From positions 1 through 55,125 of IMG/VR virus record IMGVR_UViG_3300034351_000046: a stretch of 55,125 nt of DNA; one strand, written 5' to 3'. Positions within the stretch are counted from its first letter, which is position 1; each line of letters begins with the position of its first letter. This stretch comes from a virus (taxonomy: Duplodnaviria; Caudoviricetes). Under the pieces are notes generated by a model. That model was not told where the DNA came from, made no database searches, and was given only the letters and a program-made list of their open reading frames with translations. A program made the position numbers and the translations under genes. Positions 1 to 55,125 of this stretch are shown piece after piece.

Positions 1-684
1 GACTTCTCCACCGCCTCCCGCCTCCTGGGCGAACTAGCCCTCTCCCTCACCATGATCCAACCCTCCCCACAAGCCCTCGAAACCGGCCAAAAGGGACCCG
101 AATTACATCCCCCGAAGGGGGATTAGTATTTTCTACCCAAAAAGTCCAGCAAAATCACACTTTCCGGCCACCAGGTCCCCCAACACTACCCCAATCTGCT
201 CCAAGATTTGCCCCAAGTTTCCAGGTTCCTAATCCAACCCAACCGTAACTCCCTCACAATCAACCTGCTCCGTTGGAGCACTTTTGTCTTTACATTTTGT
301 CTTTACGTTTTTCGCAAATTCTTGTGTACCAACATGCGCTTACGCTGCTCCATATGGGTCCCCCCCCCACCCCCTATAAGGGGTGTAGGGAGGGGGGGCC
401 CCCCCATATATGAGCATCGCGCAGTAAACCCAAACCCTTTTTCCCAACTGGAACAAAACCTCCCCAACACCAGACCCGATAAATGTGGGGCCATACGCCG
501 CACGCCGTGGGCCGAAAAGGGGGCCCCCTCCCCCTCCGTTTTTGGGTCCCATCCGAGCCGAAAAGGGTACCCATCCGGGCGCCCAGGGAGTGGCCGGGGG
601 ACACGGTGTCCGCACCTTGTCCGCATCCGGCAGCGGGGGCAGGAATGTGGGGGATTCCGGGGGATTGATGAGGAGTCTAGATCA

Positions 685-1074
685 TCACCCAGGGATCAGA
701 GGTGTTGGCAAGCCGGCGCTACGCTTCCCAGTGCTGGGTCTCAGCTGTCCAGGCGCCGGCCTGCCGGCCAGCATGCGTTCGATCTCGGAGAGCTTGGCGA
801 TGACGGTTGCCAGCCAGGAGGCCTTCTGTGGATCTGTCTCGATCATGACCAATTCGTCGTAACGATCGAGAGCAGCGCGTATACGTGCCAGCCGGGTTTC
901 GACGTAGTTTTGGCCATTGGAGTCTGCCTCGAACATTGCTTTGACTCTAGCGCGGTCTCGTTCTTCCCGAGCCCTGCGTTCGTCTCGTTTTCGGCGGCGT
1001 GTGATGGCGCCTCGGCGTGCGGCTTCGGCGGCTGTTTCGGAAGTGAAGGGTTTCAGATTGGCGACGTTGCCCAT
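685..1074 (-). CDS. Putative terminase small subunit / helical DNA-binding protein
   Basis: 129 aa starting GNVANLKPF, followed by an Arg-rich helix. This N-terminus is common in small-terminase-like phage proteins; no other terS candidate was found. Confidence 0.45.
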   Translation of the reverse strand: MGNVANLKPFTSETAAEAARRGAITRRRKRDERRAREERDRARVKAMFEADSNGQNYVETRLARIRAALDRYDELVMIETDPQKASWLATVIAKLSEIERMLAGRPAPGQLRPSTGKRSAGLPTPLIPG

Positions 1075-1209
1075 GGCTTCAAACGCTACGGGGGCGCCAT
1101 GCGTTTTTCAACCCCTTCCGAAGGGCTCCAGACCATCCGGGCACTAAAAAGCCCTCAGAGGCGATTCTAGCGCGTTCTGAGGGCTATGCTCAGAGATGAT
1201 CAGTGGTGA

Positions 1210-1551
1210 TCAGGCCACAAGTTTGAGGCCGAGTTGGGTTTGGCCGCGCTCCTGGCACATGCCGTTCCAGATGGCGCGTTCCCAGCCCCAGTATTTGTGA
1301 TGAGCGCAACCGCCTCGCGTTCCCCATACGGTAATCTCGACACAAGCGCGAGTGGCAACGAATTGCGCGGCCCATTGGGCGGCGTCACGGGCGGTTGGGG
1401 CGATGACACGGGCGGTGTAGTTTTCCATCTGGTCATGGTCCTGGGTGAGGTTGGCGTTTTCGCCCACGTTGACATCGACGGGCCAGGAGAAAACCTTCTG
1501 GCCTTTGATGGTGCCCAGCAGGCGAGCTCGGAGGTGTTTTGAGTTTCTCAT
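1210..1551 (-). CDS. Hypothetical phage early protein
   Basis: 113-aa ORF preceded by the GAAAGACACTGCA-ATG leader shared with the genes starting at 2350 and 3628. Confidence 0.75.
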   Translation of the reverse strand: MRNSKHLRARLLGTIKGQKVFSWPVDVNVGENANLTQDHDQMENYTARVIAPTARDAAQWAAQFVATRACVEITVWGTRGGCAHHKYWGWERAIWNGMCQERGQTQLGLKLVA

Positions 1552-1577
1552 TGCAGTGTCTTTCTTGGTTGTCCGGG

Positions 1578-1988
1578 TTACCCGTTCCGGCGTTGGATTT
1601 CAAGGTTCAATTGACGGTCGATGATGGCCAAGCGTTTGCTTTCGGCTTCCTCTTGGCAATCGCACTCCCGGCCTCCTGCGTGCATCTGACAAAGGCGCAG
1701 GTTGATGGCGGTGCGGAGCGCGTCGATTTCACCTGGGGAGAGATGTTCCCAGCGGTGCGGATCTTCGTCGACCTCGGCCAGGATGGCACGCCACGATCCG
1801 GTCCAATTGCCATTGCTGTCCCAGATGCCGCACGCCGCACCGTAATCGGTTTCGCTTCCGGCCTGGAGGAACCCGTCCATGTTGATCTTCTCGGCCAGCT
1901 GCATCAGCAGGTGCGAGCATTCGAGGTGCGGATCGGAACTGAAGCTGTCGTTTTCCAGTTCGATGGTCAGTCTGAATTGTCGTTTCAT
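1578..1988 (-). CDS. Hypothetical phage protein (FRLTIELENDSF...IWDSNGNWTGSW)
   Basis: 136-aa ORF packed tightly into the leftward operon; resembles a recurrent small phage protein family. Confidence 0.75.
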   Translation of the reverse strand: MKRQFRLTIELENDSFSSDPHLECSHLLMQLAEKINMDGFLQAGSETDYGAACGIWDSNGNWTGSWRAILAEVDEDPHRWEHLSPGEIDALRTAINLRLCQMHAGGRECDCQEEAESKRLAIIDRQLNLEIQRRNG

Positions 1989-1996
1989 GATGGCGC

Positions 1997-2350
1997 CTAG
2001 CGTTGGAGTTGGAGTGGTTCAATGTCCCAGTTTTCAATGTCATGTTGGGCGGCGTACTGCCGCACTTCGGACATCGATTTGAAGGGCCCGTGCAAGCTCG
2101 GTTTTTCGCCCGTGCCAAACCATCGGATCAGGACCAGCCGCGCCTGGGTGAATTCGGCCACGGTGCCGTGATGGGCGCACTTGCCGCACGCGCATTGGTT
2201 GTCTTCGTTCCATTCGACTGGGCCCTGCTGTTCAGTGCCATCGTCAGTCACTCGGAAGGGGGCGGTTGTCCAAATGATGAAGTCCCCAGCCCATCCGCAT
2301 TCCGGGCAGGTGAAATCCTCGAGGCAGTTTGTGTTTTCCGGTTCGTTCAT
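1997..2350 (-). CDS. Zn-ribbon hypothetical phage protein
   Basis: NCLEDFTCPECG and CACGKC motifs; start placed after the shared leader (alternative ATG at 2365). Confidence 0.75.
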   Translation of the reverse strand: MNEPENTNCLEDFTCPECGWAGDFIIWTTAPFRVTDDGTEQQGPVEWNEDNQCACGKCAHHGTVAEFTQARLVLIRWFGTGEKPSLHGPFKSMSEVRQYAAQHDIENWDIEPLQLQR

Positions 2351-2422
2351 TGCAGTGTCTTTCATTTGTGGTTTTGAGTTGAGTTGTGGGGGCCAGCCCA
2401 TCCGGGCCAGCCCCCTGGTTGA

Positions 2423-3628
2423 CTAGTCGTTTTCCTGCCGGTCCATGGCTTCCAGATCTGGGTCCTGAGTGTTGAAACGCTCGGGCGTCATGGCCCAGTA
2501 AGCTTCGCACTGCTCGGGCGTCACAAGCGCATGATAATGGTTCATGACGATGTCCGGGCTGTTGCCCATCTCAGCGGCAGTCCGGGCCAGATCGTGAGAC
2601 CGAGCCAGGAAGTAACTCCCGAAGGAATGGCGCATGATATCGGTAGGCCACGCATCGAACCCCAGGTGATCCCGGAGCGGCAGCATTTTCTTCTGCTTGC
2701 CCTTGGCGAATTCGGCGCCGATTTCGCAACCAAGCTTCCGGGCCAGCCGCACCCAGGCCAGGGCCGTGGGTTCCATGTGAATCATCCGCGCACGGCGCGT
2801 CTTGGTCTGCCACTTCTTGAGGGCAATCAAGCCCTTGTCGAGGTCGATGTCCTGCCAGCGTAACCGGTCGATTTCCTCCGGGCGGCAACCACAGAAAAGG
2901 CCGATGGTCACATAGCCCAGCTGGTGTAGTTGGTCCGGTGTCTCGAGGATGAACCGCAGGGCCTTGTCGACCTGCTCAGGGCTCATGATCGTGGCGCCTT
3001 CGTCCTTGACGATTTTACGCTTCGGGATTGAGTCACTGCTGCACGCCTGGACGGGCGCCCAGCCGCGCTTGTAACACAATCCGAAAAAGCTCCGGGCCGA
3101 GTCGCGATTATTGTTCCAGCTGGTGTCGTTGTCGTATCGATCCAGATACTCCAAAACATCCTCGGTTGTGATCTTGGCCACGGGCATATTCTCCCGGCCC
3201 TTGGCAAAGCGCCGGATCCAGCGGCCTGCATTGGCGCAGTGCATCTCAGAGTTACCCTTCCGGCGCAGGTGCGCTTCCCATTCGATCCCGGCCTTGGCCA
3301 AGGTCATGGACTCGGGCGCCAGCGCACCGTTGCCATTGGCCGAGGACTTTCCGGCCAGCCATTCGTCGATGACCTGGGTCATGGTGTAGTTGGGCGCGGC
3401 CTTGGTCAACCGGTCCAGGGCAACCATCATCTCCGCACGCTTGCTGCTCGAAAGGGCCAGCCACGCCTCACCGGCTCGGCGGCTCATCTCCTGCTTTTCG
3501 CGTGCGGCTTCCTCGGCCTCCTGGCGCGTCTTGTAAAAGCGCCGGATCCGAGTGCCGCCCGTGGGCGTGTAATCGAGGACAAAGCGCGTGCATCCGCGCT
3601 CGGTTTGTTTTCGGATATTCAGTTTCAT
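2423..3628 (-). CDS. int: Tyrosine recombinase / phage integrase
   Basis: Catalytic residues GCRPEE (R), KT (K), DIMRHS (variant HxxRH box), MGNS and NHY (Y); N-terminal arm-binding-like beta region (RIRRFYKTRQEA). Confidence 0.93.
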   Translation of the reverse strand: MKLNIRKQTERGCTRFVLDYTPTGGTRIRRFYKTRQEAEEAAREKQEMSRRAGEAWLALSSSKRAEMMVALDRLTKAAPNYTMTQVIDEWLAGKSSANGNGALAPESMTLAKAGIEWEAHLRRKGNSEMHCANAGRWIRRFAKGRENMPVAKITTEDVLEYLDRYDNDTSWNNNRDSARSFFGLCYKRGWAPVQACSSDSIPKRKIVKDEGATIMSPEQVDKALRFILETPDQLHQLGYVTIGLFCGCRPEEIDRLRWQDIDLDKGLIALKKWQTKTRRARMIHMEPTALAWVRLARKLGCEIGAEFAKGKQKKMLPLRDHLGFDAWPTDIMRHSFGSYFLARSHDLARTAAEMGNSPDIVMNHYHALVTPEQCEAYWAMTPERFNTQDPDLEAMDRQEND

Positions 3629-3683
3629 TGCAGTGTCTTTCATTTGGTTTTTTGTTTCGCTCGGTTGTGGAGACCGAGGTGTC

Positions 3684-3712
3684 AAGTTACGGACAAATGC
3701 GGACAAAGTCAA
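3684..3712 (-). promoter_or_regulatory. Sigma70-like int promoter overlapping the arm repeats
   Basis: TTGACT-17nt-TAACTT on the minus strand; the spacer consists of the two TGTCCG repeats. Confidence 0.5.
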
Positions 3713-3916
3713 CGAATATCTCTGACAATCTTTTCGACATCTCCGCGCATCTGCCCGGAGTCTGGATTATGTGCGTTTTCCTGGGGAATTGCCATGTTTT
3801 CCCTGATTTCAGGGCCTTTTGAATGAGGCGCCAGATAGCGTGCCTGGCACCTGATAAAAGTGCCGTTTTCCTTGACTTTTCCCCAGGATGCGCCAATGCG
3901 GACAGTTTACGGACAG
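3687..3916. other. Putative attP: arm-type direct repeats flanking an inverted-repeat core
   Basis: CGGACA pairs at 3690/3700 and 3899/3910; imperfect inverted repeat AGGCGCCAG-9nt-CTGGCACCT at 3826-3852; immediately upstream of int. Confidence 0.6.
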
Positions 3917-3946
3917 AAATCTCTGGCAGATAAGTGGTTAAAGGGC

Positions 3947-3974
3947 TTGCAATACGCAAGCGGTTGCTTACCTT
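3947..3974 (+). promoter_or_regulatory. Promoter with palindromic operator (copy 1)
   Basis: TTGCAA-TA-CGCAAGCGGTTGCT-TACCTT; same layout as 5335-5362. Confidence 0.5.
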
Positions 3975-4388
3975 GGTTTGATGGTCACGGGATGCCGCCA
4001 GCAGTGTCCGGCATTGCCCCCTTCCTGGGGGCCCGTGGCCGTTTACTTTGGCGCCTGCTGGGCTTCCCCAATCCCTGGCCTACCCAGCATGGCGCCGGGG
4101 GCCCCCGGACATGACGCCAACCAGTGGCCGCGCCGGGAGCCCCCTTCCTGCCTGGGGCTCGGCCCGGATCGTTGTCACTCACCGTCCGGGTTTGGCATTC
4201 CCCTGCCGAGTGGCCGAGTGACCGGCACGGCAGGCGCCGAAGGGCCCCAGGCAGGAGGGGGGCGGCAGCCTGGGGGGCGGCTTGACCGGGAGGGCAAGGA
4301 TGCAATTCTGACCGAGGCCGAGCTCGGGAGGCAGAACCACTAGAGGGAGGCAAATCGACTCGGCCCCCGCCACCCCATTTTGTTTACC

Positions 4389-4562
4389 ATGAAACCACTC
4401 GAACTAGACGGCATCATCTACGACCAGGACGGCACCCAGACGTTGATCAACCACATGATCAGGGTGCGAAATGAGGCCATGCAAAGACACGATTGGGAGA
4501 ACACCGTCCTTCTCTCGCATGTCATCGCCCTGCTCAACTACTACAAGGATCAACTCGCATGA
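4389..4562 (+). CDS. Hypothetical protein
   Basis: 57-aa ORF with an ATGA overlap to the next gene. Confidence 0.65.
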   Translation: MKPLELDGIIYDQDGTQTLINHMIRVRNEAMQRHDWENTVLLSHVIALLNYYKDQLA

Positions 4563-4846
4563 AAATTGAAAAGGTCTTCGACTCCGAATCGGGATCCCCG
4601 GCCATCCTTGGCTACGAGGAAGTCCAGAACCTGTTGCATGCCGGCTGCACCGAGCCTGACTGCAAGCATGATCATTCCCAGCTGATGCTCATCGTGCATT
4701 GCAAGAAACACCCCCAGGCCCCCAGCTGGGTCTGCTTCAAGCATGGCAAGGATACGGCCGCTGTGGTTTGTAGCCAGTGCAACACGCCGATCATTTTCCT
4801 ACGCCTCCACAAACCCAACCCCGATCAGATCTCGCTCAATGAATGA
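4559..4846 (+). CDS. Cys/His-rich putative Zn-binding protein
   Basis: CTEPDC, HCKKH and CSQC motifs; translationally coupled on both sides. Confidence 0.7.
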   Translation: MKIEKVFDSESGSPAILGYEEVQNLLHAGCTEPDCKHDHSQLMLIVHCKKHPQAPSWVCFKHGKDTAAVVCSQCNTPIIFLRLHKPNPDQISLNE

Positions 4847-5099
4847 TATCAAAATCCTGACCATCATCAGTGCGCCGGCAGGCAACTTGTGCGGTTACTT
4901 CGATGTGGAAATCGGCGGCATAATCGTCCGCAAATGCCGCATCGTGCAACAGCCAGGCATGCGTGCCTACATCTCGGGTCCTCAGATGTCCAGTGGCCCC
5001 AAGCGGTGGTTCACCTTTGTGACCTTCCCGGATCACATCCGGCAAGCCATCCAGGACCAGGTGCTGCCCAGGACCAAAGAAATGGGTATGACCAAATGA
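4839..5099 (+). CDS. SpoVG-like nucleic-acid-binding protein
   Basis: LCGYFDVEIGGIIVRKCRIVQ...YISGP...AIQDQVL follows the SpoVG pattern. Confidence 0.65.
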   Translation: MNDIKILTIISAPAGNLCGYFDVEIGGIIVRKCRIVQQPGMRAYISGPQMSSGPKRWFTFVTFPDHIRQAIQDQVLPRTKEMGMTK

Positions 5100-5338
5100 A
5101 ACCCGTGCCTCCCGAAAGCCCCCTGGCCCATCAATTGTGGCATCGGAGCAATGAATTAAGGCTCTGCTGGGACCGGCTCCATCCGGCCCAGATGCACCAC
5201 TTCCTCGAGGACCAATGGGTCCTCATCATCGATGACCGATTCTTGCCTGATCGAAGGATCATTGGCTGTGTGCCCATCGAGCACCTGGCCAAGCTCACCT
5301 GGCCGATGGGCAAGCCGGCCAAAAAGAAGAAGCATTGA
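5096..5338 (+). CDS. Hypothetical protein
   Basis: 80 aa; ATGA overlap with the previous gene. Confidence 0.65.
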   Translation: MKPVPPESPLAHQLWHRSNELRLCWDRLHPAQMHHFLEDQWVLIIDDRFLPDRRIIGCVPIEHLAKLTWPMGKPAKKKKH

Positions 5339-5362
5339 CATAGGCAACCGGTTGCCCACCAT
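5335..5362 (+). promoter_or_regulatory. Promoter with palindromic operator (copy 2)
   Basis: TTGACA-TA-GGCAACCGGTTGCC (perfect 14-bp palindrome)-CACCAT, 6 nt before the ATG at 5369. Confidence 0.6.
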
Positions 5363-5368
5363 CGATTC

Positions 5369-5599
5369 ATGCCAGACGAGATCAGCAAAGCCGCCGCCAT
5401 TCTTGGACGTAAAGGAGGCAAGGCCCGTGGCAAGACCAAGGCCAGGACCGGGATCTCCGAGCGCATGAAGGCCTGGTGGGCTTCCCCGGCTGCCGCCAAG
5501 CGTCGTAAGAAAACCAAAACCAAATCCAATCATGGCAAAGAAAACCAAACCCAAAGACGATCCGAGCCCCAGCCCCCAAACCCCTACGCCGGCCTCTAA
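5369..5599 (+). CDS. Small basic KGG-type protein, probable DNA binder
   Basis: AAAILGRKGGKARG motif; very Lys/Arg-rich. Confidence 0.6.
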   Translation: MPDEISKAAAILGRKGGKARGKTKARTGISERMKAWWASPAAAKRRKKTKTKSNHGKENQTQRRSEPQPPNPYAGL

Positions 5600-5873
5600 G
5601 AAGGCCAAGGTCGACCCGGAGATCATGAAGCTCCGCGCCAAGCACCAGGCCGAGGTGAAGGAATACATGAAGGCGCGGTCCTCGGCGCACATTCTCAAGA
5701 CCATTATCGACAAACGCCTGCCGGCAATGACCAAGGCTGATCTGGAAAAGCTCTACGATTACCTAGGCACCATGGCCACCCCTCCTCTTCCGGGGAGCGG
5801 CCAGGAGCACACGCGCCAGCCTGCCGAGCCGGCGCCGGCAGAGGACAAGTCTGATCCCTGGCTTACCGAGTAG
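5532..5873 (+). CDS. Hypothetical protein
   Basis: 113-aa ORF with an A/C-rich upstream region. Confidence 0.7.
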   Translation: MAKKTKPKDDPSPSPQTPTPASKKAKVDPEIMKLRAKHQAEVKEYMKARSSAHILKTIIDKRLPAMTKADLEKLYDYLGTMATPPLPGSGQEHTRQPAEPAPAEDKSDPWLTE

Positions 5874-5901
5874 CCGCCAAACTCAAAACCACAGTCGCAC
5901 C

Positions 5902-6162
5902 ATGAGAGAAGCAAAGACCTACATTGGAGATGCTGTTTACGGGGAGGATCTGGGAAGCCAGGTTAGACTCTCCACTCAGCGTTCGTTCGACACGCATTGG
6001 ATGGTTCTGGGGAATGCCGAGATCTGGTATTTCCTTCGGTGGCTTCGGTTCCGGGGCTACCTCCCGGATGAGGCCCTGGAACAGTTGAAGGCCTACACCC
6101 CGAGCGGCCCCGAGGAGCTCAAAGAAGACGATCTAGGAGGGCTGGACCATGCCTCGGACTAA
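5902..6162 (+). CDS. Hypothetical phage protein (YIGDAVY motif)
   Basis: 86 aa; YxGDxVY motif seen in small phage proteins; AAAACCACAG leader. Confidence 0.75.
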   Translation: MREAKTYIGDAVYGEDLGSQVRLSTQRSFDTHWMVLGNAEIWYFLRWLRFRGYLPDEALEQLKAYTPSGPEELKEDDLGGLDHASD

Positions 6163-6445
6163 GCAAAAGAAATGGCTTGTGAGGGTTCCCATCACTCTGC
6201 ACTTGTGTGCGGAGGTGACGGCCCAGAACAAAAATGCCGCCATTCAGGTGGCCAACCTTAAATGCTCTGAAGTGGAGGGGCAGTTCATTGGCTATCGATC
6301 CCGGATCGACCGGCCAACCTTGGCTGTTCCTGTAACCGATTCAGAAGACCAAAATGTCTGGTGGGATCCAGACGACTTTGACGCATGCGAAATCTTCCTG
6401 ACCGACAAAACCGAGGTGTCACCGATCGACGAACGGGGCGAGTGA
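6149..6445 (+). CDS. Hypothetical protein
   Basis: 98 aa; overlaps the previous stop; GGAGG upstream. Confidence 0.7.
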   Translation: MPRTKQKKWLVRVPITLHLCAEVTAQNKNAAIQVANLKCSEVEGQFIGYRSRIDRPTLAVPVTDSEDQNVWWDPDDFDACEIFLTDKTEVSPIDERGE

Positions 6446-6561
6446 TCGATTTTATCCATCCTCCAGATCTGCCCAGGCCCAAACCATCCAGCGGCCTACC
6501 GTGGCTGATTGCGGCATTGGGATGGATTGCCTTCGCCCTTTCCCTGATCTTCAGGGGATAG
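6442..6561 (+). CDS. Small single-pass membrane protein (not in the ORF track)
   Basis: GTGA overlap; MIDFIHPPDLPRPKPSSGLPWLIAALGWIAFALSLIFRG (39 aa). Confidence 0.55.
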   Translation: MIDFIHPPDLPRPKPSSGLPWLIAALGWIAFALSLIFRG

Positions 6562-7099
6562 GTTCCCCGATCAACCCGATACCCAAGGCCATCCGGTAGA
6601 ACTTGGTCCGCTCCAGCGGACTGTCCACATGGAAGGTGGGATCGATCACTGCCATGTTCCATGGGCCGGCGGGATCATCGGCCTCCTCCAGCTTGGCTGA
6701 GATGACAATGGCCAATTCGTTTGTGGCCTCCACGCCATTTGGGCTCGAAGGAATGCTCGGAATCAGCAGGCTTGCCTCCTCGGAGAAATCGCTTTCCAGT
6801 CCACTGGTATTGAAAGCGGTGGCCGCAAAGTAGTAGACCAGGCCGCGCACAAAGTTGGTGATGATACAATTGGTCACGCTCACCGAAACGATTCCGTTGG
6901 TGAGTGTGTTGTGGAGGGTGACCACTCGAGTATAGGAACGGGAGTTGGTGCCGTCGTAGATCTTGTAGCCGGCAATGTCCAATTCTGGATTGGCATCCCA
7001 GGCCACCAGGACTCGAGGGGGCTTGTTGGTGGGGGCCAGCTGCCCCACGGCCGTAAAGGCCAGGAACAGCATCATGAGAAAAAGGATGGTTCGTTTCAT
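6551..7099 (-). CDS. Secreted fibronectin type III domain protein
   Basis: Signal peptide MKRTILFLMMLFLAFTAVGQ; Fn3 motifs WDAN...IAGYKIY...YYFAATAFN..GLESDFS; C-terminal LEEADD...W...FYR segment. Confidence 0.85.
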   Translation of the reverse strand: MKRTILFLMMLFLAFTAVGQLAPTNKPPRVLVAWDANPELDIAGYKIYDGTNSRSYTRVVTLHNTLTNGIVSVSVTNCIITNFVRGLVYYFAATAFNTSGLESDFSEEASLLIPSIPSSPNGVEATNELAIVISAKLEEADDPAGPWNMAVIDPTFHVDSPLERTKFYRMALGIGLIGEPIP

Positions 7100-10000
7100 T
7101 ATCGGGTTCGAGTTTCCCTCGGATACTTGTTGTCATCGGTGTAGGTGTTCACGCCTGCGCCGAAGATGTTGAGAATGGTAAGGATGGTGCCCTCGGAGAA
7201 TCCTCGCGCTTTGTAGATGTCCACGATATCCGCAAAGGGCAGCGGCACGAAAAGGTCCCGCATGATGTTGGGGATGTTGGTGGGGCGCCCCAGGAAATCC
7301 TCGCGCGAAATGATATCCAGGGCCACGCCGATGTCCGGGCGCAACTTGCTTCGGCCGAAACGGACCAGGACATCGACCAGGTTCCCCACCCCGTAAGCGT
7401 TGGCCGCATCGAAATCGATGGTCCTGCCTTTAAGCGTGGTGGTCGAGTTGGTCAGGATCCGGCTGGCCAGCACGATGGGCTGGATGAAGCCGCCCCACAG
7501 ATCGATCCGGGTATTGCCCCGCACGATCTTCATGAAGTCCGAGGAGGTGGGCGGGACCTCGTCCTTGTCATCGAACAGGGTCGAGATCAGGTAGAGGAAG
7601 GCCGCGCTGGAAAGGACACGCGCATATTCCTTGGCCACGATCCACCTGGCACGCTTGCTGTGTGCGAAGTCTCCCGCACCCCACAGGGGCTGGCCGGTCA
7701 AAAACTGAACCCGGCTCATCAGAAGCTTGGGCGCCCAGATGAATTCGGAGAATCCTCGAGCCGCAGCAGGGGGGACATAGCCACGGCCCGTGGCCACGTT
7801 GACCCAGTTACCCAGGATCCGAAGTTCGTTTTCGGTGGGAGGCCGATCGGAGAAGTTCTCCTGCAAGAGCACATCAGCCAATTCAGACCGGAGGACATTC
7901 AGGAAAGTGGCAAAGGCGCGATTCGAGCCGGCCACCGGAATGGCCAGGGCCCGGAAAGGCAGGCCGGCCACCTTGCCCAGCTTGGACTTGCCACCCCACA
8001 GACCCATGTTGGCCCACTCATCGAAGACTGACCTGGCGTTTTCCTCGGCTCGATTGAAGGTGGGGGATTCAATGTCGGTAAACTCGATCCCCATAATCTT
8101 GTAAGCGCCCGACTCGTAGTTGGGTTTGCGCCGAATGGCCGCATTGATCCGCTCAGCCCTGGCCCTCGAACTGGCTGCCTTGAACATGTCAATGAAGGCA
8201 CGCGCAATGCGTGGCGTGGTCTTGATAGGGGAAGTGGGTAGCCGCATCCCCAAGGAAAGAAGGGCGACAATTCCCTGCCGGCTCCCGGAGAAGTCATAGC
8301 TACTTCGGAGGTTGGTAACGGCCGTTCGCATGCGCCGAATGCCATACCAAACCTTCTTCATGCCGGTCAGGTTCTTGATCCGCTCAGCCTCGGCCTGGTT
8401 GTAGAAGTCGCGCTGGATTCGTTCCCGTTGAGCAGTGAGATCAATCACATCCCGATTCTGGGTCACTTCCTTGGGCGGCTCCTTCCGGCGCCGGGGCGAG
8501 AAATCCTGATCGGCAATGCGCTGCTTGTAATCGGCAATCTGCCGGCGCAGCTGAGAGACGCGCAGGTTGATGGCCTTGGTGACCGGATCCGGTTTGCCTG
8601 GGCCCAGTCGTTCGCGCATCTCCTTGCGCTGGTTCTTGAGGTCCTCGAGCCTGGCCGCCATCCTCTGGTTGCTGGGCTTGTCCTCGGGCCGGATCTTCTT
8701 GGACTTGGGAAAGACATCCTGGTTGGCCAGCTGGTTCTCCAGCTTGCGGATCTCACGGTCCAGCTGGAACCACCGCTTGTAGTCCTCCTTGGTGGTTAGA
8801 TCGGGCGGGGGATTGATCTCGCGCTGAGCCCACTCCTGCTCGGCCCGGAGTTGGGCAATCCTGGCACGGAGGGCCTCGAGCTTGGCGCTGGTGACCGGAT
8901 CCCGCTTGTTCGCACTGGTCCTGCGTCCCTCGACCAGGTCCTCCTCCATCTTGGTGATCATCCGCTCGGCCGCACGCTCGGCCCGTTCGATGCGCTGGAG
9001 ATCGGTCAGGCCTGGCGCCTCGAAGATCTGGGCATACTCTTCCCGGACACGATCGTATTCCTCCTTGAGGGCCTCGAGCTCCTCATCGGTCTGCTCGCGC
9101 CGGTCCTCGCGCTGGGCACGCATCCGCTCCCTGGCCTCCCAGTTGTTGGGATCCATCTCCCACCGGAGATCGGTAATCCGGTTCCGATACCAGGTCTTGC
9201 GGGAATCCAGGTAGGTCTTCTGCTGGTATTTGGCATCGGTGATGACCTCGCCATTGATCTTCTTGGCCCGATTCAAATCCCGCTCGAGGCGCAGCTGTTC
9301 ATCACTCTTCTCATCAGCCAGCCAGCCAGTCTTGGGGATCGGCCGCTTGGCTTCGGCATCGAGGATGTTGGAGAAGATTCGGATCTGGGCCTTGAGGTCC
9401 CGGATCGTTTTGCTGACATCGTCCTGCGCCGGCTCACGCACTCGGCCGCGCCCGGAGATCAGGTCTCGGGTTTCCTCGATCGTGATCCGGGGGACTACCT
9501 CGGAAATCATTCTGTGGACCGTCTGGGTGAGCTCGTCCCTGGTCATGAGGGGATCCAACTCCACCAGGCCGCGCACCAGCCGCTGGGTGGGATAGTAGAG
9601 CTCGCTCTGCCTGCTGCCCACCGGCTCGGTCGAGCTCGCCTCATGGGCCTGGATCTGCCGGAACTTGGCCATAGCCGACTCAACGATCTGTTCCGGCCCC
9701 ATCTCCTGCTGGGTCCGCGCCGGCCGCTCTACGACCCGTGAGGCGCGTGCGCTGGCCAGATCTGCGCGGCCTCGAGTCAAGCGCGTGGTCAGGTCCTGCT
9801 GGGAAGCCGGCCACACCTGGTCGAGGTAGGGCGAGATGTTGGGCCCGAGCTCCTCCACCATGGCTTCGTTCCAGTCGACCCGATCGGTGATGTTCTGGGC
9901 CAGCTTGGAACCGCCGATGATGGCCAGGTCCCGGAGGACCTCCTCGGGCAGGGGAGTGGGCCCCTCGGCCACGCTGAACCGGAGAGGTGTCTGGGGAAAG

Positions 10001-13000
10001 AGCCGCTTCCACTTGACGTTGATCCGTTCCTTGGCCGTCTTGGCGCTGTTCTGGTAGGACTTGACCCATTCCTCGGCAAACTTCATCACCTCGGGATTGA
10101 CCCTGGCCACCTCATCCTCGGCTTCCCCGATCGTGCGGTTGGCCTCGGCCTGCTGGAGGCGTGCAATCTGGGCATCGAGCTTGATGCTCAATTCCTGATA
10201 CTTCCTGGCTTCCTTCTCCACCCGTCGAAACAGTTCCTGCTTCTCATCCCGGCTCAGCCGTTTCCACCCCTGCGCTTGGCGCATGGTGTGATACATGACA
10301 TCGGGAGTGAAATCCCACTTGAGGGCCAGCTGCCGCGCCCGGAAGGCTCGGGCCGTAAGGGTGCCACTGCGCGTGGTGATCTCTCGAAGCTGGACCAAAG
10401 CCTGCCCCCAGAAATCGACCTGGGCGCGTGCGGCTGCCGCCTCGGCCACCAGGCCTTTGCTCTCGGCTGCCTCGGCGGCTTTGGAGGCCTTCCAGATCTC
10501 AGTGCGGAGCTCGAGCATCCAGTAATCCAAGGCCAGGACCTCCTCATCGGAAAGCATGCCAGGCCGTTTCTGCTCACGATCCACGATCGAATCAACCCAG
10601 GTGGGATCCCTGGCAATCCGGCGTTGCACCGTATCGAGCAATTCCTGGTCTGGCTTCCCGAGGAAATCCCTCATGGGAGGATGGCCCATTTCTCCGAGGG
10701 CCTTGTCCATGTCGGCATTTCGGATCGCCAGGAAATCGAAGTTGGGATCCGGCATTCGGCTAATCGAGTAGCGTGTAGTGTAGTCCTTATCGTGTTCCTC
10801 GAGGCCAGATGTTGGCGGGGGTGGCCCTTCCTCGCTTGCGTTGTGCGGCTGAGCCCAGGCACTCGCATCATTGAGCCGCCCCGTCTCGGCGGCGTACTGC
10901 ATGCTGCCCGTTCCCGTGGCAACCTCCATGGCCTCCCGGAAGAACTGAGACTTGGTGGCGGCCGCCATCGCATTGTCGAAGTCCCCGGCCTGCATCAACT
11001 CTTGGCTGAGAGCCTTGGCTTCAGCCTGCTGTTGGCGCAGCTGGTCCACCTGGTCAGGCGTGGTCATCGTGCGGCCCAGGCGAACCGCTTCTCCAGTGAT
11101 CCCGTCCGGGATGGTCCGGGCCCACTCCGCAAAAGCCGGCGCGTCCATGGCTCCCACCTGGTCGACAGTCAACCGGGGCTGCCCCGAGGTCACCGAGTAG
11201 CGGGAGTTGGCTTTTTGCACGGCGCGTTTGGCCGCATTGACCCCCTCGGTCAAGGCCTGGTCCAGGGACAGCTCCTTGGCGATTTCTCCCGCCATGAAGA
11301 TGCGATGGAAGCCGGCCGAATCCGCATACTTGGTGTCCATGTTGCGGAGGAAATTGGCATACTGGCGCCAGCTGTTGGCCACTCGGGAAACGACTCGCGC
11401 CTGGTCCTTGGTTGTGGCCACCCAAAGGAGTTCCATCGACCTTGGATTGGAGACGCTAATCGATTTGACTTTACCCGAATTGAATTTGGACACTGAACCA
11501 TCAAGCTTGGATGCGGCCATCTCATAGGACTTGGCAGCAACAGCCGCCTGCATCTTGGCCCTGTTGGCCGGCAACCCCACTCGAGACATCTCGACCAGGG
11601 GCCCGACCGGGGGCTCGACCTTGCCGCTCAGGATGTCATTCATCGAGAACAGCTGGCCATCTGGCGTCATGGCGATCGTGGATCCGAGGGCAAAGCATGG
11701 GCCACCACCCACCAGGCAAGTCGCGCATCCATTGAGGGAAGGCCCGGACTCCAGGGCACAATAACAAGCCGGGGTATTAAGCATCCCCTCGGGATCGTTG
11801 ATGAGCTTGGCCTCAGCCAATGCATTGACCACCTCATTGGTCCGATTGATATGCAGCACCATCGGCACGCCGGCCCTTCTGGCTTCCAGGAGCACCGGGA
11901 TGTCATCCACATCTCGCACCAGGTAGGAGTTGACGATGCCGCGCTCGGCCAGGTTGTTCTTCAGGAAATCGATTCCATATTGGTCGATGTATTCCCGGTA
12001 AAGCTGCCGATCGATCGAGCCCATCTTGAAAACGGCCACGCCGTTCTCGACATCGTTCCGGTCATACTGCCCGTTGCTGATGGAATCCAACCCGATCGTG
12101 CCGGGGGCGCGTGACACATGCGACCGACTGAAGATGTGAACAGGACGGTCGAGCTCCTTGATGGCCTGGTTGACCGCAACTGCCTGCCAGGGAAACGTGG
12201 TGTCGCCTGCGCCATTGATACGCAGAAAGGCCTGTTCTTCCTTGGGCATGTTCCTGATGAAACGGGCCACATGGGTGCCGACTTTTTCCGGCTCCATTGC
12301 CGTCACCAGGGAATGGCGCACTCGAGACTTCACGCCCACTGCCGGATTGCGAAGGCCCTTGGCATAGCAAACCGCGCACCCTTCACTTGGCATGCACGTT
12401 CCCAGTCCGAAATCCCAGGACACCCCGCCGGCTTTAGAATTGGAGGCCAGGAAATTGGCGCCGATGCTGGAGTTAGGGTCATCGATGTCCTGGAAGACCC
12501 GATTGTATTCTGCCTTGATGGCATACCAGAAGTTCTTATCCACCACGTAATCTGGCGGCACTCTGGCATCGAGGGTTTTGCGGATGGCCGCAATGCCTTC
12601 CGGGCTGTAGAACTTGCGGATGTATTCGATTAGGGATTGCCCCTCGCGTGGTTGCTGCCAGGGATTTTCCCTGGGGTCCACCAGGTCAGAGAGAGCCTCG
12701 CCTTCCCGGTAAAGAACATCCTGCACCGTCTTGAAGGCATCCTCCATGTTCATGCCTTCGGTTGGAGGCACGTATTCTCGGGCGCCGGCAAGCGAGGTCT
12801 TGCCCCTTACGTCCGCATAACTGTAACGGATCGTGTTGATGCTGGAGAGGGGGCTGCCCGGAGGGTAGGTTTCCTGCTCGCGCAATGCCTGCAACTCGGC
12901 TGGAGATTCAGCAATTCGTTGGGCACGCTGGATGCCCTTGCTGATCATGTCAGCAATCTCGTAGTCCGAGTAAGCTCGCTTGGACCAGCCGGGGATCCGC

Positions 13001-15288
13001 ATGGCACGCGCAACCTGGCGAATCTTATTGGCCACCCTTCTCCAGAATGGCGTAACCACGCCCCACCTGGCGACTCGCTCGGCTTCATAAGCCAGCCACT
13101 CCTCCCCGATTTGATAGATATCAGTGGTAGGGATCCGGTTCCTGGCTGCTACATCGGCTCGATCATTTGGGCTGAGGGTCCGATACACTCGGTTGACCAG
13201 GGCCGTAAATGCGGTGGGTCCGAGGGCCTGGCGAAGACCCAGATGGATGCCCACTTCATGGGTGACCTTTTCCCGGACCAATAGACGATCCCCAACCGGG
13301 AATTTCTTGGCGTTGAAAATGACTCGGCCGTTTGAATAGACCGCATCGGCATCATCGAATTGAATCCCGCGCTCGGCCAGGTCCTGCTTGACGATGTCTG
13401 GCAGCTGGGATCCTTCGTCGACCACCTCCACCAGGTTAAGTGCCCACGGGAAATCCCGTTCGAGGTTGGTCTTCAAGCCCAGGGATTCCTGGGTCACCTG
13501 GGGCTCGGTGATTAAGGGTGCGGTGGGCTCGGTCACGGGAGCCTGCGTGACGGATGGCCTGGTTGTTTGGGCGGGAGATACCCCGGCAGCCTCGGGGGCA
13601 GCCGTTGGCGCTACTGCCGCCTCAGCCTGGGGGGTGGGCTGAGCCGTGGGGGCAGCCTCAGCTGCCGGGGTGGGCACTGCCGCCTGAGTGGGAGCCGGCG
13701 CAGGCCGAAGGGGAATGGTCTGCGCCACTTCTCGGGCGGCTCTCTCCCGACCTTGAAGCTGTTGTGTGGGGGTGGTTGGCACCCCCGGCTCCTGGCCGGC
13801 CGTCAGGCGTGTAGTCATCACATCGGCCGGCTGGCCACGAAGGGCTGCCTGCCGGATGGCTGCATCTTCTGCCAGCTGCTGGGCGGTGCTGGTAAGCCCA
13901 ACTGACAAAGCCTGGTTCACAGCCTGGGCACCCTGGATATCGGCCACTCGGGGCATGATCTCCTGAGCGGTGCCGCGCACTGGGCTCGGCTGAACTGGGA
14001 CCATCACTCGGATGTCATCGCCTGTAACACTCTTAGTTTTGAGGGAAACAAGCTGGGCCTCGGGCCCGAACTCCACCAGCCTTCGGATTTCTTCCCGAAA
14101 CTGTTTGAGCTCGGCTCGGTTTTTGGTCACCCGATCGATGGCTGCCGATCCCTCGAAAGTTCCACTGACACCGCCACCAATCAGTACCCCGCCCACGCCG
14201 GCCATCAGGATTTCCTTAACGGCCTCCTCGACGGTCTTATCGGGGTTATAGGTCATCCACTCATAGACCGACTGCAAAAACTGATCAACGACTTCCTCGG
14301 CGCCTTCATAGCCAGCTTCCTTGGCCAACCGCATGATGACGCCCTTGGCGACCAGGTCTTTCTTTGCGGCCGTCAGGACCTCTTTACCTGTTCGACCTGC
14401 GCCGGCCGTCACTACTGCCGTGATGATACCGGAAATCAAACCGTCCCCGGTGGCATGCCTTCGGGCTTCCTCTTCGGATTCACCCCGTTCCCGTCGCATC
14501 TCATAGGATTGAGCGTAAGTGTCGCCAGCCTGTTGGAGGCCTGACATGGCGATCATTGCCGGGAATCCAACCGGCGCCACGGCCACGGCAGGAATGGCAG
14601 TTCCAAAAGTCTGAACGAGGCCTTTGATCTCCTGGGGGCCAGGTGAATTCTGGGAGATCACATCCAAGGCATCCAGATATTCACCTGGCACATTGGCAGT
14701 CTCCTCGAAATGTTTGATGATCGGATCGAATTTCTTGGCTAGGGATTCGTAGAGCTCCCTGTTCTTCTTCGCCAACTCGGGCCCCAATGGAGGCGCCCAC
14801 GCACCAGGCATTTGTTGACCCGGAACTTGCTGCTCAGCTATCCCCCTGGCCAGGCTTTGAGGTAATGCCCCAAAAAGCCATCCCCCTATGCGCTGCATGT
14901 TCCTGGAAATGTCAGGCCAAAGACCCACTAAACCGAGCTTTGCCTGCGTGGCCACGTTTCCAAGACTTGGATATTCAACTCCAGGTTTGTAGATAGGGCC
15001 GGGAATCATGTAGCCCATGCCGAATTCGATTGGCACCTTGGGCTTTTCAGGAGGGGGCTCCTCGCCAGGCAAAAGCAGAGGGGCCTGGTAGAGATCAGAT
15101 GGCTTTTTGGCCCAGGCCTTTCCCGGCTCGGTCAAGGGCTTGGCCGGCTCATCGAAAGTGAGAGGAGCAGTGTAGATGTCCTCCTCTTCGCCACCAGGCT
15201 CATCGAAAGTAAGTGGAGCCGTGTAGATGTCCTCCTGCTCGGGAGAATCAAAAGTTAACGGCGCTGTGTAGATGTCCTCATTCGGCAT
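7099..15288 (-). CDS. Giant polyvalent internal virion / DNA-ejection protein (2729 aa)
   Basis: Near the end of the virion operon; hydrophobic Gly/Ala helices; zincin-like HEVGIH...EEWLA; Cys-rich GP88-like region; long coiled coils. Confidence 0.8.
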   Translation of the reverse strand: MPNEDIYTAPLTFDSPEQEDIYTAPLTFDEPGGEEEDIYTAPLTFDEPAKPLTEPGKAWAKKPSDLYQAPLLLPGEEPPPEKPKVPIEFGMGYMIPGPIYKPGVEYPSLGNVATQAKLGLVGLWPDISRNMQRIGGWLFGALPQSLARGIAEQQVPGQQMPGAWAPPLGPELAKKNRELYESLAKKFDPIIKHFEETANVPGEYLDALDVISQNSPGPQEIKGLVQTFGTAIPAVAVAPVGFPAMIAMSGLQQAGDTYAQSYEMRRERGESEEEARRHATGDGLISGIITAVVTAGAGRTGKEVLTAAKKDLVAKGVIMRLAKEAGYEGAEEVVDQFLQSVYEWMTYNPDKTVEEAVKEILMAGVGGVLIGGGVSGTFEGSAAIDRVTKNRAELKQFREEIRRLVEFGPEAQLVSLKTKSVTGDDIRVMVPVQPSPVRGTAQEIMPRVADIQGAQAVNQALSVGLTSTAQQLAEDAAIRQAALRGQPADVMTTRLTAGQEPGVPTTPTQQLQGRERAAREVAQTIPLRPAPAPTQAAVPTPAAEAAPTAQPTPQAEAAVAPTAAPEAAGVSPAQTTRPSVTQAPVTEPTAPLITEPQVTQESLGLKTNLERDFPWALNLVEVVDEGSQLPDIVKQDLAERGIQFDDADAVYSNGRVIFNAKKFPVGDRLLVREKVTHEVGIHLGLRQALGPTAFTALVNRVYRTLSPNDRADVAARNRIPTTDIYQIGEEWLAYEAERVARWGVVTPFWRRVANKIRQVARAMRIPGWSKRAYSDYEIADMISKGIQRAQRIAESPAELQALREQETYPPGSPLSSINTIRYSYADVRGKTSLAGAREYVPPTEGMNMEDAFKTVQDVLYREGEALSDLVDPRENPWQQPREGQSLIEYIRKFYSPEGIAAIRKTLDARVPPDYVVDKNFWYAIKAEYNRVFQDIDDPNSSIGANFLASNSKAGGVSWDFGLGTCMPSEGCAVCYAKGLRNPAVGVKSRVRHSLVTAMEPEKVGTHVARFIRNMPKEEQAFLRINGAGDTTFPWQAVAVNQAIKELDRPVHIFSRSHVSRAPGTIGLDSISNGQYDRNDVENGVAVFKMGSIDRQLYREYIDQYGIDFLKNNLAERGIVNSYLVRDVDDIPVLLEARRAGVPMVLHINRTNEVVNALAEAKLINDPEGMLNTPACYCALESGPSLNGCATCLVGGGPCFALGSTIAMTPDGQLFSMNDILSGKVEPPVGPLVEMSRVGLPANRAKMQAAVAAKSYEMAASKLDGSVSKFNSGKVKSISVSNPRSMELLWVATTKDQARVVSRVANSWRQYANFLRNMDTKYADSAGFHRIFMAGEIAKELSLDQALTEGVNAAKRAVQKANSRYSVTSGQPRLTVDQVGAMDAPAFAEWARTIPDGITGEAVRLGRTMTTPDQVDQLRQQQAEAKALSQELMQAGDFDNAMAAATKSQFFREAMEVATGTGSMQYAAETGRLNDASAWAQPHNASEEGPPPPTSGLEEHDKDYTTRYSISRMPDPNFDFLAIRNADMDKALGEMGHPPMRDFLGKPDQELLDTVQRRIARDPTWVDSIVDREQKRPGMLSDEEVLALDYWMLELRTEIWKASKAAEAAESKGLVAEAAAARAQVDFWGQALVQLREITTRSGTLTARAFRARQLALKWDFTPDVMYHTMRQAQGWKRLSRDEKQELFRRVEKEARKYQELSIKLDAQIARLQQAEANRTIGEAEDEVARVNPEVMKFAEEWVKSYQNSAKTAKERINVKWKRLFPQTPLRFSVAEGPTPLPEEVLRDLAIIGGSKLAQNITDRVDWNEAMVEELGPNISPYLDQVWPASQQDLTTRLTRGRADLASARASRVVERPARTQQEMGPEQIVESAMAKFRQIQAHEASSTEPVGSRQSELYYPTQRLVRGLVELDPLMTRDELTQTVHRMISEVVPRITIEETRDLISGRGRVREPAQDDVSKTIRDLKAQIRIFSNILDAEAKRPIPKTGWLADEKSDEQLRLERDLNRAKKINGEVITDAKYQQKTYLDSRKTWYRNRITDLRWEMDPNNWEARERMRAQREDRREQTDEELEALKEEYDRVREEYAQIFEAPGLTDLQRIERAERAAERMITKMEEDLVEGRRTSANKRDPVTSAKLEALRARIAQLRAEQEWAQREINPPPDLTTKEDYKRWFQLDREIRKLENQLANQDVFPKSKKIRPEDKPSNQRMAARLEDLKNQRKEMRERLGPGKPDPVTKAINLRVSQLRRQIADYKQRIADQDFSPRRRKEPPKEVTQNRDVIDLTAQRERIQRDFYNQAEAERIKNLTGMKKVWYGIRRMRTAVTNLRSSYDFSGSRQGIVALLSLGMRLPTSPIKTTPRIARAFIDMFKAASSRARAERINAAIRRKPNYESGAYKIMGIEFTDIESPTFNRAEENARSVFDEWANMGLWGGKSKLGKVAGLPFRALAIPVAGSNRAFATFLNVLRSELADVLLQENFSDRPPTENELRILGNWVNVATGRGYVPPAAARGFSEFIWAPKLLMSRVQFLTGQPLWGAGDFAHSKRARWIVAKEYARVLSSAAFLYLISTLFDDKDEVPPTSSDFMKIVRGNTRIDLWGGFIQPIVLASRILTNSTTTLKGRTIDFDAANAYGVGNLVDVLVRFGRSKLRPDIGVALDIISREDFLGRPTNIPNIMRDLFVPLPFADIVDIYKARGFSEGTILTILNIFGAGVNTYTDDNKYPRETRTR
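15151..15279 (-). repeat. Three EDIYTAPLTFD peptide repeats at the giant protein N-terminus
   Basis: 33-nt units at 15247-15279, 15202-15234 and 15151-15183; identical at protein level, synonymously diverged. Confidence 0.95.
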
Positions 15289-16312
15289 AAGGCCTTCGCG
15301 CTCCCGTTTTGATGTTCACGATGACTCGGACTCCCCCTGGTGTTTTCCCGACCCTTTCATCCGGTCCAGGTGGGCCGGTGCGCTGTGATTGAGGTGCCAT
15401 GGTTCCTTGCTGCCTCAGTGCCGATTCAACCGGGGCCGTATACTGAATGTTGCCTGGGGCAACCGGCCCAGTGAAACCTGGAGGATAAGCCGCGCCAGAT
15501 CCTGGCAGACCCGTAGGAGGCGCCCATTCCAATCCGGGCAGCTGCATGCCTTGGAGACTTTGCCCAAGGCGCGTCCCCGGCAGTACGCGAAGCTGCGTGT
15601 CAAACCCGAGTTGCTCGAGCTCCTTGCGGTATCGATCTTTTTGATTTGCATAGGGCTCAACAAACGGCATCCATTTGTCCCAACCAAACTGCTTCTGACC
15701 TGCCTCCACATTGGCTTCGGCCGCTTTGTATTTCTCCAGGATGTTCTCGGCTTCGAGCTTGCGCTTCTCAAACTCGGCCAGGTTGTAGGCCTGCACCTTG
15801 GGGTCCTGCTGCACACGCTGGGCCCTCATGTTGGGCCAAAGCATGTAAGGACTCTGCGTCCCCGGAGGCGTGAACATCTGAGGTTGCGCGGTCCCCATCT
15901 GGGCCGGGATCTGAGCCCCGCCTGGCTGGCCGGCAGTAAACGGCACCACGAATTTCTGGCCACTCTCATCATAGAGCGTCCGGTAGCCGGTGGGCTGATG
16001 AACAGGATGAGGCACGCCCCAACGGTCCAAAGTGAACAGCTGACCGTTGCGCTCAACGAAGCCGCCCTGTTGCGAGAGCATCGATGGCACCGTGGCGGCC
16101 AGGGCCCGAGGATCGTTGAAAAAGAGTTTGGGCGCCGTTCGAGTCAAGGCCTCCCGAGGGTCGATACCAGATTGAACTAGAGTCTGGTAATCCCGCGCCC
16201 CCTGCCAACGCAACGCCGCTACGCGCTGATCCTCAAGTTGCTTGCCGATATCGGAGTACGCACCGACGTAATTCCGAAAGAACGAATCACCAAAAGTTGG
16301 ATATGTAGCCAT
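15278..16312 (-). CDS. Probable internal virion (ejection) protein
   Basis: 344 aa, Gln/Gly/Pro-rich; lies between the tail genes and the giant protein. Confidence 0.6.
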   Translation of the reverse strand: MATYPTFGDSFFRNYVGAYSDIGKQLEDQRVAALRWQGARDYQTLVQSGIDPREALTRTAPKLFFNDPRALAATVPSMLSQQGGFVERNGQLFTLDRWGVPHPVHQPTGYRTLYDESGQKFVVPFTAGQPGGAQIPAQMGTAQPQMFTPPGTQSPYMLWPNMRAQRVQQDPKVQAYNLAEFEKRKLEAENILEKYKAAEANVEAGQKQFGWDKWMPFVEPYANQKDRYRKELEQLGFDTQLRVLPGTRLGQSLQGMQLPGLEWAPPTGLPGSGAAYPPGFTGPVAPGNIQYTAPVESALRQQGTMAPQSQRTGPPGPDERVGKTPGGVRVIVNIKTGARRPYAE

Positions 16313-16327
16313 AGTCTTTCCTCTCGC

Positions 16328-17386
16328 TTAATCCAGCCAATAGCCCCCGTACATCCACTCCGATCCTGGGGCAACTGAGATTTCCGGCATGTCATAGAAT
16401 TGCGCCCCACCTGGCCCCAGGTCCTGCATGTATTGATACTCTTCAGCTGGGCTTCCGAATTGTTCCCCCGCATAGAAGGCGCCAGTGGATCCGGTGTAAC
16501 CAGGTGCCGGCGGTCCAATGAAGTCTTCCCCGTAAGTGGGATTGACGTTCATCCCGAAATAGCTCCCCGGCTGCGTGGCTTGATTGGGCTGGATGCTCGG
16601 ATTCAAAACATTGCCCGGAGTCTCAACGCCGCCAGCCCAAGGATCATAGCCTTGCATCCCCAGGCCATACTGCCTGGCCAACGCATTGGCTTCTTGCTGG
16701 GCCCTGGCGGCCGCATCAGCCCTGGCCAAGTACTGCTGGTTGTAGGCTTGGGCCGCTGCCGCCTGGCTGGCTGCCAGTCGCTCCTGAGAGCCAATCTGCA
16801 TCCCTGTGGTGCCATAGGCTGTTTGCTGACTGATTCTGGCCCTCTCGGTGGCGCCTTCCTCGGACATCCTGGCGCGTTGCAGAGCATTGGCCAGGTTCGC
16901 CTGATTGGTGATCCAGCTGAGATTCATCTGCTCCCGTTGGTATGGAGAGATGAAAAGATTGGCAGGCGAAAGCTGAGGCGTGGCCTGCATGCCGGCCTGG
17001 TATTGCTGGATGCCTTGATTGGTCAGTTGCTGACTGGTTAGGCCGAGGGCCCGGAGGAGTGCGGTCTGGTCATTGCCACCACCGTAGCTTCCAATCCCTA
17101 TGCCGCGCTCGGCGGCCGCCTGGGCGATTGTCCGCTTGGTTTCTGGAGACAGCACACCCTTGATGTTCCGGGCGATTCCCTCAAAGGTTGGCAACGAAGA
17201 CAGAACGGTCCCGTAATACTTTGCGATGCCGCCCCCAACGGCCTCGGGATCGTAGTCGTAGGCTTCAGGGCTTCCGGGATAAGAGACTCCCCCGCCGCTG
17301 CCGGCGCCATAGGTGCCCACGTAGTCCAACGGGTTCACCCAGTTTGGGCGAGCATCGCTTTGCCAAAGTGTAGATCTGATTGCCAT
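16328..17386 (-). CDS. Probable internal virion (ejection/pilot) protein
   Basis: 352 aa, Ala/Gln/Gly-rich and helical; position typical of podovirus core proteins. Confidence 0.6.
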   Translation of the reverse strand: MAIRSTLWQSDARPNWVNPLDYVGTYGAGSGGGVSYPGSPEAYDYDPEAVGGGIAKYYGTVLSSLPTFEGIARNIKGVLSPETKRTIAQAAAERGIGIGSYGGGNDQTALLRALGLTSQQLTNQGIQQYQAGMQATPQLSPANLFISPYQREQMNLSWITNQANLANALQRARMSEEGATERARISQQTAYGTTGMQIGSQERLAASQAAAAQAYNQQYLARADAAARAQQEANALARQYGLGMQGYDPWAGGVETPGNVLNPSIQPNQATQPGSYFGMNVNPTYGEDFIGPPAPGYTGSTGAFYAGEQFGSPAEEYQYMQDLGPGGAQFYDMPEISVAPGSEWMYGGYWLD

Positions 17387-17389
17387 AAC

Positions 17390-18409
17390 CTATATGTTTG
17401 TTGAGAGTCCAATGCGCCTGAAAGATGCCCCTTGCACCCGATCCACTGTCACGGCCGGCTGCTGGTTTCCGAGATAGTGATCCATTTCTCGCTTCAAAAG
17501 CCTGATGGCTCGGGCCTCATGTTTCTCGGCCATCTCATGCGCGGCGGTGACCTCCTGGCTGTAGCCTCTCAAGGCCTGACACATTTCCAGAAGAGCCGGG
17601 ATGTTGCCTATGATCAAAGGATCAGTGTCCCGATAGGCCGGAATGTATTCCAGCTTGGCAACAGCATTGACTGTGTAGGATCCGCAAGTGGTGCAGATCG
17701 GATTGATATAATAGCGCCGATAGGCCGGATTGGTTTCGCTTGCCAGATAACGGGAAAGCAACACCTGGGCGCCTGATGTTTGGTCAACCTGGTAGAGCAG
17801 GATGTCCCCATAGGTAACCGGCTTGACGATGCCTGTGATTTCAGAGACTTCAAAATCCGAATCCACAAACGGATCCAGGAAAGTCATATAGAACCCCTGC
17901 ACCTGGTGAAGGCCATCCATGCCGTAAATCACATTGCCGTTTTGATCCTTCCCAACGATCAGCATCTTATTGCCGAGATCCCTATCATCGGTTGTATAGA
18001 TGCGAAGCCTTTGGTTGGTTGAATCCAAATCCCGTGAGGATGGCCAGACTCCCCGCTCATAACCGGCCACTGAGCCGCACCAGTCCGAGCAGCAGGATTC
18101 ATCAGGCATCGGGCCGGGGCCACCTGGCAGCACCTCGTAGAATTCGTTGTGGATGTAGATCGGCGTTTCACAAACAGACATGTTGATGATCCGCGCGAAA
18201 TCCCTTGGAAGGGTGATATACGGGGCCGCACTGGTAACACTGAACCTGGTCTTGACCCAGCCCTGCCACCAGCCGGCATCCTTGCCTGCATAGATCAGTC
18301 GTTCCTGGGCTTCATTCACCACGCTGGAAAGCGAAGCAGTGTCATCGGCGCAAATTCCCATCACTTCGGGAATCCGGCTCCGTTTGATGTCTTTGAGGGT
18401 CCTTCTCAT
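17390..18409 (-). CDS. Probable head-tail adaptor / tail tubular protein A-like
   Basis: 339 aa; N-terminal VNEAQERL helix followed by YITLPRDF, a layout typical of adaptor proteins. Confidence 0.55.
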   Translation of the reverse strand: MRRTLKDIKRSRIPEVMGICADDTASLSSVVNEAQERLIYAGKDAGWWQGWVKTRFSVTSAAPYITLPRDFARIINMSVCETPIYIHNEFYEVLPGGPGPMPDESCCSDWCGSVAGYERGVWPSSRDLDSTNQRLRIYTTDDRDLGNKMLIVGKDQNGNVIYGMDGLHQVQGFYMTFLDPFVDSDFEVSEITGIVKPVTYGDILLYQVDQTSGAQVLLSRYLASETNPAYRRYYINPICTTCGSYTVNAVAKLEYIPAYRDTDPLIIGNIPALLEMCQALRGYSQEVTAAHEMAEKHEARAIRLLKREMDHYLGNQQPAVTVDRVQGASFRRIGLSTNI

Positions 18410-20034
18410 ATTCGTGCAAGTGTGATTTGGAAGTCAGATGAACCTCCAACATATGGCCCACCAACCGGTCCCGCATAGGCGGCTTGCGCCAGAACTGTCA
18501 ATTCGTAGGTGCTGACCACGCCAGCTGGAATCGTAAATGGGAAAGTGTATTCCCCCGCCGGCACTGCTGCACTAAAAGTATTGGCGATAACCAATGAACT
18601 TGGGAGCACCCGACGCATGTAAATGGTTTCACTGCCACACTGGATTCCGTTGGTTGCCGGAGGTACCAGGTTGGTTTTTTGGACAGACACCCTTAGCTCG
18701 CAATTGATTGCAGGCCCTCCGGTGTTGTCTATCATAAAGACTCCGCTCTGGGATCGGCCCACCGAATTTCCACATGGGCTAGCAGTGCCAGGCAGGCTTG
18801 CCCCGTTCACCGAATAGGCGCCGGCTCCACTTGCATAGGCCACTCCACACCCGACTTCGCTAACGCTATTGTTCCAGACCCAAGCCGCAAAAAGATTATC
18901 ATCGATGAAGATCTGAAAATCCTTTTCACAGGTGCCGCCCTCATTATCAGTGACCCGGATTCTGAAATTGTAGGTCCCAGTCGAAGTGGGAATCCCTGAA
19001 ATAGTTCCGGTGGATGCATCGATGGCAAGACCTGGTGGGAGATTGCCACTTGCAAGAGTTTTGGTAAATGTCTTGGGATCCCAACCACCCAAGGTTTGGA
19101 TCGTGGTGCTATACGGGACAGTGACCTCACCGCTTGGCAAAACCTCCGCGCTGGTGATCTCCATGACTGAAATAAAATAGACCCGATAGGTGTAGGTTCC
19201 ATTCCAATCGGTCATGGTCAACCGGAAGCCATAAGTGCCAGCCTTGGTAAATGTCCCATAGACTCGCATTGCCGTGGTCTGTGGCTGGAAATTGATTCCG
19301 GGAGGAGGAATTCCAAAGACTTCCCAAGAGACCCGACCAAAGAATCCACCGACTTTATCCGGGACCACAAATTGGCTGATTTCCTCATCCACACAAGCAC
19401 TCTTAAGGAGTGGGGTCAGGCAGCCGATTCCGTAGTTAAGCCATTCGGTGGCCTGGGTTCGCGCTCGGATATTGGCCGCATCCTTGTTGGCTGCCCAAAC
19501 ACGGCAGGCAGGAACAACGGCACCTTTCTTTCCATCCACACAAATAGCCTCGATCGAGGTCTCATCATTGCAGTCAGGTTTCTGCGCCTTTGGAAGGATC
19601 CTGGTTGGGGTTGGCCCAGGATTGTCAGGATCGAGCGACTGGCAGAGCTCGGTCAAATAGTTGTTGCACCAATTCTGGGCTAACGCATCAGCTTGAGCCT
19701 GGCTGTCTGCCCAGAAGGTTCCATAGGGAATCGTGAATGAATACTGCTGACCATCCGGGCAGGTGCGGTAACAGGTGTAGGCTTCATTGCCGAAAAGCTT
19801 ATTGGCCTCGCAAATCTTGGCCAGGTTCTGAGCGCACAGATCGGCATCGGCCTGGCTGATAGTAGAAATGCATAAACCATAGCATGCAGTGAAGACATCG
19901 TTGTCACCATCCCAGATCTGGTTTGGGAAATAAGTGCTCCTGAATAGCTCGCGATCTGGATCCTCAGAAGAGTAATTGCCCAGACTGTTTGCGTCCTCGA
20001 TGCAGATTGCCTTATTTGGACAAAGGATATTCAT
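18406..20034 (-). CDS. Virion protein with DUF5977-like repeats and Ig-like (He_PIG) domains
   Basis: SQADAD and SQAQADALA repeats; LPPGLAIDASTGTISGIPT..GTYNFRIRVTD Ig motif; ATGA overlap at 20031-20034. Confidence 0.75.
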   Translation of the reverse strand: MNILCPNKAICIEDANSLGNYSSEDPDRELFRSTYFPNQIWDGDNDVFTACYGLCISTISQADADLCAQNLAKICEANKLFGNEAYTCYRTCPDGQQYSFTIPYGTFWADSQAQADALAQNWCNNYLTELCQSLDPDNPGPTPTRILPKAQKPDCNDETSIEAICVDGKKGAVVPACRVWAANKDAANIRARTQATEWLNYGIGCLTPLLKSACVDEEISQFVVPDKVGGFFGRVSWEVFGIPPPGINFQPQTTAMRVYGTFTKAGTYGFRLTMTDWNGTYTYRVYFISVMEITSAEVLPSGEVTVPYSTTIQTLGGWDPKTFTKTLASGNLPPGLAIDASTGTISGIPTSTGTYNFRIRVTDNEGGTCEKDFQIFIDDNLFAAWVWNNSVSEVGCGVAYASGAGAYSVNGASLPGTASPCGNSVGRSQSGVFMIDNTGGPAINCELRVSVQKTNLVPPATNGIQCGSETIYMRRVLPSSLVIANTFSAAVPAGEYTFPFTIPAGVVSTYELTVLAQAAYAGPVGGPYVGGSSDFQITLARI

Positions 20035-22286
20035 AGCGTCGAAGCTGGAGTTGCACAGGTCAATCCCTGGTAGGGCGCCTTCTGCCACGGGGTGGCGTGA
20101 ACCATGATTCCCCGAATCCGGCACCAGCCTTTCATAACGATCTTCATTTGGAACTGGTAGCCGATATCCATTGGGCGGCTGTTCATTTGATTACAGCCGG
20201 GATGAGGTGGCTTGGGAAGTGTCACTGGAAACTTATAGCCTTCGCCATAAGCCTGCTCTGGATAACAAACCGGGTTCTCCAGGTCCTCACAAGTGGATCG
20301 AGCGGAACAGAATTCGGTTCTATACCAAAATTGCCAGCAGGCCTCCGCATCCGGCCGATAGTAGACATCCATGTAAACGGTTCCATAAACACGATCCACC
20401 CAGATCTCCCCGCCATCCAATCGCTTTAACTCGAACTCACGCCCCCAGGTCCATGCTGGCGTTTCGACAAACCATTCAACCCGATTGTCACCTTCGTCAT
20501 TTCGCGTGAAAGACGTAAGCTCCCAAACCTCGATCCCCCCATCCTGGGCCAGGATGACCGCAAAGGCACGTTGTAGGCCGCCATAGTCCCCCTCAAAAAG
20601 TTGGAGAATCTTAACTCCCTGCCACCAGCCCTCCCATGCCGGCGCCTGGCGATTGCGCTCGATGATGTCCTCGAGGGACGACACCAGGTCGAAATCTAAA
20701 ACCGCCAAGCCGCCAAACGCAGTCCCCACCTCGGTAACCTCCGGGAGCACTGTTTGAAGCATTCGGTTATCAAAGTAAATCCCGCTGGCCGTGGAAAGCA
20801 GAGCTCGATCATTGAAGTTGAGAAGGCGATTCAAGTTGCGACTGATCGGCGTATTGCCCCACTGGCTGAAATCCCTCACAGCCATGAACAGGCTTCGGTA
20901 GCCATCCCAAGAAAGGTAGAAAAGATCCCCGTTGATGTTGACGATTGAACGCTCGCCATAGGATCCATTCCTCAACTGGGCCACCCGTTGCAATGGCTCG
21001 GTAGCTGTGATCCAAGCTGACCTGGTGACCGGAACCGAAAGGGAATAGATGGTCTTGCGCGTACAGGCGAACAGCTGCCCCTCACCTAATGCGGTGTCCA
21101 GGTTGGCTGTATGCCGAAGGGCCCGGATGATCCCATCAGAGGTGGGCACCACAAAGCCATCCCCGGCCAATGCCAGGGGGTTCTCTGTCACCTTGAGAAT
21201 CGAATCCCGATAAGCGTAGGCAAGGGTGCCTGCCGGCCCCAGGACGATATCTCCAGCCGTGTATTGCCGATCTTGGGCATACCAGATGCGGCCCATGTAA
21301 TAGTCCATGGCAGTGGCCGCAGGGAGCTCGGAGACGGTCAGGAGATTGACATCGGCAGCAACAGGATCACCTGGCGTGGCCGTCACGTTGACCAGGTAGA
21401 CATGGTTGGCGGCCGGCGCCGGCTCGGGGGCAACGACAGTGATAGTCCAAGCATCGCCAAAGATTGTGACTGCCTGGGGAGCGGCCACCGCTGGATCTAC
21501 CCAGACCGAGAAAGCGGTGGTGGCCCCCACAGCCGGCACGGTGAAGCTGGCCAGGGTTGTGCAAAGCAGATTGCCGCCGGCATCCAGGATCTGCGTTCCG
21601 GCAGGGACGATGTAGCCCACCGGGGCGGTGGCCGCATCATTACGAAGAGTAATCGATTGGGTGTTTACGACTTGGATCCATGATTCGCCATCGATGAGCA
21701 CAACCTGGTTGGCGACTCCAGTATAGGGACCGTAAAGAGTGACATCCTGATAGTCACCCACAGCCGGCACGTTGAAGCCGGCAGCTATGACACCAACCAC
21801 GCCGCCAGGTCCGGTCGATCTCCGAAGCCTGGTGCCATCCCAAATTAAAGGCAGCGTGACACCATCCCCGGCCTGCTTGATCATGAACTCTTCACCCTGA
21901 GTGAAGTATGCCTGGGAAACGCTTGCCGGATCCGACAAACCAAAGATAGTGGAAAGGTTGGCTACGCTGTCGTCCAGATCCACGCGCACCTGGTAGAGGT
22001 CACCACCAATGGAGAGAATCAAGTAAGGGAAAGTGCCGTTGATGAAATTATCGTAGAGCCAGCCCCCCTGGTAGAGCGCGTTCCCAGGGTGAACTCGCGC
22101 CCTACGGATCCATCCGGTTCGAGGCAGAATGCCGCCCCCACGCATCGTGGCATTGGTGGCCCAGGCCAACTGATTTCTCCTCAGTCCTTCCGGGAAAAGC
22201 TCCGAAGCAATGGTTGGAACCTTACCGGAATCGACACCACCTATCCAGTTCCACGACCCGTCCGTGATTCGGACATTTGAAGCCAT
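20031..22286 (-). CDS. Probable tail tubular protein B / nozzle (stabilisation protein)
   Basis: 751 aa, beta-rich; N-terminal ATNATMRGGGILPRTG and C-terminal YQFQMKIVMKGWCRIRG, as in P22 gp10 / T7 gp12-like proteins. Confidence 0.65.
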   Translation of the reverse strand: MASNVRITDGSWNWIGGVDSGKVPTIASELFPEGLRRNQLAWATNATMRGGGILPRTGWIRRARVHPGNALYQGGWLYDNFINGTFPYLILSIGGDLYQVRVDLDDSVANLSTIFGLSDPASVSQAYFTQGEEFMIKQAGDGVTLPLIWDGTRLRRSTGPGGVVGVIAAGFNVPAVGDYQDVTLYGPYTGVANQVVLIDGESWIQVVNTQSITLRNDAATAPVGYIVPAGTQILDAGGNLLCTTLASFTVPAVGATTAFSVWVDPAVAAPQAVTIFGDAWTITVVAPEPAPAANHVYLVNVTATPGDPVAADVNLLTVSELPAATAMDYYMGRIWYAQDRQYTAGDIVLGPAGTLAYAYRDSILKVTENPLALAGDGFVVPTSDGIIRALRHTANLDTALGEGQLFACTRKTIYSLSVPVTRSAWITATEPLQRVAQLRNGSYGERSIVNINGDLFYLSWDGYRSLFMAVRDFSQWGNTPISRNLNRLLNFNDRALLSTASGIYFDNRMLQTVLPEVTEVGTAFGGLAVLDFDLVSSLEDIIERNRQAPAWEGWWQGVKILQLFEGDYGGLQRAFAVILAQDGGIEVWELTSFTRNDEGDNRVEWFVETPAWTWGREFELKRLDGGEIWVDRVYGTVYMDVYYRPDAEACWQFWYRTEFCSARSTCEDLENPVCYPEQAYGEGYKFPVTLPKPPHPGCNQMNSRPMDIGYQFQMKIVMKGWCRIRGIMVHATPWQKAPYQGLTCATPASTL

Positions 22287-22369
22287 ACGCTAGTTAATTT
22301 CCAGTTGCACATACCAAGAACTGTGGTCCACGCTGTGACGACTAGCGTATTACGTCTGAAGCCCAATCT

Positions 22370-24151
22370 ATGCCGGAAGACACAATCTTCAAGTATAATG
22401 CGATCTGGCCGGCTGATGCCACTGACCTGGCGATCGAGATGGCGTGCATCCAACAAGGGGGCACCTGGTTCAAAGATAATAGGGAATGTGGGGCAGGTTT
22501 AGAGCATCACTATTCAGAAATGCGGAGGATTCTCTGGCCTCACTTAGATGATCACAGATGGGTGCAGCTATGTCTTGAGGAGGTCATCAATCATAAGATC
22601 GTGGTGCTGATGGGCGCCGGCTCCACTGGCAAAACCAATTTTGCCGCCTGGTTCTCTCTTTGCGAGTACTACTGCTTCCCCGAGCACACTTGCATTTTGG
22701 TGAGCTCTACCGATCTCCGAGGCCTTGAACTGCGTGTCTGGGGTGAAATTAAAAGCCTGCATGACCTGGCCACCAGCCGCTATGAGCTCCCCGGCCACCT
22801 CATCGAATCCAAGCACGCCATCTCCACTGACCTGGTGGATGAAGGATCCATCCGAGATCTCCGCAAAGGAATGATCGGCATTCCCTGCGTTCAAAACGGA
22901 AAATTTGTAGGCCTCGGAAAATACTTAGGCATCAAGCAGAGGAGAATGCGCCTGGTAGCAGATGAGGCCCAATTCATGGGATCCGGGTTTCTCAACGCCT
23001 TTGCCAACCTGGACAAGAACACCGATTTCAAAGCTATGGTTCTGGGCAATCCCAATGACATCCTGGATCCACTTGGCCGCGCGGCCGAGCCGAAGGATGG
23101 ATGGGGATCCCACATGGAACCCGAGAAGACCACTGTATGGGATACTCGGTTCATGAACGGAAGGTGCGTCAACCTGGTGGGCACCGATTCCCCCAATTTC
23201 GACTACCCGGAAGATGAACCCACCAAGTTTCCTTACCTGATCTCCAGGGAAAAGATTGCCAATACAAAGGCATTCTTTGGGCAGGATTCGGCCGAGTATT
23301 ACTCCCAGTGCATTGGCACCATGAAGATCGGCGCCATGGCCAAACGGGTACTGACTCGGGATCTATGCATTCAATTCAGTGCGAATTTGAGAGACGTTGT
23401 CTGGGATGGGTTCCCGATAAAAATCGGAGGCCTCGATGCTGCCTATGGTGGAGACCGCTGCATGTGCGGCTATATCGAATTCGGGAAGGATCGAGAACAA
23501 AAAACCAAGCTGTTGATCCACCCTCCAGTAGTGGTGCCCATCCTTGGCCGGAAGGATCCCGAGGAGGAAATCGCCATCTTCGTCAAAGACTACTGCCATC
23601 GGATTGGGATCTCCCCTGAGAATTTCTTTCATGACTCCACGGGCCGTGGATCCCTCGGGACAGCATTGGCCAGGATCTGGTCCGCTCATTGCAATCCGGT
23701 TGAGTTTGGAGGATCCCCAACCGAGCGGCCGGTCTCCCTGGAGCATTACATCTGGGATGAGAAACAGCACCGCAAACGGCTCAAAACCTGCCGGGAGCAC
23801 TATTCAAAATTCGTCACTGAGCTCTGGTTCTCGGTGAGGTATGCCGTGGAGGCCGGCCAGGTCCGGGGGCTGCCAGAAAGCGTCATGGAGGAATTCTGCA
23901 TGCGCGAATGGACCAAGGTGAAGGGGGACAAGATCGAGGTTGAAAAGAAAGAGGACATGAAAGAGCGCGTGGGCCGCTCCCCGGACGAAGCTGACTGGTG
24001 TTCGATTTGCGTGGAGGGCGCCAGGCGCCGAGGCTTTACCATCAGCCGGCTCACCAACGCAGAGGCAGAAACAAGAAATCGTGAGTGGATGCTCGACCTA
24101 CAACGGAAGGCATCCACTCACCGATCGGGACAGTTGAGTTACCGGAGGTAA
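22370..24151 (+). CDS. terL: Terminase large subunit
   Basis: Walker A GAGSTGKT, Walker B LVADEA, GNP coupling motif; RNase H-like nuclease motifs GLDAAYGGD, HDSTG and SPDEAD. Confidence 0.9.
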   Translation: MPEDTIFKYNAIWPADATDLAIEMACIQQGGTWFKDNRECGAGLEHHYSEMRRILWPHLDDHRWVQLCLEEVINHKIVVLMGAGSTGKTNFAAWFSLCEYYCFPEHTCILVSSTDLRGLELRVWGEIKSLHDLATSRYELPGHLIESKHAISTDLVDEGSIRDLRKGMIGIPCVQNGKFVGLGKYLGIKQRRMRLVADEAQFMGSGFLNAFANLDKNTDFKAMVLGNPNDILDPLGRAAEPKDGWGSHMEPEKTTVWDTRFMNGRCVNLVGTDSPNFDYPEDEPTKFPYLISREKIANTKAFFGQDSAEYYSQCIGTMKIGAMAKRVLTRDLCIQFSANLRDVVWDGFPIKIGGLDAAYGGDRCMCGYIEFGKDREQKTKLLIHPPVVVPILGRKDPEEEIAIFVKDYCHRIGISPENFFHDSTGRGSLGTALARIWSAHCNPVEFGGSPTERPVSLEHYIWDEKQHRKRLKTCREHYSKFVTELWFSVRYAVEAGQVRGLPESVMEEFCMREWTKVKGDKIEVEKKEDMKERVGRSPDEADWCSICVEGARRRGFTISRLTNAEAETRNREWMLDLQRKASTHRSGQLSYRR

Positions 24152-24190
24152 GCTACTTGCGCTTACCCTTCCTGCATCCTTTCTTGGGCA

Positions 24191-24775
24191 TTACTTTTTG
24201 GGTTGGGGTTGGGGCGCGTGGGGAGCCGATAATTTGATCAACTCATCGGCCACCATCTGCGCGGATTCCTTATTCACAACCTGCTTGAGGAGCTTGGAGA
24301 CCTCCAGGACCACGCCGGCCTCAGTTTGGTGCTTGGACATCCACCTGACCCATTGGCCCTCGGCAGCCTTGCCCTGGGGCGTTGTGGACATGATTTTGCG
24401 GCCGGCCTCGATGACCTGGGCTAGGATGGCCGCAGTCTTTCTGTTGGTGTTCGACCTGAGCTTGGCCCAGACACCAAAAACAGCAGAAAGCAAAGTGCCG
24501 ACAATACCACCAACACCAAAAAGGTTCCCAATATTAGTTCCGGTTTCGACAATGGCATCGGCGGTTTCACCTGGTGAGAAATCAAAGGCTTCATACCAAT
24601 TGGTCACGGCCGTGATCACAGCCTGGCCGCCCTCGATGTTGGTCGACCAGGTGACCACCGGCACCTGAATAGTCTCGATGTTGAACAGCTTCTTTTCAAC
24701 CTCGGTGGGGGCAGCCGCGCACCCGACAGTTGTCAGTGCGAGGAGCAACGTGCAGAGCAGAACTTTTGTTTTCAT
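24191..24775 (-). CDS. Lipoprotein with an internal transmembrane helix (spanin-like candidate)
   Basis: MKTKVLLCTLLLALTTVG-C lipobox; TM segment LFGVGGIVGTLLSAVFGVWAKL. Confidence 0.7.
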   Translation of the reverse strand: MKTKVLLCTLLLALTTVGCAAAPTEVEKKLFNIETIQVPVVTWSTNIEGGQAVITAVTNWYEAFDFSPGETADAIVETGTNIGNLFGVGGIVGTLLSAVFGVWAKLRSNTNRKTAAILAQVIEAGRKIMSTTPQGKAAEGQWVRWMSKHQTEAGVVLEVSKLLKQVVNKESAQMVADELIKLSAPHAPQPQPKK

Positions 24776-24779
24776 ATCA

Positions 24780-26015
24780 TTAAAGACTAAGCCCAACCTG
24801 GCAGCCCATCCATTCGATGATTGCATCCTGCTGGGCAGTATTATCAGCCACGCTTCGGATGATGATTTCGTGGAACTCACCCTCCTGATACTGCCCCGCA
24901 TAGGAATCGCCACCATGCTGGGTTCTGTCGATTGTGGGGGTTGCCGCATGGGTCACCACATCGGCTGGATTCTTGTTGACCCGGATTTCGCTTGCGGCCC
25001 CATTGAAAACGCACGTAAGGACGCACCATTGTTGCGCCGGAACAGAAACCGTCCCTGCCCTGAAAGCACCCGTTGTTTTCAGGTAGCTGGTCAAAAAGTA
25101 GTTGGGGGCACTTCCAATCGCGATGATCATATTGAGCAACGTGGGATGATTGCTCGCAATCAAATACTGGCTGCCCCTCAAAAACCTGGCAAAGCAACTG
25201 GCATAAATCGTGTAAGCCGTGCCCATTGGCCGGTTGCCATTTCCGTTCTGCCAATAATTGTGGGTTGTTGGGCCGGTGCCACCGTATCCAAAAACCGGAA
25301 TCCCGCCCCGCACACCATAGCTTGGATAAGCTGCTGCCGTGACAACCAGGTTCCCGTCATGGTCATCCCGATACACCTGGCACTCGGTCACTTCATGCTG
25401 GCCGTGGCCTGCCGCGTTCACATCCATGAATCCCACATAAAGAATTCCTTCAGTTGCGCGACCGGTGAACGTAACCGTGTATTGAGTCAGCACCCCGGTA
25501 ATGACGATGTCTGTGAAATCACCCGAGGCCGCACCTTCATGCAAAATCCGAATGGCGGTGTTTCCGGTAACCGCCCTCATTTTGAATTTGAAGGTATAAG
25601 TCCTGCCAGGTTCGCTTAACAGAAAGGTTTGCTTTATGTAAGCGTTCTGGGCTGTGAAGGTGAACGTGGTTGCTGTGTTGACGGTGCAGCTGACCCTTTG
25701 TGCCCAATCAGATGTAAAGTTCCCAGATGAAACCAGAAAGTTCGCATCATTATCCACCTGGTTTGGGGAGATGACTTTGAACCCATTAAAGTTCTGGAGA
25801 AACAGATTATAGTTTGGGGAAAGGACAGAGGTCTTGTTGGGGGAGGTGTCCATGAGGTCCCCAACCGACACAAACGGATTCACCACTGAAAGCGAGGCGT
25901 TATACCAGCACTGGGTATTGGGATCACTTGTCAGAAGCGGGTTAACGCAGGCGCCGGCACCCTGCAAGAATGCAGGATCCCGAAGGCCTAGGGATGGAAA
26001 TCGGCGCAAATTCAT
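24780..26015 (-). CDS. Tail fibre / appendage protein with LamG (ConA-like) and CBM-like domains
   Basis: Ends GEFHEIII...QQDAIIEWMGCQVGL as in LamG-type domains; internal GRTYTFKFKMR CBM-like strand. Confidence 0.6.
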   Translation of the reverse strand: MNLRRFPSLGLRDPAFLQGAGACVNPLLTSDPNTQCWYNASLSVVNPFVSVGDLMDTSPNKTSVLSPNYNLFLQNFNGFKVISPNQVDNDANFLVSSGNFTSDWAQRVSCTVNTATTFTFTAQNAYIKQTFLLSEPGRTYTFKFKMRAVTGNTAIRILHEGAASGDFTDIVITGVLTQYTVTFTGRATEGILYVGFMDVNAAGHGQHEVTECQVYRDDHDGNLVVTAAAYPSYGVRGGIPVFGYGGTGPTTHNYWQNGNGNRPMGTAYTIYASCFARFLRGSQYLIASNHPTLLNMIIAIGSAPNYFLTSYLKTTGAFRAGTVSVPAQQWCVLTCVFNGAASEIRVNKNPADVVTHAATPTIDRTQHGGDSYAGQYQEGEFHEIIIRSVADNTAQQDAIIEWMGCQVGLSL

Positions 26016-26017
26016 TT

Positions 26018-26482
26018 TTACGGCTCTTCTTGGTAGGCAATCAGAACATCGGTTTCATCAGGGCCAATGGCTGTGATCGACAGCACTCCAGTCTTTCCGG
26101 CCGCAATGGTGGAAGGCGCGGTTCCGATCACCGTCCAGTTGGCGTTGTACGTGATTGTCCTATCGGATCCATCGGCTGTCATAACCACGGCCACGGCCTT
26201 GGCTTTCCCGGCCACCGGTCTGTTCAACGAAGCGTTGAAATCGATGTCCCCGGCAAGGGCCAGGGTCTGGTAATCGGCGCCATCGAGGTTGATGTCGATC
26301 GAGGCCCCGTAGGTAATGGCCTCAACCGTAGGCCCGAGATTAGCCACCACTGCGCCTAGTGCGGCAATGGCAGCATGGATCTCACAGAGAAGTTGCAGTT
26401 TGAGGGCCTGCCGCTCCTTGGTTCCAACCCCAAAGAAGCACTTGCCGCTATTCAGTAAAGTTTGTGGATCACAGTTCGCCAT
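26018..26482 (-). CDS. Virion protein: Cys helical module plus fibre-tip-like beta domain
   Basis: MANCDPQTLL..GKCF...QALKLQLLCEI followed by a beta domain (TADGSDRTITY...W). Confidence 0.7.
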   Translation of the reverse strand: MANCDPQTLLNSGKCFFGVGTKERQALKLQLLCEIHAAIAALGAVVANLGPTVEAITYGASIDINLDGADYQTLALAGDIDFNASLNRPVAGKAKAVAVVMTADGSDRTITYNANWTVIGTAPSTIAAGKTGVLSITAIGPDETDVLIAYQEEP

Positions 26483-26494
26483 AGTGGTGCCTGG

Positions 26495-26629
26495 TTACGG
26501 AGTTGCGCTTTGGATGGCCGATAGGATTTCGCAAAGGAGTTGAAGCTCCAAGGCTTCCTGGATATTCGATTCCAAGCAAAACCAGCAGGCGGCATCATCC
26601 ATCAAATTTTGCAAGTTGCACGTTGCCAT
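26495..26629 (-). CDS. 44-aa stand-alone Cys helical module protein (not in the ORF track)
   Basis: MATCNLQNLMDDAACWFCLESNIQEALELQLLCEILSAIQSATP; clear paralogue of its neighbours. Confidence 0.85.
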   Translation of the reverse strand: MATCNLQNLMDDAACWFCLESNIQEALELQLLCEILSAIQSATP

Positions 26630-26630
26630 A

Positions 26631-26912
26631 TTAGGGCCTTCTCGTTGCACCCATTTTCCTACTGATTTCGTTCAGTAGGATGTGGTTTTCTTCCACGGTT
26701 TTTTCCAGGTTCCCAATCCTCACCTGAAGACTTTCCACTTTGACCTTCAGTTCCAAGATTGCAGCTGCCTGGACCTTCCGGCAGTCGTCATTGATTGAAA
26801 GCTCGCGTTGCAGGAAAAAGCCGATCAGGCCAATCATGATAGCCACGATCCAGGTAGGGAAAGATCCCTTCCACCATTCTCTCCCACTTCCATTTTTGTC
26901 CATGCTTCCCAT
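26631..26912 (-). CDS. Single-TM coiled-coil protein (holin- or i-spanin-like)
   Basis: TM segment WIVAIMIGLIGFFL followed by a heptad coil. Confidence 0.6.
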   Translation of the reverse strand: MGSMDKNGSGREWWKGSFPTWIVAIMIGLIGFFLQRELSINDDCRKVQAAAILELKVKVESLQVRIGNLEKTVEENHILLNEISRKMGATRRP

Positions 26913-26915
26913 TTC

Positions 26916-28139
26916 TTAGTAGTCTCCAAATTCAGCATCACTACCGAATTTGATTCTGCCATAGTGACCGTCCAAGCTAAGGCCTGCCGCGTCAGTTGCG
27001 TAGTTGTCGGATGTGTTTCCACCATCCCTGAAAAGTCTCCCAATCATGATCCCGGATTCCTTAAGGTTGGTCACCGTAGTAAGCACGGCAATTCGATGAG
27101 TGTAGGCCGTGACGATTCCGTTTGTGATCCGGTTTGTGATCGTGGTTGTCGGAAAGATTTGACCTGGGTTCGCGAATGAATACTCCAATCCCCATACCAC
27201 ATTGGTATTGGCTCCAGCTGGCGTGGCCAGGCCGGTCCAGTGAAGGTGCAGCCTCAATCCATAGGCATTGTTGGTGGTGATCCCATGCGGGATTTGAATC
27301 GAGAAATCCAACTGCTCCTCGGATCCGGCATCAAAGCCATAGACACTCAGGCCTCCAGCAAAAGTGACTTTACCTGGCTGGGCCGATGGGCTTGAAAGCG
27401 TGTTCAGAGAAATCCGAAGGTCATCCCAGGACGGCACGGTCTGCAAAAAGTTGGTTGCCTTGGCCTGGCCATTCACCTCCAACTCGGCCGTGGGGGTTAG
27501 AGTATTGACCCCGAACCACCCATTGGAATTGACCACGCTTTTGGGAGTGCCGTTGGTGTCTGCCCAGGTCCACCAATTAGTGGTGCCCACCTGTGGAAGG
27601 ACGACGATGCCGCCACCGTATAAGTTAAGGCGTGGCAGTCCGTTTACTGTTCCAAACCAGTGAGCCGGGGAGTACAGGGAATTCTCGGCCGTCATCGTCT
27701 GGGCCCAATAGGAATTGGCACTAATGCTATAAGATGGCTGGGAGTCCCGGTTGATCCCAACGGTCCCGTTGTTCACTATGAAAAGCGGAGTGCCGGTCCC
27801 GTAATCGTTAGTGTGAATCATGAAGTCCACGCCCCCGGCTGCATCCACCTGGACTCGAAAGAAGTTTGATACGATCACATCGTCGTAAAAGATCGATGGC
27901 TGCTCCACCAGTATCCCGTCAGCAAAGAGAGTGGTGCCTCCACCAAAGTATGCATTGCCGGTCAGATTGGTAAACGCCTGGTTGACCACCATGGATCCGG
28001 TTCCATTCCCAAACACAGAGTTGCCGCGCACCCAGGCCCCAGGCACGTTCGTTGTGAACATGTTTCGGAACACCGGCATCTGGGCATTGGCGAAACAGGC
28101 CAGGAAGGCCAACAGGAAAATCAGGAAGGTCTTTTTCAT
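26916..28139 (-). CDS. Signal-peptide-bearing fibre-like protein
   Basis: Signal peptide MKKTFLIFLLAFLACFANA-Q; fibre repeats (GTVGIN, GVNTLTPTAELEVNG); C-terminal WDDLR...QIPH...HLHW domain. Confidence 0.75.
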   Translation of the reverse strand: MKKTFLIFLLAFLACFANAQMPVFRNMFTTNVPGAWVRGNSVFGNGTGSMVVNQAFTNLTGNAYFGGGTTLFADGILVEQPSIFYDDVIVSNFFRVQVDAAGGVDFMIHTNDYGTGTPLFIVNNGTVGINRDSQPSYSISANSYWAQTMTAENSLYSPAHWFGTVNGLPRLNLYGGGIVVLPQVGTTNWWTWADTNGTPKSVVNSNGWFGVNTLTPTAELEVNGQAKATNFLQTVPSWDDLRISLNTLSSPSAQPGKVTFAGGLSVYGFDAGSEEQLDFSIQIPHGITTNNAYGLRLHLHWTGLATPAGANTNVVWGLEYSFANPGQIFPTTTITNRITNGIVTAYTHRIAVLTTVTNLKESGIMIGRLFRDGGNTSDNYATDAAGLSLDGHYGRIKFGSDAEFGDY

Positions 28140-28140
28140 A

Positions 28141-28524
28141 TCACGCGATTAGTAGCACCCAAGCTCCAGTGGTGTCATTCCAATACCACACCTGGCCGGA
28201 AGTCCGATTGATCCAGATCTGGCTTTCAACGCCAGGATCGGCCACGGGATCGACGGTCCTGATAACCACTCCACCAAGAGCACCTGGTGACCCAACCAGC
28301 TGACAAAGCATTTCCAGCTGCGCGGCCAACAGCTGTTTGTTGGTCATCGATGTGTAGGGATTGGAATCCGCAATAAGATCTTCAACAGAGCAGGTGGCCA
28401 TGGGATCGAGGGTTTGTTTGATCTGGCAGAGGATGGTGAGGATTGCGACTCCTAATTGCTTCTCACTGAGGCAGAGCAGGCAATCCGAATCCTGCAAGAT
28501 CGTGGTTGGGTTGCAAGTTGCCAT
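28141..28524 (-). CDS. Virion protein with two Cys helical modules
   Basis: MATC...C..CLSEKQL...ILCQI occurs twice, then a WINRTSGQVWYW tail. Confidence 0.8.
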   Translation of the reverse strand: MATCNPTTILQDSDCLLCLSEKQLGVAILTILCQIKQTLDPMATCSVEDLIADSNPYTSMTNKQLLAAQLEMLCQLVGSPGALGGVVIRTVDPVADPGVESQIWINRTSGQVWYWNDTTGAWVLLIA

Positions 28525-28612
28525 AGGCTCAAAAATGTTAGGCTAGGTCAGCACCGGGGCCGCCATCCCAGTGCTGACCACGCCTTCACCAATACCCACC
28601 GACCTGAACTTG

Positions 28613-29011
28613 TTAACGACCAGGATTGAAGAGCGTTCCGTTATTGATGCCACGCTCGATCTGGTCAACGACCATGCCCCGGACCTTTTTGGGATCCGCG
28701 CAGTTGAGGCAGACGGCCTCCTCAACCAAGGCTTCAAGATCGGTGATTCGACCTTGCTCGACGGCATACGTGGCAATCATGGCAACGGCCATTTGGAACA
28801 GCTGCCGGTCACTGAAGCAACCGGAACAACTCGCATCCTGGATCATCTGAACAGCCGTGCATTCGTTATCCTCATCGGTTGACACGATGCGGCAAAGCAC
28901 GATTGCGAGAACAAGGAAAAGCTGTTGATCCGACAGACACCGCAAACACGGATATTCGGACAGTGCCTCGGCGGTTCCTTGGGGCGCCCATCTTGGAGAA
29001 TTAGTAGCCAT
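28613..29011 (-). CDS. Protein with three Cys helical modules
   Basis: CLRCLSDQQL, CSGCFSDRQL and CLNCADPKKV. Confidence 0.8.
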   Translation of the reverse strand: MATNSPRWAPQGTAEALSEYPCLRCLSDQQLFLVLAIVLCRIVSTDEDNECTAVQMIQDASCSGCFSDRQLFQMAVAMIATYAVEQGRITDLEALVEEAVCLNCADPKKVRGMVVDQIERGINNGTLFNPGR

Positions 29012-29267
29012 AGGAATTATTCATTGCGGCCGCTTCGATCTCCTCATCGGCAGACATCATTTGCGGCCCTTCTTCGTCTTCCATTTCGGATTCTTCCGAC
29101 GAAGCCGAGGCCGAGACTTCAACTTCGTCACCATAGAGGGCGGTTACTTTCAGGGTGATCGTATCGCCTGGTTTTACCCCGTCCGCAAAGAGGCTCCGGG
29201 GCAAGAGCGCATTTTGCTCCATGTCCGAGCCAGACTCGGAGCTCATCCCGTTTTCGTCATAAGGCAT
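29001..29267 (-). CDS. Small acidic capsid-associated protein
   Basis: 88 aa with KPGDTITLKV; ends with ADEEIEAAAM, also found at the scaffold C-terminus. Confidence 0.75.
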   Translation of the reverse strand: MPYDENGMSSESGSDMEQNALLPRSLFADGVKPGDTITLKVTALYGDEVEVSASASSEESEMEDEEGPQMMSADEEIEAAAMNNSYGY

Positions 29268-29289
29268 AGGTGTCCTTTCGTTAAGGAGA

Positions 29290-29320
29290 GGGCCCTGGTC
29301 CTCGCTCAGAACCAGGGCCC
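29290..29320 (-). terminator. Stem-loop after the major capsid gene
   Basis: GGGCCCTGGT/ACCAGGGCCC, a 10-bp perfect stem; weak U-tract, so it may be a stabilising hairpin. Confidence 0.5.
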
Positions 29321-29335
29321 ACCCGTGGGATTGCC

Positions 29336-30661
29336 TTACGGACAAGGACTATTCGCGCTCGAGTAATCCTGAGTCACGTAGGTGGGCGGGGTCTGACAGA
29401 CCGGCACCTCGATCACGCAAGCAGGCTCGCGCAAGTGGAGGATCACCTCCATGAACTCGGGATACATCTTCTTGGTCGAGAATTTGAAGTCTGCAATAAA
29501 CTTACCCTTGTTCCGGCGGCTGTTATCAACAGCAATCGGAATGGTCAGGCCATTGGCGTCAACAGCCGTGCCGCAAGTCAGGTTGTCCATGACAAACTGC
29601 CATCGACCACCAAAACTGCGCGGGACGAAGGGCATCATGGGATGCACCTGGGCCGCATCGAGGACCAATTGTTTCATCGCCCGACGATGCCAGATGAACG
29701 TGGCCTGGATCGGTGCATTGATATAGGCATCATTGACGATGCCCCGAATGCCGCTCGAGGCCGGCTCATTGTGATACGGGAAGACCTGGTTAAGGGTCAC
29801 GCCGTCGTTGAGAAGCTGGAACCTGATCGGGTGGAGATCAGCCTTCAACATGAAGTTGCCGACTCGGCCAGCCCATCCATACTTGTAGTATTCCTCGGCG
29901 CCAGCCCCGAAGGCCTGGAACCGCCAGGAATCTTTCAAGTTGGAATCACCCTCGATGAGGTCCCAGATGGTCTCCATATCGGTCAGGACCTCCAATTCAG
30001 GAGGCTGGCCCATGGGCACCTTGCCCAGAGCTCCATTGAGGATCTGGGTTTGGAGCCGGCGCCGAAGCATGTTCACCGTGAGCTTCGAGGTGGGGAGAAC
30101 AGAGGGAACCACATTGATGAGGTTTCCGGTTTCGGTGAAGGTAAAGGCCGTGAGGCCCCGGCCACCACCGCCGCCAGCCACCCAGTGGTAGCCAGCATAA
30201 CGAAAGGCTTCCGAACGGATCCGGTTACCGATGATCAATTCCTGGGCTGCCCGGAGTTGCTCCACGGCGTTGGCGTAGTGTTCCTTCGCCCGATCCATGG
30301 TCAACATCTGGTCATAGCAGAACAGCTGAGAGGTGAAGCTCTTCTGCTCCAGGTGGTATTCGTCTCGGGTAGAGCCGAATCCGATTTCCGTTTCGCAAGG
30401 ATCGCACGGTTGGCCAACGCAGGTGGTGTCATTGACATTCTGCCAGGCCTGGGAGTGATCCACCGCTACACGGTTGAACCGATCATAGGTATGACTGGTC
30501 CCGTCGAAAGCTTTGAACTGTCCAATCTCCATCATGCCATTGATGGAGCCCACGGGAGTAATATCCTTCAGGATTTCCTCATCGAGGTGCTCCGTCCGAC
30601 GCATGATGATATTGGTAAAATCAGCACACGAAATTTGAGGAGTACAGCCTAAACTTGCCAT
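29336..30661 (-). CDS. Major capsid protein
   Basis: 441 aa directly downstream of portal and scaffold, with its own structured leader and a 3' hairpin. Confidence 0.75.
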   Translation of the reverse strand: MASLGCTPQISCADFTNIIMRRTEHLDEEILKDITPVGSINGMMEIGQFKAFDGTSHTYDRFNRVAVDHSQAWQNVNDTTCVGQPCDPCETEIGFGSTRDEYHLEQKSFTSQLFCYDQMLTMDRAKEHYANAVEQLRAAQELIIGNRIRSEAFRYAGYHWVAGGGGGRGLTAFTFTETGNLINVVPSVLPTSKLTVNMLRRRLQTQILNGALGKVPMGQPPELEVLTDMETIWDLIEGDSNLKDSWRFQAFGAGAEEYYKYGWAGRVGNFMLKADLHPIRFQLLNDGVTLNQVFPYHNEPASSGIRGIVNDAYINAPIQATFIWHRRAMKQLVLDAAQVHPMMPFVPRSFGGRWQFVMDNLTCGTAVDANGLTIPIAVDNSRRNKGKFIADFKFSTKKMYPEFMEVILHLREPACVIEVPVCQTPPTYVTQDYSSANSPCP

Positions 30662-30915
30662 ATGCAAAAACTCAGTTACGTGTCCCAAACGGACACTGGT
30701 TACAAATCGACTGTGAGTATTTTGCTTGCGAAGCAGGCCATCCGGGCCTTGGCAGAGTTGCCTACGCTTGCGGTTGCGAGCCGCTTTTACCTGGTCATCG
30801 CGTGGTCGACCAGGTGGAGCTGTTTCGCGCTCCCCGCGCCGATCGGAACGTCATCGGATGTCTACGTTCCAGCTGGTGACGAATCCAGTTACGTCATGAG
30901 GCTGCCTTAGAACAT

Positions 30916-30948
30916 AAAAAGAGGCGTGTCAAGTGATTCAACACGCCT
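30916..30948 (-). terminator. Intrinsic terminator-like hairpin after the scaffold gene, containing a TTGACA
   Basis: Minus strand: AGGCGTGT-11nt-ACACGCCT-C-TTTTT. Confidence 0.55.
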
Positions 30949-31129
30949 TTGTGAGCTCTGATTTGCTGTGTGATAGCTAACGCTATCTTTTTCGTTTTCG
31001 AGCCTTCGCTTTCTCAATCTTATCCATGGTGCCGTAAACGTAGGCATTGGATCTCTCGGATCCAGGTTTGAGGCCTGCCTTCTTTGCAGACCTGGCCAAC
31101 TTTCTGTGGAGTGCTTTTGGCATGATGTT

Positions 31130-32473
31130 TTATCTGGGTTGGGTTCGCATGGCAGCCGCCTCGATTTCCTCATCGGCTGTCAATTGTCTGGGCTTCGCAT
31201 CGGTTCGCCCCTCCTGGCCGGCGCCAGGTTCACTGCCTCGAATCTCTTCCAATTCCGCTTTGAGAGCTTCGATCTCAGCATCCTTGGTTTTGATCCGGTG
31301 AACCAGGCGCCCGAATGCGGCCGCGCGGTTCCGAATGGCAGAGTGCAGTCTGACTCGACGTTCAAGTGGTAGGTCACGCGCACCACTGAACATCAAATCG
31401 GCATCCTTGTATCCCTTTTCGAGCAGGGCATTGCCTTCATCGTCCCCCTCGATTGGCCCAAAGAATTCCGGGTATTGCTTAGCCGCTTCGGTGTTGAGTT
31501 TCTTGAACAGCACCTGGGCCTCTGTCCTTTGGGCTTCCTGCTCCTTCTGTTGTTTCTGAGCCTGCTCGAGGTGTTGCTTTTCCCGCTCGGTCATGTTGGT
31601 GCGGAAGTCCTCGATGGCTTTGACCCTCTGCGCGTGCAGACGGTGGATATCCCTGCGCTGGGCGAGCACATAGAACGCATTCTGCCCAAACATCTCCTGG
31701 GCCATTGTGGCGGCCTGTTCGTTGTCTGGGACCTGCATGATGGCCGCAAAGTCCTGGGGAGTGCCCCTCCGGGTGTTGCCCTCCTGATCCTGGACGTTGA
31801 GACTGGAGACCAGCTGGACCCCCTCATTCCAGGCCTCTACAAACGGTTGCTCGTACTTCTGCTTGTATTCGTCACTCTGCTCGTAGGCCACGGCCTTGAC
31901 GATGGCATTCTGCTCCTCAATCTTCTTGTTAAGTGCCTCAATCTGTTCCAGATAGGCCTTTTTCTCCCCCTCTTCCGGCTTCTGTCCGCTGGTCTTGTAG
32001 GAGGCGAGCTCCTTCTCGGCCTCAGCCAGGCGTTCCTTGACCCGTTTATACTCGGCCCGGAGCTCGGGGGCTTTCAGGGGGCCGGTTGCAGGTTCCTCGG
32101 GGGGCTTTTCCTCCCCAGGCTTGGGTTTTTCCTTGGGTTTTGGCACCCCCAGGAAGTCCTCATCATCACCTCCAGGAGGCGTTTCTGGCGGCTCTGCCGG
32201 CTCCTCTGGTGGCGTTTGCCCCTCTTCCGGGGGCTTGGGAGGGGCCTTGGGTTTGGGCTTCGCCTTGGGCTTGGGAGGGGGCGCCTCGGGGGTTTCCTTG
32301 GCAAACTCGGCCAGGTCCTCATCCAGGCTTCGGAAAGTAGGCTTGGGAGGATCGGGCGGTTTTGCCGGCGCCGGATCCTGGGGCGGTGCGTTGGGATCCG
32401 GTTGAGACGGTGGCGCTGGGGGCGGCACGTTGGCAATTCCAGGGGACGGTACGCTTTCGGGTTCTTCAGGCAT
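31130..32473 (-). CDS. Capsid scaffolding protein
   Basis: Pro/Glu/Lys-rich disordered N-terminus and long coiled coil; lies between portal and MCP. Confidence 0.75.
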   Translation of the reverse strand: MPEEPESVPSPGIANVPPPAPPSQPDPNAPPQDPAPAKPPDPPKPTFRSLDEDLAEFAKETPEAPPPKPKAKPKPKAPPKPPEEGQTPPEEPAEPPETPPGGDDEDFLGVPKPKEKPKPGEEKPPEEPATGPLKAPELRAEYKRVKERLAEAEKELASYKTSGQKPEEGEKKAYLEQIEALNKKIEEQNAIVKAVAYEQSDEYKQKYEQPFVEAWNEGVQLVSSLNVQDQEGNTRRGTPQDFAAIMQVPDNEQAATMAQEMFGQNAFYVLAQRRDIHRLHAQRVKAIEDFRTNMTEREKQHLEQAQKQQKEQEAQRTEAQVLFKKLNTEAAKQYPEFFGPIEGDDEGNALLEKGYKDADLMFSGARDLPLERRVRLHSAIRNRAAAFGRLVHRIKTKDAEIEALKAELEEIRGSEPGAGQEGRTDAKPRQLTADEEIEAAAMRTQPR

Positions 32474-32475
32474 AA

Positions 32476-32748
32476 TCAGACTTGGTGGGGTAGGTTATCT
32501 CTTCGGAGTCTGGGCGCCGGCTTCTCAACGATGCCGATCGTCAGAAACAATTCCCGCAATTTGTGGGCCCCGGTTAACTGCCAGTGACGGGCACTGGCGG
32601 CCACCTCATCCTGGGCAGCCCCCTGTTCCCAACTCATTTGCAGGATGGCGGCATCGAGCGCGGCCAGGATGGCCGGATCGGTGTCGAATTCAGCCGCTTT
32701 TTTGGCGTGGGCTGAAATTAAAAAACGCCTCTTTGGTGATTCAAGCAT
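32476..32748 (-). CDS. Small protein between portal and scaffold
   Basis: 90 aa; overlaps the portal stop. Confidence 0.7.
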   Translation of the reverse strand: MLESPKRRFLISAHAKKAAEFDTDPAILAALDAAILQMSWEQGAAQDEVAASARHWQLTGAHKLRELFLTIGIVEKPAPRLRRDNLPHQV

Positions 32749-35086
32749 TGGGCGGCTCTTCTTCTGGTGCCGCTTCAAGCATGGTTCTTATTCGCTCATT
32801 TTGGATGTCAGAAGCGGCTTTGGCATCCTTGATGGTGGTGTCGACTTGGCCTTGAGAAAGTTCTCCGCGCAGCTTGGCCAGGTGCTCTTCCTCCTTCTGC
32901 CGCTGCCCTTGGATAAAACGCTGCTCGCTCTGGCTGAGACGCTGCGCGTTCTTTTGAGCCTCGATCTGCGCCTTGGTCTGGGCTTGGATCTGCATCCCCT
33001 CAACCTTGGCCTGGGTGAGGGCAAGCTCCTTCTGGATCTTGGGATCGATGCCCTGGCCATTCTGCTGCCGTTGCTGCTGGATCTGCTCATTGAACTGTTG
33101 CAGCACCTTCATGATCTCGGCCAGGCGTTTCTGGATGGCCCCGGCCATCTCCTGGTTGGCGGGATCCTGGGCTGCCATCTGGAGATAACTCGAAGCAGTG
33201 ATAGCCACGTTGATAAGCCCAGCCAATTCTGGGGGCGTGGGCATGCCGGAAGTCGCGCGGATCCGGCGCATCACATCATCCATGCCCTTCATTAAGGCCA
33301 GGGTGATCTGCATGGGGTCCTGCCCCTTGCGCGGCGGTATTTGGACACCCTGCATCAGAGCCCCCACCATCAGCTGCCCATCATGGGTGGATTCACTGGT
33401 CATAATCGGCTCCACGGGCACCCACCTGGTGGCCAGCCGGGGATCGTCACTGTTGGCCTGCACGTAGAGGCGCAGGACCTCGGTCTGGGCATCCGGGTTC
33501 AAGAGCGGCCGCACGCTCATCAGCTTATCTGCCATGGCCACCTGAAGCATCTTGTTGCCGGATCCCAGCACCTGCTCCGGTTCGACATCCCACAGATCGG
33601 GGTCCAAAGCCTTTGCCGGCACGCCTTGCTTCAGGACTCGTTGCCGGAATTTTCTGACCTCGGGGTCGATGGAGTTGGGCTGCATGAACCGGCGCACGAT
33701 TTCGATGTATTGCCCCTTTTGATAGGTATACGCCAGGGAGAGCATCGTACCCACAAGAGCATTGGCCGCATTGACCTCAGCCATGATTTCAGTGGCGGTT
33801 TTTTCCTTTTGAGCTCCGGTGTCCCGCCCTTCCCGGAATTGGGCTGCCGCTTCATTCATTTGCTGCCGGTTATCGGCCATCGTGGCCCCAACCAGCTGTT
33901 GATTGACCTGCCACCGATCGTTCTGGCCCACAAAATTGACGCCATCAGGAATGACGCCGTAATTGTGCAGATCGATCTTAGTCAGACGCTCGGCCTCATC
34001 CGCACTCGAGACCCTGAAGTAATTCAGAAGGTTCTCAAACGTGGCATCATTGATTTTGCATCGAAGCCGGTTCTGCAAATTGCAGACTGCGTAAATCAGC
34101 CACCCAAGGGATCGGACGCTGTGATACTTGAAAGGGGCCCTGGCACTAAGATCACCGAATTGAAAATGCAGGATTTCCTTCAAGTCATAGGCATAGCATC
34201 TGTCGTTTCCGTTATAGAGCCATTCCTGGGCATCCATGCCGAGTTTCTGAAGGGATAGTTTCTTGTCTCCGATCTCTCCGTTGGGCGGCGTGTCTAATAT
34301 CATGCGCCTGCGCCAGCCGTGTTTCTTCTTTTCATCACTCCAAAAGTAAAAGTCCCAGGCATTGATGGTGGGGACCACATCGGATGAATAATAGACTCCA
34401 TCCTGCTTGATTTGCTCCACCAGTTTCTCCGGGCTTAGTGAATCCCAATCAGTCACCTGGCCGGCCGGCTGGGCCGCACACCATTTGATTGCCTTCCTGG
34501 CTAGCGGCTTGTTCCAGGCCGGATCGATGCGCTTACGCTCGATCATCCTGGTCATCTCCGCGCAGGTGTATTGCCGGTAAATGGCAAAGTGGGTCAAATT
34601 CTCCATCGACAGAAGGGTGTTCGACGGCACCAGCAGATCACAGATGGCCAGGGTCTTTGGCTTCCACCGGTACTTGTCTGCCCAGTGAGCCGGCCCGATG
34701 CCGTGTAGAACGGTCGATGCCATCTGGGAGCGGATCTGCTCGAAGTAGCAAAGAGAATCCTTCATGACCTGGTTTATCTCCTTGGCCACAACCCCCGACC
34801 AAATCGACCGCATAACATCCGGGCCGAAATTCAGGGTCATGGAGAAGAAGTTGGGAGGTTTAATGAAGGCGTTGTAGTAGCTGCGCCTGGCATCGGCTGC
34901 CAGCTTAGGACCATCCAGGAAGTTGACGTTGGTGTTGATCCTGGCTGATTCAGCCTCTTCGTCTGTCCAGGGTGGGAACCCGTCAAAAAGCCGATCGATT
35001 AAAGCGCGGTTGGTTGCCCGTGGATAATCCGCTTGGCGCATTTCTTGGACCACCTGGTCCACATAGGAAGCGGTGGAAAAGTTCAT
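32741..35086 (-). CDS. Portal protein
   Basis: 781 aa, first gene of the head operon; KTATEI motif and a Gln-rich C-terminal barrel-like coil as in P22-like portals. Confidence 0.85.
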   Translation of the reverse strand: MNFSTASYVDQVVQEMRQADYPRATNRALIDRLFDGFPPWTDEEAESARINTNVNFLDGPKLAADARRSYYNAFIKPPNFFSMTLNFGPDVMRSIWSGVVAKEINQVMKDSLCYFEQIRSQMASTVLHGIGPAHWADKYRWKPKTLAICDLLVPSNTLLSMENLTHFAIYRQYTCAEMTRMIERKRIDPAWNKPLARKAIKWCAAQPAGQVTDWDSLSPEKLVEQIKQDGVYYSSDVVPTINAWDFYFWSDEKKKHGWRRRMILDTPPNGEIGDKKLSLQKLGMDAQEWLYNGNDRCYAYDLKEILHFQFGDLSARAPFKYHSVRSLGWLIYAVCNLQNRLRCKINDATFENLLNYFRVSSADEAERLTKIDLHNYGVIPDGVNFVGQNDRWQVNQQLVGATMADNRQQMNEAAAQFREGRDTGAQKEKTATEIMAEVNAANALVGTMLSLAYTYQKGQYIEIVRRFMQPNSIDPEVRKFRQRVLKQGVPAKALDPDLWDVEPEQVLGSGNKMLQVAMADKLMSVRPLLNPDAQTEVLRLYVQANSDDPRLATRWVPVEPIMTSESTHDGQLMVGALMQGVQIPPRKGQDPMQITLALMKGMDDVMRRIRATSGMPTPPELAGLINVAITASSYLQMAAQDPANQEMAGAIQKRLAEIMKVLQQFNEQIQQQRQQNGQGIDPKIQKELALTQAKVEGMQIQAQTKAQIEAQKNAQRLSQSEQRFIQGQRQKEEEHLAKLRGELSQGQVDTTIKDAKAASDIQNERIRTMLEAAPEEEPPNA

Positions 35087-35173
35087 GATTTAGTCCAATC
35101 CTATTAAAGTTGTCTATTCACTGGAGTCCCATATTGGCTTGAAGCTGCATCGTTTCAAGCCCATAACGGTCAT

Positions 35174-35785
35174 ATGCCTTCAACTTACGGCCTACTCAGC
35201 AAAACGGATATCCGAAATCTGCAAGCGTGTTTGTCGGATATTTTGGTGAGGCGAAACACGGGCAGCACCATCAATGTTTTGGAGATTGGTGTATGGAACG
35301 GAAGCACCGCCAAAGGGATCCGGGGATTTCTCAAAGATCAAGGATATCCAATATCGTACTGTGGGATCGAAAACGGCAATGGGGCCGAGTCTGTCACTGA
35401 ACCCCCCTTCGGTGGCGCCAGAATTATTTTTGGCGATTCGATTTCCGCACGCGCAAAGATCGATGATTGGGCGCGGTTTGATTTGCTTATTATCGATGGT
35501 TGCCATTGCCTTACCCATGCCTGCATGGATTTCCTTTGCTACCAATCCCTGGTGACTATTGGTGGCTATGCTCTGTTTCACGACATCAACCCCGACTTCC
35601 AGGGCGTCACCCAACACCATGCCAGCCAAGACCACAAATCAATGCCGATGGAGGTGGCCGTGGTCCACGCCATCAATCTGCTCGGCCTGCCCGAGGGCCG
35701 CTTTTACGGCTGGACCGGTAAAATGTCAGACTTTGAAAAAGGGTGCTCCAACGGTTTCTTCATCGCGCAAAAGCTTACAGCTTGA
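35174..35785 (+). CDS. Class I SAM methyltransferase (Methyltransf_24-like)
   Basis: LEIGVWNGST, DLLIIDGCH and GGYALFHD motifs. Confidence 0.85.
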   Translation: MPSTYGLLSKTDIRNLQACLSDILVRRNTGSTINVLEIGVWNGSTAKGIRGFLKDQGYPISYCGIENGNGAESVTEPPFGGARIIFGDSISARAKIDDWARFDLLIIDGCHCLTHACMDFLCYQSLVTIGGYALFHDINPDFQGVTQHHASQDHKSMPMEVAVVHAINLLGLPEGRFYGWTGKMSDFEKGCSNGFFIAQKLTA

Positions 35786-36554
35786 GAAGCTTGAAAACCT
35801 TTTCGGCAAAATACACGTTCAGTTGCCGACAGCCCTCCAGGTAATTCTCCACCCTGCCGTTCTTCGGAATGTCCTTGTGGACCTTGTTCCAATTCTGATC
35901 GTTGACCAAGTAGTACAAAGGCTCCAAACCATAGAATTTGGAGGACCACGGTTTCCAGCAAAGCACCTTCCTGCCTAGCAGCATGCCCCAATAGACCCCG
36001 TGATAAGAACTGGTCACAAGGGTCCTTCCAGAGGCCAGGAACATCAGCACATCCCGGAACATGCCGGCCTTGTGCTTATTGTCCATTCTGGGGAAACCTC
36101 TCAATCCATCGATAGGGCACCGTGGATGCTCATAAACCACCAGGTCATGTTTTGGGGAAGATGCCCTGGCCTCATCAAAGAACGGGCTCATACAGCTGGG
36201 GCATGGAACGTAGTCCCATGGATTCCCAAAATCGCGCAGGCCAACCAGGTCGAACTTCTTGGTCCATTCCGGCCACCTCACCAGGTGATCCCCATGCTGG
36301 TTGGCCCCCACGCCCCACAAGACCATAGGAAACCGCTTTCGGTCCAAGGCCTCCACCAGGACCGGTGCGGTATCGTAATAGAACAAGCCGCTGCCCCCGA
36401 AGATCACAGCATTTTTGGCGAAGACCTCCAAATCCTCGATTTTATTGGGCAAGACTTTGACCTCTGCCAACTCCTTGAAATAGACCGTTGGCCTGCAAAC
36501 CTGCTCGGCCAGGTTATCCGGGTTGACCGTCATCCAGGATATCGTTGGTATCAT
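35775..36554 (-). CDS. Polysaccharide pyruvyltransferase-like protein
   Basis: FGGSGL, WGVG, GLRD, VPCPS and TSSYHGVYWGMLLG motifs. Confidence 0.8.
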   Translation of the reverse strand: MIPTISWMTVNPDNLAEQVCRPTVYFKELAEVKVLPNKIEDLEVFAKNAVIFGGSGLFYYDTAPVLVEALDRKRFPMVLWGVGANQHGDHLVRWPEWTKKFDLVGLRDFGNPWDYVPCPSCMSPFFDEARASSPKHDLVVYEHPRCPIDGLRGFPRMDNKHKAGMFRDVLMFLASGRTLVTSSYHGVYWGMLLGRKVLCWKPWSSKFYGLEPLYYLVNDQNWNKVHKDIPKNGRVENYLEGCRQLNVYFAEKVFKLLKL

Positions 36555-36806
36555 TATTGACTACCTTTTCGACTCCGATTCCAACGGATGCAACCAAAAA
36601 CGGAACGATAAACCTGAAAACCCGGCGCCTGGAAACACGCACCTCATATTCCACGGCATGATTGGGCGCACCTGGTCGACCAACGTCGCCAACCTTACTC
36701 ACTGCCATATGAATGCCTTCCATCTTCACATCTCCACACTACTTCTGATCATCGTTGACAGCAATACATTTGAACGCTTGCAAACCAAGGCTTCTTTGGG
36801 GTAACC

Positions 36807-37505
36807 GTGATCATGCTCAAGTCCAGATCAACGTGGCCCCCTGGAGGATGGCAATTCCTTGAGCCGGCAACCGGTTGGAGTGCCCCACAAGGATTGATGT
36901 TCGACCAGGTAGTGGATGCCATTATCAAACACCGGCTGGCCAATAAACAGCATCGCCTCTCAACGGATCCCGATGTTGTGGCCCAGCAACTCGATGATTA
37001 CACATGCGCCAGGCTTCAAAATCACCCGTCTTGGTGCGCCCAGCAGGAGATGCCCAGATCTTTTACGTTTCCCCGGCCGAAGCGATCCATTCGGGCGGGG
37101 GAAGAAGAAGGAGGTGTTGCGGGAGGCGTTAGGCTTCTCAAAAACACCGCCACCGGGATCAAAACCTGGATCGATTGGTTTGGAGAAGGAAAGCCAGTTG
37201 ATCAAACCACCGCAGATGTCCGCGCATTGGTTTGTGCGGACTGTCCGCAAAACGACAGACAAAAGGGAATCTTCGCCTGGTTCACCGGAGCGGCCGTCAA
37301 GGAGATCAAGGCTATCTTCAGCGCCCTCAATGACCTCAACATGAAGACCCCCTACGATGATAAGCTCAACGTCTGCAAGGCTTGCGATTGTCCGCTCAAG
37401 GCCAAGGTGTGGGCGCCAATGCACATCATCAAAAAGCACCTATCCAAGGAGGCGTTTAATCGGCTCGATGATCGGTGCTGGATACGAAAGGGCGCAGACG
37501 ACTGA
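36807..37505 (+). CDS. Cys-rich conserved phage protein
   Basis: PPGGW N-terminus; CADCPQN, CKACDCPLKAKV and terminal CW. Confidence 0.8.
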   Translation: MIMLKSRSTWPPGGWQFLEPATGWSAPQGLMFDQVVDAIIKHRLANKQHRLSTDPDVVAQQLDDYTCARLQNHPSWCAQQEMPRSFTFPRPKRSIRAGEEEGGVAGGVRLLKNTATGIKTWIDWFGEGKPVDQTTADVRALVCADCPQNDRQKGIFAWFTGAAVKEIKAIFSALNDLNMKTPYDDKLNVCKACDCPLKAKVWAPMHIIKKHLSKEAFNRLDDRCWIRKGADD

Positions 37506-37508
37506 GCA

Positions 37509-38999
37509 ATGCTTTGCATTCTGCCAGTCTATAAAAACGACGTTTCCAGACTCCAAAACCTGCTGAAGTGGATCCACCAGCTTGGTGGATGCGCCGGCCA
37601 CCAAGCCACCATTGTGGCCGATGCCGGAACCCCCGCCGACCAGGTGTTCGAGTTAAGGAAGCACGCCCAGCTTGTATTCGATTCAGTTTCCATTGAAACC
37701 ACAGACCGAGAAGTCAAAGGTTGGCCGCAAGGGCCCAATGAATTGTTTCTGGCAGCCGCGCGTCACGCAAGCAAGCGCAACACACATTGGCTTTTCCTGG
37801 AACCCGATTCAGTCCCACTTTCACCAGGCTGGCTTGATAAAATTGACATCTACTATCGAGCCAAAGGCGCCATCTATCTTGGCCAACTTGTCCCTTGCGG
37901 CAAACCTGGGCTTCCCCCCGTGCATTTCACTGGCGTGGGTGTATACCCCTCCTATGCCATCCTGAACCTGGAATGGAGTATCCGCAAAAACCCGGATGTG
38001 GCTTTCGATATTTCAACGGCCGATGTGATCGTGCCACGGGCCATGCATTGCGAGCTCTTTCAACACCTCTGGGGCGAGGTTGGCAATCCTCCGACTTTTG
38101 CTCACAAGGGAATACCCGGAACCGCTACATTTGGTTTAGACTACCTGCAAAAGGATGCCGTACTGTTTCATCGGACCAAAGACGGCAAGCTGATTGAACT
38201 CCTGCGCCGCCGCGCCGGCCTGGTGGATTTTCCAGAAGTCCAAAAGCCATTCATTCAGCTTGGACGCTTTGGCGACATCATCCTGCTTTTGCCATCCATG
38301 AAGTACATTTATGACGCTACAGGCGTGCGGCCAAAGATGATCGTTTCCAAGGATTATGGATCCGTTTTAGACGGTGTCTCCTATGTTGATAGATTCAGCC
38401 TGCCCGTCCACTGGTATATGGGAATGCCAAAGGCCCGTGAATTTGCCGAGCAAAAGTTTGGTGGCGCAACAGTCACCCAATGTCACGGCCATCAGTGGGG
38501 CGTTGACATAAAGAAGTGGCCATCTTTTATGGTCTCTATGATTGATCGGACTGGCGTGCCTATGGATCTTTTTCACAAATTGCCATTAGTGTTCGACCAA
38601 CGGGATCCAGGCCGAGAAAAAGCTGCCACTCCAAGACTCAACGGGAAGTCCTATATCCTTATCAACACCGTTGGTGTTTCCAGTCCATTCCCGCACGGCA
38701 ATAAAGTTTTTTCCGCTCTCAAGCATCTAACCAACCGGGTGGCCTTGATCGACATGAGCCGAATAAAGTGCCATCGGATTTACGATCTGATTGGGGTCAT
38801 GGATAACGCAGTTGGGTTAATCACAACCGACACGGCAACTTTGCACCTGGCCCACGGGGCACGCTGTCCATACATCGCACTGACTGTGGATGGGTGGTGC
38901 AGCTCAGTTCCAAGGGGAAACTGCCAGCTGGAAATTAAGTACTCACGCTTCATGGCATCCCTATCAGCCATGGTAAAGATAGTGGAGGGATGGCTATGA
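37509..38999 (+). CDS. Two-domain glycosyltransferase (GT-A-like plus GT9-like)
   Basis: N-terminal FLEPDSVP (DxD-like); C-terminal LGRFGDIILLLP and TTDTATLHLA, both GT9 hallmarks. Confidence 0.8.
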   Translation: MLCILPVYKNDVSRLQNLLKWIHQLGGCAGHQATIVADAGTPADQVFELRKHAQLVFDSVSIETTDREVKGWPQGPNELFLAAARHASKRNTHWLFLEPDSVPLSPGWLDKIDIYYRAKGAIYLGQLVPCGKPGLPPVHFTGVGVYPSYAILNLEWSIRKNPDVAFDISTADVIVPRAMHCELFQHLWGEVGNPPTFAHKGIPGTATFGLDYLQKDAVLFHRTKDGKLIELLRRRAGLVDFPEVQKPFIQLGRFGDIILLLPSMKYIYDATGVRPKMIVSKDYGSVLDGVSYVDRFSLPVHWYMGMPKAREFAEQKFGGATVTQCHGHQWGVDIKKWPSFMVSMIDRTGVPMDLFHKLPLVFDQRDPGREKAATPRLNGKSYILINTVGVSSPFPHGNKVFSALKHLTNRVALIDMSRIKCHRIYDLIGVMDNAVGLITTDTATLHLAHGARCPYIALTVDGWCSSVPRGNCQLEIKYSRFMASLSAMVKIVEGWL

Positions 39000-39661
39000 T
39001 TTATCACGTTTACTCCAGCTACGTCCCCCAAAACAAAGACACACTCCGAAGGATGACTTTGGCCAAAAAAACCTGGGACATCCAACCGTGGGTTGATCTT
39101 CCAATAGTCGATCGCCAGGTGAAGTGCTACACAGACTACAAGGGAAAAGTGCCATACGTTAAGGACATTTTGCGTGCGGCCTCAGAGGGGAAGAAGGTTG
39201 AAGATATTTTTGTTTTTACAAACTCAGATATCTGCGTGTCATCGGATTGCTGCTTCAAAATCACAATGGCCCTTCAGAGCATCGATGCGGCTTACTGTTT
39301 CCGGCGCGATTTCAATAGGATCGAAAAGATCATTCCCGATGAGGTGATCCCAAGGGGGCAGCATTATGTCGGAAGTGACCTTTACGCTTTTCGCCTTGGT
39401 TGGTGGTTAAAATATGGCCCTGAGTTTCCGAATCTGTTGCTGGGGCGCGAGGCCTGGGACTCTGTTCTCAGAATCCTCATCGAGCAGACACACCCAGGCC
39501 AGCAGGTCACTCTGCACAACCTGATCTACCATGAACGGCACGCCTCGGTTTGGGAGAATCCGCACAACCGGCGCACGATCCCGAGCCAGATGCACAACGT
39601 CAGTCTGGCCCGTGATTTTTGCTACCAAGTGGGATTTGATCCGCGCAGGATTGGCCTATGA
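38990..39661 (+). CDS. Putative glycosyltransferase (GT-A-like)
   Basis: PYVKDI, FTNSDI, GSDLYAF, WD and YHERH motifs. Confidence 0.65.
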   Translation: MAMIYHVYSSYVPQNKDTLRRMTLAKKTWDIQPWVDLPIVDRQVKCYTDYKGKVPYVKDILRAASEGKKVEDIFVFTNSDICVSSDCCFKITMALQSIDAAYCFRRDFNRIEKIIPDEVIPRGQHYVGSDLYAFRLGWWLKYGPEFPNLLLGREAWDSVLRILIEQTHPGQQVTLHNLIYHERHASVWENPHNRRTIPSQMHNVSLARDFCYQVGFDPRRIGL

Positions 39662-40317
39662 GATTTGACCTCGAAGAAATCCACGGCCTCCTACTCCCGC
39701 GCAAAGACAGAGCCGCATGCGTTCACATCCGCAAAACAGGCAGGCTTGCCTGGAATCCCAAGTTTAACAATTTGCCGGCCTGGAAGAAGCTCAAGCCGGG
39801 ATCTGTGGTGTTCGATGTGGGGGCTTTTGTTGGGGATACTGCCAAAGTGTTTTTGGATCTGAAATGCGAGGTCCACGCCTTCGAGCCGCGCCCGGAGTCC
39901 TTCATATGCCTGCTCCACAACTGCCCGGAAGCACACTGTTACAACGTGGCCTTGGGTGATCACACCAGGTACTCGACAACCACCAGGGGCGGCAACATGG
40001 GAGGCGCCTCATTGCTGCCAGGTGACAAATACAGCATCCGGCTGGATGACCTTCAGGTCAGGCGCATGGATGTTCTAAAGATCGATGTCGAGGGATTCGA
40101 GATGAAGGTTTTGGAGGGAGGCGTTAAAACGGTTAATCGACTTCGACCATTGATCCACATTGAAATCAACACAAACGCTCTGGAAAGATTTGGTGTCACC
40201 CCCGATTCAGTGACCCATTTGTTGCGAAGATTAGGGTATGGGAGCCAACTTGAGGTCCATCGATGCGTTGAAGCCCATACCACACATTGGGACTTAGTTT
40301 GCCGCCACACATCATGA
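39658..40317 (+). CDS. FkbM-family methyltransferase
   Basis: FDVGAFVG, AFEP and LKIDVEGFE motifs. Confidence 0.9.
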   Translation: MRFDLEEIHGLLLPRKDRAACVHIRKTGRLAWNPKFNNLPAWKKLKPGSVVFDVGAFVGDTAKVFLDLKCEVHAFEPRPESFICLLHNCPEAHCYNVALGDHTRYSTTTRGGNMGGASLLPGDKYSIRLDDLQVRRMDVLKIDVEGFEMKVLEGGVKTVNRLRPLIHIEINTNALERFGVTPDSVTHLLRRLGYGSQLEVHRCVEAHTTHWDLVCRHTS

Positions 40318-40724
40318 GCCACCTCGATTCAAAGAACCTACCGGAAAACATCCGCAAGTGCATGGAGCCCCGAGTCCGCAAGGAGCTCAAGACACCCACC
40401 CTGATGGAGGTCTTCGCAAAGGAAGACCGAAAGAGGGAGCTCGACATGCACAAGGACTTCGAGGCCTGGTTGCGGCTCAATGAAATCCCGTTCGTCCACA
40501 GCCGCACCGACAAAAAGTCAACCACGGCCGTTGGAACCCCAGACTTCGTAATTCTCCTCGAGGGGAGGGGATTCGCGATCGAGCTCAAGGGCCCCGGAGG
40601 CAGGCTCACAGCAGAACAAGAAAAGACACTATTCCACTGGACCCAGAAAGGCGTGCCATGCCTGGTGGCAACAACCTTAACGGGCGCCATCGACTTTACC
40701 AAAAGCCAACTGGGGCTCGGCTAA
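40314..40724 (+). CDS. VRR-NUC-type nuclease (resolvase-like)
   Basis: GTPDF...AIELK..GGRLTAEQ. Confidence 0.85.
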   Translation: MSHLDSKNLPENIRKCMEPRVRKELKTPTLMEVFAKEDRKRELDMHKDFEAWLRLNEIPFVHSRTDKKSTTAVGTPDFVILLEGRGFAIELKGPGGRLTAEQEKTLFHWTQKGVPCLVATTLTGAIDFTKSQLGLG

Positions 40725-41062
40725 ATGAATTTGGGCGTCACCTGCTTGGCCACTTCGTTGATGATCCTGCCGGCAGTCACCCGAAGAGCCTCATGGGCCA
40801 CCCAGGTGTCCCCGGATCGAAATCGAGCCCTTTCCCCCACCGCCAAGCCCTTTTTGATCCGGTAGGTAACCTGCCCCTTGGTTAAGCCAAGATCATTGGC
40901 TATGGCCTGGGTGGTCCAGCCGTTCTTGGCCCGGATCAGAACCTGGACCTCCTCAACAGCTGTTTCAAGGCTGGCAGATCCTCGAGTTATTACGAATCGG
41001 ATTTTATGGCGGTTGGCCTTCCCGTTGTGCGACTTCGGAGATTTGACCTTAGTCATATTCAC
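40721..41062 (-). CDS. Helix-turn-helix protein
   Basis: GWTTQAIANDLGLTKGQVTYRI. Confidence 0.75.
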   Translation of the reverse strand: MNMTKVKSPKSHNGKANRHKIRFVITRGSASLETAVEEVQVLIRAKNGWTTQAIANDLGLTKGQVTYRIKKGLAVGERARFRSGDTWVAHEALRVTAGRIINEVAKQVTPKFI

Positions 41063-41069
41063 ACCTTGT

Positions 41070-41435
41070 TCACACCACCTTATTGGCAGCCATCAAGGCG
41101 ATAGCTAGTTTGTCCAGATCCAGGCCGCAACAAGGGCAATGGTGCAATTCAACCGAGGTCCCATTCTGGTAGACATTGACGCGCCGGGGTGAAGGATTGC
41201 CGGCCTTTAACATGGCCCGACGATCCCGCTGGTATTGCCGGCGCCGTTCCTTCTGCTCCTCGGTTAAGGGCTTCCGCTCATTGGTGCCCTCTGGTGCATC
41301 CTGGTGCCTCTTGGTGTCATGCCCGTTTTTGATGTTTCCATGCACCCTGCCTTGGTGCATCCGAAGGGCCCTTTCGGCCTGTTTTTTGGGGCGGTTGGAT
41401 GAAGTCCAACCACATTGTTCACATCTTGTTCGCAT
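41070..41435 (-). CDS. C2H2-like zinc-finger protein
   Basis: CEQC...HQGRVH and HCPCCG; AAAACCACAG leader. Confidence 0.7.
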   Translation of the reverse strand: MRTRCEQCGWTSSNRPKKQAERALRMHQGRVHGNIKNGHDTKRHQDAPEGTNERKPLTEEQKERRRQYQRDRRAMLKAGNPSPRRVNVYQNGTSVELHHCPCCGLDLDKLAIALMAANKVV

Positions 41436-41465
41436 AGCGTCTGTGGTTTTGGTTAATAACTTTTT

Positions 41466-41521
41466 AGGACAGTTAAGTCCTGTAAAGACAAAGACTCTGC
41501 TCAATTTGTCTTTACAGTCAA
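41466..41521. promoter_or_regulatory. Divergent promoter/operator region
   Basis: AT-rich; perfect 13-bp inverted repeat CTGTAAAGACAAA (41480-92) / TTTGTCTTTACAG (41505-17); a smaller AGGAC/GTCCT repeat. Confidence 0.65.
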
Positions 41522-41582
41522 GTTTTAACGTAAAGATTTGGCTTGCTTCCCCAGGAAGCCGCCCAAAAATGGGCACCTCATT

Positions 41583-41756
41583 ATGCCGCCCCAAAAATCG
41601 AAACCCCAAAAGACGATCCTTAAAAATTTCCGGTGTCCGACAGAGGTCGACCGGTGGATGCGAACCCACTGCAAGGAGAAAAATATCACTCAAACAGAGA
41701 TGATCCTTTTAGCTCTTTGCGCCAAATACCCCAAACTGAAAGGATGCCTTCAATGA
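41583..41756 (+). CDS. Ribbon-helix-helix (Arc/CopG-like) regulator
   Basis: ILKNFRCP strand, then two helices (VDRWMRTHC, ITQTEMILLAL). Confidence 0.65.
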   Translation: MPPQKSKPQKTILKNFRCPTEVDRWMRTHCKEKNITQTEMILLALCAKYPKLKGCLQ

Positions 41757-41947
41757 GTGAAGCCAAAGAGAATCAGGACGATCTGCTTACGTATAAAGAA
41801 GCGGCAAAAAAGCTTGGGTGCTCAGTCCCCACATTGCGCCGGATGGTCAGGGAAAAGAAAATCCCCGTGATCGTCCTAAGCAACCAATTTAAACGATTTC
41901 ATTACCCCACAGTTCTGCAACACATAAAAAACAACCCGTCCGACTGA
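41753..41947 (+). CDS. Excisionase-like HTH_17 protein
   Basis: LLTYKEAAKKLGCSVPTLRRMVREKKIP. Confidence 0.85.
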   Translation: MSEAKENQDDLLTYKEAAKKLGCSVPTLRRMVREKKIPVIVLSNQFKRFHYPTVLQHIKNNPSD

Positions 41948-42018
41948 CAAAGACACTACTCTTCGATTGAAAATCGAGTTTCTTTGGGGGCTCGGGAGGG
42001 ACCAACATCCACAAAAAC

Positions 42019-43050
42019 ATGACTGAAAATCCGTTATACGCAAACCTAGAAGAACGCATCGAGGCCATTGAAAGACTCGGTGCCATTTGGGCTCGATCCG
42101 GCGCGTTTAAATGCGATCGAGTCGAGCAGGGCCAGGCGATTCTGTCCTTCTGCATGGGCAGCGGCATCACGCCGCTCGAATACCTGGCCACCTACCACAA
42201 CATGGCCGGCAAGCCCCAGAAGCTGGCCTTGGCCTGTTTGGCCGAAATCCGAATGAAGGGCGCCAAGCACAAATGGCTCAGCGCATCGGATGACCGTGAA
42301 AAAGCCATTCTGGAGATCACCTTCGAGGGTGCCACGGTCAAAGTCCAATACACCATCGAGGATGCCAGGGCCCAGGGCCTCGTTAAAGCCGACAGCAACT
42401 GGGTCAAGTCGCCCTCCTACATGCTCCGCGCCCGAGCCATCACCACAGCCATTGGAATGCTCGCGCCCGAGATCGTGGCCGGCGCCGAAGCTGCGCCTGA
42501 CGAAGCCCCCCAGGTGGAGAAACCCCTGGATCTGGGCAAAGATAAGCCAGCCGCTCCGCAACAAGAGGAGAAGGAACTGGCTGAAATGGGGCTGGCACCA
42601 GCCACCCCAAAAACAGAACCAGCCGCCCCCAAAAAGGAGCCAGCCAAGCCCAAAAAGGAGCCAGCCAAGCGCCGTTCCATTTCAGTGCCGGCACCCGGAG
42701 AGGAAGAAGGGGAGACCCCAATTCCCCCTCCAACCCGAAAGACGATTGAGCCTGAAGGAACCGCCGAGCCGCCTAAGCCGGTGGAAAAGGTGCAGTTTGG
42801 AGTCGAGGACCTTGACCCCGCTTTAGTTGATGAAATCGGCCGAGTCTGCAACGGACACTTCCTGGCCGTCGCTAATTGGATGATCAAAGAAAAGTGGATC
42901 CCGGCCCCCGACAAGCCGCTCGAGCATGAAGCCTATGCTGCCCATCATCTCCGAGCCACGCTGCCCAAACTAACCAAGCCACGCGCCAAAAAGATCATTG
43001 AGCAAAAAGATGCATTTTTACGCGCAATCACTGAACCCTCAAAACCATGA
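42019..43050 (+). CDS. RecT-like single-strand annealing protein
   Basis: YTIEDARAQGL...NWVKSPSYMLRARA; directly upstream of an exonuclease gene. Confidence 0.7.
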   Translation: MTENPLYANLEERIEAIERLGAIWARSGAFKCDRVEQGQAILSFCMGSGITPLEYLATYHNMAGKPQKLALACLAEIRMKGAKHKWLSASDDREKAILEITFEGATVKVQYTIEDARAQGLVKADSNWVKSPSYMLRARAITTAIGMLAPEIVAGAEAAPDEAPQVEKPLDLGKDKPAAPQQEEKELAEMGLAPATPKTEPAAPKKEPAKPKKEPAKRRSISVPAPGEEEGETPIPPPTRKTIEPEGTAEPPKPVEKVQFGVEDLDPALVDEIGRVCNGHFLAVANWMIKEKWIPAPDKPLEHEAYAAHHLRATLPKLTKPRAKKIIEQKDAFLRAITEPSKP

Positions 43051-44102
43051 AAAAGAAAATCCCAGAACCACCGACACCAAAGTTCAGGCCATCTTCCCTG
43101 CCCATGCTCGGGAAGTGCCCCAAGTTTGAAGGCAAGCCATCAACCTACACCGATGAAGGCACCGAACGTCACGATGCCTTTGCTGAATACTTCCGGGGCA
43201 ACAAGGAGGCCCTGGAGGCACTCAACGATGAATTCCTTGAGAACATGGAGTGGGCAGTCCAGTACGTTGAAACAAGGGCTGCCGTCAATGACTACCCCCT
43301 CGAGATCGAACAACTTAACACCGGCACCCTTCCCAATGGCATGACCGTCCAGGGGACACCGGATCTGGTGTGTGGCCCGGATCTGTTCGATCTGAAATGG
43401 CGTTTCCGATACTACGACCCCCAAATGGCCTGCTATGCCTTCATGGTGCTGGAACGAACCAAACTCCCGGACCTGACCACGCATGTCCTTTACGCCAACA
43501 ACCAGGCCGCACGATCCAGAAAATGGACTATCGAGTCTGCCTGGAAGGAGATCGAAGACATCATCACCATGGTAGAGTCCGCATGGGCCACCGCCACGCC
43601 TTGTGAGTATTGCGGCTGGTGCGCCCGGAACCTGATTTGCGAAGCCTTGATCCAGCAGGTTAATACGGCCATTGCCGCCAACCCCGATTGGAACCTGCCC
43701 CAATGGCACTCCTCGGAAATCAAAACTGGCAAGGACATGGGCCTTGCGTTACGCATCGCGCGTACTCTGTCGGATTGGTGCGAGAGTGTGGAATTCCACG
43801 CCCGAGAAATGGCACTCAAGGAAGGCATGGTGCCCGAGGGATTCAATGTGGTGACCCGTGCCGGTGGCCGCTACATCGATGAGGTCATGGCAGCCTACAA
43901 CGCCATCCGCTTGCCCCAGGATGAATTCCTGAAGGCCTGCGCGGTTAAACCCAAGGCCCTGTTCGATGCCTACGCTCTTTTCCATGGAATGAAAAAGGCG
44001 CCGGCTGAGCGGGATTGCATGGAGAAGCTTGGCCCCCTGGTCAAGCGCAAGCCCAACGTCGTAATGCTCGTTCAAGACAAACCCAAAAAGAAAGACAAGT
44101 AA
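43047..44102 (+). CDS. PD-(D/E)XK Cas4-like exonuclease (DUF2800-like)
   Basis: PSS...CP, GTERH, GTPD, DLK, QMACYA and CEYCGWC motifs. Confidence 0.85.
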   Translation: MKKKIPEPPTPKFRPSSLPMLGKCPKFEGKPSTYTDEGTERHDAFAEYFRGNKEALEALNDEFLENMEWAVQYVETRAAVNDYPLEIEQLNTGTLPNGMTVQGTPDLVCGPDLFDLKWRFRYYDPQMACYAFMVLERTKLPDLTTHVLYANNQAARSRKWTIESAWKEIEDIITMVESAWATATPCEYCGWCARNLICEALIQQVNTAIAANPDWNLPQWHSSEIKTGKDMGLALRIARTLSDWCESVEFHAREMALKEGMVPEGFNVVTRAGGRYIDEVMAAYNAIRLPQDEFLKACAVKPKALFDAYALFHGMKKAPAERDCMEKLGPLVKRKPNVVMLVQDKPKKKDK

Positions 44103-44103
44103 C

Positions 44104-44634
44104 ATGCCAGTTTTCACTGATTCTGATTCCAATTATGAGATCGTGCCCGAAGGGGATTACATCCTCTGCGTGTTCGAGTTTTCAACCGACATCTCATCCG
44201 GCCAGAAAACAGCCGGCGCCGAGCGGTTCAACATCGTGTTCACCGTGGAAGGAACCAATGCCAAGGTGCGCGAAACCTTGATCGATGCAGAGCAGACACT
44301 CTGGAAAATCGATCAATTCGTCAAAGCCGCCGGCATCCGCTCCCTTCAAAAGGGTGATGCGTTTCACTTCGAGCAGGACCGCGCCGAAGAATTAAACGTG
44401 CCGTGGATCAACCCCATGGGCTTGCGCGTGCATGCTCGGGTGGTCGAGGAGACCTACACCTCGAGGAGGTCAGGTAAGCAAGTCACCAAAAATGCCGTGG
44501 CCCTCTACTATACCGATAAGGAACCGCTCAAGCCGAATCCCGAGCTCCGCAACAAACCCACCAGCAAACCCAAACAGGAGGAATCCCAAGAGTCCACCAG
44601 TCCTTGGGATGCCAAGCCCAAGACACCGTTCTGA
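44104..44634 (+). CDS. DUF669-like ssDNA-binding protein
   Basis: VPEGDY N-terminus, terminal PF, and position in the recombination cluster. Confidence 0.7.
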   Translation: MPVFTDSDSNYEIVPEGDYILCVFEFSTDISSGQKTAGAERFNIVFTVEGTNAKVRETLIDAEQTLWKIDQFVKAAGIRSLQKGDAFHFEQDRAEELNVPWINPMGLRVHARVVEETYTSRRSGKQVTKNAVALYYTDKEPLKPNPELRNKPTSKPKQEESQESTSPWDAKPKTPF

Positions 44635-44651
44635 TTCATACCACAGTTCGC

Positions 44652-46172
44652 ATGAAACCCAGGCCCTACCAAACAGAGGCCGTCCTTAAGATTCGACACG
44701 GTTTTAAGGAGTTCAAAAAGCAACTGGCAGTCCTCCCGACTGGCAGTGGCAAAACCATTCTCTTCTCCTGGCTTGCTGAGGAAATCCAGCCGCTCAAGAC
44801 ATTGATTCTTTGTCATCGGCAGGAGCTCCTCACGCAGGCCGTGGAGAAGTTGAGGATGGCCACCGGGATCCGCGCCGAGTTGGAAAAAGCGGAGTGGACT
44901 GCCTCCGCTGAAGCCCCGGTAGTGGTGGCCAGTGTTCAGAGCATGATCCGAAGGCTGGACCGGTGGCCATCTGATCACTTTCACCTGGTGGTAGCCGATG
45001 AGGCCCACCATGCCGTCTCAGAATCCTGGCAGAAGGTTCTGAACCATTTTGACAGCTACGTTTTGGGATGCACTGCCACGCCTGATCGAGCGGACCAACG
45101 CACGCTCGGTGAGTACTTCGAGAACGTAGCTGTCGACATTTCATTGGTACGCCTAATTCGAGAGCAATACCTCTCCAACATCGTCATCAAAAGCGTGCCC
45201 CTTAAAATCGACCTGACCAAGGTCCACCTCCAGGGTGGGGACTTCGATGAGGTGGAGCTTGGCCACCTCCTGGAGCCCTACCTGGTCACGATTGCCCAGG
45301 CCATCCGAGACCACGCAAGTTTCCGCAAGGTCCTCGCCTTCCTTCCACTGATCGATACCAGCCGAAAGTTTGTCGAGGCCTGCCGCCAGGTGGGACTCAC
45401 AGCCAAGCACGTAGACGGTAAATCCCCTGACCGCGCAGAGATCCTCCAGCAGTTCGACAACAACCAATTTGACGTTCTGTCAAACGCGATGTTGCTTGTT
45501 GAGGGCTACGATTCCCCCAGCATCGATTGCATCGTTGTCTTGCGCCCTACCAAGAGCCGGCCGCTTTTCGCGCAGATGGTGGGACGGGGCACTCGGGTCC
45601 ATCCGGCCAAGGAAAACCTGCTTCTGCTGGACTTTCTTTGGCTCCATGAACGGCATCGGATTGTCCACCCTGCCGATCTGATGGCCCATGACGCCGAGGA
45701 GGCTGATATCGTTACCGAGCTCTCCCAGAAGCTCTCTGCCCAGGGCGCCTCGGAGGAACAGCTGGACCTGCTCACCCTGGCCGCTAGCGCCACTGAAGAG
45801 CGCGAACGTAAGTTGCGCGAACGCCTGGCCGAGCTCGCCAGCCGCAAGGCCAAATTCATCAGCCCTGAGCAATTCTGCTTGGAGCATGGCGAGACCGAAA
45901 CGGCCTTCTATGAACCCACCATGAAGTGGGAAGGCAAGCCGATCACACGCAAGCAAATGAAGTATTTGGAACGAACCAAAATCGATCCAGACCTCATTAA
46001 GGGGCGCGGCCACGCCTCCAAGCTCCTGGACGTTATGTTCAAACACAAAGACCTGGAGCTCGCCTCCCAAAAGCAACGGTGGTCCATGCAGCAACATGGC
46101 CACCCAGATCCATGGATGGCAACCAAAGCTGAAGCCAGAAGATTCTTCGCCCAACTCAACCGAAAGAAATGA
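44652..46172 (+). CDS. SF2 DEAH-box helicase
   Basis: RPYQ, LPTGSGKT, DEAHH, TAT, NAMLLVEGYD and QMVGRG motifs. Confidence 0.95.
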   Translation: MKPRPYQTEAVLKIRHGFKEFKKQLAVLPTGSGKTILFSWLAEEIQPLKTLILCHRQELLTQAVEKLRMATGIRAELEKAEWTASAEAPVVVASVQSMIRRLDRWPSDHFHLVVADEAHHAVSESWQKVLNHFDSYVLGCTATPDRADQRTLGEYFENVAVDISLVRLIREQYLSNIVIKSVPLKIDLTKVHLQGGDFDEVELGHLLEPYLVTIAQAIRDHASFRKVLAFLPLIDTSRKFVEACRQVGLTAKHVDGKSPDRAEILQQFDNNQFDVLSNAMLLVEGYDSPSIDCIVVLRPTKSRPLFAQMVGRGTRVHPAKENLLLLDFLWLHERHRIVHPADLMAHDAEEADIVTELSQKLSAQGASEEQLDLLTLAASATEERERKLRERLAELASRKAKFISPEQFCLEHGETETAFYEPTMKWEGKPITRKQMKYLERTKIDPDLIKGRGHASKLLDVMFKHKDLELASQKQRWSMQQHGHPDPWMATKAEARRFFAQLNRKK

Positions 46173-46819
46173 ATAAAACAATCTACATCCCACCGAAGCG
46201 AGTTAAACGCATCGACAGACCGCTTGCCGTTTTGGCGATCAGAGACTGGAAGGCAGTAACCCTGGAAAATCCAGGCCCCGTTCTCTTCGATCCACCAATG
46301 AAGATCGATATCACTTTCGGGTGGACGGATCTGACTCGCTATAAAAGAGCCTGCAAGCTGGCATGCCGGCAAAGGATAGAATCCCAAATGCAGGGGCACC
46401 ACCACCATAAAGGAGCAAGAGATGGGGATGCCTGGAGAACCCACATCGAAGGATGTTGTGGCCAGGAACCGATCTCGATCCTCAAAGGTGTTCCACCCAA
46501 CCAAAAATTGAACGTCTTTTTTCATGGGGCCGATGTAGACGGGGATGAAGTTAAAACCAGAGACCGGGATCTAACGGATCGAATTGATCTTTTTGTCGAC
46601 TACGGAGACATCATCATCGACCGCATTTATTGGCTGGTAGTTGGGCGAGCTCCTATCTTCCATGTCTTTGGCTGGATCCCAGGCGATGAACTTAAGAAGC
46701 GCGGGAAGGCGATTTACGTTCCGGGCAGGGGAGACAGCTTTGGGATCAATCAGGCCTTGCTATACAAGGGGATGCCGCCCTACAAAAATCGGCAAATCAA
46801 ACCTGACTCTGAATCATGA
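46169..46819 (+). CDS. Hypothetical PD-(D/E)XK-like phage protein
   Basis: GADVDGDEVKT...VFGWI. Confidence 0.6.
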   Translation: MNKTIYIPPKRVKRIDRPLAVLAIRDWKAVTLENPGPVLFDPPMKIDITFGWTDLTRYKRACKLACRQRIESQMQGHHHHKGARDGDAWRTHIEGCCGQEPISILKGVPPNQKLNVFFHGADVDGDEVKTRDRDLTDRIDLFVDYGDIIIDRIYWLVVGRAPIFHVFGWIPGDELKKRGKAIYVPGRGDSFGINQALLYKGMPPYKNRQIKPDSES

Positions 46820-47382
46820 AAATGAAAATTATCAACGGGCTCCATCGGACCCTCTGCCCCACATTCCCGAGATCCGGCAACACCTTTGTCATGCTGACCC
46901 TGGGTGATTATTTCGGCACTGATCGGTTTCGCTTTGCTGATGTTTACAAGTTTCCTGAACAAGGATTTCAGAAAGACCCAAAATGCGTAATGCAGAAAAC
47001 CCACGATTTTGACTTTGTTGATCAACCCCAAAAGCAATGGAAACAGTTAGTCCAGATCCGCAATCCGCTCGATGCGCTGGCCAGCTGGCAAGTCCTCAAA
47101 ACCAAGGAAGGAACCGCCCCCAACAAACCAAGGCAATGGTGGAAAGAACAAATGGACTACTATGCCAAGTTCGTTAAAAAGTGGATTCTCGACGATGTCC
47201 CAAATCGCCTGGTGGTGACCTACGAAAAGCTGATGGCCGATCCGGTTGGAGTCATGTGTGACATCGTCCTTTTTATAGAGCATGAACCGAGGTCAGTTGA
47301 TTTTGAACGCATGGGGCAAATCGTTGGCATTCGTCTCAAACGCACACAGGGAATTTATCCAAGACCCTATGTCCAACTCTAA
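46816..47382 (+). CDS. PAPS-dependent sulfotransferase
   Basis: 5'-PSB loop FPRSGNT, KTHD, 3'-PB motif RNPLDALAS, and YEKL. Confidence 0.85.
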   Translation: MKMKIINGLHRTLCPTFPRSGNTFVMLTLGDYFGTDRFRFADVYKFPEQGFQKDPKCVMQKTHDFDFVDQPQKQWKQLVQIRNPLDALASWQVLKTKEGTAPNKPRQWWKEQMDYYAKFVKKWILDDVPNRLVVTYEKLMADPVGVMCDIVLFIEHEPRSVDFERMGQIVGIRLKRTQGIYPRPYVQL

Positions 47383-47647
47383 TTACTACACCACCCAGGA
47401 TGCGCCGAAAACCCTCGAGCAAATGGTGGCATGCGCTCGGCGTGAATTTGAGCTTCGCAAGAAAGTTTACCCTAAGTGGGTCCAGGGAGGCCGTATGTCC
47501 GAGGTCCAGGCCACTCATGAGATCGAATGCATGGAAGGCATCTACTACACACTTTTCCGCTTGAAGGAGCTCCAGGATGCAAGCGAAGAAATGAAGCGAC
47601 TGGCAACAAGTGGCAACAAGAACCCGGAACAAGCGAAGCTATTATGA
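47369..47647 (+). CDS. Conserved hypothetical phage protein
   Basis: CARREFELRKKVYPKWV..GRM...A..EI..M pattern. Confidence 0.8.
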   Translation: MSNSNYYTTQDAPKTLEQMVACARREFELRKKVYPKWVQGGRMSEVQATHEIECMEGIYYTLFRLKELQDASEEMKRLATSGNKNPEQAKLL

Positions 47648-47883
47648 GAATTTTCCAGGAACGCAAGGTGGCCTATGCGGTGGAGGGCCCCTACGAAGAT
47701 CAAATGCGACTTACTACCGGAGATCGAAAAACCATGGATGAGGCACTCGAAGCCGCCAGGGAATTCGAGAAAGAAATGCCGATTCAGAAATTACGGCTTG
47801 TAAAGACAGTGACGATTGTCTATACAGAAATCCTTCCGTATCCACAACGGCACAGCAGGTGCCCTAAATGCGCGACAAAATGA
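47644..47883 (+). CDS. Hypothetical protein
   Basis: 79 aa; ATGA overlaps at both ends. Confidence 0.7.
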   Translation: MRIFQERKVAYAVEGPYEDQMRLTTGDRKTMDEALEAAREFEKEMPIQKLRLVKTVTIVYTEILPYPQRHSRCPKCATK

Positions 47884-48353
47884 GCGATTGGAAATATTTG
47901 AACAGATGCCGGATCCCGCCAGGGAAATCCAAGATGTATGGATCCCGCCCCTCGGACGGGTTCAATGGCGCCTTTCACATCACCATCAATGGGCTGGAGC
48001 TCCTGGCCCTGGCCTCCGATGGGATGGGGTGGCAGCATGTCTCCGTTTCAATTGCTCGCCAGCCGACACACACACCCAGCTGGCACATAATGTGCGCGTG
48101 CAAAAACCTTTTCTGGGAGGACACCGACACGGTCATGCAGCTGCACCCTCCCAAGGCTCTTTACGTAAACCATCACCCAGGATGCCTGCATCTGTGGAAA
48201 CCCACGATGGATGGCGTCATCATCCCGCTGCCGCATCCCGCCATGCTGGGATGGGAAATGGAAGATGGGAAATCGGCCCTGGAGGTCCCAGGCCTGCCCC
48301 AAGAGGTTCAGGAGTGGATCGAGAAGCATTACGGGAAAAGGGCCCCCGAATGA
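47880..48353 (+). CDS. Conserved phage protein (WxHVSVS...HPxCLHLW family)
   Basis: GWQHVSVS, PSW..MC..K.LFW, QLHP and YVNHHPGCLHLW motifs. Confidence 0.85.
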   Translation: MSDWKYLNRCRIPPGKSKMYGSRPSDGFNGAFHITINGLELLALASDGMGWQHVSVSIARQPTHTPSWHIMCACKNLFWEDTDTVMQLHPPKALYVNHHPGCLHLWKPTMDGVIIPLPHPAMLGWEMEDGKSALEVPGLPQEVQEWIEKHYGKRAPE

Positions 48354-48503
48354 GAGACGGGTGACCGGAAGGACACTACTACTTCCAATCACCCGTCATT
48401 CTCAAAACCACAGTTCGCGACTGTGGTTCTAACGATTTTTTGACTTTCAGCGCAAGCTGAAAATCGAGAAACCAAAAAACCAAAAAAGCAGAAAGACCAC
48501 AGT

Positions 48504-49250
48504 ATGAAGAGATCAGAGGCTAAAGAGCCTATTGGAAATCCCGTCCTCCCAGGCGGGAAGGAAAAGAAGGAACGCATCATCATCAAGCCGCCCAACTTCG
48601 GGCTGGCTCAATTCACGATCGAGGGGCTCACGCAATTGTGCGTCCATCGATTCTCACAGAAGGTCCTCGAAAGCCTGCGCGGAGAACCCGATGCAGAAAC
48701 CGGGGAGAAAGCACCATCCAAAGCCAAAAAGAAGCCCAAGAAAAAGTACTCCGACGAAGTGCTTTATCATGACGCTCGCTACATCAGCCCGGAGGGCTGG
48801 GACGGAATCCAGGCCAGTGCCTTCCGTAACTGCATGATCTCGGCATGTCGCGTGGGCGGCTTTGAGATGACCAAAGCAAAGCTGAGCCTGTTCTGTGTTC
48901 AGGACGGGTTCGATGCCACTCAACCTCAATTCGGCATCGTCCGAATCTACGGTGAACCGCGCATGGCGATTGACATGGCCAGGGTCTCCCGAGGGGATCC
49001 CTATCCTGTTGTGCGTCCGGTTTACATGCCCTGGCACGCGAAAGTGAAAATCCGATGGGACGCAGATCAATTCCATCTGGATGACGTTGCCAACCTCCTC
49101 TACCGAGCCGGCGTGCAGGTTGGTGTCGGTGAGGGACGCTGGGACAGCAAAAAGTCTGCTGGCCTTGGTTGGGGGCAATTCGCAATCACGGGCATTGAAA
49201 GACTCACTCTCGAAATCCCACAACTACCACCGATTCCACCCATTAAATGA
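48504..49250 (+). CDS. RAMP/Cas7-like RNA-binding protein; putative effector of the adjacent array
   Basis: RRM-like layout: first strand FTIEGLTQLCVH, IQASAFRNCM (cf. the RAMP IPxSxxKG helix), and a C-terminal Gly-rich loop GVQVGVGEGR...GLGWGQF. Confidence 0.7.
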   Translation: MKRSEAKEPIGNPVLPGGKEKKERIIIKPPNFGLAQFTIEGLTQLCVHRFSQKVLESLRGEPDAETGEKAPSKAKKKPKKKYSDEVLYHDARYISPEGWDGIQASAFRNCMISACRVGGFEMTKAKLSLFCVQDGFDATQPQFGIVRIYGEPRMAIDMARVSRGDPYPVVRPVYMPWHAKVKIRWDADQFHLDDVANLLYRAGVQVGVGEGRWDSKKSAGLGWGQFAITGIERLTLEIPQLPPIPPIK

Positions 49251-49804
49251 GCACCAAAACCAAAGTCGAATTCGGCTATGCGCCGATGCCCAACTCGAAG
49301 CTGAACAAAACTCAGGTTCAGGTTGTGGCCTCCGAATTCAAACGCCTGGAAGAAAAACATCGGGTTCTCAAGCCGGCCACGATTGTCGAGGCCGCTCGCC
49401 CCCAAGGGTCCAGGCTACACCCATTCTTCACCTGGGATGATCGGGCAGCCGCCGAGCAATACCGGCTGATCGAAGCGCAGATGCTTTCCCGATCTGTCCG
49501 CATATTCCAGGTGGGAATCCCACTGGCTGAACAGCCGGTTGTTCGCGCTTGGGTCCATGTGACCGCACATAGCGAGGAGACCGAGTTTGAAGGCCCAGGC
49601 TACATCAGTGTGAATCGTGTTTTGGACGACACTCGCTACCGGGAGCAGATGCTCCAGGAAGCCAGAGATGACATCCGCATTTTTCAGCGCAAGTACGAGG
49701 ACCTCCTCCTTGTGACGGGGGCCATGGAAAGCGTTGAGAAAGTCAAAAGCAAGCTAGCTCCAAAGCCGCGCAGGCGCGGTGGGGCGCGTCACAAAGCGAC
49801 CTAG
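49247..49804 (+). CDS. Conserved partner protein of the RAMP-like gene
   Basis: ATGA-coupled; LKPATIVEAAR..GSRLHPFFTWDDRAAAEQYRL..A motif; function unknown. Confidence 0.75.
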   Translation: MSTKTKVEFGYAPMPNSKLNKTQVQVVASEFKRLEEKHRVLKPATIVEAARPQGSRLHPFFTWDDRAAAEQYRLIEAQMLSRSVRIFQVGIPLAEQPVVRAWVHVTAHSEETEFEGPGYISVNRVLDDTRYREQMLQEARDDIRIFQRKYEDLLLVTGAMESVEKVKSKLAPKPRRRGGARHKAT

Positions 49805-49828
49805 CAAGCAAAGCCCTGTAGTGGCGGC

Positions 49829-50743
49829 GCAGGCGAGTCATGGCCGAGAGTGATTGGTGGAGAGTGTCGATGCCAGGTTAGACATGGCAATGCTGGCACG
49901 ATGCCGCTCCTCCGAGCAAGTCGAGTTCAAACCGAGCGCGATGCAGTATGTCAAGACATGCCATTGCAGGCTCGACCAGCCCCGTCTTGATGCGGCTGGG
50001 AAGGGCAAAGCACAACAAGACATGTCCTGGTTTGGTGCGACCGAGCCAGGCAAGGTCAGGCGTGTCGCGACAAGGCAAAGCTGGCGCGACAATGCGAGTC
50101 CAGCCTGAGATGGGTGCGACGATGCCTGACATGGCAAAGCAATGCAGGCAAGGCGCGATCTGGCGAGCCAGCGCACGTAATGGCGGGGCGCGATGCGTCC
50201 CTGCGCGACATGGCAAAGCTGGCGAGTCGAGCCTCGTTGAGGCGAAGCTAAGCTGAGTTGGGCAATGCAGGCAAAGCGCGAAATGGTCTGGCCTTTTACG
50301 ACGAGGCGGGTCTAAGCGATCCCAGGCTGGCCAAGCGCGAATTGTCAGAACCGAGCGAGCTATGGATTGCCAAAGCAATGCAGGCGGTGAGTGGGGAGCA
50401 TTGACTGGCGAGACTAGTCAAGCCACGACAGTGCAGGCAAGTCGAGTTCGTGCCTAGCCCAGCGTTGCGTGACATGGCTGAGAAGAGCAACGCAGGCAAG
50501 TCGAGGCGGGACACGTACTGACTCGGCACGGCATGACACAGCATGGCAGGCATGGGATGGCGAGACTAGTTGTAGTTTAGCCCGGCCTGGTCCGTCTGAG
50601 CAGGCATGGAATTGCTGGTCAAGTTGTAGCAAGGCGGAACCTGGATTGTCTGGGTGAAGCCAAGCAGGCATGCCCACGCAAAGCAGGGCCAAGTCTAGTG
50701 AAGCCTGACAGTGCAGGTTTGGCTGGGTTTGGCTTGTCGGTAA
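49829..50743 (+). ncRNA. Pentamer-periodic guide-like array (NN + triplet units, GC(A/T)GGC delimiters)
   Basis: 15 delimiters; 12 of 14 intervals equal 5n+9 nt; no credible ORF; the NN strings decode to phage protein motifs. Confidence 0.85.
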
Positions 50744-50747
50744 ACCC

Positions 50748-50786
50748 GAGTGGCCGGTAGGTTGATTCCTGCCGGCCGCTCACTTT
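50748..50786 (+). terminator. 14-bp stem-loop closing the array
   Basis: GAGTGGCCGGTAGG-TTGATT-CCTGCCGGCCGCTC (two G-U pairs), followed by ACTTT. Confidence 0.65.
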
Positions 50787-50801
50787 CAATGGAGTGAACT
50801 T

Positions 50802-52913
50802 ATGGAATTGATCGAACAAGCCGCACGTTATCTTCAGTCGATCCCGCCGGCCATCTCTGGCCAGGGTGGACATTCTCAAACCCTCAACGCCGCCCGAGCC
50901 CTGGTCTGGGGCTTCAACCTTCCCGAGGCTCAAGCCATGGAGCTCCTGAGTCAGTGGAACCAAGGGTGCCAGCCACCCTGGAGCCAGAGGGAGCTCGAGC
51001 ACAAAATCAAGGAGGCCAACAGCAAGGAATTTGGTAAACCGCGCGGCTATCTCCTCTCCAAGAACCAACGCTATCTTTCGCGCAACGCCGCTCGACCAGG
51101 CGTCGAGTCCAAACCCGAGGTGGCTGCCAAACAATACGATCTGAGCACCGCCCAGGAAATCGAACTGCCCAAGGGCAAGCGCGACGGGTTTTTCCAGTTG
51201 CTGGAGGCCTGCTTTAAACCTGGTGAAGGCGTGCGCGTGATGGGCGGCATGGATGAGGAGGGGCATGTGCGGTGTGATCCCCACGGGGGCGTGGTCCTTT
51301 CCAGGGAGGAGTGGATCAGTAAGCTCGAACAGAAGGGCAGCATCAACGCGCTCTACTATCGCCTGGGAGGTCCTCCGCTGGGGGTTTACCTGGGCATCAA
51401 CCCGATGAAAATCGGGGGCGGCAACAAGGATGCCGATGTCACGGCCTATCGCCACTGCCTGCTGGAGTTTGACAAGATCTCCATTCGCGAGCAGTGGGCC
51501 CTGATCGTCCAGTCCAACATCCCCTGCGCGGCCGTCATCTACTCGGGCAACAAATCGATCCACGCCTGGGTGAAGGTCGACGCGCCAGACCGCAAGACCT
51601 ACGACGAACGGGTCAGCGCCATTTACGATCACTTCCGGGAATATCAACCAGATGTCAAAAACAAGAACCCCTCCCGGTTCTCCCGGTGCCCGGATGCCAA
51701 GCGCGATGATACGGTGCAGTATCTCCTGGGCCTGAACCTGGGCGCCGAGTCCTACACCGAGTGGAGCAAGCAACTCCTGGTGGAGGGAATCGGCATCACC
51801 TATTCGGCCAAGGAGGTGCGCGAATACGATCCCACCGAGGACGGCATGACCGTGGCCGGGGATCAATGGCTTCGCAAGGGCGGGTCCTGCATCCTGGTGG
51901 GGCCCTCGGGCGTGGGCAAGTCCAGTCTGGCCTGCCAGATTGCCATGTGCTGGGCCCTGGGCCGGCCCTGCTTTGGAGTGACGCCGGTCAAGCCGCTCAA
52001 GATCCTCTTCCTTCAAGCCGAGAATGACCTGGCCGATTTGCACTCGATGAACATCGGGATTTACCAGGGCCTGGGAATACTCGATCAACCGGAGGCCTTG
52101 GAGATGATCGACCGCAACCTGGTCTACAACCACAACGTGGCCGACACGGGCCACTCCTTCATCGTCGCGTTGCAGAAGCTGGTGGACTACCACGAACCGG
52201 ACCTGGTGATTGTCGATCCCCTGCTCTCATTCATTGGCGATGACGCCAGCCGGCAGGAGATCGTGGGCCGGTTCTTCCGCAACTGGCTCAACCCGATCCT
52301 GCACAATTCCAACGTGGCCTTCATGGGCGTGCATCACACCGGCAAGCCGCCTCAGCAGCAGGAAGGCAAGGGCGGCAAAAAGCCCCCGCGTCGATCCCTG
52401 GCCGAGTGGTCCTACCAGATGATGGGCAGCAGTGAGTTGACCAACTGGGCGCGTGCGGTGGTCCTGCTCAATCAGCTTCCCGAGGGCGACTTCGAGTTGA
52501 TCTTCTCCAAGCGCGGCAAGCGTGCCCAGGCCACGCATCCCAATGGGAGCCCCACGCAAATCGTCCGATTGCGGCATAGTCCTCTGGCAATTTTCTGGGC
52601 CCAGGAGGATCCCCCGGAGGAACCGGTCACCGCTTCGGAATCCGAGCCCCAGGCGGCACCCAACATGACAGCTGGACAAATGGTCCAGACAGTGGCTAGC
52701 TCCAATCTTTATGAGTTCACCAATTCGATCCCCAAAGAGGGCATAAGCAATGCCAGACTGCGCGAGATGATAGTGGACTACGCCGCCAACACTCTGGGGA
52801 TCGACCTGGGCGAACCGAGATCCGGGCGTGTCACGCGCACGCTGGAAGCCCTAGTCCGCAACCACAAACTGAGCCGCAAAGGAAAACTCTACATCAAGGG
52901 GCACGATGCATAA
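50802..52913 (+). CDS. Primase-helicase (AEP-like plus AAA_25/RepA-like helicase)
   Basis: PPAISGQGG N-domain; LLEFD, SGNKSIHAW and NPSRFSR primase motifs; GPSGVGKS, IVDP and VHH helicase motifs. Confidence 0.9.
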   Translation: MELIEQAARYLQSIPPAISGQGGHSQTLNAARALVWGFNLPEAQAMELLSQWNQGCQPPWSQRELEHKIKEANSKEFGKPRGYLLSKNQRYLSRNAARPGVESKPEVAAKQYDLSTAQEIELPKGKRDGFFQLLEACFKPGEGVRVMGGMDEEGHVRCDPHGGVVLSREEWISKLEQKGSINALYYRLGGPPLGVYLGINPMKIGGGNKDADVTAYRHCLLEFDKISIREQWALIVQSNIPCAAVIYSGNKSIHAWVKVDAPDRKTYDERVSAIYDHFREYQPDVKNKNPSRFSRCPDAKRDDTVQYLLGLNLGAESYTEWSKQLLVEGIGITYSAKEVREYDPTEDGMTVAGDQWLRKGGSCILVGPSGVGKSSLACQIAMCWALGRPCFGVTPVKPLKILFLQAENDLADLHSMNIGIYQGLGILDQPEALEMIDRNLVYNHNVADTGHSFIVALQKLVDYHEPDLVIVDPLLSFIGDDASRQEIVGRFFRNWLNPILHNSNVAFMGVHHTGKPPQQQEGKGGKKPPRRSLAEWSYQMMGSSELTNWARAVVLLNQLPEGDFELIFSKRGKRAQATHPNGSPTQIVRLRHSPLAIFWAQEDPPEEPVTASESEPQAAPNMTAGQMVQTVASSNLYEFTNSIPKEGISNARLREMIVDYAANTLGIDLGEPRSGRVTRTLEALVRNHKLSRKGKLYIKGHDA

Positions 52914-52958
52914 CATGTGCCCTTTGCTGCAACGAAACCCCCAAAACGTGAAACAATC

Positions 52959-53537
52959 ATGGACCTATTGAAACGACCCCCGCAACCCAGTGACCAGCCC
53001 TTCACCAGTCTCAACCAGGCCTTTGCCCACTTCTTGGACTCCCACTTCAACGTCCCCGGCAACGTGCCGCCCATCGTCCGCATGGCTTTCATGAAGGGCG
53101 CCTCCTACATGAAGCGGCTGGCGATGTCGACCAAGGAGATGAGTGGCCCTGATCGGGTCATGTTCATCAGCCGGCTCTACAAAGAGATCGAGCAGGAAAT
53201 GGCCTCCATCGATGAGGCTCTGGCCCAGCCGCCGGCTCCGATCCAGCCGCCCCCGCCAGGTCCCGGCATGGATCTGCCCGGAACCGCCCCCGGCCCCCGG
53301 CCCCCGGTGGAGTCGCCCACGGGGGATGCCGCCACGGCCCCGGCGCCGATGATGTGGACCGTCTCGATGGTGCAGGAGTTTGATGCGGCCTTGCGGGGCG
53401 CCCAGCAGGCCCAGGCCTCCACCTTTCCCTTCAAGGGCAAAACCTTTCGGGTGGCCGATGCGCCGGCCATTCTGAATCATCTTCGGCAGGTCTTTGCCGG
53501 GGATCAACCGCAACCGCCACAACCCAGACCCCAATGA
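52959..53537 (+). CDS. Hypothetical Pro-rich protein
   Basis: RMAFMKGA motif; A-rich leader; coupled to the next gene. Confidence 0.7.
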   Translation: MDLLKRPPQPSDQPFTSLNQAFAHFLDSHFNVPGNVPPIVRMAFMKGASYMKRLAMSTKEMSGPDRVMFISRLYKEIEQEMASIDEALAQPPAPIQPPPPGPGMDLPGTAPGPRPPVESPTGDAATAPAPMMWTVSMVQEFDAALRGAQQAQASTFPFKGKTFRVADAPAILNHLRQVFAGDQPQPPQPRPQ

Positions 53538-53998
53538 GTCAATTCTACGATTCAACCCCTGACACCCAAGCCCACATCGCCCTGGTGCGAAAATTCATGC
53601 AGCGGCCCATCGTCAAGCTGATGCATCGAGCCGCCACCCATGACGCCTCCAAGCTGGAGAGCCCCGAAAAGGCGGCTTTCGACAAGCTGACCCCCCGGCT
53701 CAAGGGCCTCAAATACGGCTCGGAGGAATACCGCGCCAGCCTCCGGGAGATGAAGCCGGCCATCGATCACCATTACCAGGTCAACTCCCATCACCCGGAG
53801 CACTATCCCAACGGGATCAACGGCATGAGCCTTTTGGATCTCATGGAGATGTTGTGCGACTGGGGCGCGGCCCAGCAACGGCACGATCCTCCCGGCAACT
53901 TTGAAGCCAGTTTCAAGGTCAACGTGGAGCGGTTCAAGATCGGGCCCCAGCTGGAGTCGATCCTCCGCGCCACGGTCAAGGAGATGGGCTGGGAATGA
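53534..53998 (+). CDS. HD-like protein (DUF5662-type)
   Basis: HDASK, HHY..NSHHPEHY and EMLCDW motifs. Confidence 0.85.
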   Translation: MSQFYDSTPDTQAHIALVRKFMQRPIVKLMHRAATHDASKLESPEKAAFDKLTPRLKGLKYGSEEYRASLREMKPAIDHHYQVNSHHPEHYPNGINGMSLLDLMEMLCDWGAAQQRHDPPGNFEASFKVNVERFKIGPQLESILRATVKEMGWE

Positions 53999-54309
53999 CC
54001 ACAGAATCCAAACCCACCCTGATCAATGCCAGCGTGTTGGCTGAAGCCGTGACCCAATGGTTCATAAGACGGCGCGTGTATGAATGCCCAAGATGCTACG
54101 GCAAAGGTGTGCAGGGGGGTGGCCGTGGCCACTTCGGGGACTGCAACGGAGATGCGGGGGAGGCCTGGAAGCCTTGCTGGTGGCCGTGCCCCCGATGTCT
54201 TGGGTTTGGGTGGGTGGATCTGGTTTCAGAAATTGAATACAGGGAGTCCCTCGAGGGGGACGAGTTTTCTTCACCAAAATACAGCAGCAAGCGCAAGAGA
54301 GAAGGCTAG
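53995..54309 (+). CDS. DnaJ-type zinc-finger protein
   Basis: CPRCYGKG and CPRCLGFG. Confidence 0.7.
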   Translation: MTTESKPTLINASVLAEAVTQWFIRRRVYECPRCYGKGVQGGGRGHFGDCNGDAGEAWKPCWWPCPRCLGFGWVDLVSEIEYRESLEGDEFSSPKYSSKRKREG

Positions 54310-54312
54310 CCT

Positions 54313-54726
54313 ATGACAGAACACACCTTTGACAAACCCCGAGGCTGGATCGGCATCGATCTGGACGGCACCCTGGCTCACTACACCACCTGGCACACGC
54401 CCGATCACATCGGCGCGCCGATTCCCCGGATGGTTCACCTGGTCAAGCTCCTCCTGGATGCCGGCTGGGATGTTCGCATTCTGACGGCGCGGGTGGGGCC
54501 CCAGAAGCAACCCCAGGATCGGGTCTACGCCGCCCAGGCGATCCGGGCCTGGACCATGAAGCACCTGGGCCAGGAGCTCCCCTGCACCCACGAAAAGGAC
54601 TTCGCCATGGTCTGGATGTTCGATGACCGATGCACCCAGGTGGTCAAAAACTCCGGGGTGCTCATCGGCCGGGAGCATTTGCCCGAGGCCCTCAACACTT
54701 TGGAGGGGTTCGATCCCTCCATTTAA
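54313..54726 (+). CDS. HAD-superfamily phosphatase-like protein
   Basis: IGIDLDGTLA, LTAR, K and FDDR motifs. Confidence 0.85.
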   Translation: MTEHTFDKPRGWIGIDLDGTLAHYTTWHTPDHIGAPIPRMVHLVKLLLDAGWDVRILTARVGPQKQPQDRVYAAQAIRAWTMKHLGQELPCTHEKDFAMVWMFDDRCTQVVKNSGVLIGREHLPEALNTLEGFDPSI

Positions 54727-54770
54727 CCCCCCGTTCCACGTAGAACACCAAACCGAAAGGAAAACACAAC

Positions 54771-55019
54771 ATGCCCGAAGAACCAACTGATCCCAACCAA
54801 CTGGACCCCCAAATCCAACCCGAGGATCCCACCGAACTGAGCCCCGAGACCGCTGCCCGAGTGCAGCCTCAACCCGAGGAACCGGCACCCGAGGCCCAAT
54901 TCGGAGGCCAACCGTGCCCCGGCCCCCATGTGGTGGTCACCCCGGAGGAACCGGCACCCGAGCCTCTGCCCGACAAAAAGGAAGAGGACTGCACGCTGCC
55001 CCAGCAGCCCGAGCAGTAA
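54771..55019 (+). CDS. Acidic Pro/Glu-rich small protein
   Basis: 82 aa; PEEPAPE occurs twice; AAAGGAAAACACAAC leader. Confidence 0.6.
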   Translation: MPEEPTDPNQLDPQIQPEDPTELSPETAARVQPQPEEPAPEAQFGGQPCPGPHVVVTPEEPAPEPLPDKKEEDCTLPQQPEQ

Positions 55020-55125
55020 GCCAACCCACGGGGTGTCGGAATCTTGCCGCACTTTCCGACACCCCCTCTTCTTCGAATCTCGCCCCCCGGACTAACCCGG
55101 ACCAAAAAATCTCCAACTAGCCCAC

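Follow-up and report, generated by a model that had tools for sequence, protein, structure and literature searches.

Systems of the Viral Interference Programmable Repeat (VIPR) kind are CRISPR-related RNA-guided DNA silencers that were first described in 2026, in three bioRxiv preprints. Seven types are recognised and accessory genes vap1-6 have been published, and the repeats are reported to follow YNNGG (GGY/NN) or "a related consensus", with the variants NNNGG, YNNNG and NNNNG (bioRxiv 10.64898/2026.04.26.720920). The legend to fig. S18 of the same preprint presents staggered arrays as arrays with 1-nt overlapping positions, and the description given there includes no structured 3' tail for each unit. 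According to the text of that preprint, small-RNA sequencing confirmed a set of architectures that does not include staggered arrays. For the SUSP1-type Vipr protein, a cryo-EM preprint reports a model in which each protomer covers 5 nt of the guide, holds the triplet and presents the NN pair; section 5 of that preprint gives the RNA-contact roles of the SUSP1 Vipr residues. The locus of Escherichia phage SUSP1 is a type II VIPR (KT454805.2; vipr 28474-29061, vap1 28031-28471).

We analysed a related cassette in a window of 55,125 nt, the whole of the IMG/VR viral record IMGVR_UViG_3300034351_000046. The window encodes an integrase, a large terminase, RecT, an exonuclease, a helicase and a primase, and the host of the cassette is a temperate-type phage. 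The cassette (48354-50800) lies between replication genes, with the primase gene starting directly 3' at 50802. Its elements are, in order, a leader rich in hairpins, genes for proteins of 248 and 185 aa, a tract of ~0.9 kb with a 5-nt period and a closing hairpin; the compact cassette described in the initial annotation was thus recovered element by element (Table 1). Our analysis indicates that this is very probably a VIPR system, comprising a Cas7-like Vipr, a vap-like helper gene and a staggered array of about 15 guides, that would silence the DNA of a competing mobile element.

Table 1. Features of the candidate VIPR cassette, in coordinates of the window.
Feature	Position	Strand	Basis or remark
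Leader	48354..48503	+	Between upstream DUF7694 gene and vipr; RNA fold
vipr, stand-alone Cas7-like RAMP, 248 aa	48504..49250	+	Fold match and homology to SUSP1 Vipr
Accessory (vap-like) gene, 185 aa	49247..49804	+	ATG overlaps vipr TGA as ATGA
Staggered vrRNA array, about 15 units	49831..50714	+	Five-phase HMM parse
Array units, first five	49831-49853, 49854-49893, 49894-49967, 49968-50081, 50082-50145	+	HMM parse
Array units, middle five	50146-50219, 50220-50268, 50269-50327, 50328-50381, 50382-50434	+	HMM parse
Array units, last five	50435-50493, 50494-50547, 50548-50601, 50602-50665, 50666-50714	+	HMM parse
Terminal short pentamer run (GGTTT GGCTG GGTTT GGCTT ...)	50715..50745	+	After last junction; HMM parse
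Closing hairpin	50748..50781	+	14-bp stem; just 5' of primase gene (50802)

The 248-aa protein has a glycine-rich loop near its C-terminus (GVGEGRWDSKKSAGLGWGQF). When 37 homologues were aligned, G207, E210, G211, R212, D214, S215, G220, G222, W223 and G224 were invariant, and H48 and R171 are, like E210 and R212, also invariant across the family. Searches of Pfam and of PDB sequences returned nothing usable for either protein of the cassette, and phmmer against PDB sequences gave no match for the 248-aa protein. The structure was modelled with AF2 (pLDDT 80.8, pTM 0.74). A Foldseek search with this model returned 82 matches in the PDB at E ≤ 1e-3, led by Cmr4, Csm3, gRAMP and type VII Cas7. 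The best VIA-align match was the Cmr-beta chain 6s6b_I (Z 9.7, 150 aligned residues, rmsd 4.2), and the Csm3 chain 6ae2_B scored Z 9.0 (144 aligned, rmsd 3.4); sequence identity to solved RAMP chains was 9-16%. The model therefore supports a Cas7-type RAMP fold with an RRM core, and the two structure searches agree with the RAMP/Cas7-like assignment made initially, for which a non-RRM fold had been named as the refuting outcome.

The profile of the 248-aa family was compared with SUSP1. In the SUSP1 genome it matched a single site (E 6.2e-5), inside the CDS 28474-29061(-), which has GGTNN arrays on its flanks. An hhalign comparison of the profile with SUSP1 Vipr, the template being a single sequence, gave a probability of 81.9% and an E of 1.1e-5 over 169 columns. 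The alignment is near full length, pairing profile positions 39-228 with residues 5-189 of the 195 of SUSP1 Vipr. The key RNA-contact residues H17, R138, R179 and M72 of SUSP1 are kept and align with H48, R171, R212 and M111 of our protein, and SUSP1 D177 aligns with E210. In contrast, the position of SUSP1 W178 is occupied by glycine (G211) throughout this clade, which we count against the VIPR reading. The resemblance to VIPR proposed in the initial annotation is thus borne out by a profile match to SUSP1 vipr, a gene of the kind described in the three preprints.

The 248-aa protein shares the RRM core, a thumb-like beta-hairpin and the C-terminal glycine-rich loop with the class 1 CRISPR RAMPs Csm3, Cmr4 and Cas7. 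It differs from them in its setting, which has no cas1, cas2, cas3, cas10 or repeat-spacer array, and in the step, 5 nt here against 6 nt there. PADLOC called no Cas family at E ≤ 1e-5 among 60 ORFs of the contig, and Tandem Repeats Finder detected no CRISPR-like repeat array over the contig, in line with the initial annotation, which had noted the lack of cas1/cas2/cas3 and of a CRISPR array. We considered and rejected a class 1 CRISPR-Cas identity: no repeat-spacer array, adaptation genes or multi-subunit effector was found, and only the backbone RAMP fold is common to both.

The 185-aa gene had been proposed as a translationally coupled partner of the 248-aa gene, and the ATGA overlap between the two is present. 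A homologue of the accessory gene adjoins the vipr homologue on the same strand in 60/80 viral loci, and the 185-aa protein is this clade's vap-like accessory. The protein matches PHROG 15946, annotated as of unknown function (E 5.5e-18), while its 41 homologues show no consistent Pfam family. An AF2 model (pLDDT 93.8) has an alpha/beta domain (9-127) and a long helix (129-170). This model had no Foldseek match in the PDB at E ≤ 1e-3 and three matches in BFVD, all to uncharacterised phage proteins; the ESM Atlas returned unnamed viral clusters alone. VIA-align gave weak winged-helix-like matches with a best Z of 6.0, which is within the noise range of the tool. The protein is possibly a nucleic-acid binder, and we treat the winged-helix-like identity as a lead only. 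BLASTP revealed no similarity to SUSP1 vap1.

The periodic tract was examined by base identity at fixed lags and by a sliding score. In 49805-50790, identity at lags 5 and 10 was 0.40 and 0.35, compared to 0.20-0.23 at lags 1-3. Over the whole contig, a 200-nt sliding periodicity score had a mean of -0.007 (sd 0.031) and a maximum of 0.227; the 18 windows scoring above 0.08 all started at 49801-50651 (tract 49801-50850) and none lay elsewhere. As a positive control, the same score applied to the 90.7-kb SUSP1 genome flagged only its two known VIPR array regions. The proposed 0.9-kb array with a 5-nt period is therefore real and unique within the contig. A five-phase HMM showed that it is not the single continuous run of pentamers first assumed: the 5-nt coding holds, and the tract is divided into about 15 staggered units. 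All 17 phase shifts in 49805-50745 were one base short and none was one base long. The unit lengths were 74, 114, 64, 74, 49, 59, 54, 59, 54, 54, 64 and 49 nt, every one 5n-1, and the unit 50382-50434 contains one extra internal step. The junction read xGC-[A/T]-GG[C/T] at 15/17 shifts. By phase, the array composition was G 0.66, G 0.61, C 0.75 (plus T 0.15), N and N. A short conserved motif (GACAT GGCAA xGC A/T) marks the ends of the units. The units have no hairpin of their own, and two single units, when folded, had z-scores of 0.36 and -2.4, indicating no individual structured 3' tail. Tandem Repeats Finder reported a period-10 repeat at 50716-50734, in the terminal run.

The array is bounded by structured sequence. 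The leader forms three hairpins, at about 48356-48397, 48406-48428 and 48436-48471, and an A-rich segment lies between the last of these and the ATG; the MFE of the leader was -52.8 kcal/mol against -26.9 +/- 3.8 in 200 shuffles (z -6.8; no shuffle as stable). The sliding score detected no pentamer periodicity in the leader, a consensus scan called neither a sigma-70 promoter nor an intrinsic terminator, and Rfam gave no match. At the other end, the 86-nt segment 50716-50801 had an MFE of -42.4 kcal/mol (z -4.9). The consensus promoter and terminator scan called nothing in the cassette, the closing hairpin being missed because no T-run lies 3' of its stem; the single Rfam match, to ctRNA_pGA1, was below threshold (24.6 bits; cut-off 45). 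The closing hairpin is likely the end of the array transcript or its 3' cap, and a terminal hairpin is also present on the arrays of relatives (loci L026, L056 and L065).

These features correspond to the published staggered vrRNA layout. As far as the source describes staggered VIPR, it shares with our locus a phage location, a small stand-alone RAMP accompanied by a single accessory gene, pentamers of the GGY-type/NN form, and successive guides that share a boundary in units of 5n-1 nt; the anchor triplets here are much looser than in that description, with 29% GGY. SUSP1 likewise has the order vipr, accessory gene and downstream array on the same strand. Its vrRNAs, in contrast, are separate and about 100 nt long with flanks, and each repeat tract is followed, as is typical of type II, by a structured 3' tail, whereas the units here abut, lack such tails and are closed by one hairpin. 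SUSP1 also has an additional upstream vrRNA, and the sliding periodicity score detected none upstream here. The closest named phage is Cyanophage Cy-LDV1 (BK059895.1), whose g34 has 43.7% identity to the 248-aa protein across 80% of the latter and whose g33 has 35% identity to the 185-aa protein (E 1.5e-18), both annotated as hypothetical. Cy-LDV1 also has GGCNN arrays with GGCAGGC junctions but has one array separating the two genes and another following g33, and its triplets are mostly clean GGC. Collectively, the locus has a small RAMP homologous to Vipr, a minimal gene content, pentamers on the vipr strand, an adjacent accessory gene and a viral location, and the system is of an already published kind, its repeats being unusually loose.

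How loose the anchor is was determined by counting the 178 triplets of the array: GGC 42, AGC 26, GAC 19, GTC 18, TGC 14, GGT 9, GCC 8, GAT 5 and others. Triplets with a G in the first position only and in the second position only were each as frequent as GG. In 83 arrays of relatives the median GGY fraction was 52%, and 3/83 were as low as 0.29. This low fraction means that part of the array could be decayed, with the genes intact and most guides no longer loading Vipr, so that the locus would be a relic or retain a few working units. The searches made for targets of the guides, which found none, also fit such decay. However, decay would erase phase and punctuation, and here 17/17 shifts are of the -1 type between 5n-1 units. 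At least one G is present in 171/178 triplets and a pyrimidine is kept at the third position in 163/178. Triplets lacking both Gs numbered 7/178 compared to 22-23 expected, a value that 0/100 simulated arrays reached. In addition, both reading frames are intact and retain their overlap. We consider it improbable that the array has mostly decayed. The phase, the punctuation and the pyrimidine that are kept, together with the few triplets without G, suggest purifying selection on a relaxed anchor. The degeneracy of the triplets noted initially is thus confirmed by the count, and it is not unconstrained, since at least one G and the pyrimidine are retained.

We asked how far this looseness is shared. 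The one-G-plus-pyrimidine pattern was absent from all 119 arrays of relatives examined. A sub-clade of four proteins (P0001-P0004) has the G-loop GEGRWDSK, with a tryptophan (W213 here) where 68/71 relatives have proline; P0002-P0004 are 64-70% identical to the protein in the window. Tentatively, and we regard this as rather unlikely, proteins of this sub-clade may read a relaxed anchor, GNY or NGY, in which either guanine makes up for the lack of the other. Substitution rates by phase in 18 array pairs were 0.05-0.06 at the anchor compared to 0.27-0.31 at NN, most pairs being ~80% identical; these rates are excluded as evidence because the pairs may be unrelated arrays aligned in register. 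Contigs from four DNA runs of three studies were identical to the window wherever they overlapped it and are thus uninformative on NN variability.

Our analysis shows a RAMP fold, homology of the protein to SUSP1 Vipr, the anatomy of the array and its co-occurrence with vipr in relatives, and from these results we infer how a VIPR system at this locus may work. The array would be transcribed on the vipr strand to give about 15 vrRNA guides of 49-114 nt, each a string of 5-nt units with a GGY-type anchor triplet and two free bases. The one-base-short xGC-A/T-GGC steps would delimit the units, so that each guide begins where the preceding one ends. Such a step might by itself end the filament, in which case no nuclease would be needed to part the guides at the junctions. 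By homology with SUSP1, one Vipr protomer would assemble on each unit, with the anchor triplet flipped out and the NN pair presented. The string of NN pairs would then read double-stranded DNA with one base skipped at each step (NNx NNx ...), if the 1-nt skip rule applies to this clade, and this reading would silence transcription of its target, presumably a competing mobile element. None of the sequencing runs listed as containing this DNA is recorded as RNA.

Targets were sought under the skip rule in searches far smaller than those of the preprint. No self-target was found in the contig above shuffled controls, and the preprint likewise reports no self-targets for its own VIPR systems (bioRxiv 10.64898/2026.04.26.720920). 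The guides of the window had no target above shuffled controls in 868 kb of related loci. Two exact guide-derived patterns in IMG/VR, a small and exact-match search, gave 0 matches and 5 unrelated matches at chance level. When 465 guides from 96 loci were compared with the same 868 kb at all skip lengths, no match of at least 80% was obtained, so the skip rule is not re-derivable for this clade. The failure of every skip length leaves room for a RAMP filament that acts on RNA or has another role, such as regulation of the phage's own genes, and the nearest solved folds, Csm3 and Cmr4, belong to RNA-targeting type III systems. The lack of self-matches above shuffled controls argues against self-regulation via base pairing, and the SUSP1 Vipr homologue has experimentally shown DNA binding and silencing, which makes such a role highly improbable compared to silencing of foreign DNA by a 1-nt skip.

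The 248-aa protein has 1290 homologues at E ≤ 1e-3 and 2872 clusters at 50% identity. An alignment-based scan found 351 relatives on IMG/VR contigs; a scan with the single 248-aa protein as query found none there, and a metagenome scan for close relatives found one distant locus. A pentamer array adjoins the homologue in 78/80 viral loci, which answers the question raised initially of whether homologues are followed by 5-nt periodic arrays. High-scoring 200-nt windows made up 15.3% of those within 1.5 kb of a homologue compared to 0.65% beyond 2 kb. In the 83 arrays of relatives, 675 phase shifts were of type -1 and 156 of type +1, and the commonest shift intervals across 133 arrays were 49, 54, 44 and 59 nt. 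That the tract instead works at the DNA level, for example as an origin of replication or a field of iterons, and is incidentally near a RAMP gene, would suit its position among replication genes and directly upstream of the primase but is extremely improbable, given that the array accompanies the RAMP gene in loci of otherwise differing gene context, that the G-rich anchor is always on the vipr strand and that in Cy-LDV1 the gene pair and arrays adjoin excisionase and recombination genes, not a primase.

The VIPR reading of this locus leaves the picture of what VIPR is unchanged. VIPR is very recent, with bench work confined to type II, and well-dissected natural loci help to map its diversity. 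To that diversity the locus adds a clean example of the staggered layout, a conserved accessory gene that accompanies this Vipr clade in most loci, and natural evidence that the anchor can be relaxed to one G and a pyrimidine under strict phase and punctuation. Such a loosened anchor in a strict frame suggests which contacts are dispensable. If the relaxed anchor is confirmed, it would represent a distinct variant of the vrRNA code and would show how much of GGY the protein needs, which bears on the design of guides.

The protein of 248 aa had been proposed, from its Gly-rich loop, to be a RAMP of the Cas7 kind. No match was found in Pfam or among PDB sequences, and the protein matched PHROG 4652 (unknown function) with E 1.1e-5. 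Its family is large and without a name, with 1290 of 1509 candidates retained at E <= 1e-3 and a profile search yielding 2872 clusters at 50% identity (1679 at E <= 1e-10). The AF2 model, built with 37 sequences (pLDDT 80.8, pTM 0.74), combines a core of beta-alpha-beta type with a beta-hairpin (152-174) and a glycine-rich loop at the C-terminal end. Foldseek returned 82 PDB matches to this model at E <= 1e-3, led by Cmr4 (6s6b_I, 1.3e-6), Csm3, gRAMP and type VII Cas7. A second, independent all-against-all structural aligner gave Z 9.7, 9.0 and 9.0 against Cmr-beta and Csm3 chains, and CRISPR RAMPs made up nearly all of its best 46 rows. The proposed RAMP/Cas7-like fold was thus borne out by structure prediction.

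VIPR (Viral Interference Programmable Repeat) systems were described in 2026 bioRxiv preprints (discovery, 10.64898/2026.04.26.720920; cryo-EM, 10.64898/2026.04.26.720927; and 10.64898/2026.10.15.759431). As defined in these preprints, a VIPR system has a small ancestral RAMP, Vipr, and usually one accessory gene (vap); its guide RNAs (vrRNAs) consist of 9-16 repeats of YNNGG, their NN pairs recognise dsDNA with one base skipped, and the location is mostly viral. Searching the genome of the reference type II VIPR phage, Escherichia phage SUSP1 (KT454805.2), with the window family's profile gave one single place (E 6.2e-5). It falls within a CDS of 195 aa, which has a 146-aa CDS after it and GGTNN arrays of the same strand on both sides. 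Alignment of the family with this CDS using hhalign spanned almost both proteins (probability 81.9%, E 1.1e-5, 169 columns). The RNA contacts named for SUSP1 Vipr in the cryo-EM preprint are H17, R138, R179, M72, D177 and W178 (10.64898/2026.04.26.720927). In the hhalign alignment, the first four of these correspond to H48, R171, R212 and M111 of the window protein, and two are changed (D177 to E210, W178 to G211). Across the window protein's family, H48, R171, E210, G211 and R212 do not vary. The initial annotation was therefore right to point to VIPR, and the window system belongs to a kind already published in 2026.

The cassette belongs to the module for replication and recombination on a phage contig of 55,125 bp (the entire record; GC 56.4%) in which no tRNA genes were found. 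All the parts named in the initial annotation are present between the DUF7694 gene and the primase: a 150-nt leader that folds into three hairpins (z -6.8), the 248-aa ORF, the 185-aa ORF overlapping it by ATGA, a periodic tract of ~0.95 kb with no credible ORF, and a 14-bp hairpin at the 3' end (z -4.9). Within 49805-50790, the fraction of identical bases reaches 0.40 at a lag of 5 nt and 0.35 at one of 10 nt, compared to 0.20-0.23 at lags 1-3. A score computed in sliding 200-nt windows (identity at lags 5 and 10, less that at the other lags) had a mean of -0.007 (sd 0.031) over the whole contig, and the 18 windows scoring > 0.08 all start within 49801-50651. Applied to the SUSP1 genome (90.7 kb) as a positive control, the score picked out 27601-28050 and 29051-29350 and nothing else; these are the two array regions on either side of vipr and vap1.

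Features of the phage contig around and beyond the VIPR cassette
Feature	Position	Strand	Remark
Integrase	2423-3712	-	
Large terminase	22370-24151		
RecT-like gene	42019-43050		
Exonuclease	43047-44102		
Methyltransferase			on same contig
ResIII/DEAD helicase	44604-46172		
DUF7694 gene	47868-48353		directly before cassette
vipr, 248-aa ORF	48504-49250	+	
Accessory gene, 185-aa ORF	49247-49804	+	
Primase/AAA_25 protein	50802-52913		directly after cassette

Family matches were absent for most structural genes of the phage. The structural module includes one 2729-aa ORF at 7099-15288 (-), which had no PHROG match at E <= 1e-5 and a sole, sub-threshold Pfam match to GP88 (20.6 bits, cut-off 24.4). 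Between the helicase and the cassette, a 188-aa gene (46816-47382, +) matches Sulfotransfer_1 weakly (E 1.3e-4, 21.9 bits, cut-off 22), an unusual feature in the replication module of a phage. The RecT-like gene holds a 21-nt tandem repeat at 42598-42668 (+; 3.4 copies, 84% matches) that would encode a repeated heptapeptide. Among 28 gene starts distributed over the contig, just 8 are preceded by as much as a loose Shine-Dalgarno-like 4-mer, suggesting a host with SD-poor translation initiation; before vipr there is an A-rich tract instead. Pieces from four DNA sequencing runs of three different studies match 48354-50800 without a single mismatch over stretches of up to 1218 nt, and one phage genotype therefore recurs across samples.

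The array was parsed with a five-phase HMM that gave one-base-short and one-base-long steps the same prior. All 17 phase shifts in 49805-50745 were one-base-short, giving units of 74, 114, 64, 74, 49, 59, 54, 59, 54, 54, 64 and 49 nt, each 5n-1, together with three irregular pieces. The junctions read xGC-[A/T]-GG[C/T] in 15/17 cases, and GACAT GGCAA xGC closes many units. Relatives' arrays have the same layout but cleaner GGC triplets and GGCAGGC junctions; across 83 of them, -1 shifts numbered 675 and +1 shifts 156. This layout is consistent with the staggered array of the fig. S18 legend, the part of the preprint in which vrRNAs arise from 1-nt overlapping positions, the end of one being the start of the next (10.64898/2026.04.26.720920). 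Confirmation by sRNA-seq is stated in the text of the preprint for the ribozyme-interspersed and single-vrRNA architectures and not for staggered arrays (10.64898/2026.04.26.720920). Stretches of 21-22 nt recur between different units with 82-86% identity (49916-49937 with 50437-50458; 50398-50418 with 50550-50570), suggesting that the array grew by unit duplication, then change at free positions.

From 351 relatives of the 248-aa protein on IMG/VR contigs, 80 viral loci were kept. Periodic arrays beside homologues, the association that the initial annotation set out as a check, were found in 78/80 loci (exceptions, L032 and L044). They come directly downstream, once the accessory gene has ended, and in some cases upstream as well. 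High-scoring windows amounted to 15.3% within 1.5 kb of a homologue compared to 0.65% beyond 2 kb. A homologue of the 185-aa gene adjoins vipr on the same strand in 60/80 loci. Genomes and MAGs of many phyla hold 38 more loci, each at <= 54% identity over full-length matches. The closest named phage, Cyanophage Cy-LDV1, has the gene pair as in the window plus two GGCNN arrays. Some relatives have an array on each side of the accessory gene, whereas elsewhere both genes precede one array. The sandwiched order is seen in locus L056 (4601-4860 and 5290-5775) and in Cy-LDV1 (L082; 4586-4809 and 5392-5564), and the order of genes and arrays is therefore flexible within the clade.

In line with the degeneracy noted from the sequence, GGY accounts for only 29% of the window's 178 triplets, compared to a median of 52% in 83 relatives' arrays, only 3 of which are as low. 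A pyrimidine occupies Y3 in 163/178. GG is present in 56 triplets, G1 only in 60, G2 only in 55 and neither in 7, where 23 would be expected under independence of both G positions (Fisher odds ratio 0.12, p 4.5e-8). Among 100 arrays simulated on the window's phase path with independent emissions, none had such a low odds ratio or only 7 'neither' triplets, and none of 119 relatives' arrays had a significant negative G1/G2 association. The anchor loosening in the window array is constrained, not free. The discovery preprint itself remarks on internal degeneracy and gives NNNGG, YNNNG and NNNNG as variant repeats (10.64898/2026.04.26.720920). Tryptophan follows the G-loop arginine in the window protein and in the three relatives closest to it (identity 64-70%), and proline does so in 68/71 relatives; a link between this tryptophan and the loose triplets is conjectural.

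The 185-aa protein matches PHROG 15946 (E 5.5e-18) and no Pfam family; H58, F61, W63, A68, R73, A77 and Y119 are invariant in 41 homologues. Its AF2 model is confident (pLDDT 93.8) and consists of an alpha/beta domain and, after it, a helix of 40 residues. Foldseek found no PDB match at E <= 1e-3; its BFVD matches were three phage proteins, all uncharacterised. With VIA-align, the best match was a putative nucleic-acid-binding protein (Z 6.0), with winged-helix regulators at Z 4.4-5. These model-based matches are weak and would fit the DNA binding predicted for vaps of types II, VI and VII in 10.64898/2026.04.26.720920. SUSP1 vap1 is unrelated to the 185-aa protein by BLASTP. Together, three points of interest stand out at the window locus: its staggered layout, the conservation of the accessory family, and an anchor triplet that is loosened within constraints.

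Follow-up and report, generated by a model that had tools for sequence, protein, structure and literature searches.

The window considered here is a stretch of 55,125 nucleotides from a virus of the Caudoviricetes (IMG/VR record IMGVR_UViG_3300034351_000046). Between two of its genes lies a gap of 997 nt (49805-50801), most of which is occupied by an array of short blocks written in a five-base rhythm (49805-50745). Around this array lie genes for a helicase, a primase and products without known function. A gene for a putative guide-binding protein, vipr, sits two genes upstream of the array, and its partner gene directly upstream. The hairpin that follows the array was not called by a terminator scan, and a promoter scan around the array gave no promoter-like site. 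All the features are collected in Table 1.

Table 1. Features of the array and of the associated genes and sites, with the units read as predicted guide RNAs (vrRNAs).
Feature	Coordinates	Strand	Remarks
Own helicase site homologous to unit-7 target (SNAMLLVEGYDS), predicted non-target	45480..45515	+	17/24 = 71%
Own site homologous to unit-13 target, predicted non-target	48087..48122	+	17/24
vipr, Vipr (RAMP-family) putative guide-binding protein, 248 aa	48504..49250	+	phrog_4652, family profile
Vipr-partner gene (vap-like), 185 aa, phrog_15946	49247..49804	+	E = 5.5e-18
Leader, five in-register pentamers, from vap-like stop codon to first unit	49805..49829	+	read in sequence
vrRNA unit 1, 64 nt, internal -1 slip at 49855	49830..49893	+	
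vrRNA unit 2, 15 pentamers	49893..49967	+	
vrRNA unit 3, 23 pentamers	49967..50081	+	
vrRNA unit 4, 13 pentamers	50081..50145	+	
vrRNA unit 5, 15 pentamers	50145..50219	+	
vrRNA unit 6, 10 pentamers	50219..50268	+	
vrRNA unit 7, 12 pentamers, predicted to target rivals at helicase motif NAMLLTEGYD	50268..50327	+	
vrRNA unit 8, 11 pentamers	50327..50381	+	
vrRNA unit 9, 54 nt, internal -1 slip at 50395	50381..50434	+	
vrRNA unit 10, 12 pentamers	50434..50493	+	
vrRNA unit 11, 11 pentamers	50493..50547	+	
vrRNA unit 12, 11 pentamers	50547..50601	+	
vrRNA unit 13, 13 pentamers, predicted to target homologues of own gene 47816-48364	50601..50665	+	
vrRNA unit 14, 10 pentamers	50665..50714	+	
Short terminal unit, starts CAGGT, 5 pentamers, register lost afterwards	50714..50738	+	read in sequence
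GGCCGG/CCGGCC hairpin between array and primase ribosome-binding site	50752..50777	+	read in sequence

A five-base rhythm with C(A/T)GGC boundaries

The first-pass annotation had described a strict five-nucleotide register divided by delimiters of the form GC(A/T)GGC. All 15 of the delimiter starts that it listed are exact (14 copies of GC(A/T)GGC and one GCAGGT at 50713), and so are the intervals between them, 12 of 14 being equal to 4 modulo 5 (5n-1). By chance, at least 12 of 14 spacings would share a residue class, whichever it is, with a probability of 1.2e-6. The gap contains 14 of the 61 GC(A/T)GGC copies of the whole window, the other 54 kb holding 47, and just one of the 98 copies of the reverse complement, GCC(A/T)GC, lies within it, so that the signal is strand-specific. 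The autocorrelation check suggested at that stage confirms the period: identity at lag 5 is 0.402 versus 0.264 ± 0.014 in 2000 permutations (z = 10), decreasing with the lag (5 > 10 > 15), and the 17 top-scoring 300-nt segments in a sliding scan of all 55 kb start at 49751-50551, on the array. A global Fourier analysis shows no significant signal at period 5 (z = -0.9), because register slips at every boundary mask the period. Lag identity is therefore the right test, and a plain power spectrum would have led to a false rejection of the rhythm.

Viterbi phase tracking gave 17 register slips in the gap, all of -1, which fall at the unit boundaries and at two internal positions. The rule originally given for the block lengths (6 + 5n + 3 nt) is valid, but it can be put more simply as units of exactly 5n nt that have one base in common with the preceding unit. 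This base is the C of C(A/T)GGC, and sharing it causes a register shift of -1 from each unit to the next. The two intervals that had been reported as 1 nt short do have those lengths; each of them holds an extra internal slip (units 1 and 9). Counted in this manner, 12 of the 14 units are exact multiples of five, and 13 hold 10-15 pentamers, the other one holding 23; this long unit 3 may consist of two that lack a boundary motif between them.

Concerning the composition of the blocks, the earlier statement that they have no common content needs a refinement. There are no long identical repeats (TRF found no tandem repeat in the array), but the block ends are not free: around the hexamer, about 15 nt before it and about 8 nt after it are semi-conserved. 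A logo of 152 pentamers places positions 1 and 2 near background, in agreement with the free variation first ascribed to them, and gives G 0.66/A 0.24 at position 3, G 0.50 at position 4 and C 0.66/T 0.18 at position 5. Among 178 pentamers, the constant triplet is strict GGY in 47 (26%), GNY in 101 and RNY in 136 (76%). The gain and loss of whole blocks that had been envisaged among related phages was not observed in the contigs that match the array, nor were other variants: pieces of the array in contigs of four studies have 0 differences. A search for RNA runs that contain the sequence gave none.

The Vipr gene, its partner and related loci

VIPR (Viral Interference Programmable Repeat) systems were first described in 2026 (bioRxiv 10.64898/2026.04.26.720920,.720927 and 10.64898/2026.10.15.759431). 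The description started from cultured phages and NCBI records; the characterised example is the type II system of Escherichia phage SUSP1, and the guide RNAs (vrRNAs) are formed by 9-16 repeats. The protein encoded at 48504..49250 has a modest match to phrog_4652 (E = 1.1e-5) and falls into one phmmer cluster with 16 array-adjacent ORFs. As a single sequence it found no match in the PDB. The family profile A5, built from this protein and 17 array-adjacent ORFs, matches PDB 36pp_D, 'SUSP1 Vipr protein', with E = 6.4e-38 over residues 2-189 of 202. Residues H17, R138 and D177-R179 of SUSP1 Vipr, which are named in the text of the VIPR structure preprint (bioRxiv), align with a beta-1 His, an R-P thumb motif and the G-loop G-x-G-E-G-R ... 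G-x-G-x-F. Judged by this homology, the product is probably a Vipr protein of the RAMP family. The product of the partner gene, for which no Pfam or PDB relative was found, belongs to a family that is also present in Cyanophage Cy-LDV1 as g33 (E = 7e-37). Both genes are intact ORFs.

The association between protein and array was studied with a DNA pattern that is independent of any protein, namely six GGC at 5-nt spacing, which was scanned in viral contigs and gave at least 139 stretches. VIPR arrays can thus be found by their DNA rhythm alone. Of 80 pattern loci with flanks, 60 have the Vipr family, and so do 41 of 47 non-redundant period-5 arrays at a distance of up to 2 kb, versus only one of 218 primase-centred control loci, and this one (L218, Gordonia phage Trine) bears an array itself. 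The ORF immediately upstream of the array is phrog_4652 in 16 of 37 cases and phrog_15946 in 7 of 37, the latter family being found in 14 of the 47 non-redundant array loci. These are the same two families that stand upstream of the present array. For annotation purposes, phrog_4652 can be named as a Vipr family and phrog_15946 as a frequent partner gene.

The punctuation is not exclusive to this phage either. Cyanophage Cy-LDV1 has vipr (44% identical in its product to the protein studied here), the partner gene and CAGGC-punctuated 5n-1 units, and locus L274 has GCAGGC boundaries with 5n-1 spacing. The array gave no DNA match to cultured phages. It does not align with the period-5 array of locus L001, which like that of L003 slips by +1; at L001 the genes upstream of our array have no homologue, and a primase tree made by a quick method only did not discriminate between one array gain and two.

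Comparison with SUSP1 reveals a common plan: a phage-borne locus with a small RAMP-family Vipr gene and one partner gene, tandem pentamers with two variable bases, 10-15 repeats per unit, gapped matches by a 1-nt skip that falls on codon wobble positions, and predicted targets in competing elements with lower self matches. The differences are in the layout and the details. SUSP1 has four vrRNAs separated by an invariable pseudoknot tail of about 40 nt, whereas here 14-15 units form one uninterrupted array without such a 3' tail; the constant part is degenerate, unlike that of SUSP1; the G-loop reads G-E-G-R instead of G-D-W-R; and the units are predicted to target not a satellite but genes for replication in related phages. 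The legend of Fig. S18 of the first VIPR preprint (bioRxiv) mentions 'staggered' vrRNA arrays with a 1-nt overlap, in which, as here, the end of one unit is the start of the next; the present layout fits this description and not type II. Such an overlap explains the 5n-1 spacing of our array, Cy-LDV1 and L274. According to the preprint text, the layouts confirmed by sRNA-seq are only the ribozyme-interspersed and the single-vrRNA ones, and the boundary word C(A/T)GGC comes from our own sequence comparison, not from the preprint.

Taking all this into account, we think that 49805-50745 very probably represents about 14-15 VIPR guide RNAs in a staggered layout, with the Vipr gene nearby. This would be a large array, carried by an uncultured phage. 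The first-pass view of guide-sized RNA blocks, and not of a decaying satellite, finds support in the adjoining Vipr gene and its usual partner, in the block size of 10-15 pentamers, inside the published vrRNA range, and in the return of this punctuation in Cy-LDV1 and L274. The non-coding and strand-asymmetric character of the stretch also speaks for a VIPR array, as does the fact that its + strand alone exceeds shuffles in folding.

A likeness also exists to the crRNA/Cas7 backbone of Class 1 CRISPR, in which an oligomerising RAMP protein periodically withdraws guide bases from pairing and many guides come from one array. The period is 5 with two informative bases here, unlike 6 with five there, and unlike CRISPR guides the units are not contiguous copies of targets. 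A CRISPR array as such was rejected: TRF gave no near-identical direct repeats of 23-50 nt, only the hexamer is conserved, and there are no cas or acquisition genes nearby.

Predicted targets and proposed mode of action

Unit 7 has as its candidate target an SF2 helicase motif (motif V) common to at least 90 viral contigs and mismatched in the phage's own copy. Dinucleotides 2-12 of this unit match 22/22 under the published 1-nt skip in two loci of rival phages (L207 and L191), and scores of 20/24 or more were obtained at this one helicase motif in 27 loci, all of them in frame and with the skipped base at the wobble position. None of 200 order-shuffled guides scored above 18, and skip rules of 0, 2 and 3 nt gave 17-18, so that only the 1-nt rule works. 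Exact matches in IMG/VR encode the NAMLLTEGYD motif in 90 of 90 cases, and the site is present with 0 mismatches in four of five whole relatives' records. Only 5 of the 12 pentamers of unit 7 are GGY, and hence the variable bases are kept where the scaffold looks weak. For unit 13, a score of 20/24 was obtained, in frame, in L002/L164 and L082/L162, a value that none of 200 shuffled guides reached. The VIPR bioRxiv preprint text gives a match cut-off of 80% for targeting; the own helicase site lies below it, and neither unit has a self match at or above 80%, the best being 17/24.

For the other 12 of 14 units, a search of some 2.3 Mb of DNA from relatives gave no supported target. Unit 11 scored 16/20 at best, at a further helicase site, a value that 111 of 200 shuffled guides also reached. 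The 8-dinucleotide core of unit 12 retrieved more than 120 stretches from IMG/VR, with 5 of 120 at 19/20 where about 6 are expected (binomial), and that of unit 10 retrieved three stretches, which is chance level. The sequence matches thus lead us to predict that units 7 and 13 are guides against competing relatives of this phage, in which they would recognise conserved sites, in frame, within genes of the replication module, and the early interpretation of the blocks as guides gains from the fact that the variable bases of at least two of them spell such sites.

By analogy with the mechanism published for other VIPR systems, the following mode of action may be proposed. The array would probably be co-transcribed with vipr and the partner gene, on the + strand. 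The transcript would be processed at the boundaries, each unit beginning at C(A/T)GGC with the last base of the preceding unit as its C, and a ribonucleoprotein would form with one Vipr protomer per pentamer, sequestering the G-G-Y part and leaving the two variable bases exposed. This filament could then read double-stranded DNA, skipping one base after every two, and silence the transcription of the bound gene. At least two of the units would be aimed at replication-module genes of rivals, the phage's own copies of the sites staying under the match threshold.

A more speculative idea, which we hold only tentatively, concerns the Vipr subfamily with the GEGR loop (this phage, Cy-LDV1 and L274). 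Its arrays might be tail-less with 1-nt overlaps, C(A/T)GGC being the sole signal for processing or nucleation, and the present phage might tolerate a relaxed R-N-Y triplet. The guides might be written against conserved protein motifs of essential replication genes, with the phage's own gene recoded and substituted in order to escape. If guides did act at the motif level, one of them could cover at least 90 phage lineages whatever their synonymous changes, which would amount to a broad-spectrum exclusion of related phages.

Alternative readings

The array could instead be decaying or largely defunct, its rhythm being a fading imprint and most units no longer loading Vipr. The low share of strict GGY would suit this explanation, given that Cy-LDV1 and L274, with the same GEGR variant, keep clean NNGGC arrays, and so would the two internal slips and the 12 units without a supported target. 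The same two arrays led us to reject the G-loop variant itself (E-G for D-W) as the cause of the weak GGY. We regard decay as unlikely, since unit 7 matches in full despite its few GGY pentamers, both genes are intact and the array does not differ among the contigs of the four studies. Moreover, the VIPR bioRxiv preprint text reports internal degeneracy and alternative consensus repeats as frequent, with the repeat variants NNNGG, YNNNG and NNNNG.

If the array were not a VIPR locus, it might serve as a replication origin, with repeats to which the adjoining primase-helicase (50802-52913) binds through its C-terminal domain. This primase/AAA_25 helicase gene begins about 60 nt after the array end, loci L001 and L003 (primase 61% identical) have a period-5 array in the same slot, and the Rep proteins of SaPIs bind penta- or hexanucleotide iterons beside rep according to the text of PMC9371898. 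The resemblance lies in short repeats beside a primase/helicase gene; as described in that source, however, SaPI origins have 6-12 iterons round an AT-rich centre, bound as double-stranded DNA, far fewer than the approximately 190 degenerate units present here. A literature search on pentanucleotide periodicity with phage and origin found no direct precedent. An AT-rich centre is absent (GC 0.57-0.60), in L002, L081 and L082, where primase identity is 59-61%, the flanks examined contain no array, and the arrays follow the Vipr family and not the primase. In-frame gapped matches to genes of other phages are not expected of an origin either, and we consider it very improbable.

Even less probable, in our opinion, is a non-coding RNA that does not act as a guide but is structured or sponges a protein, such as a TRAP-like site or an R-loop-forming G-rich tract. 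The 5-nt spacing is reminiscent of TRAP binding sites, folding of the + strand is better than that of its shuffles (z = -6.2, reached by 0 of 20, versus -1.2 for the other strand), and nowhere else in the window is the GC skew as high (+0.13). Nevertheless, no Rfam family matches the array at the gathering threshold, L001 has no GC skew, and the gapped in-frame matches would be unexplained; in-register G-N-C pairing is promiscuous, which probably inflates the fold energy relative to shuffles. A decoy suggested by a possible resemblance to Chi and an Ig-switch-like R-loop tract were, like the origin and the TRAP-like sponge, considered before the link to Vipr; each was then either abandoned or retained as a minor rival.

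Lastly, a protein-coding array is suggested by the 443-aa ORF that spans the related array of L001 (reached by 0 of 2000 shuffles), but it can be practically discarded, because 49805-50745 has 8-13 stops in each + frame, none of which is opened by any single stop reassignment, the decay of identity with lag is that of a nucleotide rhythm and not of a codon rhythm, and the L001 product, rich in R, A, P and S, gave no match in Pfam. Repeats of GGC that are poor in T leave many frames open, as in L232, and gene callers are liable to mis-call them as ORFs.

The array and its protein partner

The array lies between the 185-aa ORF and the primase/helicase gene, and it is very probably a member of VIPR (Viral Interference Programmable Repeat), a kind of system that is already known and was described only months earlier. 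The first-pass annotation had read it as a row of guide-sized blocks, and this reading is supported by the adjoining Vipr family, by units of 5n bases and by gapped in-frame matches. The array's own traits are that it is long, tail-less and staggered, that its constant triplet is relaxed and that its predicted targets fall on conserved motifs within the replication genes of related phages.

Locations of the features in the window and in fetched viral loci
Feature	Position (strand)	Description
Very long ORF	7099-15288 (-)	2729 aa
Own helicase site	45480	SNAMLLVEGYDS
Homologue of the unit 50601 predicted target genes	47816-48364	
Hairpin then T-run	48405-48440	between 182-aa gene and vipr
vipr	48504-49250 (+)	248 aa, phrog_4652
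Partner (vap-like) gene	49247-49804 (+)	185 aa, phrog_15946
Region with contig pieces	49000-51600	runs of four different studies
Gap	49805-50801 (+)	997 nt
Array	49805-50745 (+)	15 delimiters
Unit 50268	50268-50327	predicted target in SF2 helicase gene
Unit 50601	50601-50665	predicted target in L002/L164 and L082/L162
Primase/AAA_25 helicase gene	50802-52913 (+)	703 aa
Cyanophage Cy-LDV1 locus	L370:4086-5064	BK059895; Cylindrospermopsis phage
Array locus before 61%-identical primase	L001:1359-3460	also L003, L161, L163
ORF through L001 array	L001:2080-3411	443 aa
Gordonia phage Trine locus	L218:509-1430	MH271318, gene 41

In the accessible text of the 2026 bioRxiv preprints, VIPR systems combine Vipr, an ancestral RAMP protein carried by phages, with guide RNAs (vrRNAs) and, as a rule, a single accessory gene (vap). 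A vrRNA holds 9-16 YNNGG repeats, each bound by one Vipr protomer that hides GGY; double-stranded DNA is read by the NN bases, skipping one base after every two, and transcription is silenced. The targets in nature belong to competing phages and satellites, the skip usually falls at codon wobble positions, and array layouts are variable (10.64898/2026.04.26.720920, 10.64898/2026.04.26.720927, 10.64898/2026.10.15.759431). As a single query against the PDB, the window protein gave no match, and a profile of its family (A5, built with 17 others) matched one solved structure, PDB 36pp_D 'SUSP1 Vipr protein' (E = 6.4e-38, residues 2-189 of 202). For two members of this profile (L259, L288), ORF calls stretch the Vipr gene upstream into the array, giving N-terminal runs like MARPGGARQGG...; such arrays are likely reported as hypothetical proteins by automatic annotation. 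The hairpin with T-run before vipr, on which the terminator scan made no call, could be the end of the upstream transcript, which would set vipr, partner gene and array apart as a separate unit.

The leading idea was initially an origin or iteron pad; in the accessible text on SaPI, the iterons bound by Rep proteins adjoin rep and are penta- or hexanucleotides (PMC9371898). The window is a virus record with no close cultured relative, an array without DNA match in cultured phages and a primase ~30% identical to Firmicute phage primases. Among 218 loci fetched around primase homologues, a long period-5 array was found only in the near-identical pair L001 and L003, whose primase is 61% identical to the window's. 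Their array (1.5 kb) also ends just before the primase and shares with the window's the strand-specific words ATGGC, AAGGC, AAAGC and GGCAA; the two arrays cannot be aligned, and the register slips in L001 are +1. Three loci with equally close primases (L002, L081, L082) have no array within their fetched flanks, and the distant L218 bears short (NNGGC)n tracts.

Scanning viral contigs for six GGC at 5-nt spacing gave at least 139 stretches, at least 60 of which have strongly strand-asymmetric period-5 tracts of 330-1700 nt. Among the matches listed, which reduce to 47 non-redundant arrays with flanks, the co-oriented ORFs directly upstream included members of phrog_4652 (16/37) and phrog_15946 (7/37), exactly the families of vipr and its partner in the window. 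An HMM of the Vipr family matched 60 of the 80 pattern loci and 41 of the 47 non-redundant arrays among the matches listed, but only one of the 218 primase loci, L218, which bears the NNGGC tracts. Thus, the array belongs with the Vipr-family protein and not with the primase, and the origin idea was displaced.

Viral contigs of 56-81% GC commonly carry period-5 GGC arrays 330-1700 nt long (L219-L357). Of the 47 non-redundant arrays among the matches listed, 27 have a co-oriented Vipr gene on their 5' side, 12 have one on their 3' side and 2 have one in the opposite orientation. The distances from Vipr to the array are of two classes: about -75 to +10, or 376 to 621 with an intervening gene. 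RecT/Bet, exonuclease and RusA-like genes adjoin some arrays (L232).

Rhythm and unit structure

Every delimiter listed by the first-pass annotation was found, and its 5-nt spacing rule holds, with 12/14 intervals equal to 4 mod 5 (P = 1.2e-6, any one class). The gap contains 14 of the window's 61 copies of GC[AT]GGC and only 1 of the 98 reverse complements. Lag-5 identity is 0.402, versus 0.264 +/- 0.014 in 2000 permutations, and the best 17 300-nt windows for period 5 across the whole 55 kb all fall on the array. The global Fourier term at period 5 across the array is not significant, since each boundary shifts the register by -1; phase tracking of the gap found 17 slips, every one -1. In the phased pentamers, positions 1-2 are unconstrained, as had been proposed, positions 3 and 5 are G/A and C/T, respectively, and half of the pentamers have G at position 4. 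A coding gap was rejected (8-13 stops per + frame, none opening under one stop reassignment). TRF and Rfam detected nothing on the array, and the + strand folds better than shuffles while the - strand does not.

When the C that opens C[AT]GGC is taken as the start of a unit and also counted in the preceding one, 12/14 units are exact multiples of 5, which accounts for the 5n-1 spacing noted earlier; this one-base overlap matches the staggered array layout. Unit size is 10-15 pentamers in 13 of the 14 units and 23 in the remaining one. The constant part is strict GGY in 47/178 pentamers, GNY in 101 and RNY in 136; frequent internal degeneracy and an alternative repeat consensus are described in the accessible text on VIPR arrays (10.64898/2026.04.26.720920). 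For SUSP1 Vipr, the accessible text of 10.64898/2026.04.26.720927 describes stacking of W178 onto the second G; its G-loop is G-D-W-R, versus G-E-G-R in the window protein. We rejected this variant as the cause of the weak GGY, since Cy-LDV1 and L274, the closest IMG/VR relative, share it but have clean NNGGC pentamers. Across the array, contig pieces from four studies carry 0 differences from this phage; the array is therefore not hypervariable, and the same phage genotype is widespread.

Predicted targets

Targets were searched in 1.9 Mb of fetched loci by the published rule, keeping NN bases with one wildcard for the rest of each pentamer. Unit 50268 matches L207 and L191 at 22/24 bases, with 11/11 dinucleotides correct after the constant first one, in frame at motif CNAMLLTEGYDQ of an SF2 helicase gene; the two sites differ solely at skipped wobble bases. 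All 27 loci scoring at least 20/24 lie at this motif. None of 200 order-shuffled guides exceeded 18 of 22, and skip rules 0, 2 and 3 score 17-18. The 20-base core has 0 mismatches in 4/5 whole relatives' records (none for the backwards control), and the 90 exact matches in IMG/VR all encode NAMLLTEGYD. The perfect variable bases, in a unit where only 5/12 pentamers are GGY, argue that the unit is maintained. The phage's own helicase site scores 17/24 (71%), short of the 80% match cut-off published for VIPR.

Unit 50601 reaches 20/24, in frame, a score attained by 0/200 shuffles; its predicted target genes have a homologue in the window whose own site scores 17/24. The best match of unit 50493 (16/20) is not above shuffles, and the remaining units have no supported target in five whole relatives, the target loci or two further IMG/VR core scans.

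Related arrays

In Cy-LDV1, Vipr shares 43.7% identity with that of the window. The phage also carries a partner gene of the phrog_15946 family (g33, E = 7e-37) and two arrays of units beginning CAGGC with 5n-1 spacing, one lying between vipr (g34) and the partner gene and the other beyond the partner gene. This locus adjoins excisionase, bet and exonuclease and is annotated only as hypothetical proteins or unannotated intergenic DNA. L274 has GCAGGC at array boundaries.

The array of L001, in the same pre-primase slot, slips by six-base steps at ...GC R|ANGGC, giving 5n+1 units. Ahead of the array lies a 199-aa protein whose end resembles a G-loop (G-L-G-Q-W-R). This protein falls among viral 'RAMP superfamily' clusters in the ESM Atlas (score 0.97, TM 0.87-0.90), and against the Vipr profile of the window it gave no match, at an hhalign probability of 8.5%; protein and array are probably a second VIPR type. 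The ORF through this array has a length reached by 0/2000 shuffles, and its product, without Pfam match, has an abundance of R, A, P and S. The T-poor repeats most likely produced this ORF as an artefact, which does not account for the avoidance of stops in one frame (2, versus 8 and 15 for the two others).

In Trine (L218), two short (NNGGC)10-12 tracts lie after a Vipr homologue. They are bracketed by three copies of a ~45-nt tRNA-like T-arm/acceptor minihelix, of which the first stands ahead of both tracts and the others each close a tract. One copy is labelled tRNA-??? by ARAGORN, and the minihelix may be a tRNA-like tail or processing signal.

Follow-up and report, generated by a model that had tools for sequence, protein, structure and literature searches.

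The 55,125-nt stretch of viral DNA analyzed here (the window, to which all positions refer unless a relative is named), a 98%-complete virus record, very probably holds a VIPR locus. A vipr gene and a vap candidate are followed by a staggered vrRNA array, and one block of that array would be a vrRNA fitting the DUF7694 gene of rival phages (Table 1). The window would thereby add an environmental phage with a large, tail-less VIPR array, its clade being distinct from the one that has been investigated in experiments.

VIPR (Viral Interference Programmable Repeat), a relative of CRISPR in which two of every three DNA bases are read, was described in 2026 preprints (10.64898/2026.04.26.720920), and the account that follows is confined to the portions of those preprints available to us. 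VIPR units have the form GGYNN, in which the NN bases pair with the target and one target base, usually the wobble base, is skipped (10.64898/2026.04.26.720920; 10.64898/2026.10.15.759431). A vrRNA consists of 9–16 GGYNN units (10.64898/2026.04.26.720920). The RAMP protein Vipr takes up one unit per protomer, sequestering GGY while NN pair with double-stranded DNA (10.64898/2026.04.26.720920; 10.64898/2026.04.26.720927), and its binding silences transcription (10.64898/2026.04.26.720920). Natural targets were called at an NN match of at least 80%, and the available portion reports no self matches at that level (10.64898/2026.04.26.720920). As far as the same portions go, VIPR loci are recognized by a minimal RAMP protein (RRM core, G-rich loop and thumb), by the combination of vipr and vap, by their mostly viral setting, and by the absence of a CRISPR array or other cas genes.

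Table 1. Positions of the predicted VIPR components and of the related features in the window.
Feature	Position	Strand	Remarks
Self copy of helicase motif, NAMLLVEGYDS	45483..45515	+	In helicase gene 44604-46172; 17/22
Resident DUF7694 gene	47880..48353	+	Pfam PF24746, E 1.4e-23
Self copy of target motif (IMCACKNLFWED) in resident DUF7694 gene	48087..48122	+	16/22; 17/24 with 12th unit
vipr, predicted RAMP-family guide-binding protein, 248 aa	48504..49250	+	Fold, profile homology, array association
vap candidate, 185 aa	49247..49804	+	Overlaps vipr stop
Staggered vrRNA array	49805..50733	+	189 units; 14 segments of at least 7 pentamers; ~930 nt
Probable sister vrRNA, 11 NN units, helicase motif NAMLLTEGYD(Q/H)	50270..50328 (units 50273-50327)	+	
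Probable vrRNA fitting DUF7694, 12 NN units AT AT TG AA GT AA GG CT TT TG GA CA	50603..50666	+	
Strong hairpin closing array	50750..50779	+	5′ of primase start at 50802

Anatomy of the Repeat Array

The array parses into 171 pentamers, 17 tetramers and one hexamer. Its unit consists of two near-random bases (NN, near background composition) followed by a GGY-like scaffold, the three positions of which are G (65%), G (64%) and a pyrimidine (92%), with only 30% of scaffolds being strict GGY. Tetrameric slip units (AGGC or TGGC) separate the segments, each shifting the register by −1, and occur every 9–14 units; the segments between them are 9–14 pentamers long, with one of 22. Because of these 4-nt slip units, the array has a period of 4.9 and its GC autocorrelation peaks at 54 nt, that is, 11 units minus 1. 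Spectral power reaches 11.0 at period 4.9 vs. at most 1.8 at other periods, the harmonic excepted, and the periodicity was found in no other part of the window: 22 sliding windows exceed the 99th percentile, and 17 of these fall in 49926-50726. The pentamer code is readable from raw sequence.

This layout resembles the staggered arrays described in a supplementary figure legend (fig. S18) of the first preprint, in which contiguous vrRNAs overlap by 1 nt, so that the end of one is the start of the next (10.64898/2026.04.26.720920); insofar as that legend describes them, the likeness lies in the −1 slip every 9–14 units and in the 54-nt periodicity. An AGGC slip unit at 50602 and another at 50666 exactly bracket the block that matches DUF7694, in which only 3 of 13 scaffolds have the strict GGY form. 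Across loci, strict GGY makes up 85–98% of scaffolds in three cleaner relatives, 59% at locus L216 and 25% at locus L236. Cleaner arrays of the same clade consist of clean GGC/GGT-NN units with a recurring GGCaaGGCaGGC boundary motif, which is the slip seen in the window. The array in the window provides natural data on the extent to which the GGY scaffold can be relaxed.

In the window, the strongly periodic tract (49805-50760) has stops in all frames and is non-coding. Scans with Rfam and for tRNAs found no family or tRNA in the tract, no CRISPR-type direct repeats were detected in 49700-50850, and no promoter-like site was called upstream of the array. No primary-sequence homology of the tract was found in phages, nor any to the periodic tract of the primase relative L002 described below. 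Contigs from four DNA sequencing runs over 48504-50801 gave identical fragments with no differences among them and were thus uninformative as to guide turnover.

A G+C-rich hairpin of 12–13 bp, which has no T-run, follows the array and precedes the primase start. The RNA fold of 50700-50801 has an energy of −49.9 kcal/mol (z −4.87), and none of 200 shuffles folded as well; a consensus scan called no terminator in the hairpin region. A structured 3′ tail of the kind found in phiSUSP1, the phage with a characterized type II VIPR, is absent here, and the repeat tracts abut without tails. By eye, L002 carries a comparable inverted repeat at the position matching the hairpin in the window.

The vipr Gene and the vap Candidate

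The 248-aa ORF is predicted, from its structural model and from profile comparison, to be a Vipr with a Cas7-like RAMP fold, homologous to the characterized Vipr. Its AlphaFold2 model (mean pLDDT 80.3) gave 63 Foldseek matches to the PDB at E ≤ 0.001, the best with E 4e-6, and chains from the type III (Csm/Cmr) and type VII CRISPR effector complexes ranked at the top, among them S. epidermidis Csm3 (5yjd_B). When its family alignment (A2) was compared with the Vipr candidate of phiSUSP1 using hhalign, the two aligned over 168 columns (probability 82%, E 1e-5), and both the G-loop and the β1 His were among the aligned positions. The phiSUSP1 VIPR locus was found in KT454805, an accession confirmed by its record. 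There, two minus-strand genes are flanked by GGT-NN tracts, and the 195-aa gene encodes a His17 and a GVGDWR loop that fit the residues named in the available part of the cryo-EM preprint (10.64898/2026.04.26.720927).

The vipr gene of the window is intact and keeps the invariant residues of its family. A period-5 tract lies within 3 kb of the vipr homolog in 73 of 80 IMG/VR loci. Pfam holds no family for the 248-aa ORF, and sequence searches of the PDB with the 248- and 185-aa proteins returned nothing useful. No cas domains were found among the 15 ORFs scanned, in which the lone RAMP protein was the only one with a CRISPR-like fold.

The vap candidate and vipr overlap by 4 nt, and a homolog of the 185-aa ORF stands directly downstream of the vipr homolog in 52 of 80 loci. 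The protein corresponds to phrog_15946 (function unknown). Its confident structural model (pLDDT 92.6) returned nothing from Foldseek at E ≤ 0.001, and VIA-align gave weak matches for residues ~9–130 (Z 4.3–6.2), mostly to winged-helix nucleic-acid-binding domains.

A Guide Code With a One-Base Skip

Guides were defined as eleven-unit windows of the array and scored at base level (22 bases); 119 of the 904 offsets are in register with the scaffold. The target set comprised the related phages G002 and G003, the close metagenomic primase relatives L082, L084, L085 and L106, and the window after masking of its array. G001 (a near-duplicate of G003), L083 (gene layout and identities as in L082) and all more distant loci were left out. 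The primase relatives had been found in IMG/VR by an alignment-based scan; a single-protein scan found none.

Over all offsets, matches of at least 18/22 numbered 16, 41, 13 and 20 for skips of 0, 1, 2 and 3 bases, respectively, and for the in-register guides they numbered 3, 18, 0 and 1. Gap 1 is the only outlier against the relatives' DNA. When the NN order was permuted within the in-register guides (100 permutations), matches averaged 1.04, never numbered more than 3 and never scored above 19/22, compared with a real maximum of 21. In the phage's own genome, the in-register guides gave no match of at least 18/22 (maximum 17), in line with the lack of self matches reported in the preprint. 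Targets could be assigned to two of the 14 vrRNA-sized segments, all of them in frame, the skipped base being the wobble base; for the other 12 segments, the small set of relatives that was searched yielded nothing better than chance.

An earlier, sequence-only reading of this DNA had taken 11 dinucleotides from the pentamers at 50606-50660, proposed that they act through an NNx code, and offered as independent support a match to the resident DUF7694 gene. The match itself is as described: agreement with 48087-48119 extends to 8 of 11 dinucleotides (16 of 22 bases), on the sense strand and at codon positions 1–2, in frame with the gene. Its value as independent support did not survive a dinucleotide scan of the window with all ~900 tract offsets on both strands, in which gaps of 0, 1, 2 and 3 gave 2, 12, 9 and 5 matches of at least 8/11. 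Sixty shuffles of pentamer order gave 5.1–5.3 such matches per gap, and at least 12 at gap 1 in one of the 60, so that about five matches of this quality arise per shuffled scan and an 8/11 match stands at chance. Judged by the refuting condition that this reading had set for itself, its evidence would fail as offered. The code, in contrast, is borne out: it is the published VIPR rule, and it is the one that yields the 18 in-register matches in the relatives' DNA, vs. 3, 0 and 1 for the other skips.

One out-of-register frame (49909/49914, spanning 49909-49965), shifted by one base relative to the scaffold, matches window positions 5901-5935 at 20/22 (9/11 dinucleotides). The site lies at the start of an ORF (5902-6162) but is not in codon phase, and, at dinucleotide level, a match as good arose in about 2 of 60 shuffles. 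Such a match is odd if in-register frames alone matter.

Targets in DUF7694 and Helicase Genes

Read at codon positions 1–2, the NN bases of the block spell the consensus DUF7694 motif, (I/M)MCKVK(D/E)LFWE. The block matches the DUF7694 genes of G002/L003 and L082 at 19/22, and when its NN order was permuted 1000 times, 19/22 or better was reached once. The sequence-only reading had also proposed that the block targets a conserved motif of close relatives and had suggested a pattern search of phage databases. The first proposal holds, with DUF7694 genes of other phages matched in frame at 19–21/22. In IMG/VR, the exact 22-base pattern has no match; a 19-base sub-pattern occurs in eight contigs, which score 19–21/22 over the block, in every one of them within a DUF7694 gene, in frame and at one and the same motif. 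Three of the eight reach 21/22, two with MMCKVKDLFWE and one with IMCKVKELFWE. As homologous sites picked out by the pattern, the eight indicate the breadth of the fit and do not count as independent support.

The resident DUF7694 gene, which ends ~150 nt upstream of vipr, departs from this consensus. Its likely start is at 47880, because homologs begin MSDW..., although the ORF is open from 47868. All mismatches of the self copy to the block fall in codons 77, 78 and 80 and are thus grouped in the middle of the footprint. Among 120 DUF7694 homologs, K at position 77, the residue decoded by unit 4 of the block, is the commonest in the family (33 of 120). Position 78 is V, again the decoded and commonest residue, in 88 and I in 30, with C78 found only in the window protein, and N80 occurs in four. 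The resident gene is better read as a spared self copy than as the target, its 73% match lying below the published threshold of 80%.

A sister vrRNA in the same array matches the helicase motif NAMLLTEGYDD of G003 and L084 at 21/22, and reaches 19/22 in L106; third codon positions vary between the G003 and L084 targets. The full 22-base pattern of the sister vrRNA occurs exactly in eight IMG/VR contigs, all of them in-frame NAMLLTEGYD(Q/H), and its 20-base pattern occurs in 90 contigs. In the 109 motifs that were recognizable among the 150 best family representatives, the sixth residue is T in 93 and V in none, and the phage's own helicase has V at this position. In both genes, DUF7694 and helicase, the own alleles therefore carry rare residues exactly at the codons that the guides mismatch. 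The two assignable guides would aim at conserved motifs of replication-module genes common to sibling phages, and the difference of the own alleles at the codons that are read would make this a concrete case of self/non-self discrimination by target recoding. The own alleles also carry TTG in place of a CTN leucine codon.

Comparison With Known Systems

The closest characterized system is the type II VIPR of phiSUSP1 (vipr, vap1 and four vrRNAs). Both loci have a RAMP Vipr, the two proteins being homologous at profile level, and in both a two-gene operon stands beside pentamer-repeat RNAs, as seen in KT454805. According to the available preprint text, they also have in common the rule of NN with a 1-nt skip at the wobble base, the aiming of guides at competing mobile elements, and a weaker fit of those guides to self. 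They differ in their scaffolds, which are clean GGT in phiSUSP1 and GGC-like and relaxed in the window, in the number of guides (4 vs. ~14), and in the length of Vipr (195 vs. 248 aa). The vrRNAs of phiSUSP1 end in a structured, pseudoknotted tail of ~40 nt, insofar as the preprint portions describe it, whereas those of the window are tail-less and abut via a 4-nt slip unit. The accessory proteins are unrelated as judged by BLASTP, which found no similarity of the 185-aa protein to phiSUSP1 Vap1. Because its tracts lack tails and the 185-aa protein lacks BLASTP similarity to Vap1, the locus in the window is predicted to be a VIPR but not of type II.

The fold predicted for the Vipr of the window is that of Cas7, the backbone protein of Class 1 CRISPR systems (Csm3/Cmr4), and the available preprint portions describe a further likeness in filament assembly along the guide with periodic base flipping. 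CRISPR guides are read in 6-nt units with five read bases, in contrast to the 5-nt unit and two read bases of the window, which has no CRISPR repeats, spacers or other cas genes.

The trp leader RNA bound by TRAP contains 11 triplets with 2–3-nt spacers, and it resembles the array in its period of ~5 nt, its 11 units per block, and its alternation of a conserved triplet with variable bases. The difference is that the variable bases of the array carry information and that the predicted partner is a RAMP filament, not a ring of TRAP subunits. No TRAP homolog was found, the only hit being an Anti-TRAP zinc ribbon at 53995-54309, whose E of 0.0077 misses the cut-off. Other roles considered for the tract (TRAP-like ring-binding RNA, origin iterons, primase recognition sites, R-loop region, decayed microsatellite) were dropped, as the tract accompanies the RAMP gene and carries skip-1 target matches.

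Proposed Mechanism and Alternative Explanations

In the reading that we favor, which is modeled on the published systems, the array would be transcribed and processed into vrRNAs that assemble with Vipr into ribonucleoprotein filaments. One Vipr protomer would bind each 5-nt unit and hide its 3-nt scaffold, leaving the two variable bases to pair with double-stranded DNA such that every third target base is skipped, and the bound filament would silence transcription. Provided that it is active with its relaxed scaffolds, the block vrRNA would fit the DUF7694 gene of related, competing phages, with the phage's own copy spared because three codons differ, and the neighboring vrRNA would act likewise on the helicase motif. 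A further step, which we put forward tentatively and consider possible though somewhat doubtful, is that the array is coupled to two replication-module genes of the phage itself as a "weapon plus immunity" set, in which self has been recoded at residues that are otherwise nearly invariant (V78C in DUF7694; T to V in helicase motif V) and the consensus alleles of co-infecting relatives are silenced. If true, this would be kin discrimination of the toxin-antidote type, enforced at the codon level, and VIPR guides would shape the protein evolution of their carriers.

The locus might instead be a VIPR array in which the block vrRNA is decaying or inactive, its scaffolds having moved too far from GGY and its DUF7694 match being a fossil of past targeting. 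The scarcity of strict GGY in the block (3/13) and in the array as a whole (30% vs. 85–98% in the three cleaner relatives) speaks for this, as does the report, in the available preprint text, that perturbing GGY abolished silencing in phiSUSP1 (10.64898/2026.04.26.720920). Neutral decay, however, should erode NN and scaffold alike, and the NN bases still match their targets at 19–21/22 while the scaffold pyrimidine is kept at 92%. Relaxation to an equal degree is seen at other loci of the clade (L236 and L216), and the same preprint text reports relaxed consensus forms (NNNGG, YNNNG and NNNNG) and frequent internal degeneracy (10.64898/2026.04.26.720920). With vipr intact and the invariant residues of its family present, we regard a decayed block as unlikely.

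Autoregulation, in which partial (73%) pairing would let the block vrRNA control the resident DUF7694 gene and no conflict between phages would be involved, fits the short distance from that gene to vipr and the in-frame match on its sense strand, but it leaves unexplained why relatives and the family consensus match better (19–21/22) than self does (16/22). The three mismatched units lie together in mid-footprint, the pattern recurs for the helicase vrRNA, and the match is below the published 80% threshold, at which the available preprint text reports no self matches (10.64898/2026.04.26.720920). Taken with these points, autoregulation seems very improbable. Hardly credible at all is the idea that the matches are numerology and that the tract serves as a replication origin or set of iterons beside the primase, forms R-loops, or acts as an RNA sponge for a TRAP-like ring protein. 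The own-genome match at 8/11 is indeed at chance level, the tract does adjoin the primase-helicase gene, and its 11-unit blocks recall the 11 triplets bound by TRAP. Against this stand the specificity for skip 1, the permutation null and the exact 22/22 helicase matches; moreover, it is the RAMP gene that the tract accompanies (73 of 80 vipr loci), not the primase, whose relatives L003, L082-L085 and L106 are without it.

Relatives and Neighboring Loci

In L003, L082, L084 and L085, the slot between DUF7694 and primase that the VIPR locus occupies in the window contains unrelated coding genes (ORFs of 124–363 aa), and the slot seems to be a variable site for accessory genes. By eye, a conserved stretch (ctcaaaaccacagttcg...) is found before vipr in the window (48400-48440) and before primase in L003 (900-935), and would thus mark the boundary of the inserted module.

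L002 and L004, two records that are 98.8% identical and whose primase is 61% identical to that of the window, carry a different periodic tract of 1.35 kb (2600-3970) directly upstream of primase. It is built of NNNGC units (222 pentamers and 42 hexamers, e.g., GATGGC) with a period of ~5.17 and an autocorrelation peak at 31 nt, and it shows no sequence similarity to the array in the window. Eight guide/stride models applied to the L004 array gave no target outlier. A 443-aa ORF spans the tract in both records, and the 199-aa gene upstream of it (1859-2458) has a weak G-loop-like match to phiSUSP1 Vipr (E 0.031).

Cyanophage Cy-LDV1 and Gordonia phages, for which hosts are named, carry the same Vipr clade and open routes to bench tests. 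In Cyanophage Cy-LDV1 (L358, BK059895.1), GGC-NN arrays at 3086-3309 and 3892-4064 flank the gene after the vipr homolog (g34). In Gordonia phage UmaThurman (L359), the annotated CDS gp40 falls on a period-5 tract at 3081-3400 and may be an array misannotated as a gene.

Follow-up and report, generated by a model that had tools for sequence, protein, structure and literature searches.

The DNA considered here, which we call the window, is the whole stretch of 55,125 nucleotides of one virus record (IMGVR_UViG_3300034351_000046; Duplodnaviria, Caudoviricetes). It contains a two-gene operon accompanied by noncoding pentamer repeats, all on one strand, together with the other features listed below.

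44604–46172, + strand: resident SF2 helicase gene (Pfam ResIII, DEAD and Helicase_C; phrog_16, DNA helicase).
45483–45512, + strand: motif V of the resident helicase, NAMLLVEGYD, which corresponds to the v6 target with some mismatches, located by gapped comparison.
48504–49250, + strand: vipr, encoding a minimal RAMP (Cas7-like) protein of 248 aa with a C-terminal glycine-rich loop (GVGEGRWDSKKSAGLGWGQF), assigned from fold and profile.
49247–49804, + strand: candidate vap (vipr-accessory) gene, 185 aa, proposed from its position and its co-occurrence with arrays.
49805–50740, + strand: staggered vrRNA array of about 13 vrRNAs with 10–23 pentamer units NN-G-G-C each, from periodicity and HMM phasing.
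50268–50327, + strand: vrRNA v6, 12 units, from HMM phasing and the unit table.
50273–50322, + strand: ten-pentamer guide core of v6, from exact-pattern matches.
50601–50665, + strand: vrRNA v12, 13 units, a tentative second guide that resembles a DUF7694 motif.
50750–50797, + strand: a pair of stable hairpins in the interval that separates array and primase gene, from RNA folding.
50802–52913: primase-helicase gene, directly downstream of the pentamer array.

VIPR (Viral Interference Programmable Repeat) systems became known in 2026 from E. coli and Pseudomonas and have been reported in three bioRxiv preprints (10.64898/2026.04.26.720920, below the discovery preprint; 10.64898/2026.04.26.720927, which gives structures; 10.64898/2026.10.15.759431). 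As presented in the main text of the discovery preprint, the mechanism, in which a guide acts against a competing phage and the wobble base is skipped, was shown experimentally. The arrangement of the present locus was computed here, as were the fold and profile homology of its Vipr protein.

Vipr proteins are minimal RAMPs of about 20 kDa with an RRM core, a thumb and a glycine-rich loop. The AF2 model of the first protein of the operon (pLDDT 82.7, pTM 0.75, with an N-terminal segment of ~30 aa at low confidence) found its best Foldseek matches in Cmr4, Csm3 and type VII Cas7 proteins (E 7.6e-7 to 5e-4), and VIA-align gave Z scores of 11.5–8 to Cas7 proteins over residues 28–241 and of 7.4 to the Cas6 structure 6fjw_A. 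The glycine-rich loop, GIGEGRxDSKxSAGxGWG, is conserved across 33 sequences of the family, which has at least 1290 members, is without a Pfam match, and, being unannotated, could be named Vipr-like. When the family HMM was run against 50 kb of Escherichia phage SUSP1, ORF 28474–29061 on the minus strand was the sole significant match (E 1.8e-10; next best, E 0.34). TNNGG repeat tracts flank this ORF, in agreement with the description in the discovery preprint, and from its position and size we infer its identity with the published vipr gene. The relation is seen by profile alone, BLAST having detected no similarity to SUSP1 Vipr. A 199-aa ORF in the relative L001 matched the Vipr HMM in the G-loop region only, at E 0.03, which is not significant.

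In VIPR systems an accessory gene, vap, adjoins vipr and its product has a DNA-interacting fold. The start of the candidate vap ORF overlaps the vipr stop codon, and the array follows directly. Its product matches phrog_15946, a family of unknown function; the AF2 model is confident (pLDDT 91.1), but its fold matches are weak (Z ≤5.8), mostly to winged-helix domains over residues 20–125, after which a long C-terminal helix follows, and Foldseek returned nothing at E 0.001 or better. To place these genes in a wider context, we use independent viral contigs that were retrieved by the pattern (GCNNN)x10 alone; at least 120 viral contigs with arrays are recovered in this way, which makes the pattern useful in annotation. 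Homologs of vipr adjoin the arrays in 19 of 120 such loci and homologs of vap in 16 of 120, and in each of the 31 array loci with a vipr, vap or helicase homolog the G-rich array strand is also the coding one. Among the ORFs examined between 42 and 55 kb (nine, against Pfam and PHROGs) there was no cas1, cas2 or other cas gene. A consensus scan of 48300–50900 found no promoter or terminator; the host promoter type may differ from the consensus.

Periodicity of five is pronounced in the array, where the autocorrelation is 0.40 at lag 5, compared with 0.20 at lags of 2 and 3, and HMM phasing resolved a unit of two variable bases followed by G (0.65), G (0.60) and C (0.73). Thirteen blocks, v1–v13, could be delimited, all of them regular except v8; among these 12, 11 have 10–15 units and the remaining one has 23. 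Adjoining vrRNAs overlap by 1 nt, and the block spacings of 49, 54, 59, 64, 74 and 114 nt, the last occurring once, are all of the form 5k+4. The block ends are conserved (..ATGGC AAAGC AATGC / CAGGC AAGKC..). Array-wide, the strict GGY scaffold is found in only 1–9 units per vrRNA. An Rfam scan of 49000–51500 returned two sub-threshold matches only, with neither a hammerhead nor any other family present, BLASTN of the array against cultured phages gave no match, a look-up of RNA runs listed none that contains the array, and no SUSP1-type 3' tail or pseudoknot was identified at the array. Downstream of it, the hairpins at 50750–50797 fold at −34.9 kcal/mol (z −5.2; none of 200 shuffles equally stable) and have a weak, sub-threshold Rfam match to ctRNA; they are possibly a terminator, or the 3' structure of the last vrRNA. 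In the loose end of a related contig (30 letters read), each hairpin arm carries one base change and pairing is kept.

The vrRNA that concerns us most is v6, which reads CAGGC AAAGC GCGAA ATGGT CTGGC CTTTT ACGAC GAGGC GGGTC TAAGC GATCC CAGGC. The NN bases of its units 2–12 are codon positions 1–2 of N A M L L T E G Y D Q/H, that is, SF2 helicase motif V, and the core NN string is AA GC AT CT CT AC GA GG TA GA. The original prediction had read the same ten pentamers and the same NN string, both of which stand; the interval it gave, 50267–50325, merely encloses the true core. It had further expected that a gapped-pattern search would find perfect matches in the helicases of related phages, and this is what we found. 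The exact core pattern occurs in 90 viral contigs and in 47 genome contigs, in 46 of which it is helicase motif V, and all 95 exact core sites in the collected loci translate to NAMLLTEGYD in a helicase context. By the reading frame of those 95 sites and of ORF 44604–46172, the base skipped by v6 is the codon third position, so that the predicted wobble skipping is borne out. Both contigs of the two closest primase relatives have a 20/20 core site, and units 2–12 match at 22 of 22 read bases in eight loci. For the full v6, the collected loci hold 97 sites at 80% NN or above (scores of 20–22 of 24), and the best score over whole relative contigs was 21/24, which none of 60 shuffles reached. Loci that the pattern had no part in selecting contain 16 distinct versions of motif V, of which 10 score at least 18/20 against the core and four reach 20/20. 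When the first three bases of each unit were instead read as a codon in a tblastx search with the arrays of the window and L001, KAMLLTEG*DQ stood out, the other matches being of low complexity only. The v6 guide is absent from every other array among the collected loci. Of the 47 genome contigs, 41 bear lineage names (two names checked) that we take to be Verrucomicrobiota, and the phage host is probably a member of that group.

Taken together, we consider it likely that region 48504–50800 is a VIPR locus consisting of vipr, a candidate vap and a staggered array of ~13 vrRNAs, and, jointly, that v6 is programmed against the helicase motif V of related phages. It would be a further VIPR locus, and the mechanism itself is not new. 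By analogy with the systems of SUSP1 and P. fulva, each pentamer would be occupied by one Vipr protomer, its three GGY-like scaffold bases being hidden; the two NN bases would be exposed and pair with double-stranded DNA, each third target base being skipped, and the resulting stable complex would block transcription. Expression and processing of the vrRNAs, their binding and the silencing are presumed here on the same VIPR analogy. Aimed at codon positions 1–2 of NAMLLTEGYD(Q/H), v6 would silence the replicative helicase in related phages, whether these co-infect or are resident, irrespective of the synonymous third base. In the phage's own helicase three read-base differences cut the full-guide match to 17/24.

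An aspect of v6 that needs attention is its scaffold, in which only 5 of 12 triplets are GGY, the others including TTT, TCC and GAA. Since published Vipr proteins specifically contact G1, G2 and Y3, according to bioRxiv 10.64898/2026.04.26.720927, v6 may be loaded inefficiently; alternatively, a less strict scaffold may be read in this clade. One could therefore suppose that the VIPR array is genuine and v6 a decayed, inactive vrRNA, its helicase match reflecting past function or origin. Low-depth related contigs from two other studies are consistent with such a fate, as they join 50284 to 50436 and so are missing v7, v8 and the greater part of v6, which makes v6 dispensable. Neutral decay, however, should strike NN and scaffold bases equally, and the read bases are intact, at 22/22 over units 2–12 against eight loci and 20/20 against 95 sites. 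Low GGY conformity is moreover an array-wide property that coexists with strong 5-nt periodicity, which suggests a looser scaffold rule for the clade, and the discovery preprint, in its main text, permits "a related consensus" and notes frequent internal scaffold degeneracy. We regard decay of v6 as unlikely, though it is the alternative that survives best.

The likely programming of v6 against rival helicases gains interest from the phage's own copy of the target. The resident site, AAC GCG ATG TTG CTT GTT GAG GGC TAC GAT, encodes NAMLLVEGYD in frame with 44604–46172, and, as had been predicted, agrees with the core in 8 of 10 dinucleotides (17 of 20 bases); no other site in the window comes within three mismatches of the core. 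The mismatches are at Leu TTG, where the guide has CT, and at Val GTT, where it has AC, and all three mismatched bases are ones that the guide reads. The Leu mismatch is a first-position change (CTN to TTG) and Thr to Val is a two-base change. To judge how unusual this version is, we surveyed motif V in the best 150 representatives of helicase 50%-identity clusters, 147 of which could be aligned. NAMLLTEGYD, which had been called the usual form, is the commonest single version (22/147), and at position 6 Thr is present in 114 and Val in only 2 of the 147, in line with the prediction of an unusual residue; Val at this position is found in none of the 16 motif V versions among collected loci not chosen by the pattern. 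As a separate point, TTG for CTN is the one kind of synonymous Leu change that would be visible to a code that skips the wobble base.

The three read-base mismatches probably spare the phage's own helicase gene. Over 12 units the resident site matches v6 at 17/24 (71%), over 11 units at 17/22 (77%) and over the 10-unit core at 17/20 (85%), and the full 12-unit v6 has no site in the window at or above 80% NN, a level given as the natural-target threshold in the main text of the discovery preprint (10.64898/2026.04.26.720920). Because the core alone, at 85%, exceeds that line, self-avoidance depends on the guide ends and on mismatch tolerance. That figure, and the resident site being the only in-phase match in the genome at 17/20 or above, could also be taken to mean that v6 is autoregulatory, a partly mismatched guide that tunes expression of its own helicase and has no anti-rival role. 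We think this improbable, the guide fitting the family consensus (20–22) better than its own gene (17) and the resident differences being confined to read bases and including a family-rare residue, which looks like avoidance; in addition, the surveys reported in the main text of the discovery preprint list no self matches at 80% NN or above.

If, then, v6 is aimed at rival phages and not at the resident gene, one can imagine that guide and gene form a pair, a "weapon plus immunity allele" in which a guide against the consensus motif is combined with a recoded, resistant helicase of the phage's own, excluding close relatives from the cell. We offer this as a tentative idea, with the balance somewhat against it. 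If true, it would be a natural example of VIPR escape or immunity evolving within a catalytic motif, and it would make VIPR aimable at core replication genes of sibling phages, beyond satellites, regulators and other VIPR loci.

Could the match between v6 and the helicase be a coincidence within a genuine VIPR array? The decoding was chosen after inspection of the sequence, 10 of the 12 regular vrRNAs have no above-chance target in the contigs of relatives or the collected loci, and the resident match by itself is near chance. With all offsets allowed in the window, nine array windows match at 17/20; nine do so with the reversed array and nine with the complemented one, and 12 pentamer shuffles averaged 6 (maximum 12). 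With the NN phase only (48 guide windows), the resident site is the sole match at 17/20 or above, and a match of this kind also appeared in 3 of 40 runs with shuffled NN. The chance estimate that came with the original prediction concerned this resident 8/10 match, which taken alone is not significant. The 20/20 match to the family consensus is a different matter and is far beyond chance. A model with independent NN predicts 4e-4 exact in-phase core matches in the 1.5 Mb of collected loci, a set partly selected by the core pattern itself, and the expectation is ~2e-6 for words that occur at least 10 times there. In 1.6 Mb of loci that were not chosen by the pattern there are five real core matches, and none of 1000 NN-order shuffles of the core gave any; likewise, the reversed-order core pattern hit no viral contig, so that the enrichment over reordered NN strings on which the prediction had staked itself is present. 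Furthermore, the match covers units 2–12 in a block of 12 and ends where the block does, with the NN phase equal to the codon phase. Coincidence is thus very improbable in our estimation, and a guide against rival phages, with the own copy mismatched, is supported by the computation, as had been proposed.

The last alternative takes the pentamers to act at the level of DNA, for instance as an origin of replication or as iterons for the primase-helicase, with no guide-RNA array present; it draws on their position directly upstream of that gene, also in the relatives L001 and L003, but is scarcely credible given that a primase homolog adjoins 0 of 120 array loci (vipr 19, vap 16), that the relative L002 has the primase and no array within 936 nt upstream, and that the strand asymmetry of the array follows the vipr strand. 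Relatives of the primase were found in viral contigs with an alignment as query, a single-sequence query having found none, and a metagenome scan with generic Walker-type patterns gave three distant loci only. TRAP-like RNA wrapping, G-quadruplex strings, arrays of Chi or primase sites, a pac site and an origin were each considered for the repeats and dropped.

Returning to the VIPR reading, v12 may tentatively be a second guide, against the conserved DUF7694 motif [HG]IMCxxKxLFWE. Its best match is 20/26 in the relative G002 (0/60 shuffles), and three of its top four matches in the collected loci fall in the homologous motif of G002, of the window (48084, 19/26) and of L011; its exact 11-unit pattern found no viral contig. 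A 19/20 gapped match between array offset 49914 and position 5904 we judged to be chance, both segments being purine-rich and the match being out of NN phase with a non-wobble skip. Other array matches at 18/20 or above in the collected loci were single, of low complexity or out of phase, and were set aside.

The helicase guide and its target are an exactly matching pair in over 130 public contigs, and every difference in the carrier's own gene falls on a read base. This makes testable the mismatch tolerance of NN reading, the loading of degenerate scaffolds and self-protection by recoding of essential motifs.

How does this locus compare with systems already known? It is like the type II VIPR of SUSP1 and of the Pseudomonas fulva prophage in that its small RAMP protein has a G-loop, noncoding pentamer repeats on the same strand flank an operon of two genes, and NN is read with one target base skipped, the skip falling on the wobble position. 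As in published VIPR, targets are found in competing phages and there is no self match at 80% or above over the full guide; the unit number of 10–15 in 11 of 12 regular vrRNAs compares with a range of 9–16 given in the main text of the discovery preprint. Besides the type II form with its conserved 3' tail, staggered, ribozyme-interspersed and single architectures have been described; the legend of fig. S18 in 10.64898/2026.04.26.720920 mentions staggered arrays with a 1-nt overlap, which the 5k+4 spacings here fit. Unlike SUSP1, the scaffold NN-G-G-C (65/60/73%) is looser than strict GGY, and the vrRNAs abut with a 1-nt overlap, no ~40-nt conserved tail or pseudoknot having been identified; no similarity of the vap product to SUSP1 vap1 was noticed. 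The target also differs, being here an essential catalytic motif of a replicative helicase, whereas those named in the preprint main texts are a satellite recombinase, lysogeny regulators and other VIPR loci.

A CRISPR-Cas assignment was considered and rejected, because repeat finders give degenerate families of 61–88% and no tandem array, CRISPR repeats and spacers are lacking, and only the RAMP fold is shared. Even so, the likeness to Cas7 of class 1 CRISPR (Csm3, Cmr4, Csf2, type VII) is plain in the RRM-based RAMP fold with its G-rich loop and thumb (best structural matches, Z 11.5–9), and in the expectation of one protomer per guide repeat length with pairing periodically interrupted. The period of the guide is nevertheless five with two bases read, as opposed to six with five read in Cas7 systems, and guide and target periods are unequal here, five against three, unlike class 1 CRISPR. 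With a carrier among Verrucomicrobiota-type metagenomic phages, unlike the published exemplars, and with relatives and targets in Verrucomicrobiota assemblies, the locus extends VIPR to an uncultured phage lineage that combines a staggered array with a looser scaffold.

In what follows, the read bases (NN) are the first two of each pentamer, and a vrRNA is a guide, in the window a predicted one, built of such pentamers. Four features of the window carry the argument:

44604-46172, resident helicase gene, an ORF with ResIII, DEAD and Helicase_C domains
45483-45512, resident helicase motif V site, in frame with that ORF and reading NAMLLVEGYD
49805-50801, pentamer array region, 997 nt, non-coding, with strong 5-nt periodicity
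50268-50327, vrRNA v6, 12 units, holding the ten pentamers of the original prediction

Those ten pentamers are present at 50273-50322, enclosed by the interval first proposed (50267-50325), and their read bases, AA GC AT CT CT AC GA GG TA GA, had been extracted correctly. The helicase sequence set against them, AAC GCG ATG TTG CTT GTT GAG GGC TAC GAT, is found at 45483-45512, and the reported agreement of 8/10 dinucleotides between array and resident helicase corresponds to 17/20 bases. When the whole window was scanned for the gapped pattern with up to three mismatches, this site was the only one returned.

Taken alone, however, the match of the guide to the resident genome is largely due to chance. 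When the array at period 5 was compared, at every offset, with every position of the remaining window at period 3, nine windows reached 17/20, as did nine for the reversed array and nine for the complemented array; 12 pentamer shuffles averaged 6, with 12 at most. When the comparison was limited to the 48 ten-unit windows in the NN phase, the helicase site was the sole match at 17 or more, and 3 of 40 shuffled runs in that phase also gave one.

The match to the helicases of relatives is not due to chance. The exact gapped pattern is present in 90 viral contigs, and all 95 matches in the loci analysed translate to NAMLLTEGYD in a helicase context; it also occurs in 47 genome contigs, 46 times as helicase motif V, so that the helicase enrichment expected of such a search by the original prediction was borne out. 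The remaining genome contig matched at an unrelated site, which we judged to be chance. In eight loci 11 units agree (22/22), and the agreement ends where the block ends. An independent NN model expects 4e-4 exact in-phase matches, or about 2e-6 for words seen at least 10 times, in 1.5 Mb of loci, a set that is partly pattern-chosen. In 1.6 Mb of loci that were not pattern-chosen there were five real matches, against none for 1000 reorderings of the NN string, and the dinucleotides in reversed order matched no viral contig.

The motif could be aligned in 147 of the 150 best helicase cluster representatives; its commonest version there is NAMLLTEGYD (22/147), in line with its description as the usual form. 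The Thr-to-Val change had rightly been called unusual: position 6 is Thr in 114 and Val in 2 of the 147, and none reads NAMLLVEGYD. Loci not chosen by the pattern hold 16 distinct versions of the motif, 4 at 20/20 and 10 at 18/20 or better, with Thr in 14 and Val in none. Sites matching at 20/20 are likewise present in the contigs of the two relatives closest by primase (61% identity). Lineages that we take to be Verrucomicrobiota are named in the titles of 41 genome contigs out of 47 (two of the names were checked), which suggests this host group.

The resident site departs from the guide by one Leu first-position change and the two-base Thr-to-Val change, and all three differences fall on bases that the guide reads. 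Self-avoidance by the resident copy would thus be plausible; because its score varies with the true guide ends (17/24 for the whole vrRNA, 17/22 for 11 units, 17/20 for the core) and its effect with mismatch tolerance, the idea hinges on both.

We read 49805-50740 as a staggered vrRNA array. Over 49805-50801, identity reaches 0.40 at lag 5 but 0.20 at lags 2 and 3, and a five-state HMM gives the unit NN-G(0.65)-G(0.60)-C(0.73). Its phasing shows one base lost regularly every 49, 54, 59, 64, 74 or 114 nt, always 5k+4 or, equivalently, neighbouring blocks sharing one base. This phasing defines about 13 blocks. Apart from v8, which is irregular, and one block of 23 units, they contain 10-15 units each (11 of the 12 regular blocks). 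Some findings weigh against the guide reading or restrict it. GGY scaffolds number only 5/12 in v6 and 1-9 per block elsewhere. In low-depth contigs of related phages (runs X12 and X13 of two other studies, 85-95% alike), 50284 is joined to 50436, which removes 151 nt comprising v7, v8 and most of v6, and 128 other letters stand in place of 50498-50659 (162 nt); the array thus varies in steps of whole vrRNA units, with v6 mostly gone there.

As a further restriction, 10 of the 12 regular vrRNAs tested showed no target above shuffled controls in three whole relative contigs or local loci. Against the conserved DUF7694 motif [HG]IMCxxKxLFWE, v12 (50601-50665) scores 20/26 at 128-166 of a relative's contig (G002), which 0 of 60 shuffles reached. 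The motif is among its top matches in three phages: G002, the window (19/26; 48084-48122 within ORF 47868-48353) and L011 (19/26). An exact 11-unit scan of viral contigs with v12 gave no match.

A search of viral contigs for ten GC dinucleotides at 5-nt spacing matched at least 120, most of which hold arrays of 0.2-1.8 kb. Of the two genes immediately upstream of the window array, ORF 48504-49250 has a homolog in 19 of the 120 loci listed and ORF 49247-49804 in 16; none of the 120 encodes a primase homolog. An array can precede these homologs, follow them or stand between them, and the coding strand is the G-rich strand in every case. The product of ORF 48504-49250 is one of at least 1290 members of an unannotated protein family. 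Its AlphaFold model (pLDDT 82.7) resembles Cas7-type RAMPs, with VIA-align Z from 11.5 down to 8 and Foldseek E values of 7.6e-7 or worse. Because the family profile finds ORF 28474-29061 of phage SUSP1, flanked by TNNGG tracts, as its sole significant match in 50 kb (E 1.8e-10), we assign 48504-49250 as the vipr gene on homology and 49247-49804 as a candidate vap; the latter's model (pLDDT 91) has weak, winged-helix-like matches (Z at most 5.8). Vipr-like proteins annotated as hypothetical also occur in cultured phages, namely Cyanophage Cy-LDV1 (BK059895.1, 31484-32062, 43.7% identity) and, at about 29% identity, Gordonia phages ODay, UmaThurman, Ecliptus and Pipp (five records, four phages).

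Further array types were seen. The closest primase relatives (L001 2459-4000 and L003, 99% identical over 2000-4100) carry a 1.5-kb array whose unit, NNN-G(0.80)-C(0.85), differs from that of the window, with one base gained every 26-41 nt (5k+1) and about 48 short blocks. Directly upstream in L001, ORF 1859-2458 (199 aa) has a G-loop-like end, GLGQWRNSGKGRF, and was not detected by the Vipr HMM (E 0.03). This may be a different VIPR type, with the 'YNNNG' repeat that is named in 10.64898/2026.04.26.720920. Very long, nearly slip-free NNGGC arrays occur in L184 (6350-7090; 735 nt without a frame slip), L219 (7501-9325, minus strand; 1.8 kb) and L270 (4251-5275), each within about 0.5 kb of an SF2 helicase homologous to that of the window (30-35% identity); these may represent VIPR types whose accessory gene is a helicase. 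L229 (6326-7025) is an AT-rich variant in which a conserved, roughly 60-nt spacer separates runs of NTTGC pentamers, hence an architecture of repeat tract plus conserved tail.

Elsewhere, the motif CTCAAAACCACAG(T) lies just upstream of gene starts (window 5881-5898 and 48402-48420; relative L002 899-916), at 48406-48440 as a hairpin followed by a T-run, and could act as a phage promoter or terminator. The window also holds an ORF of 2729 aa (7099-15288, minus strand) and a 188-aa ORF (46816-47382) with a weak sulfotransferase-domain match (21.9 bits, Pfam cut-off 22).

Lastly, we consider these results beside VIPR (Viral Interference Programmable Repeat), as described in three preprints. In the first, a system comprises Vipr, which is a minimal RAMP, the accessory gene vap and vrRNAs made of 9-16 YNNGG repeats, with some arrays 'staggered' by 1-nt overlaps; NN pairs with double-stranded DNA, and one target base, as a rule the wobble position of a codon, is skipped. 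Competing phages, satellites and prophages hold the natural targets, and the surveys that this preprint describes found no self matches at 80% NN or above (10.64898/2026.04.26.720920). Cryo-EM shows one protomer per repeat, sequestered GGY and an R-loop triplex (10.64898/2026.04.26.720927), and there is in vivo support for competition with a satellite (10.64898/2026.10.15.759431). The original observation is confirmed. Its interpretation, a wobble-skipping guide against rival helicases, is supported computationally and is the same as the mechanism shown for VIPR. Our results support the locus being VIPR from a different phage lineage, a clade that the preprints' supplements may already cover. 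The window array is staggered and loosely scaffolded, and its guide has a notable predicted target, catalytic motif V in the replicative helicase of rival phages.
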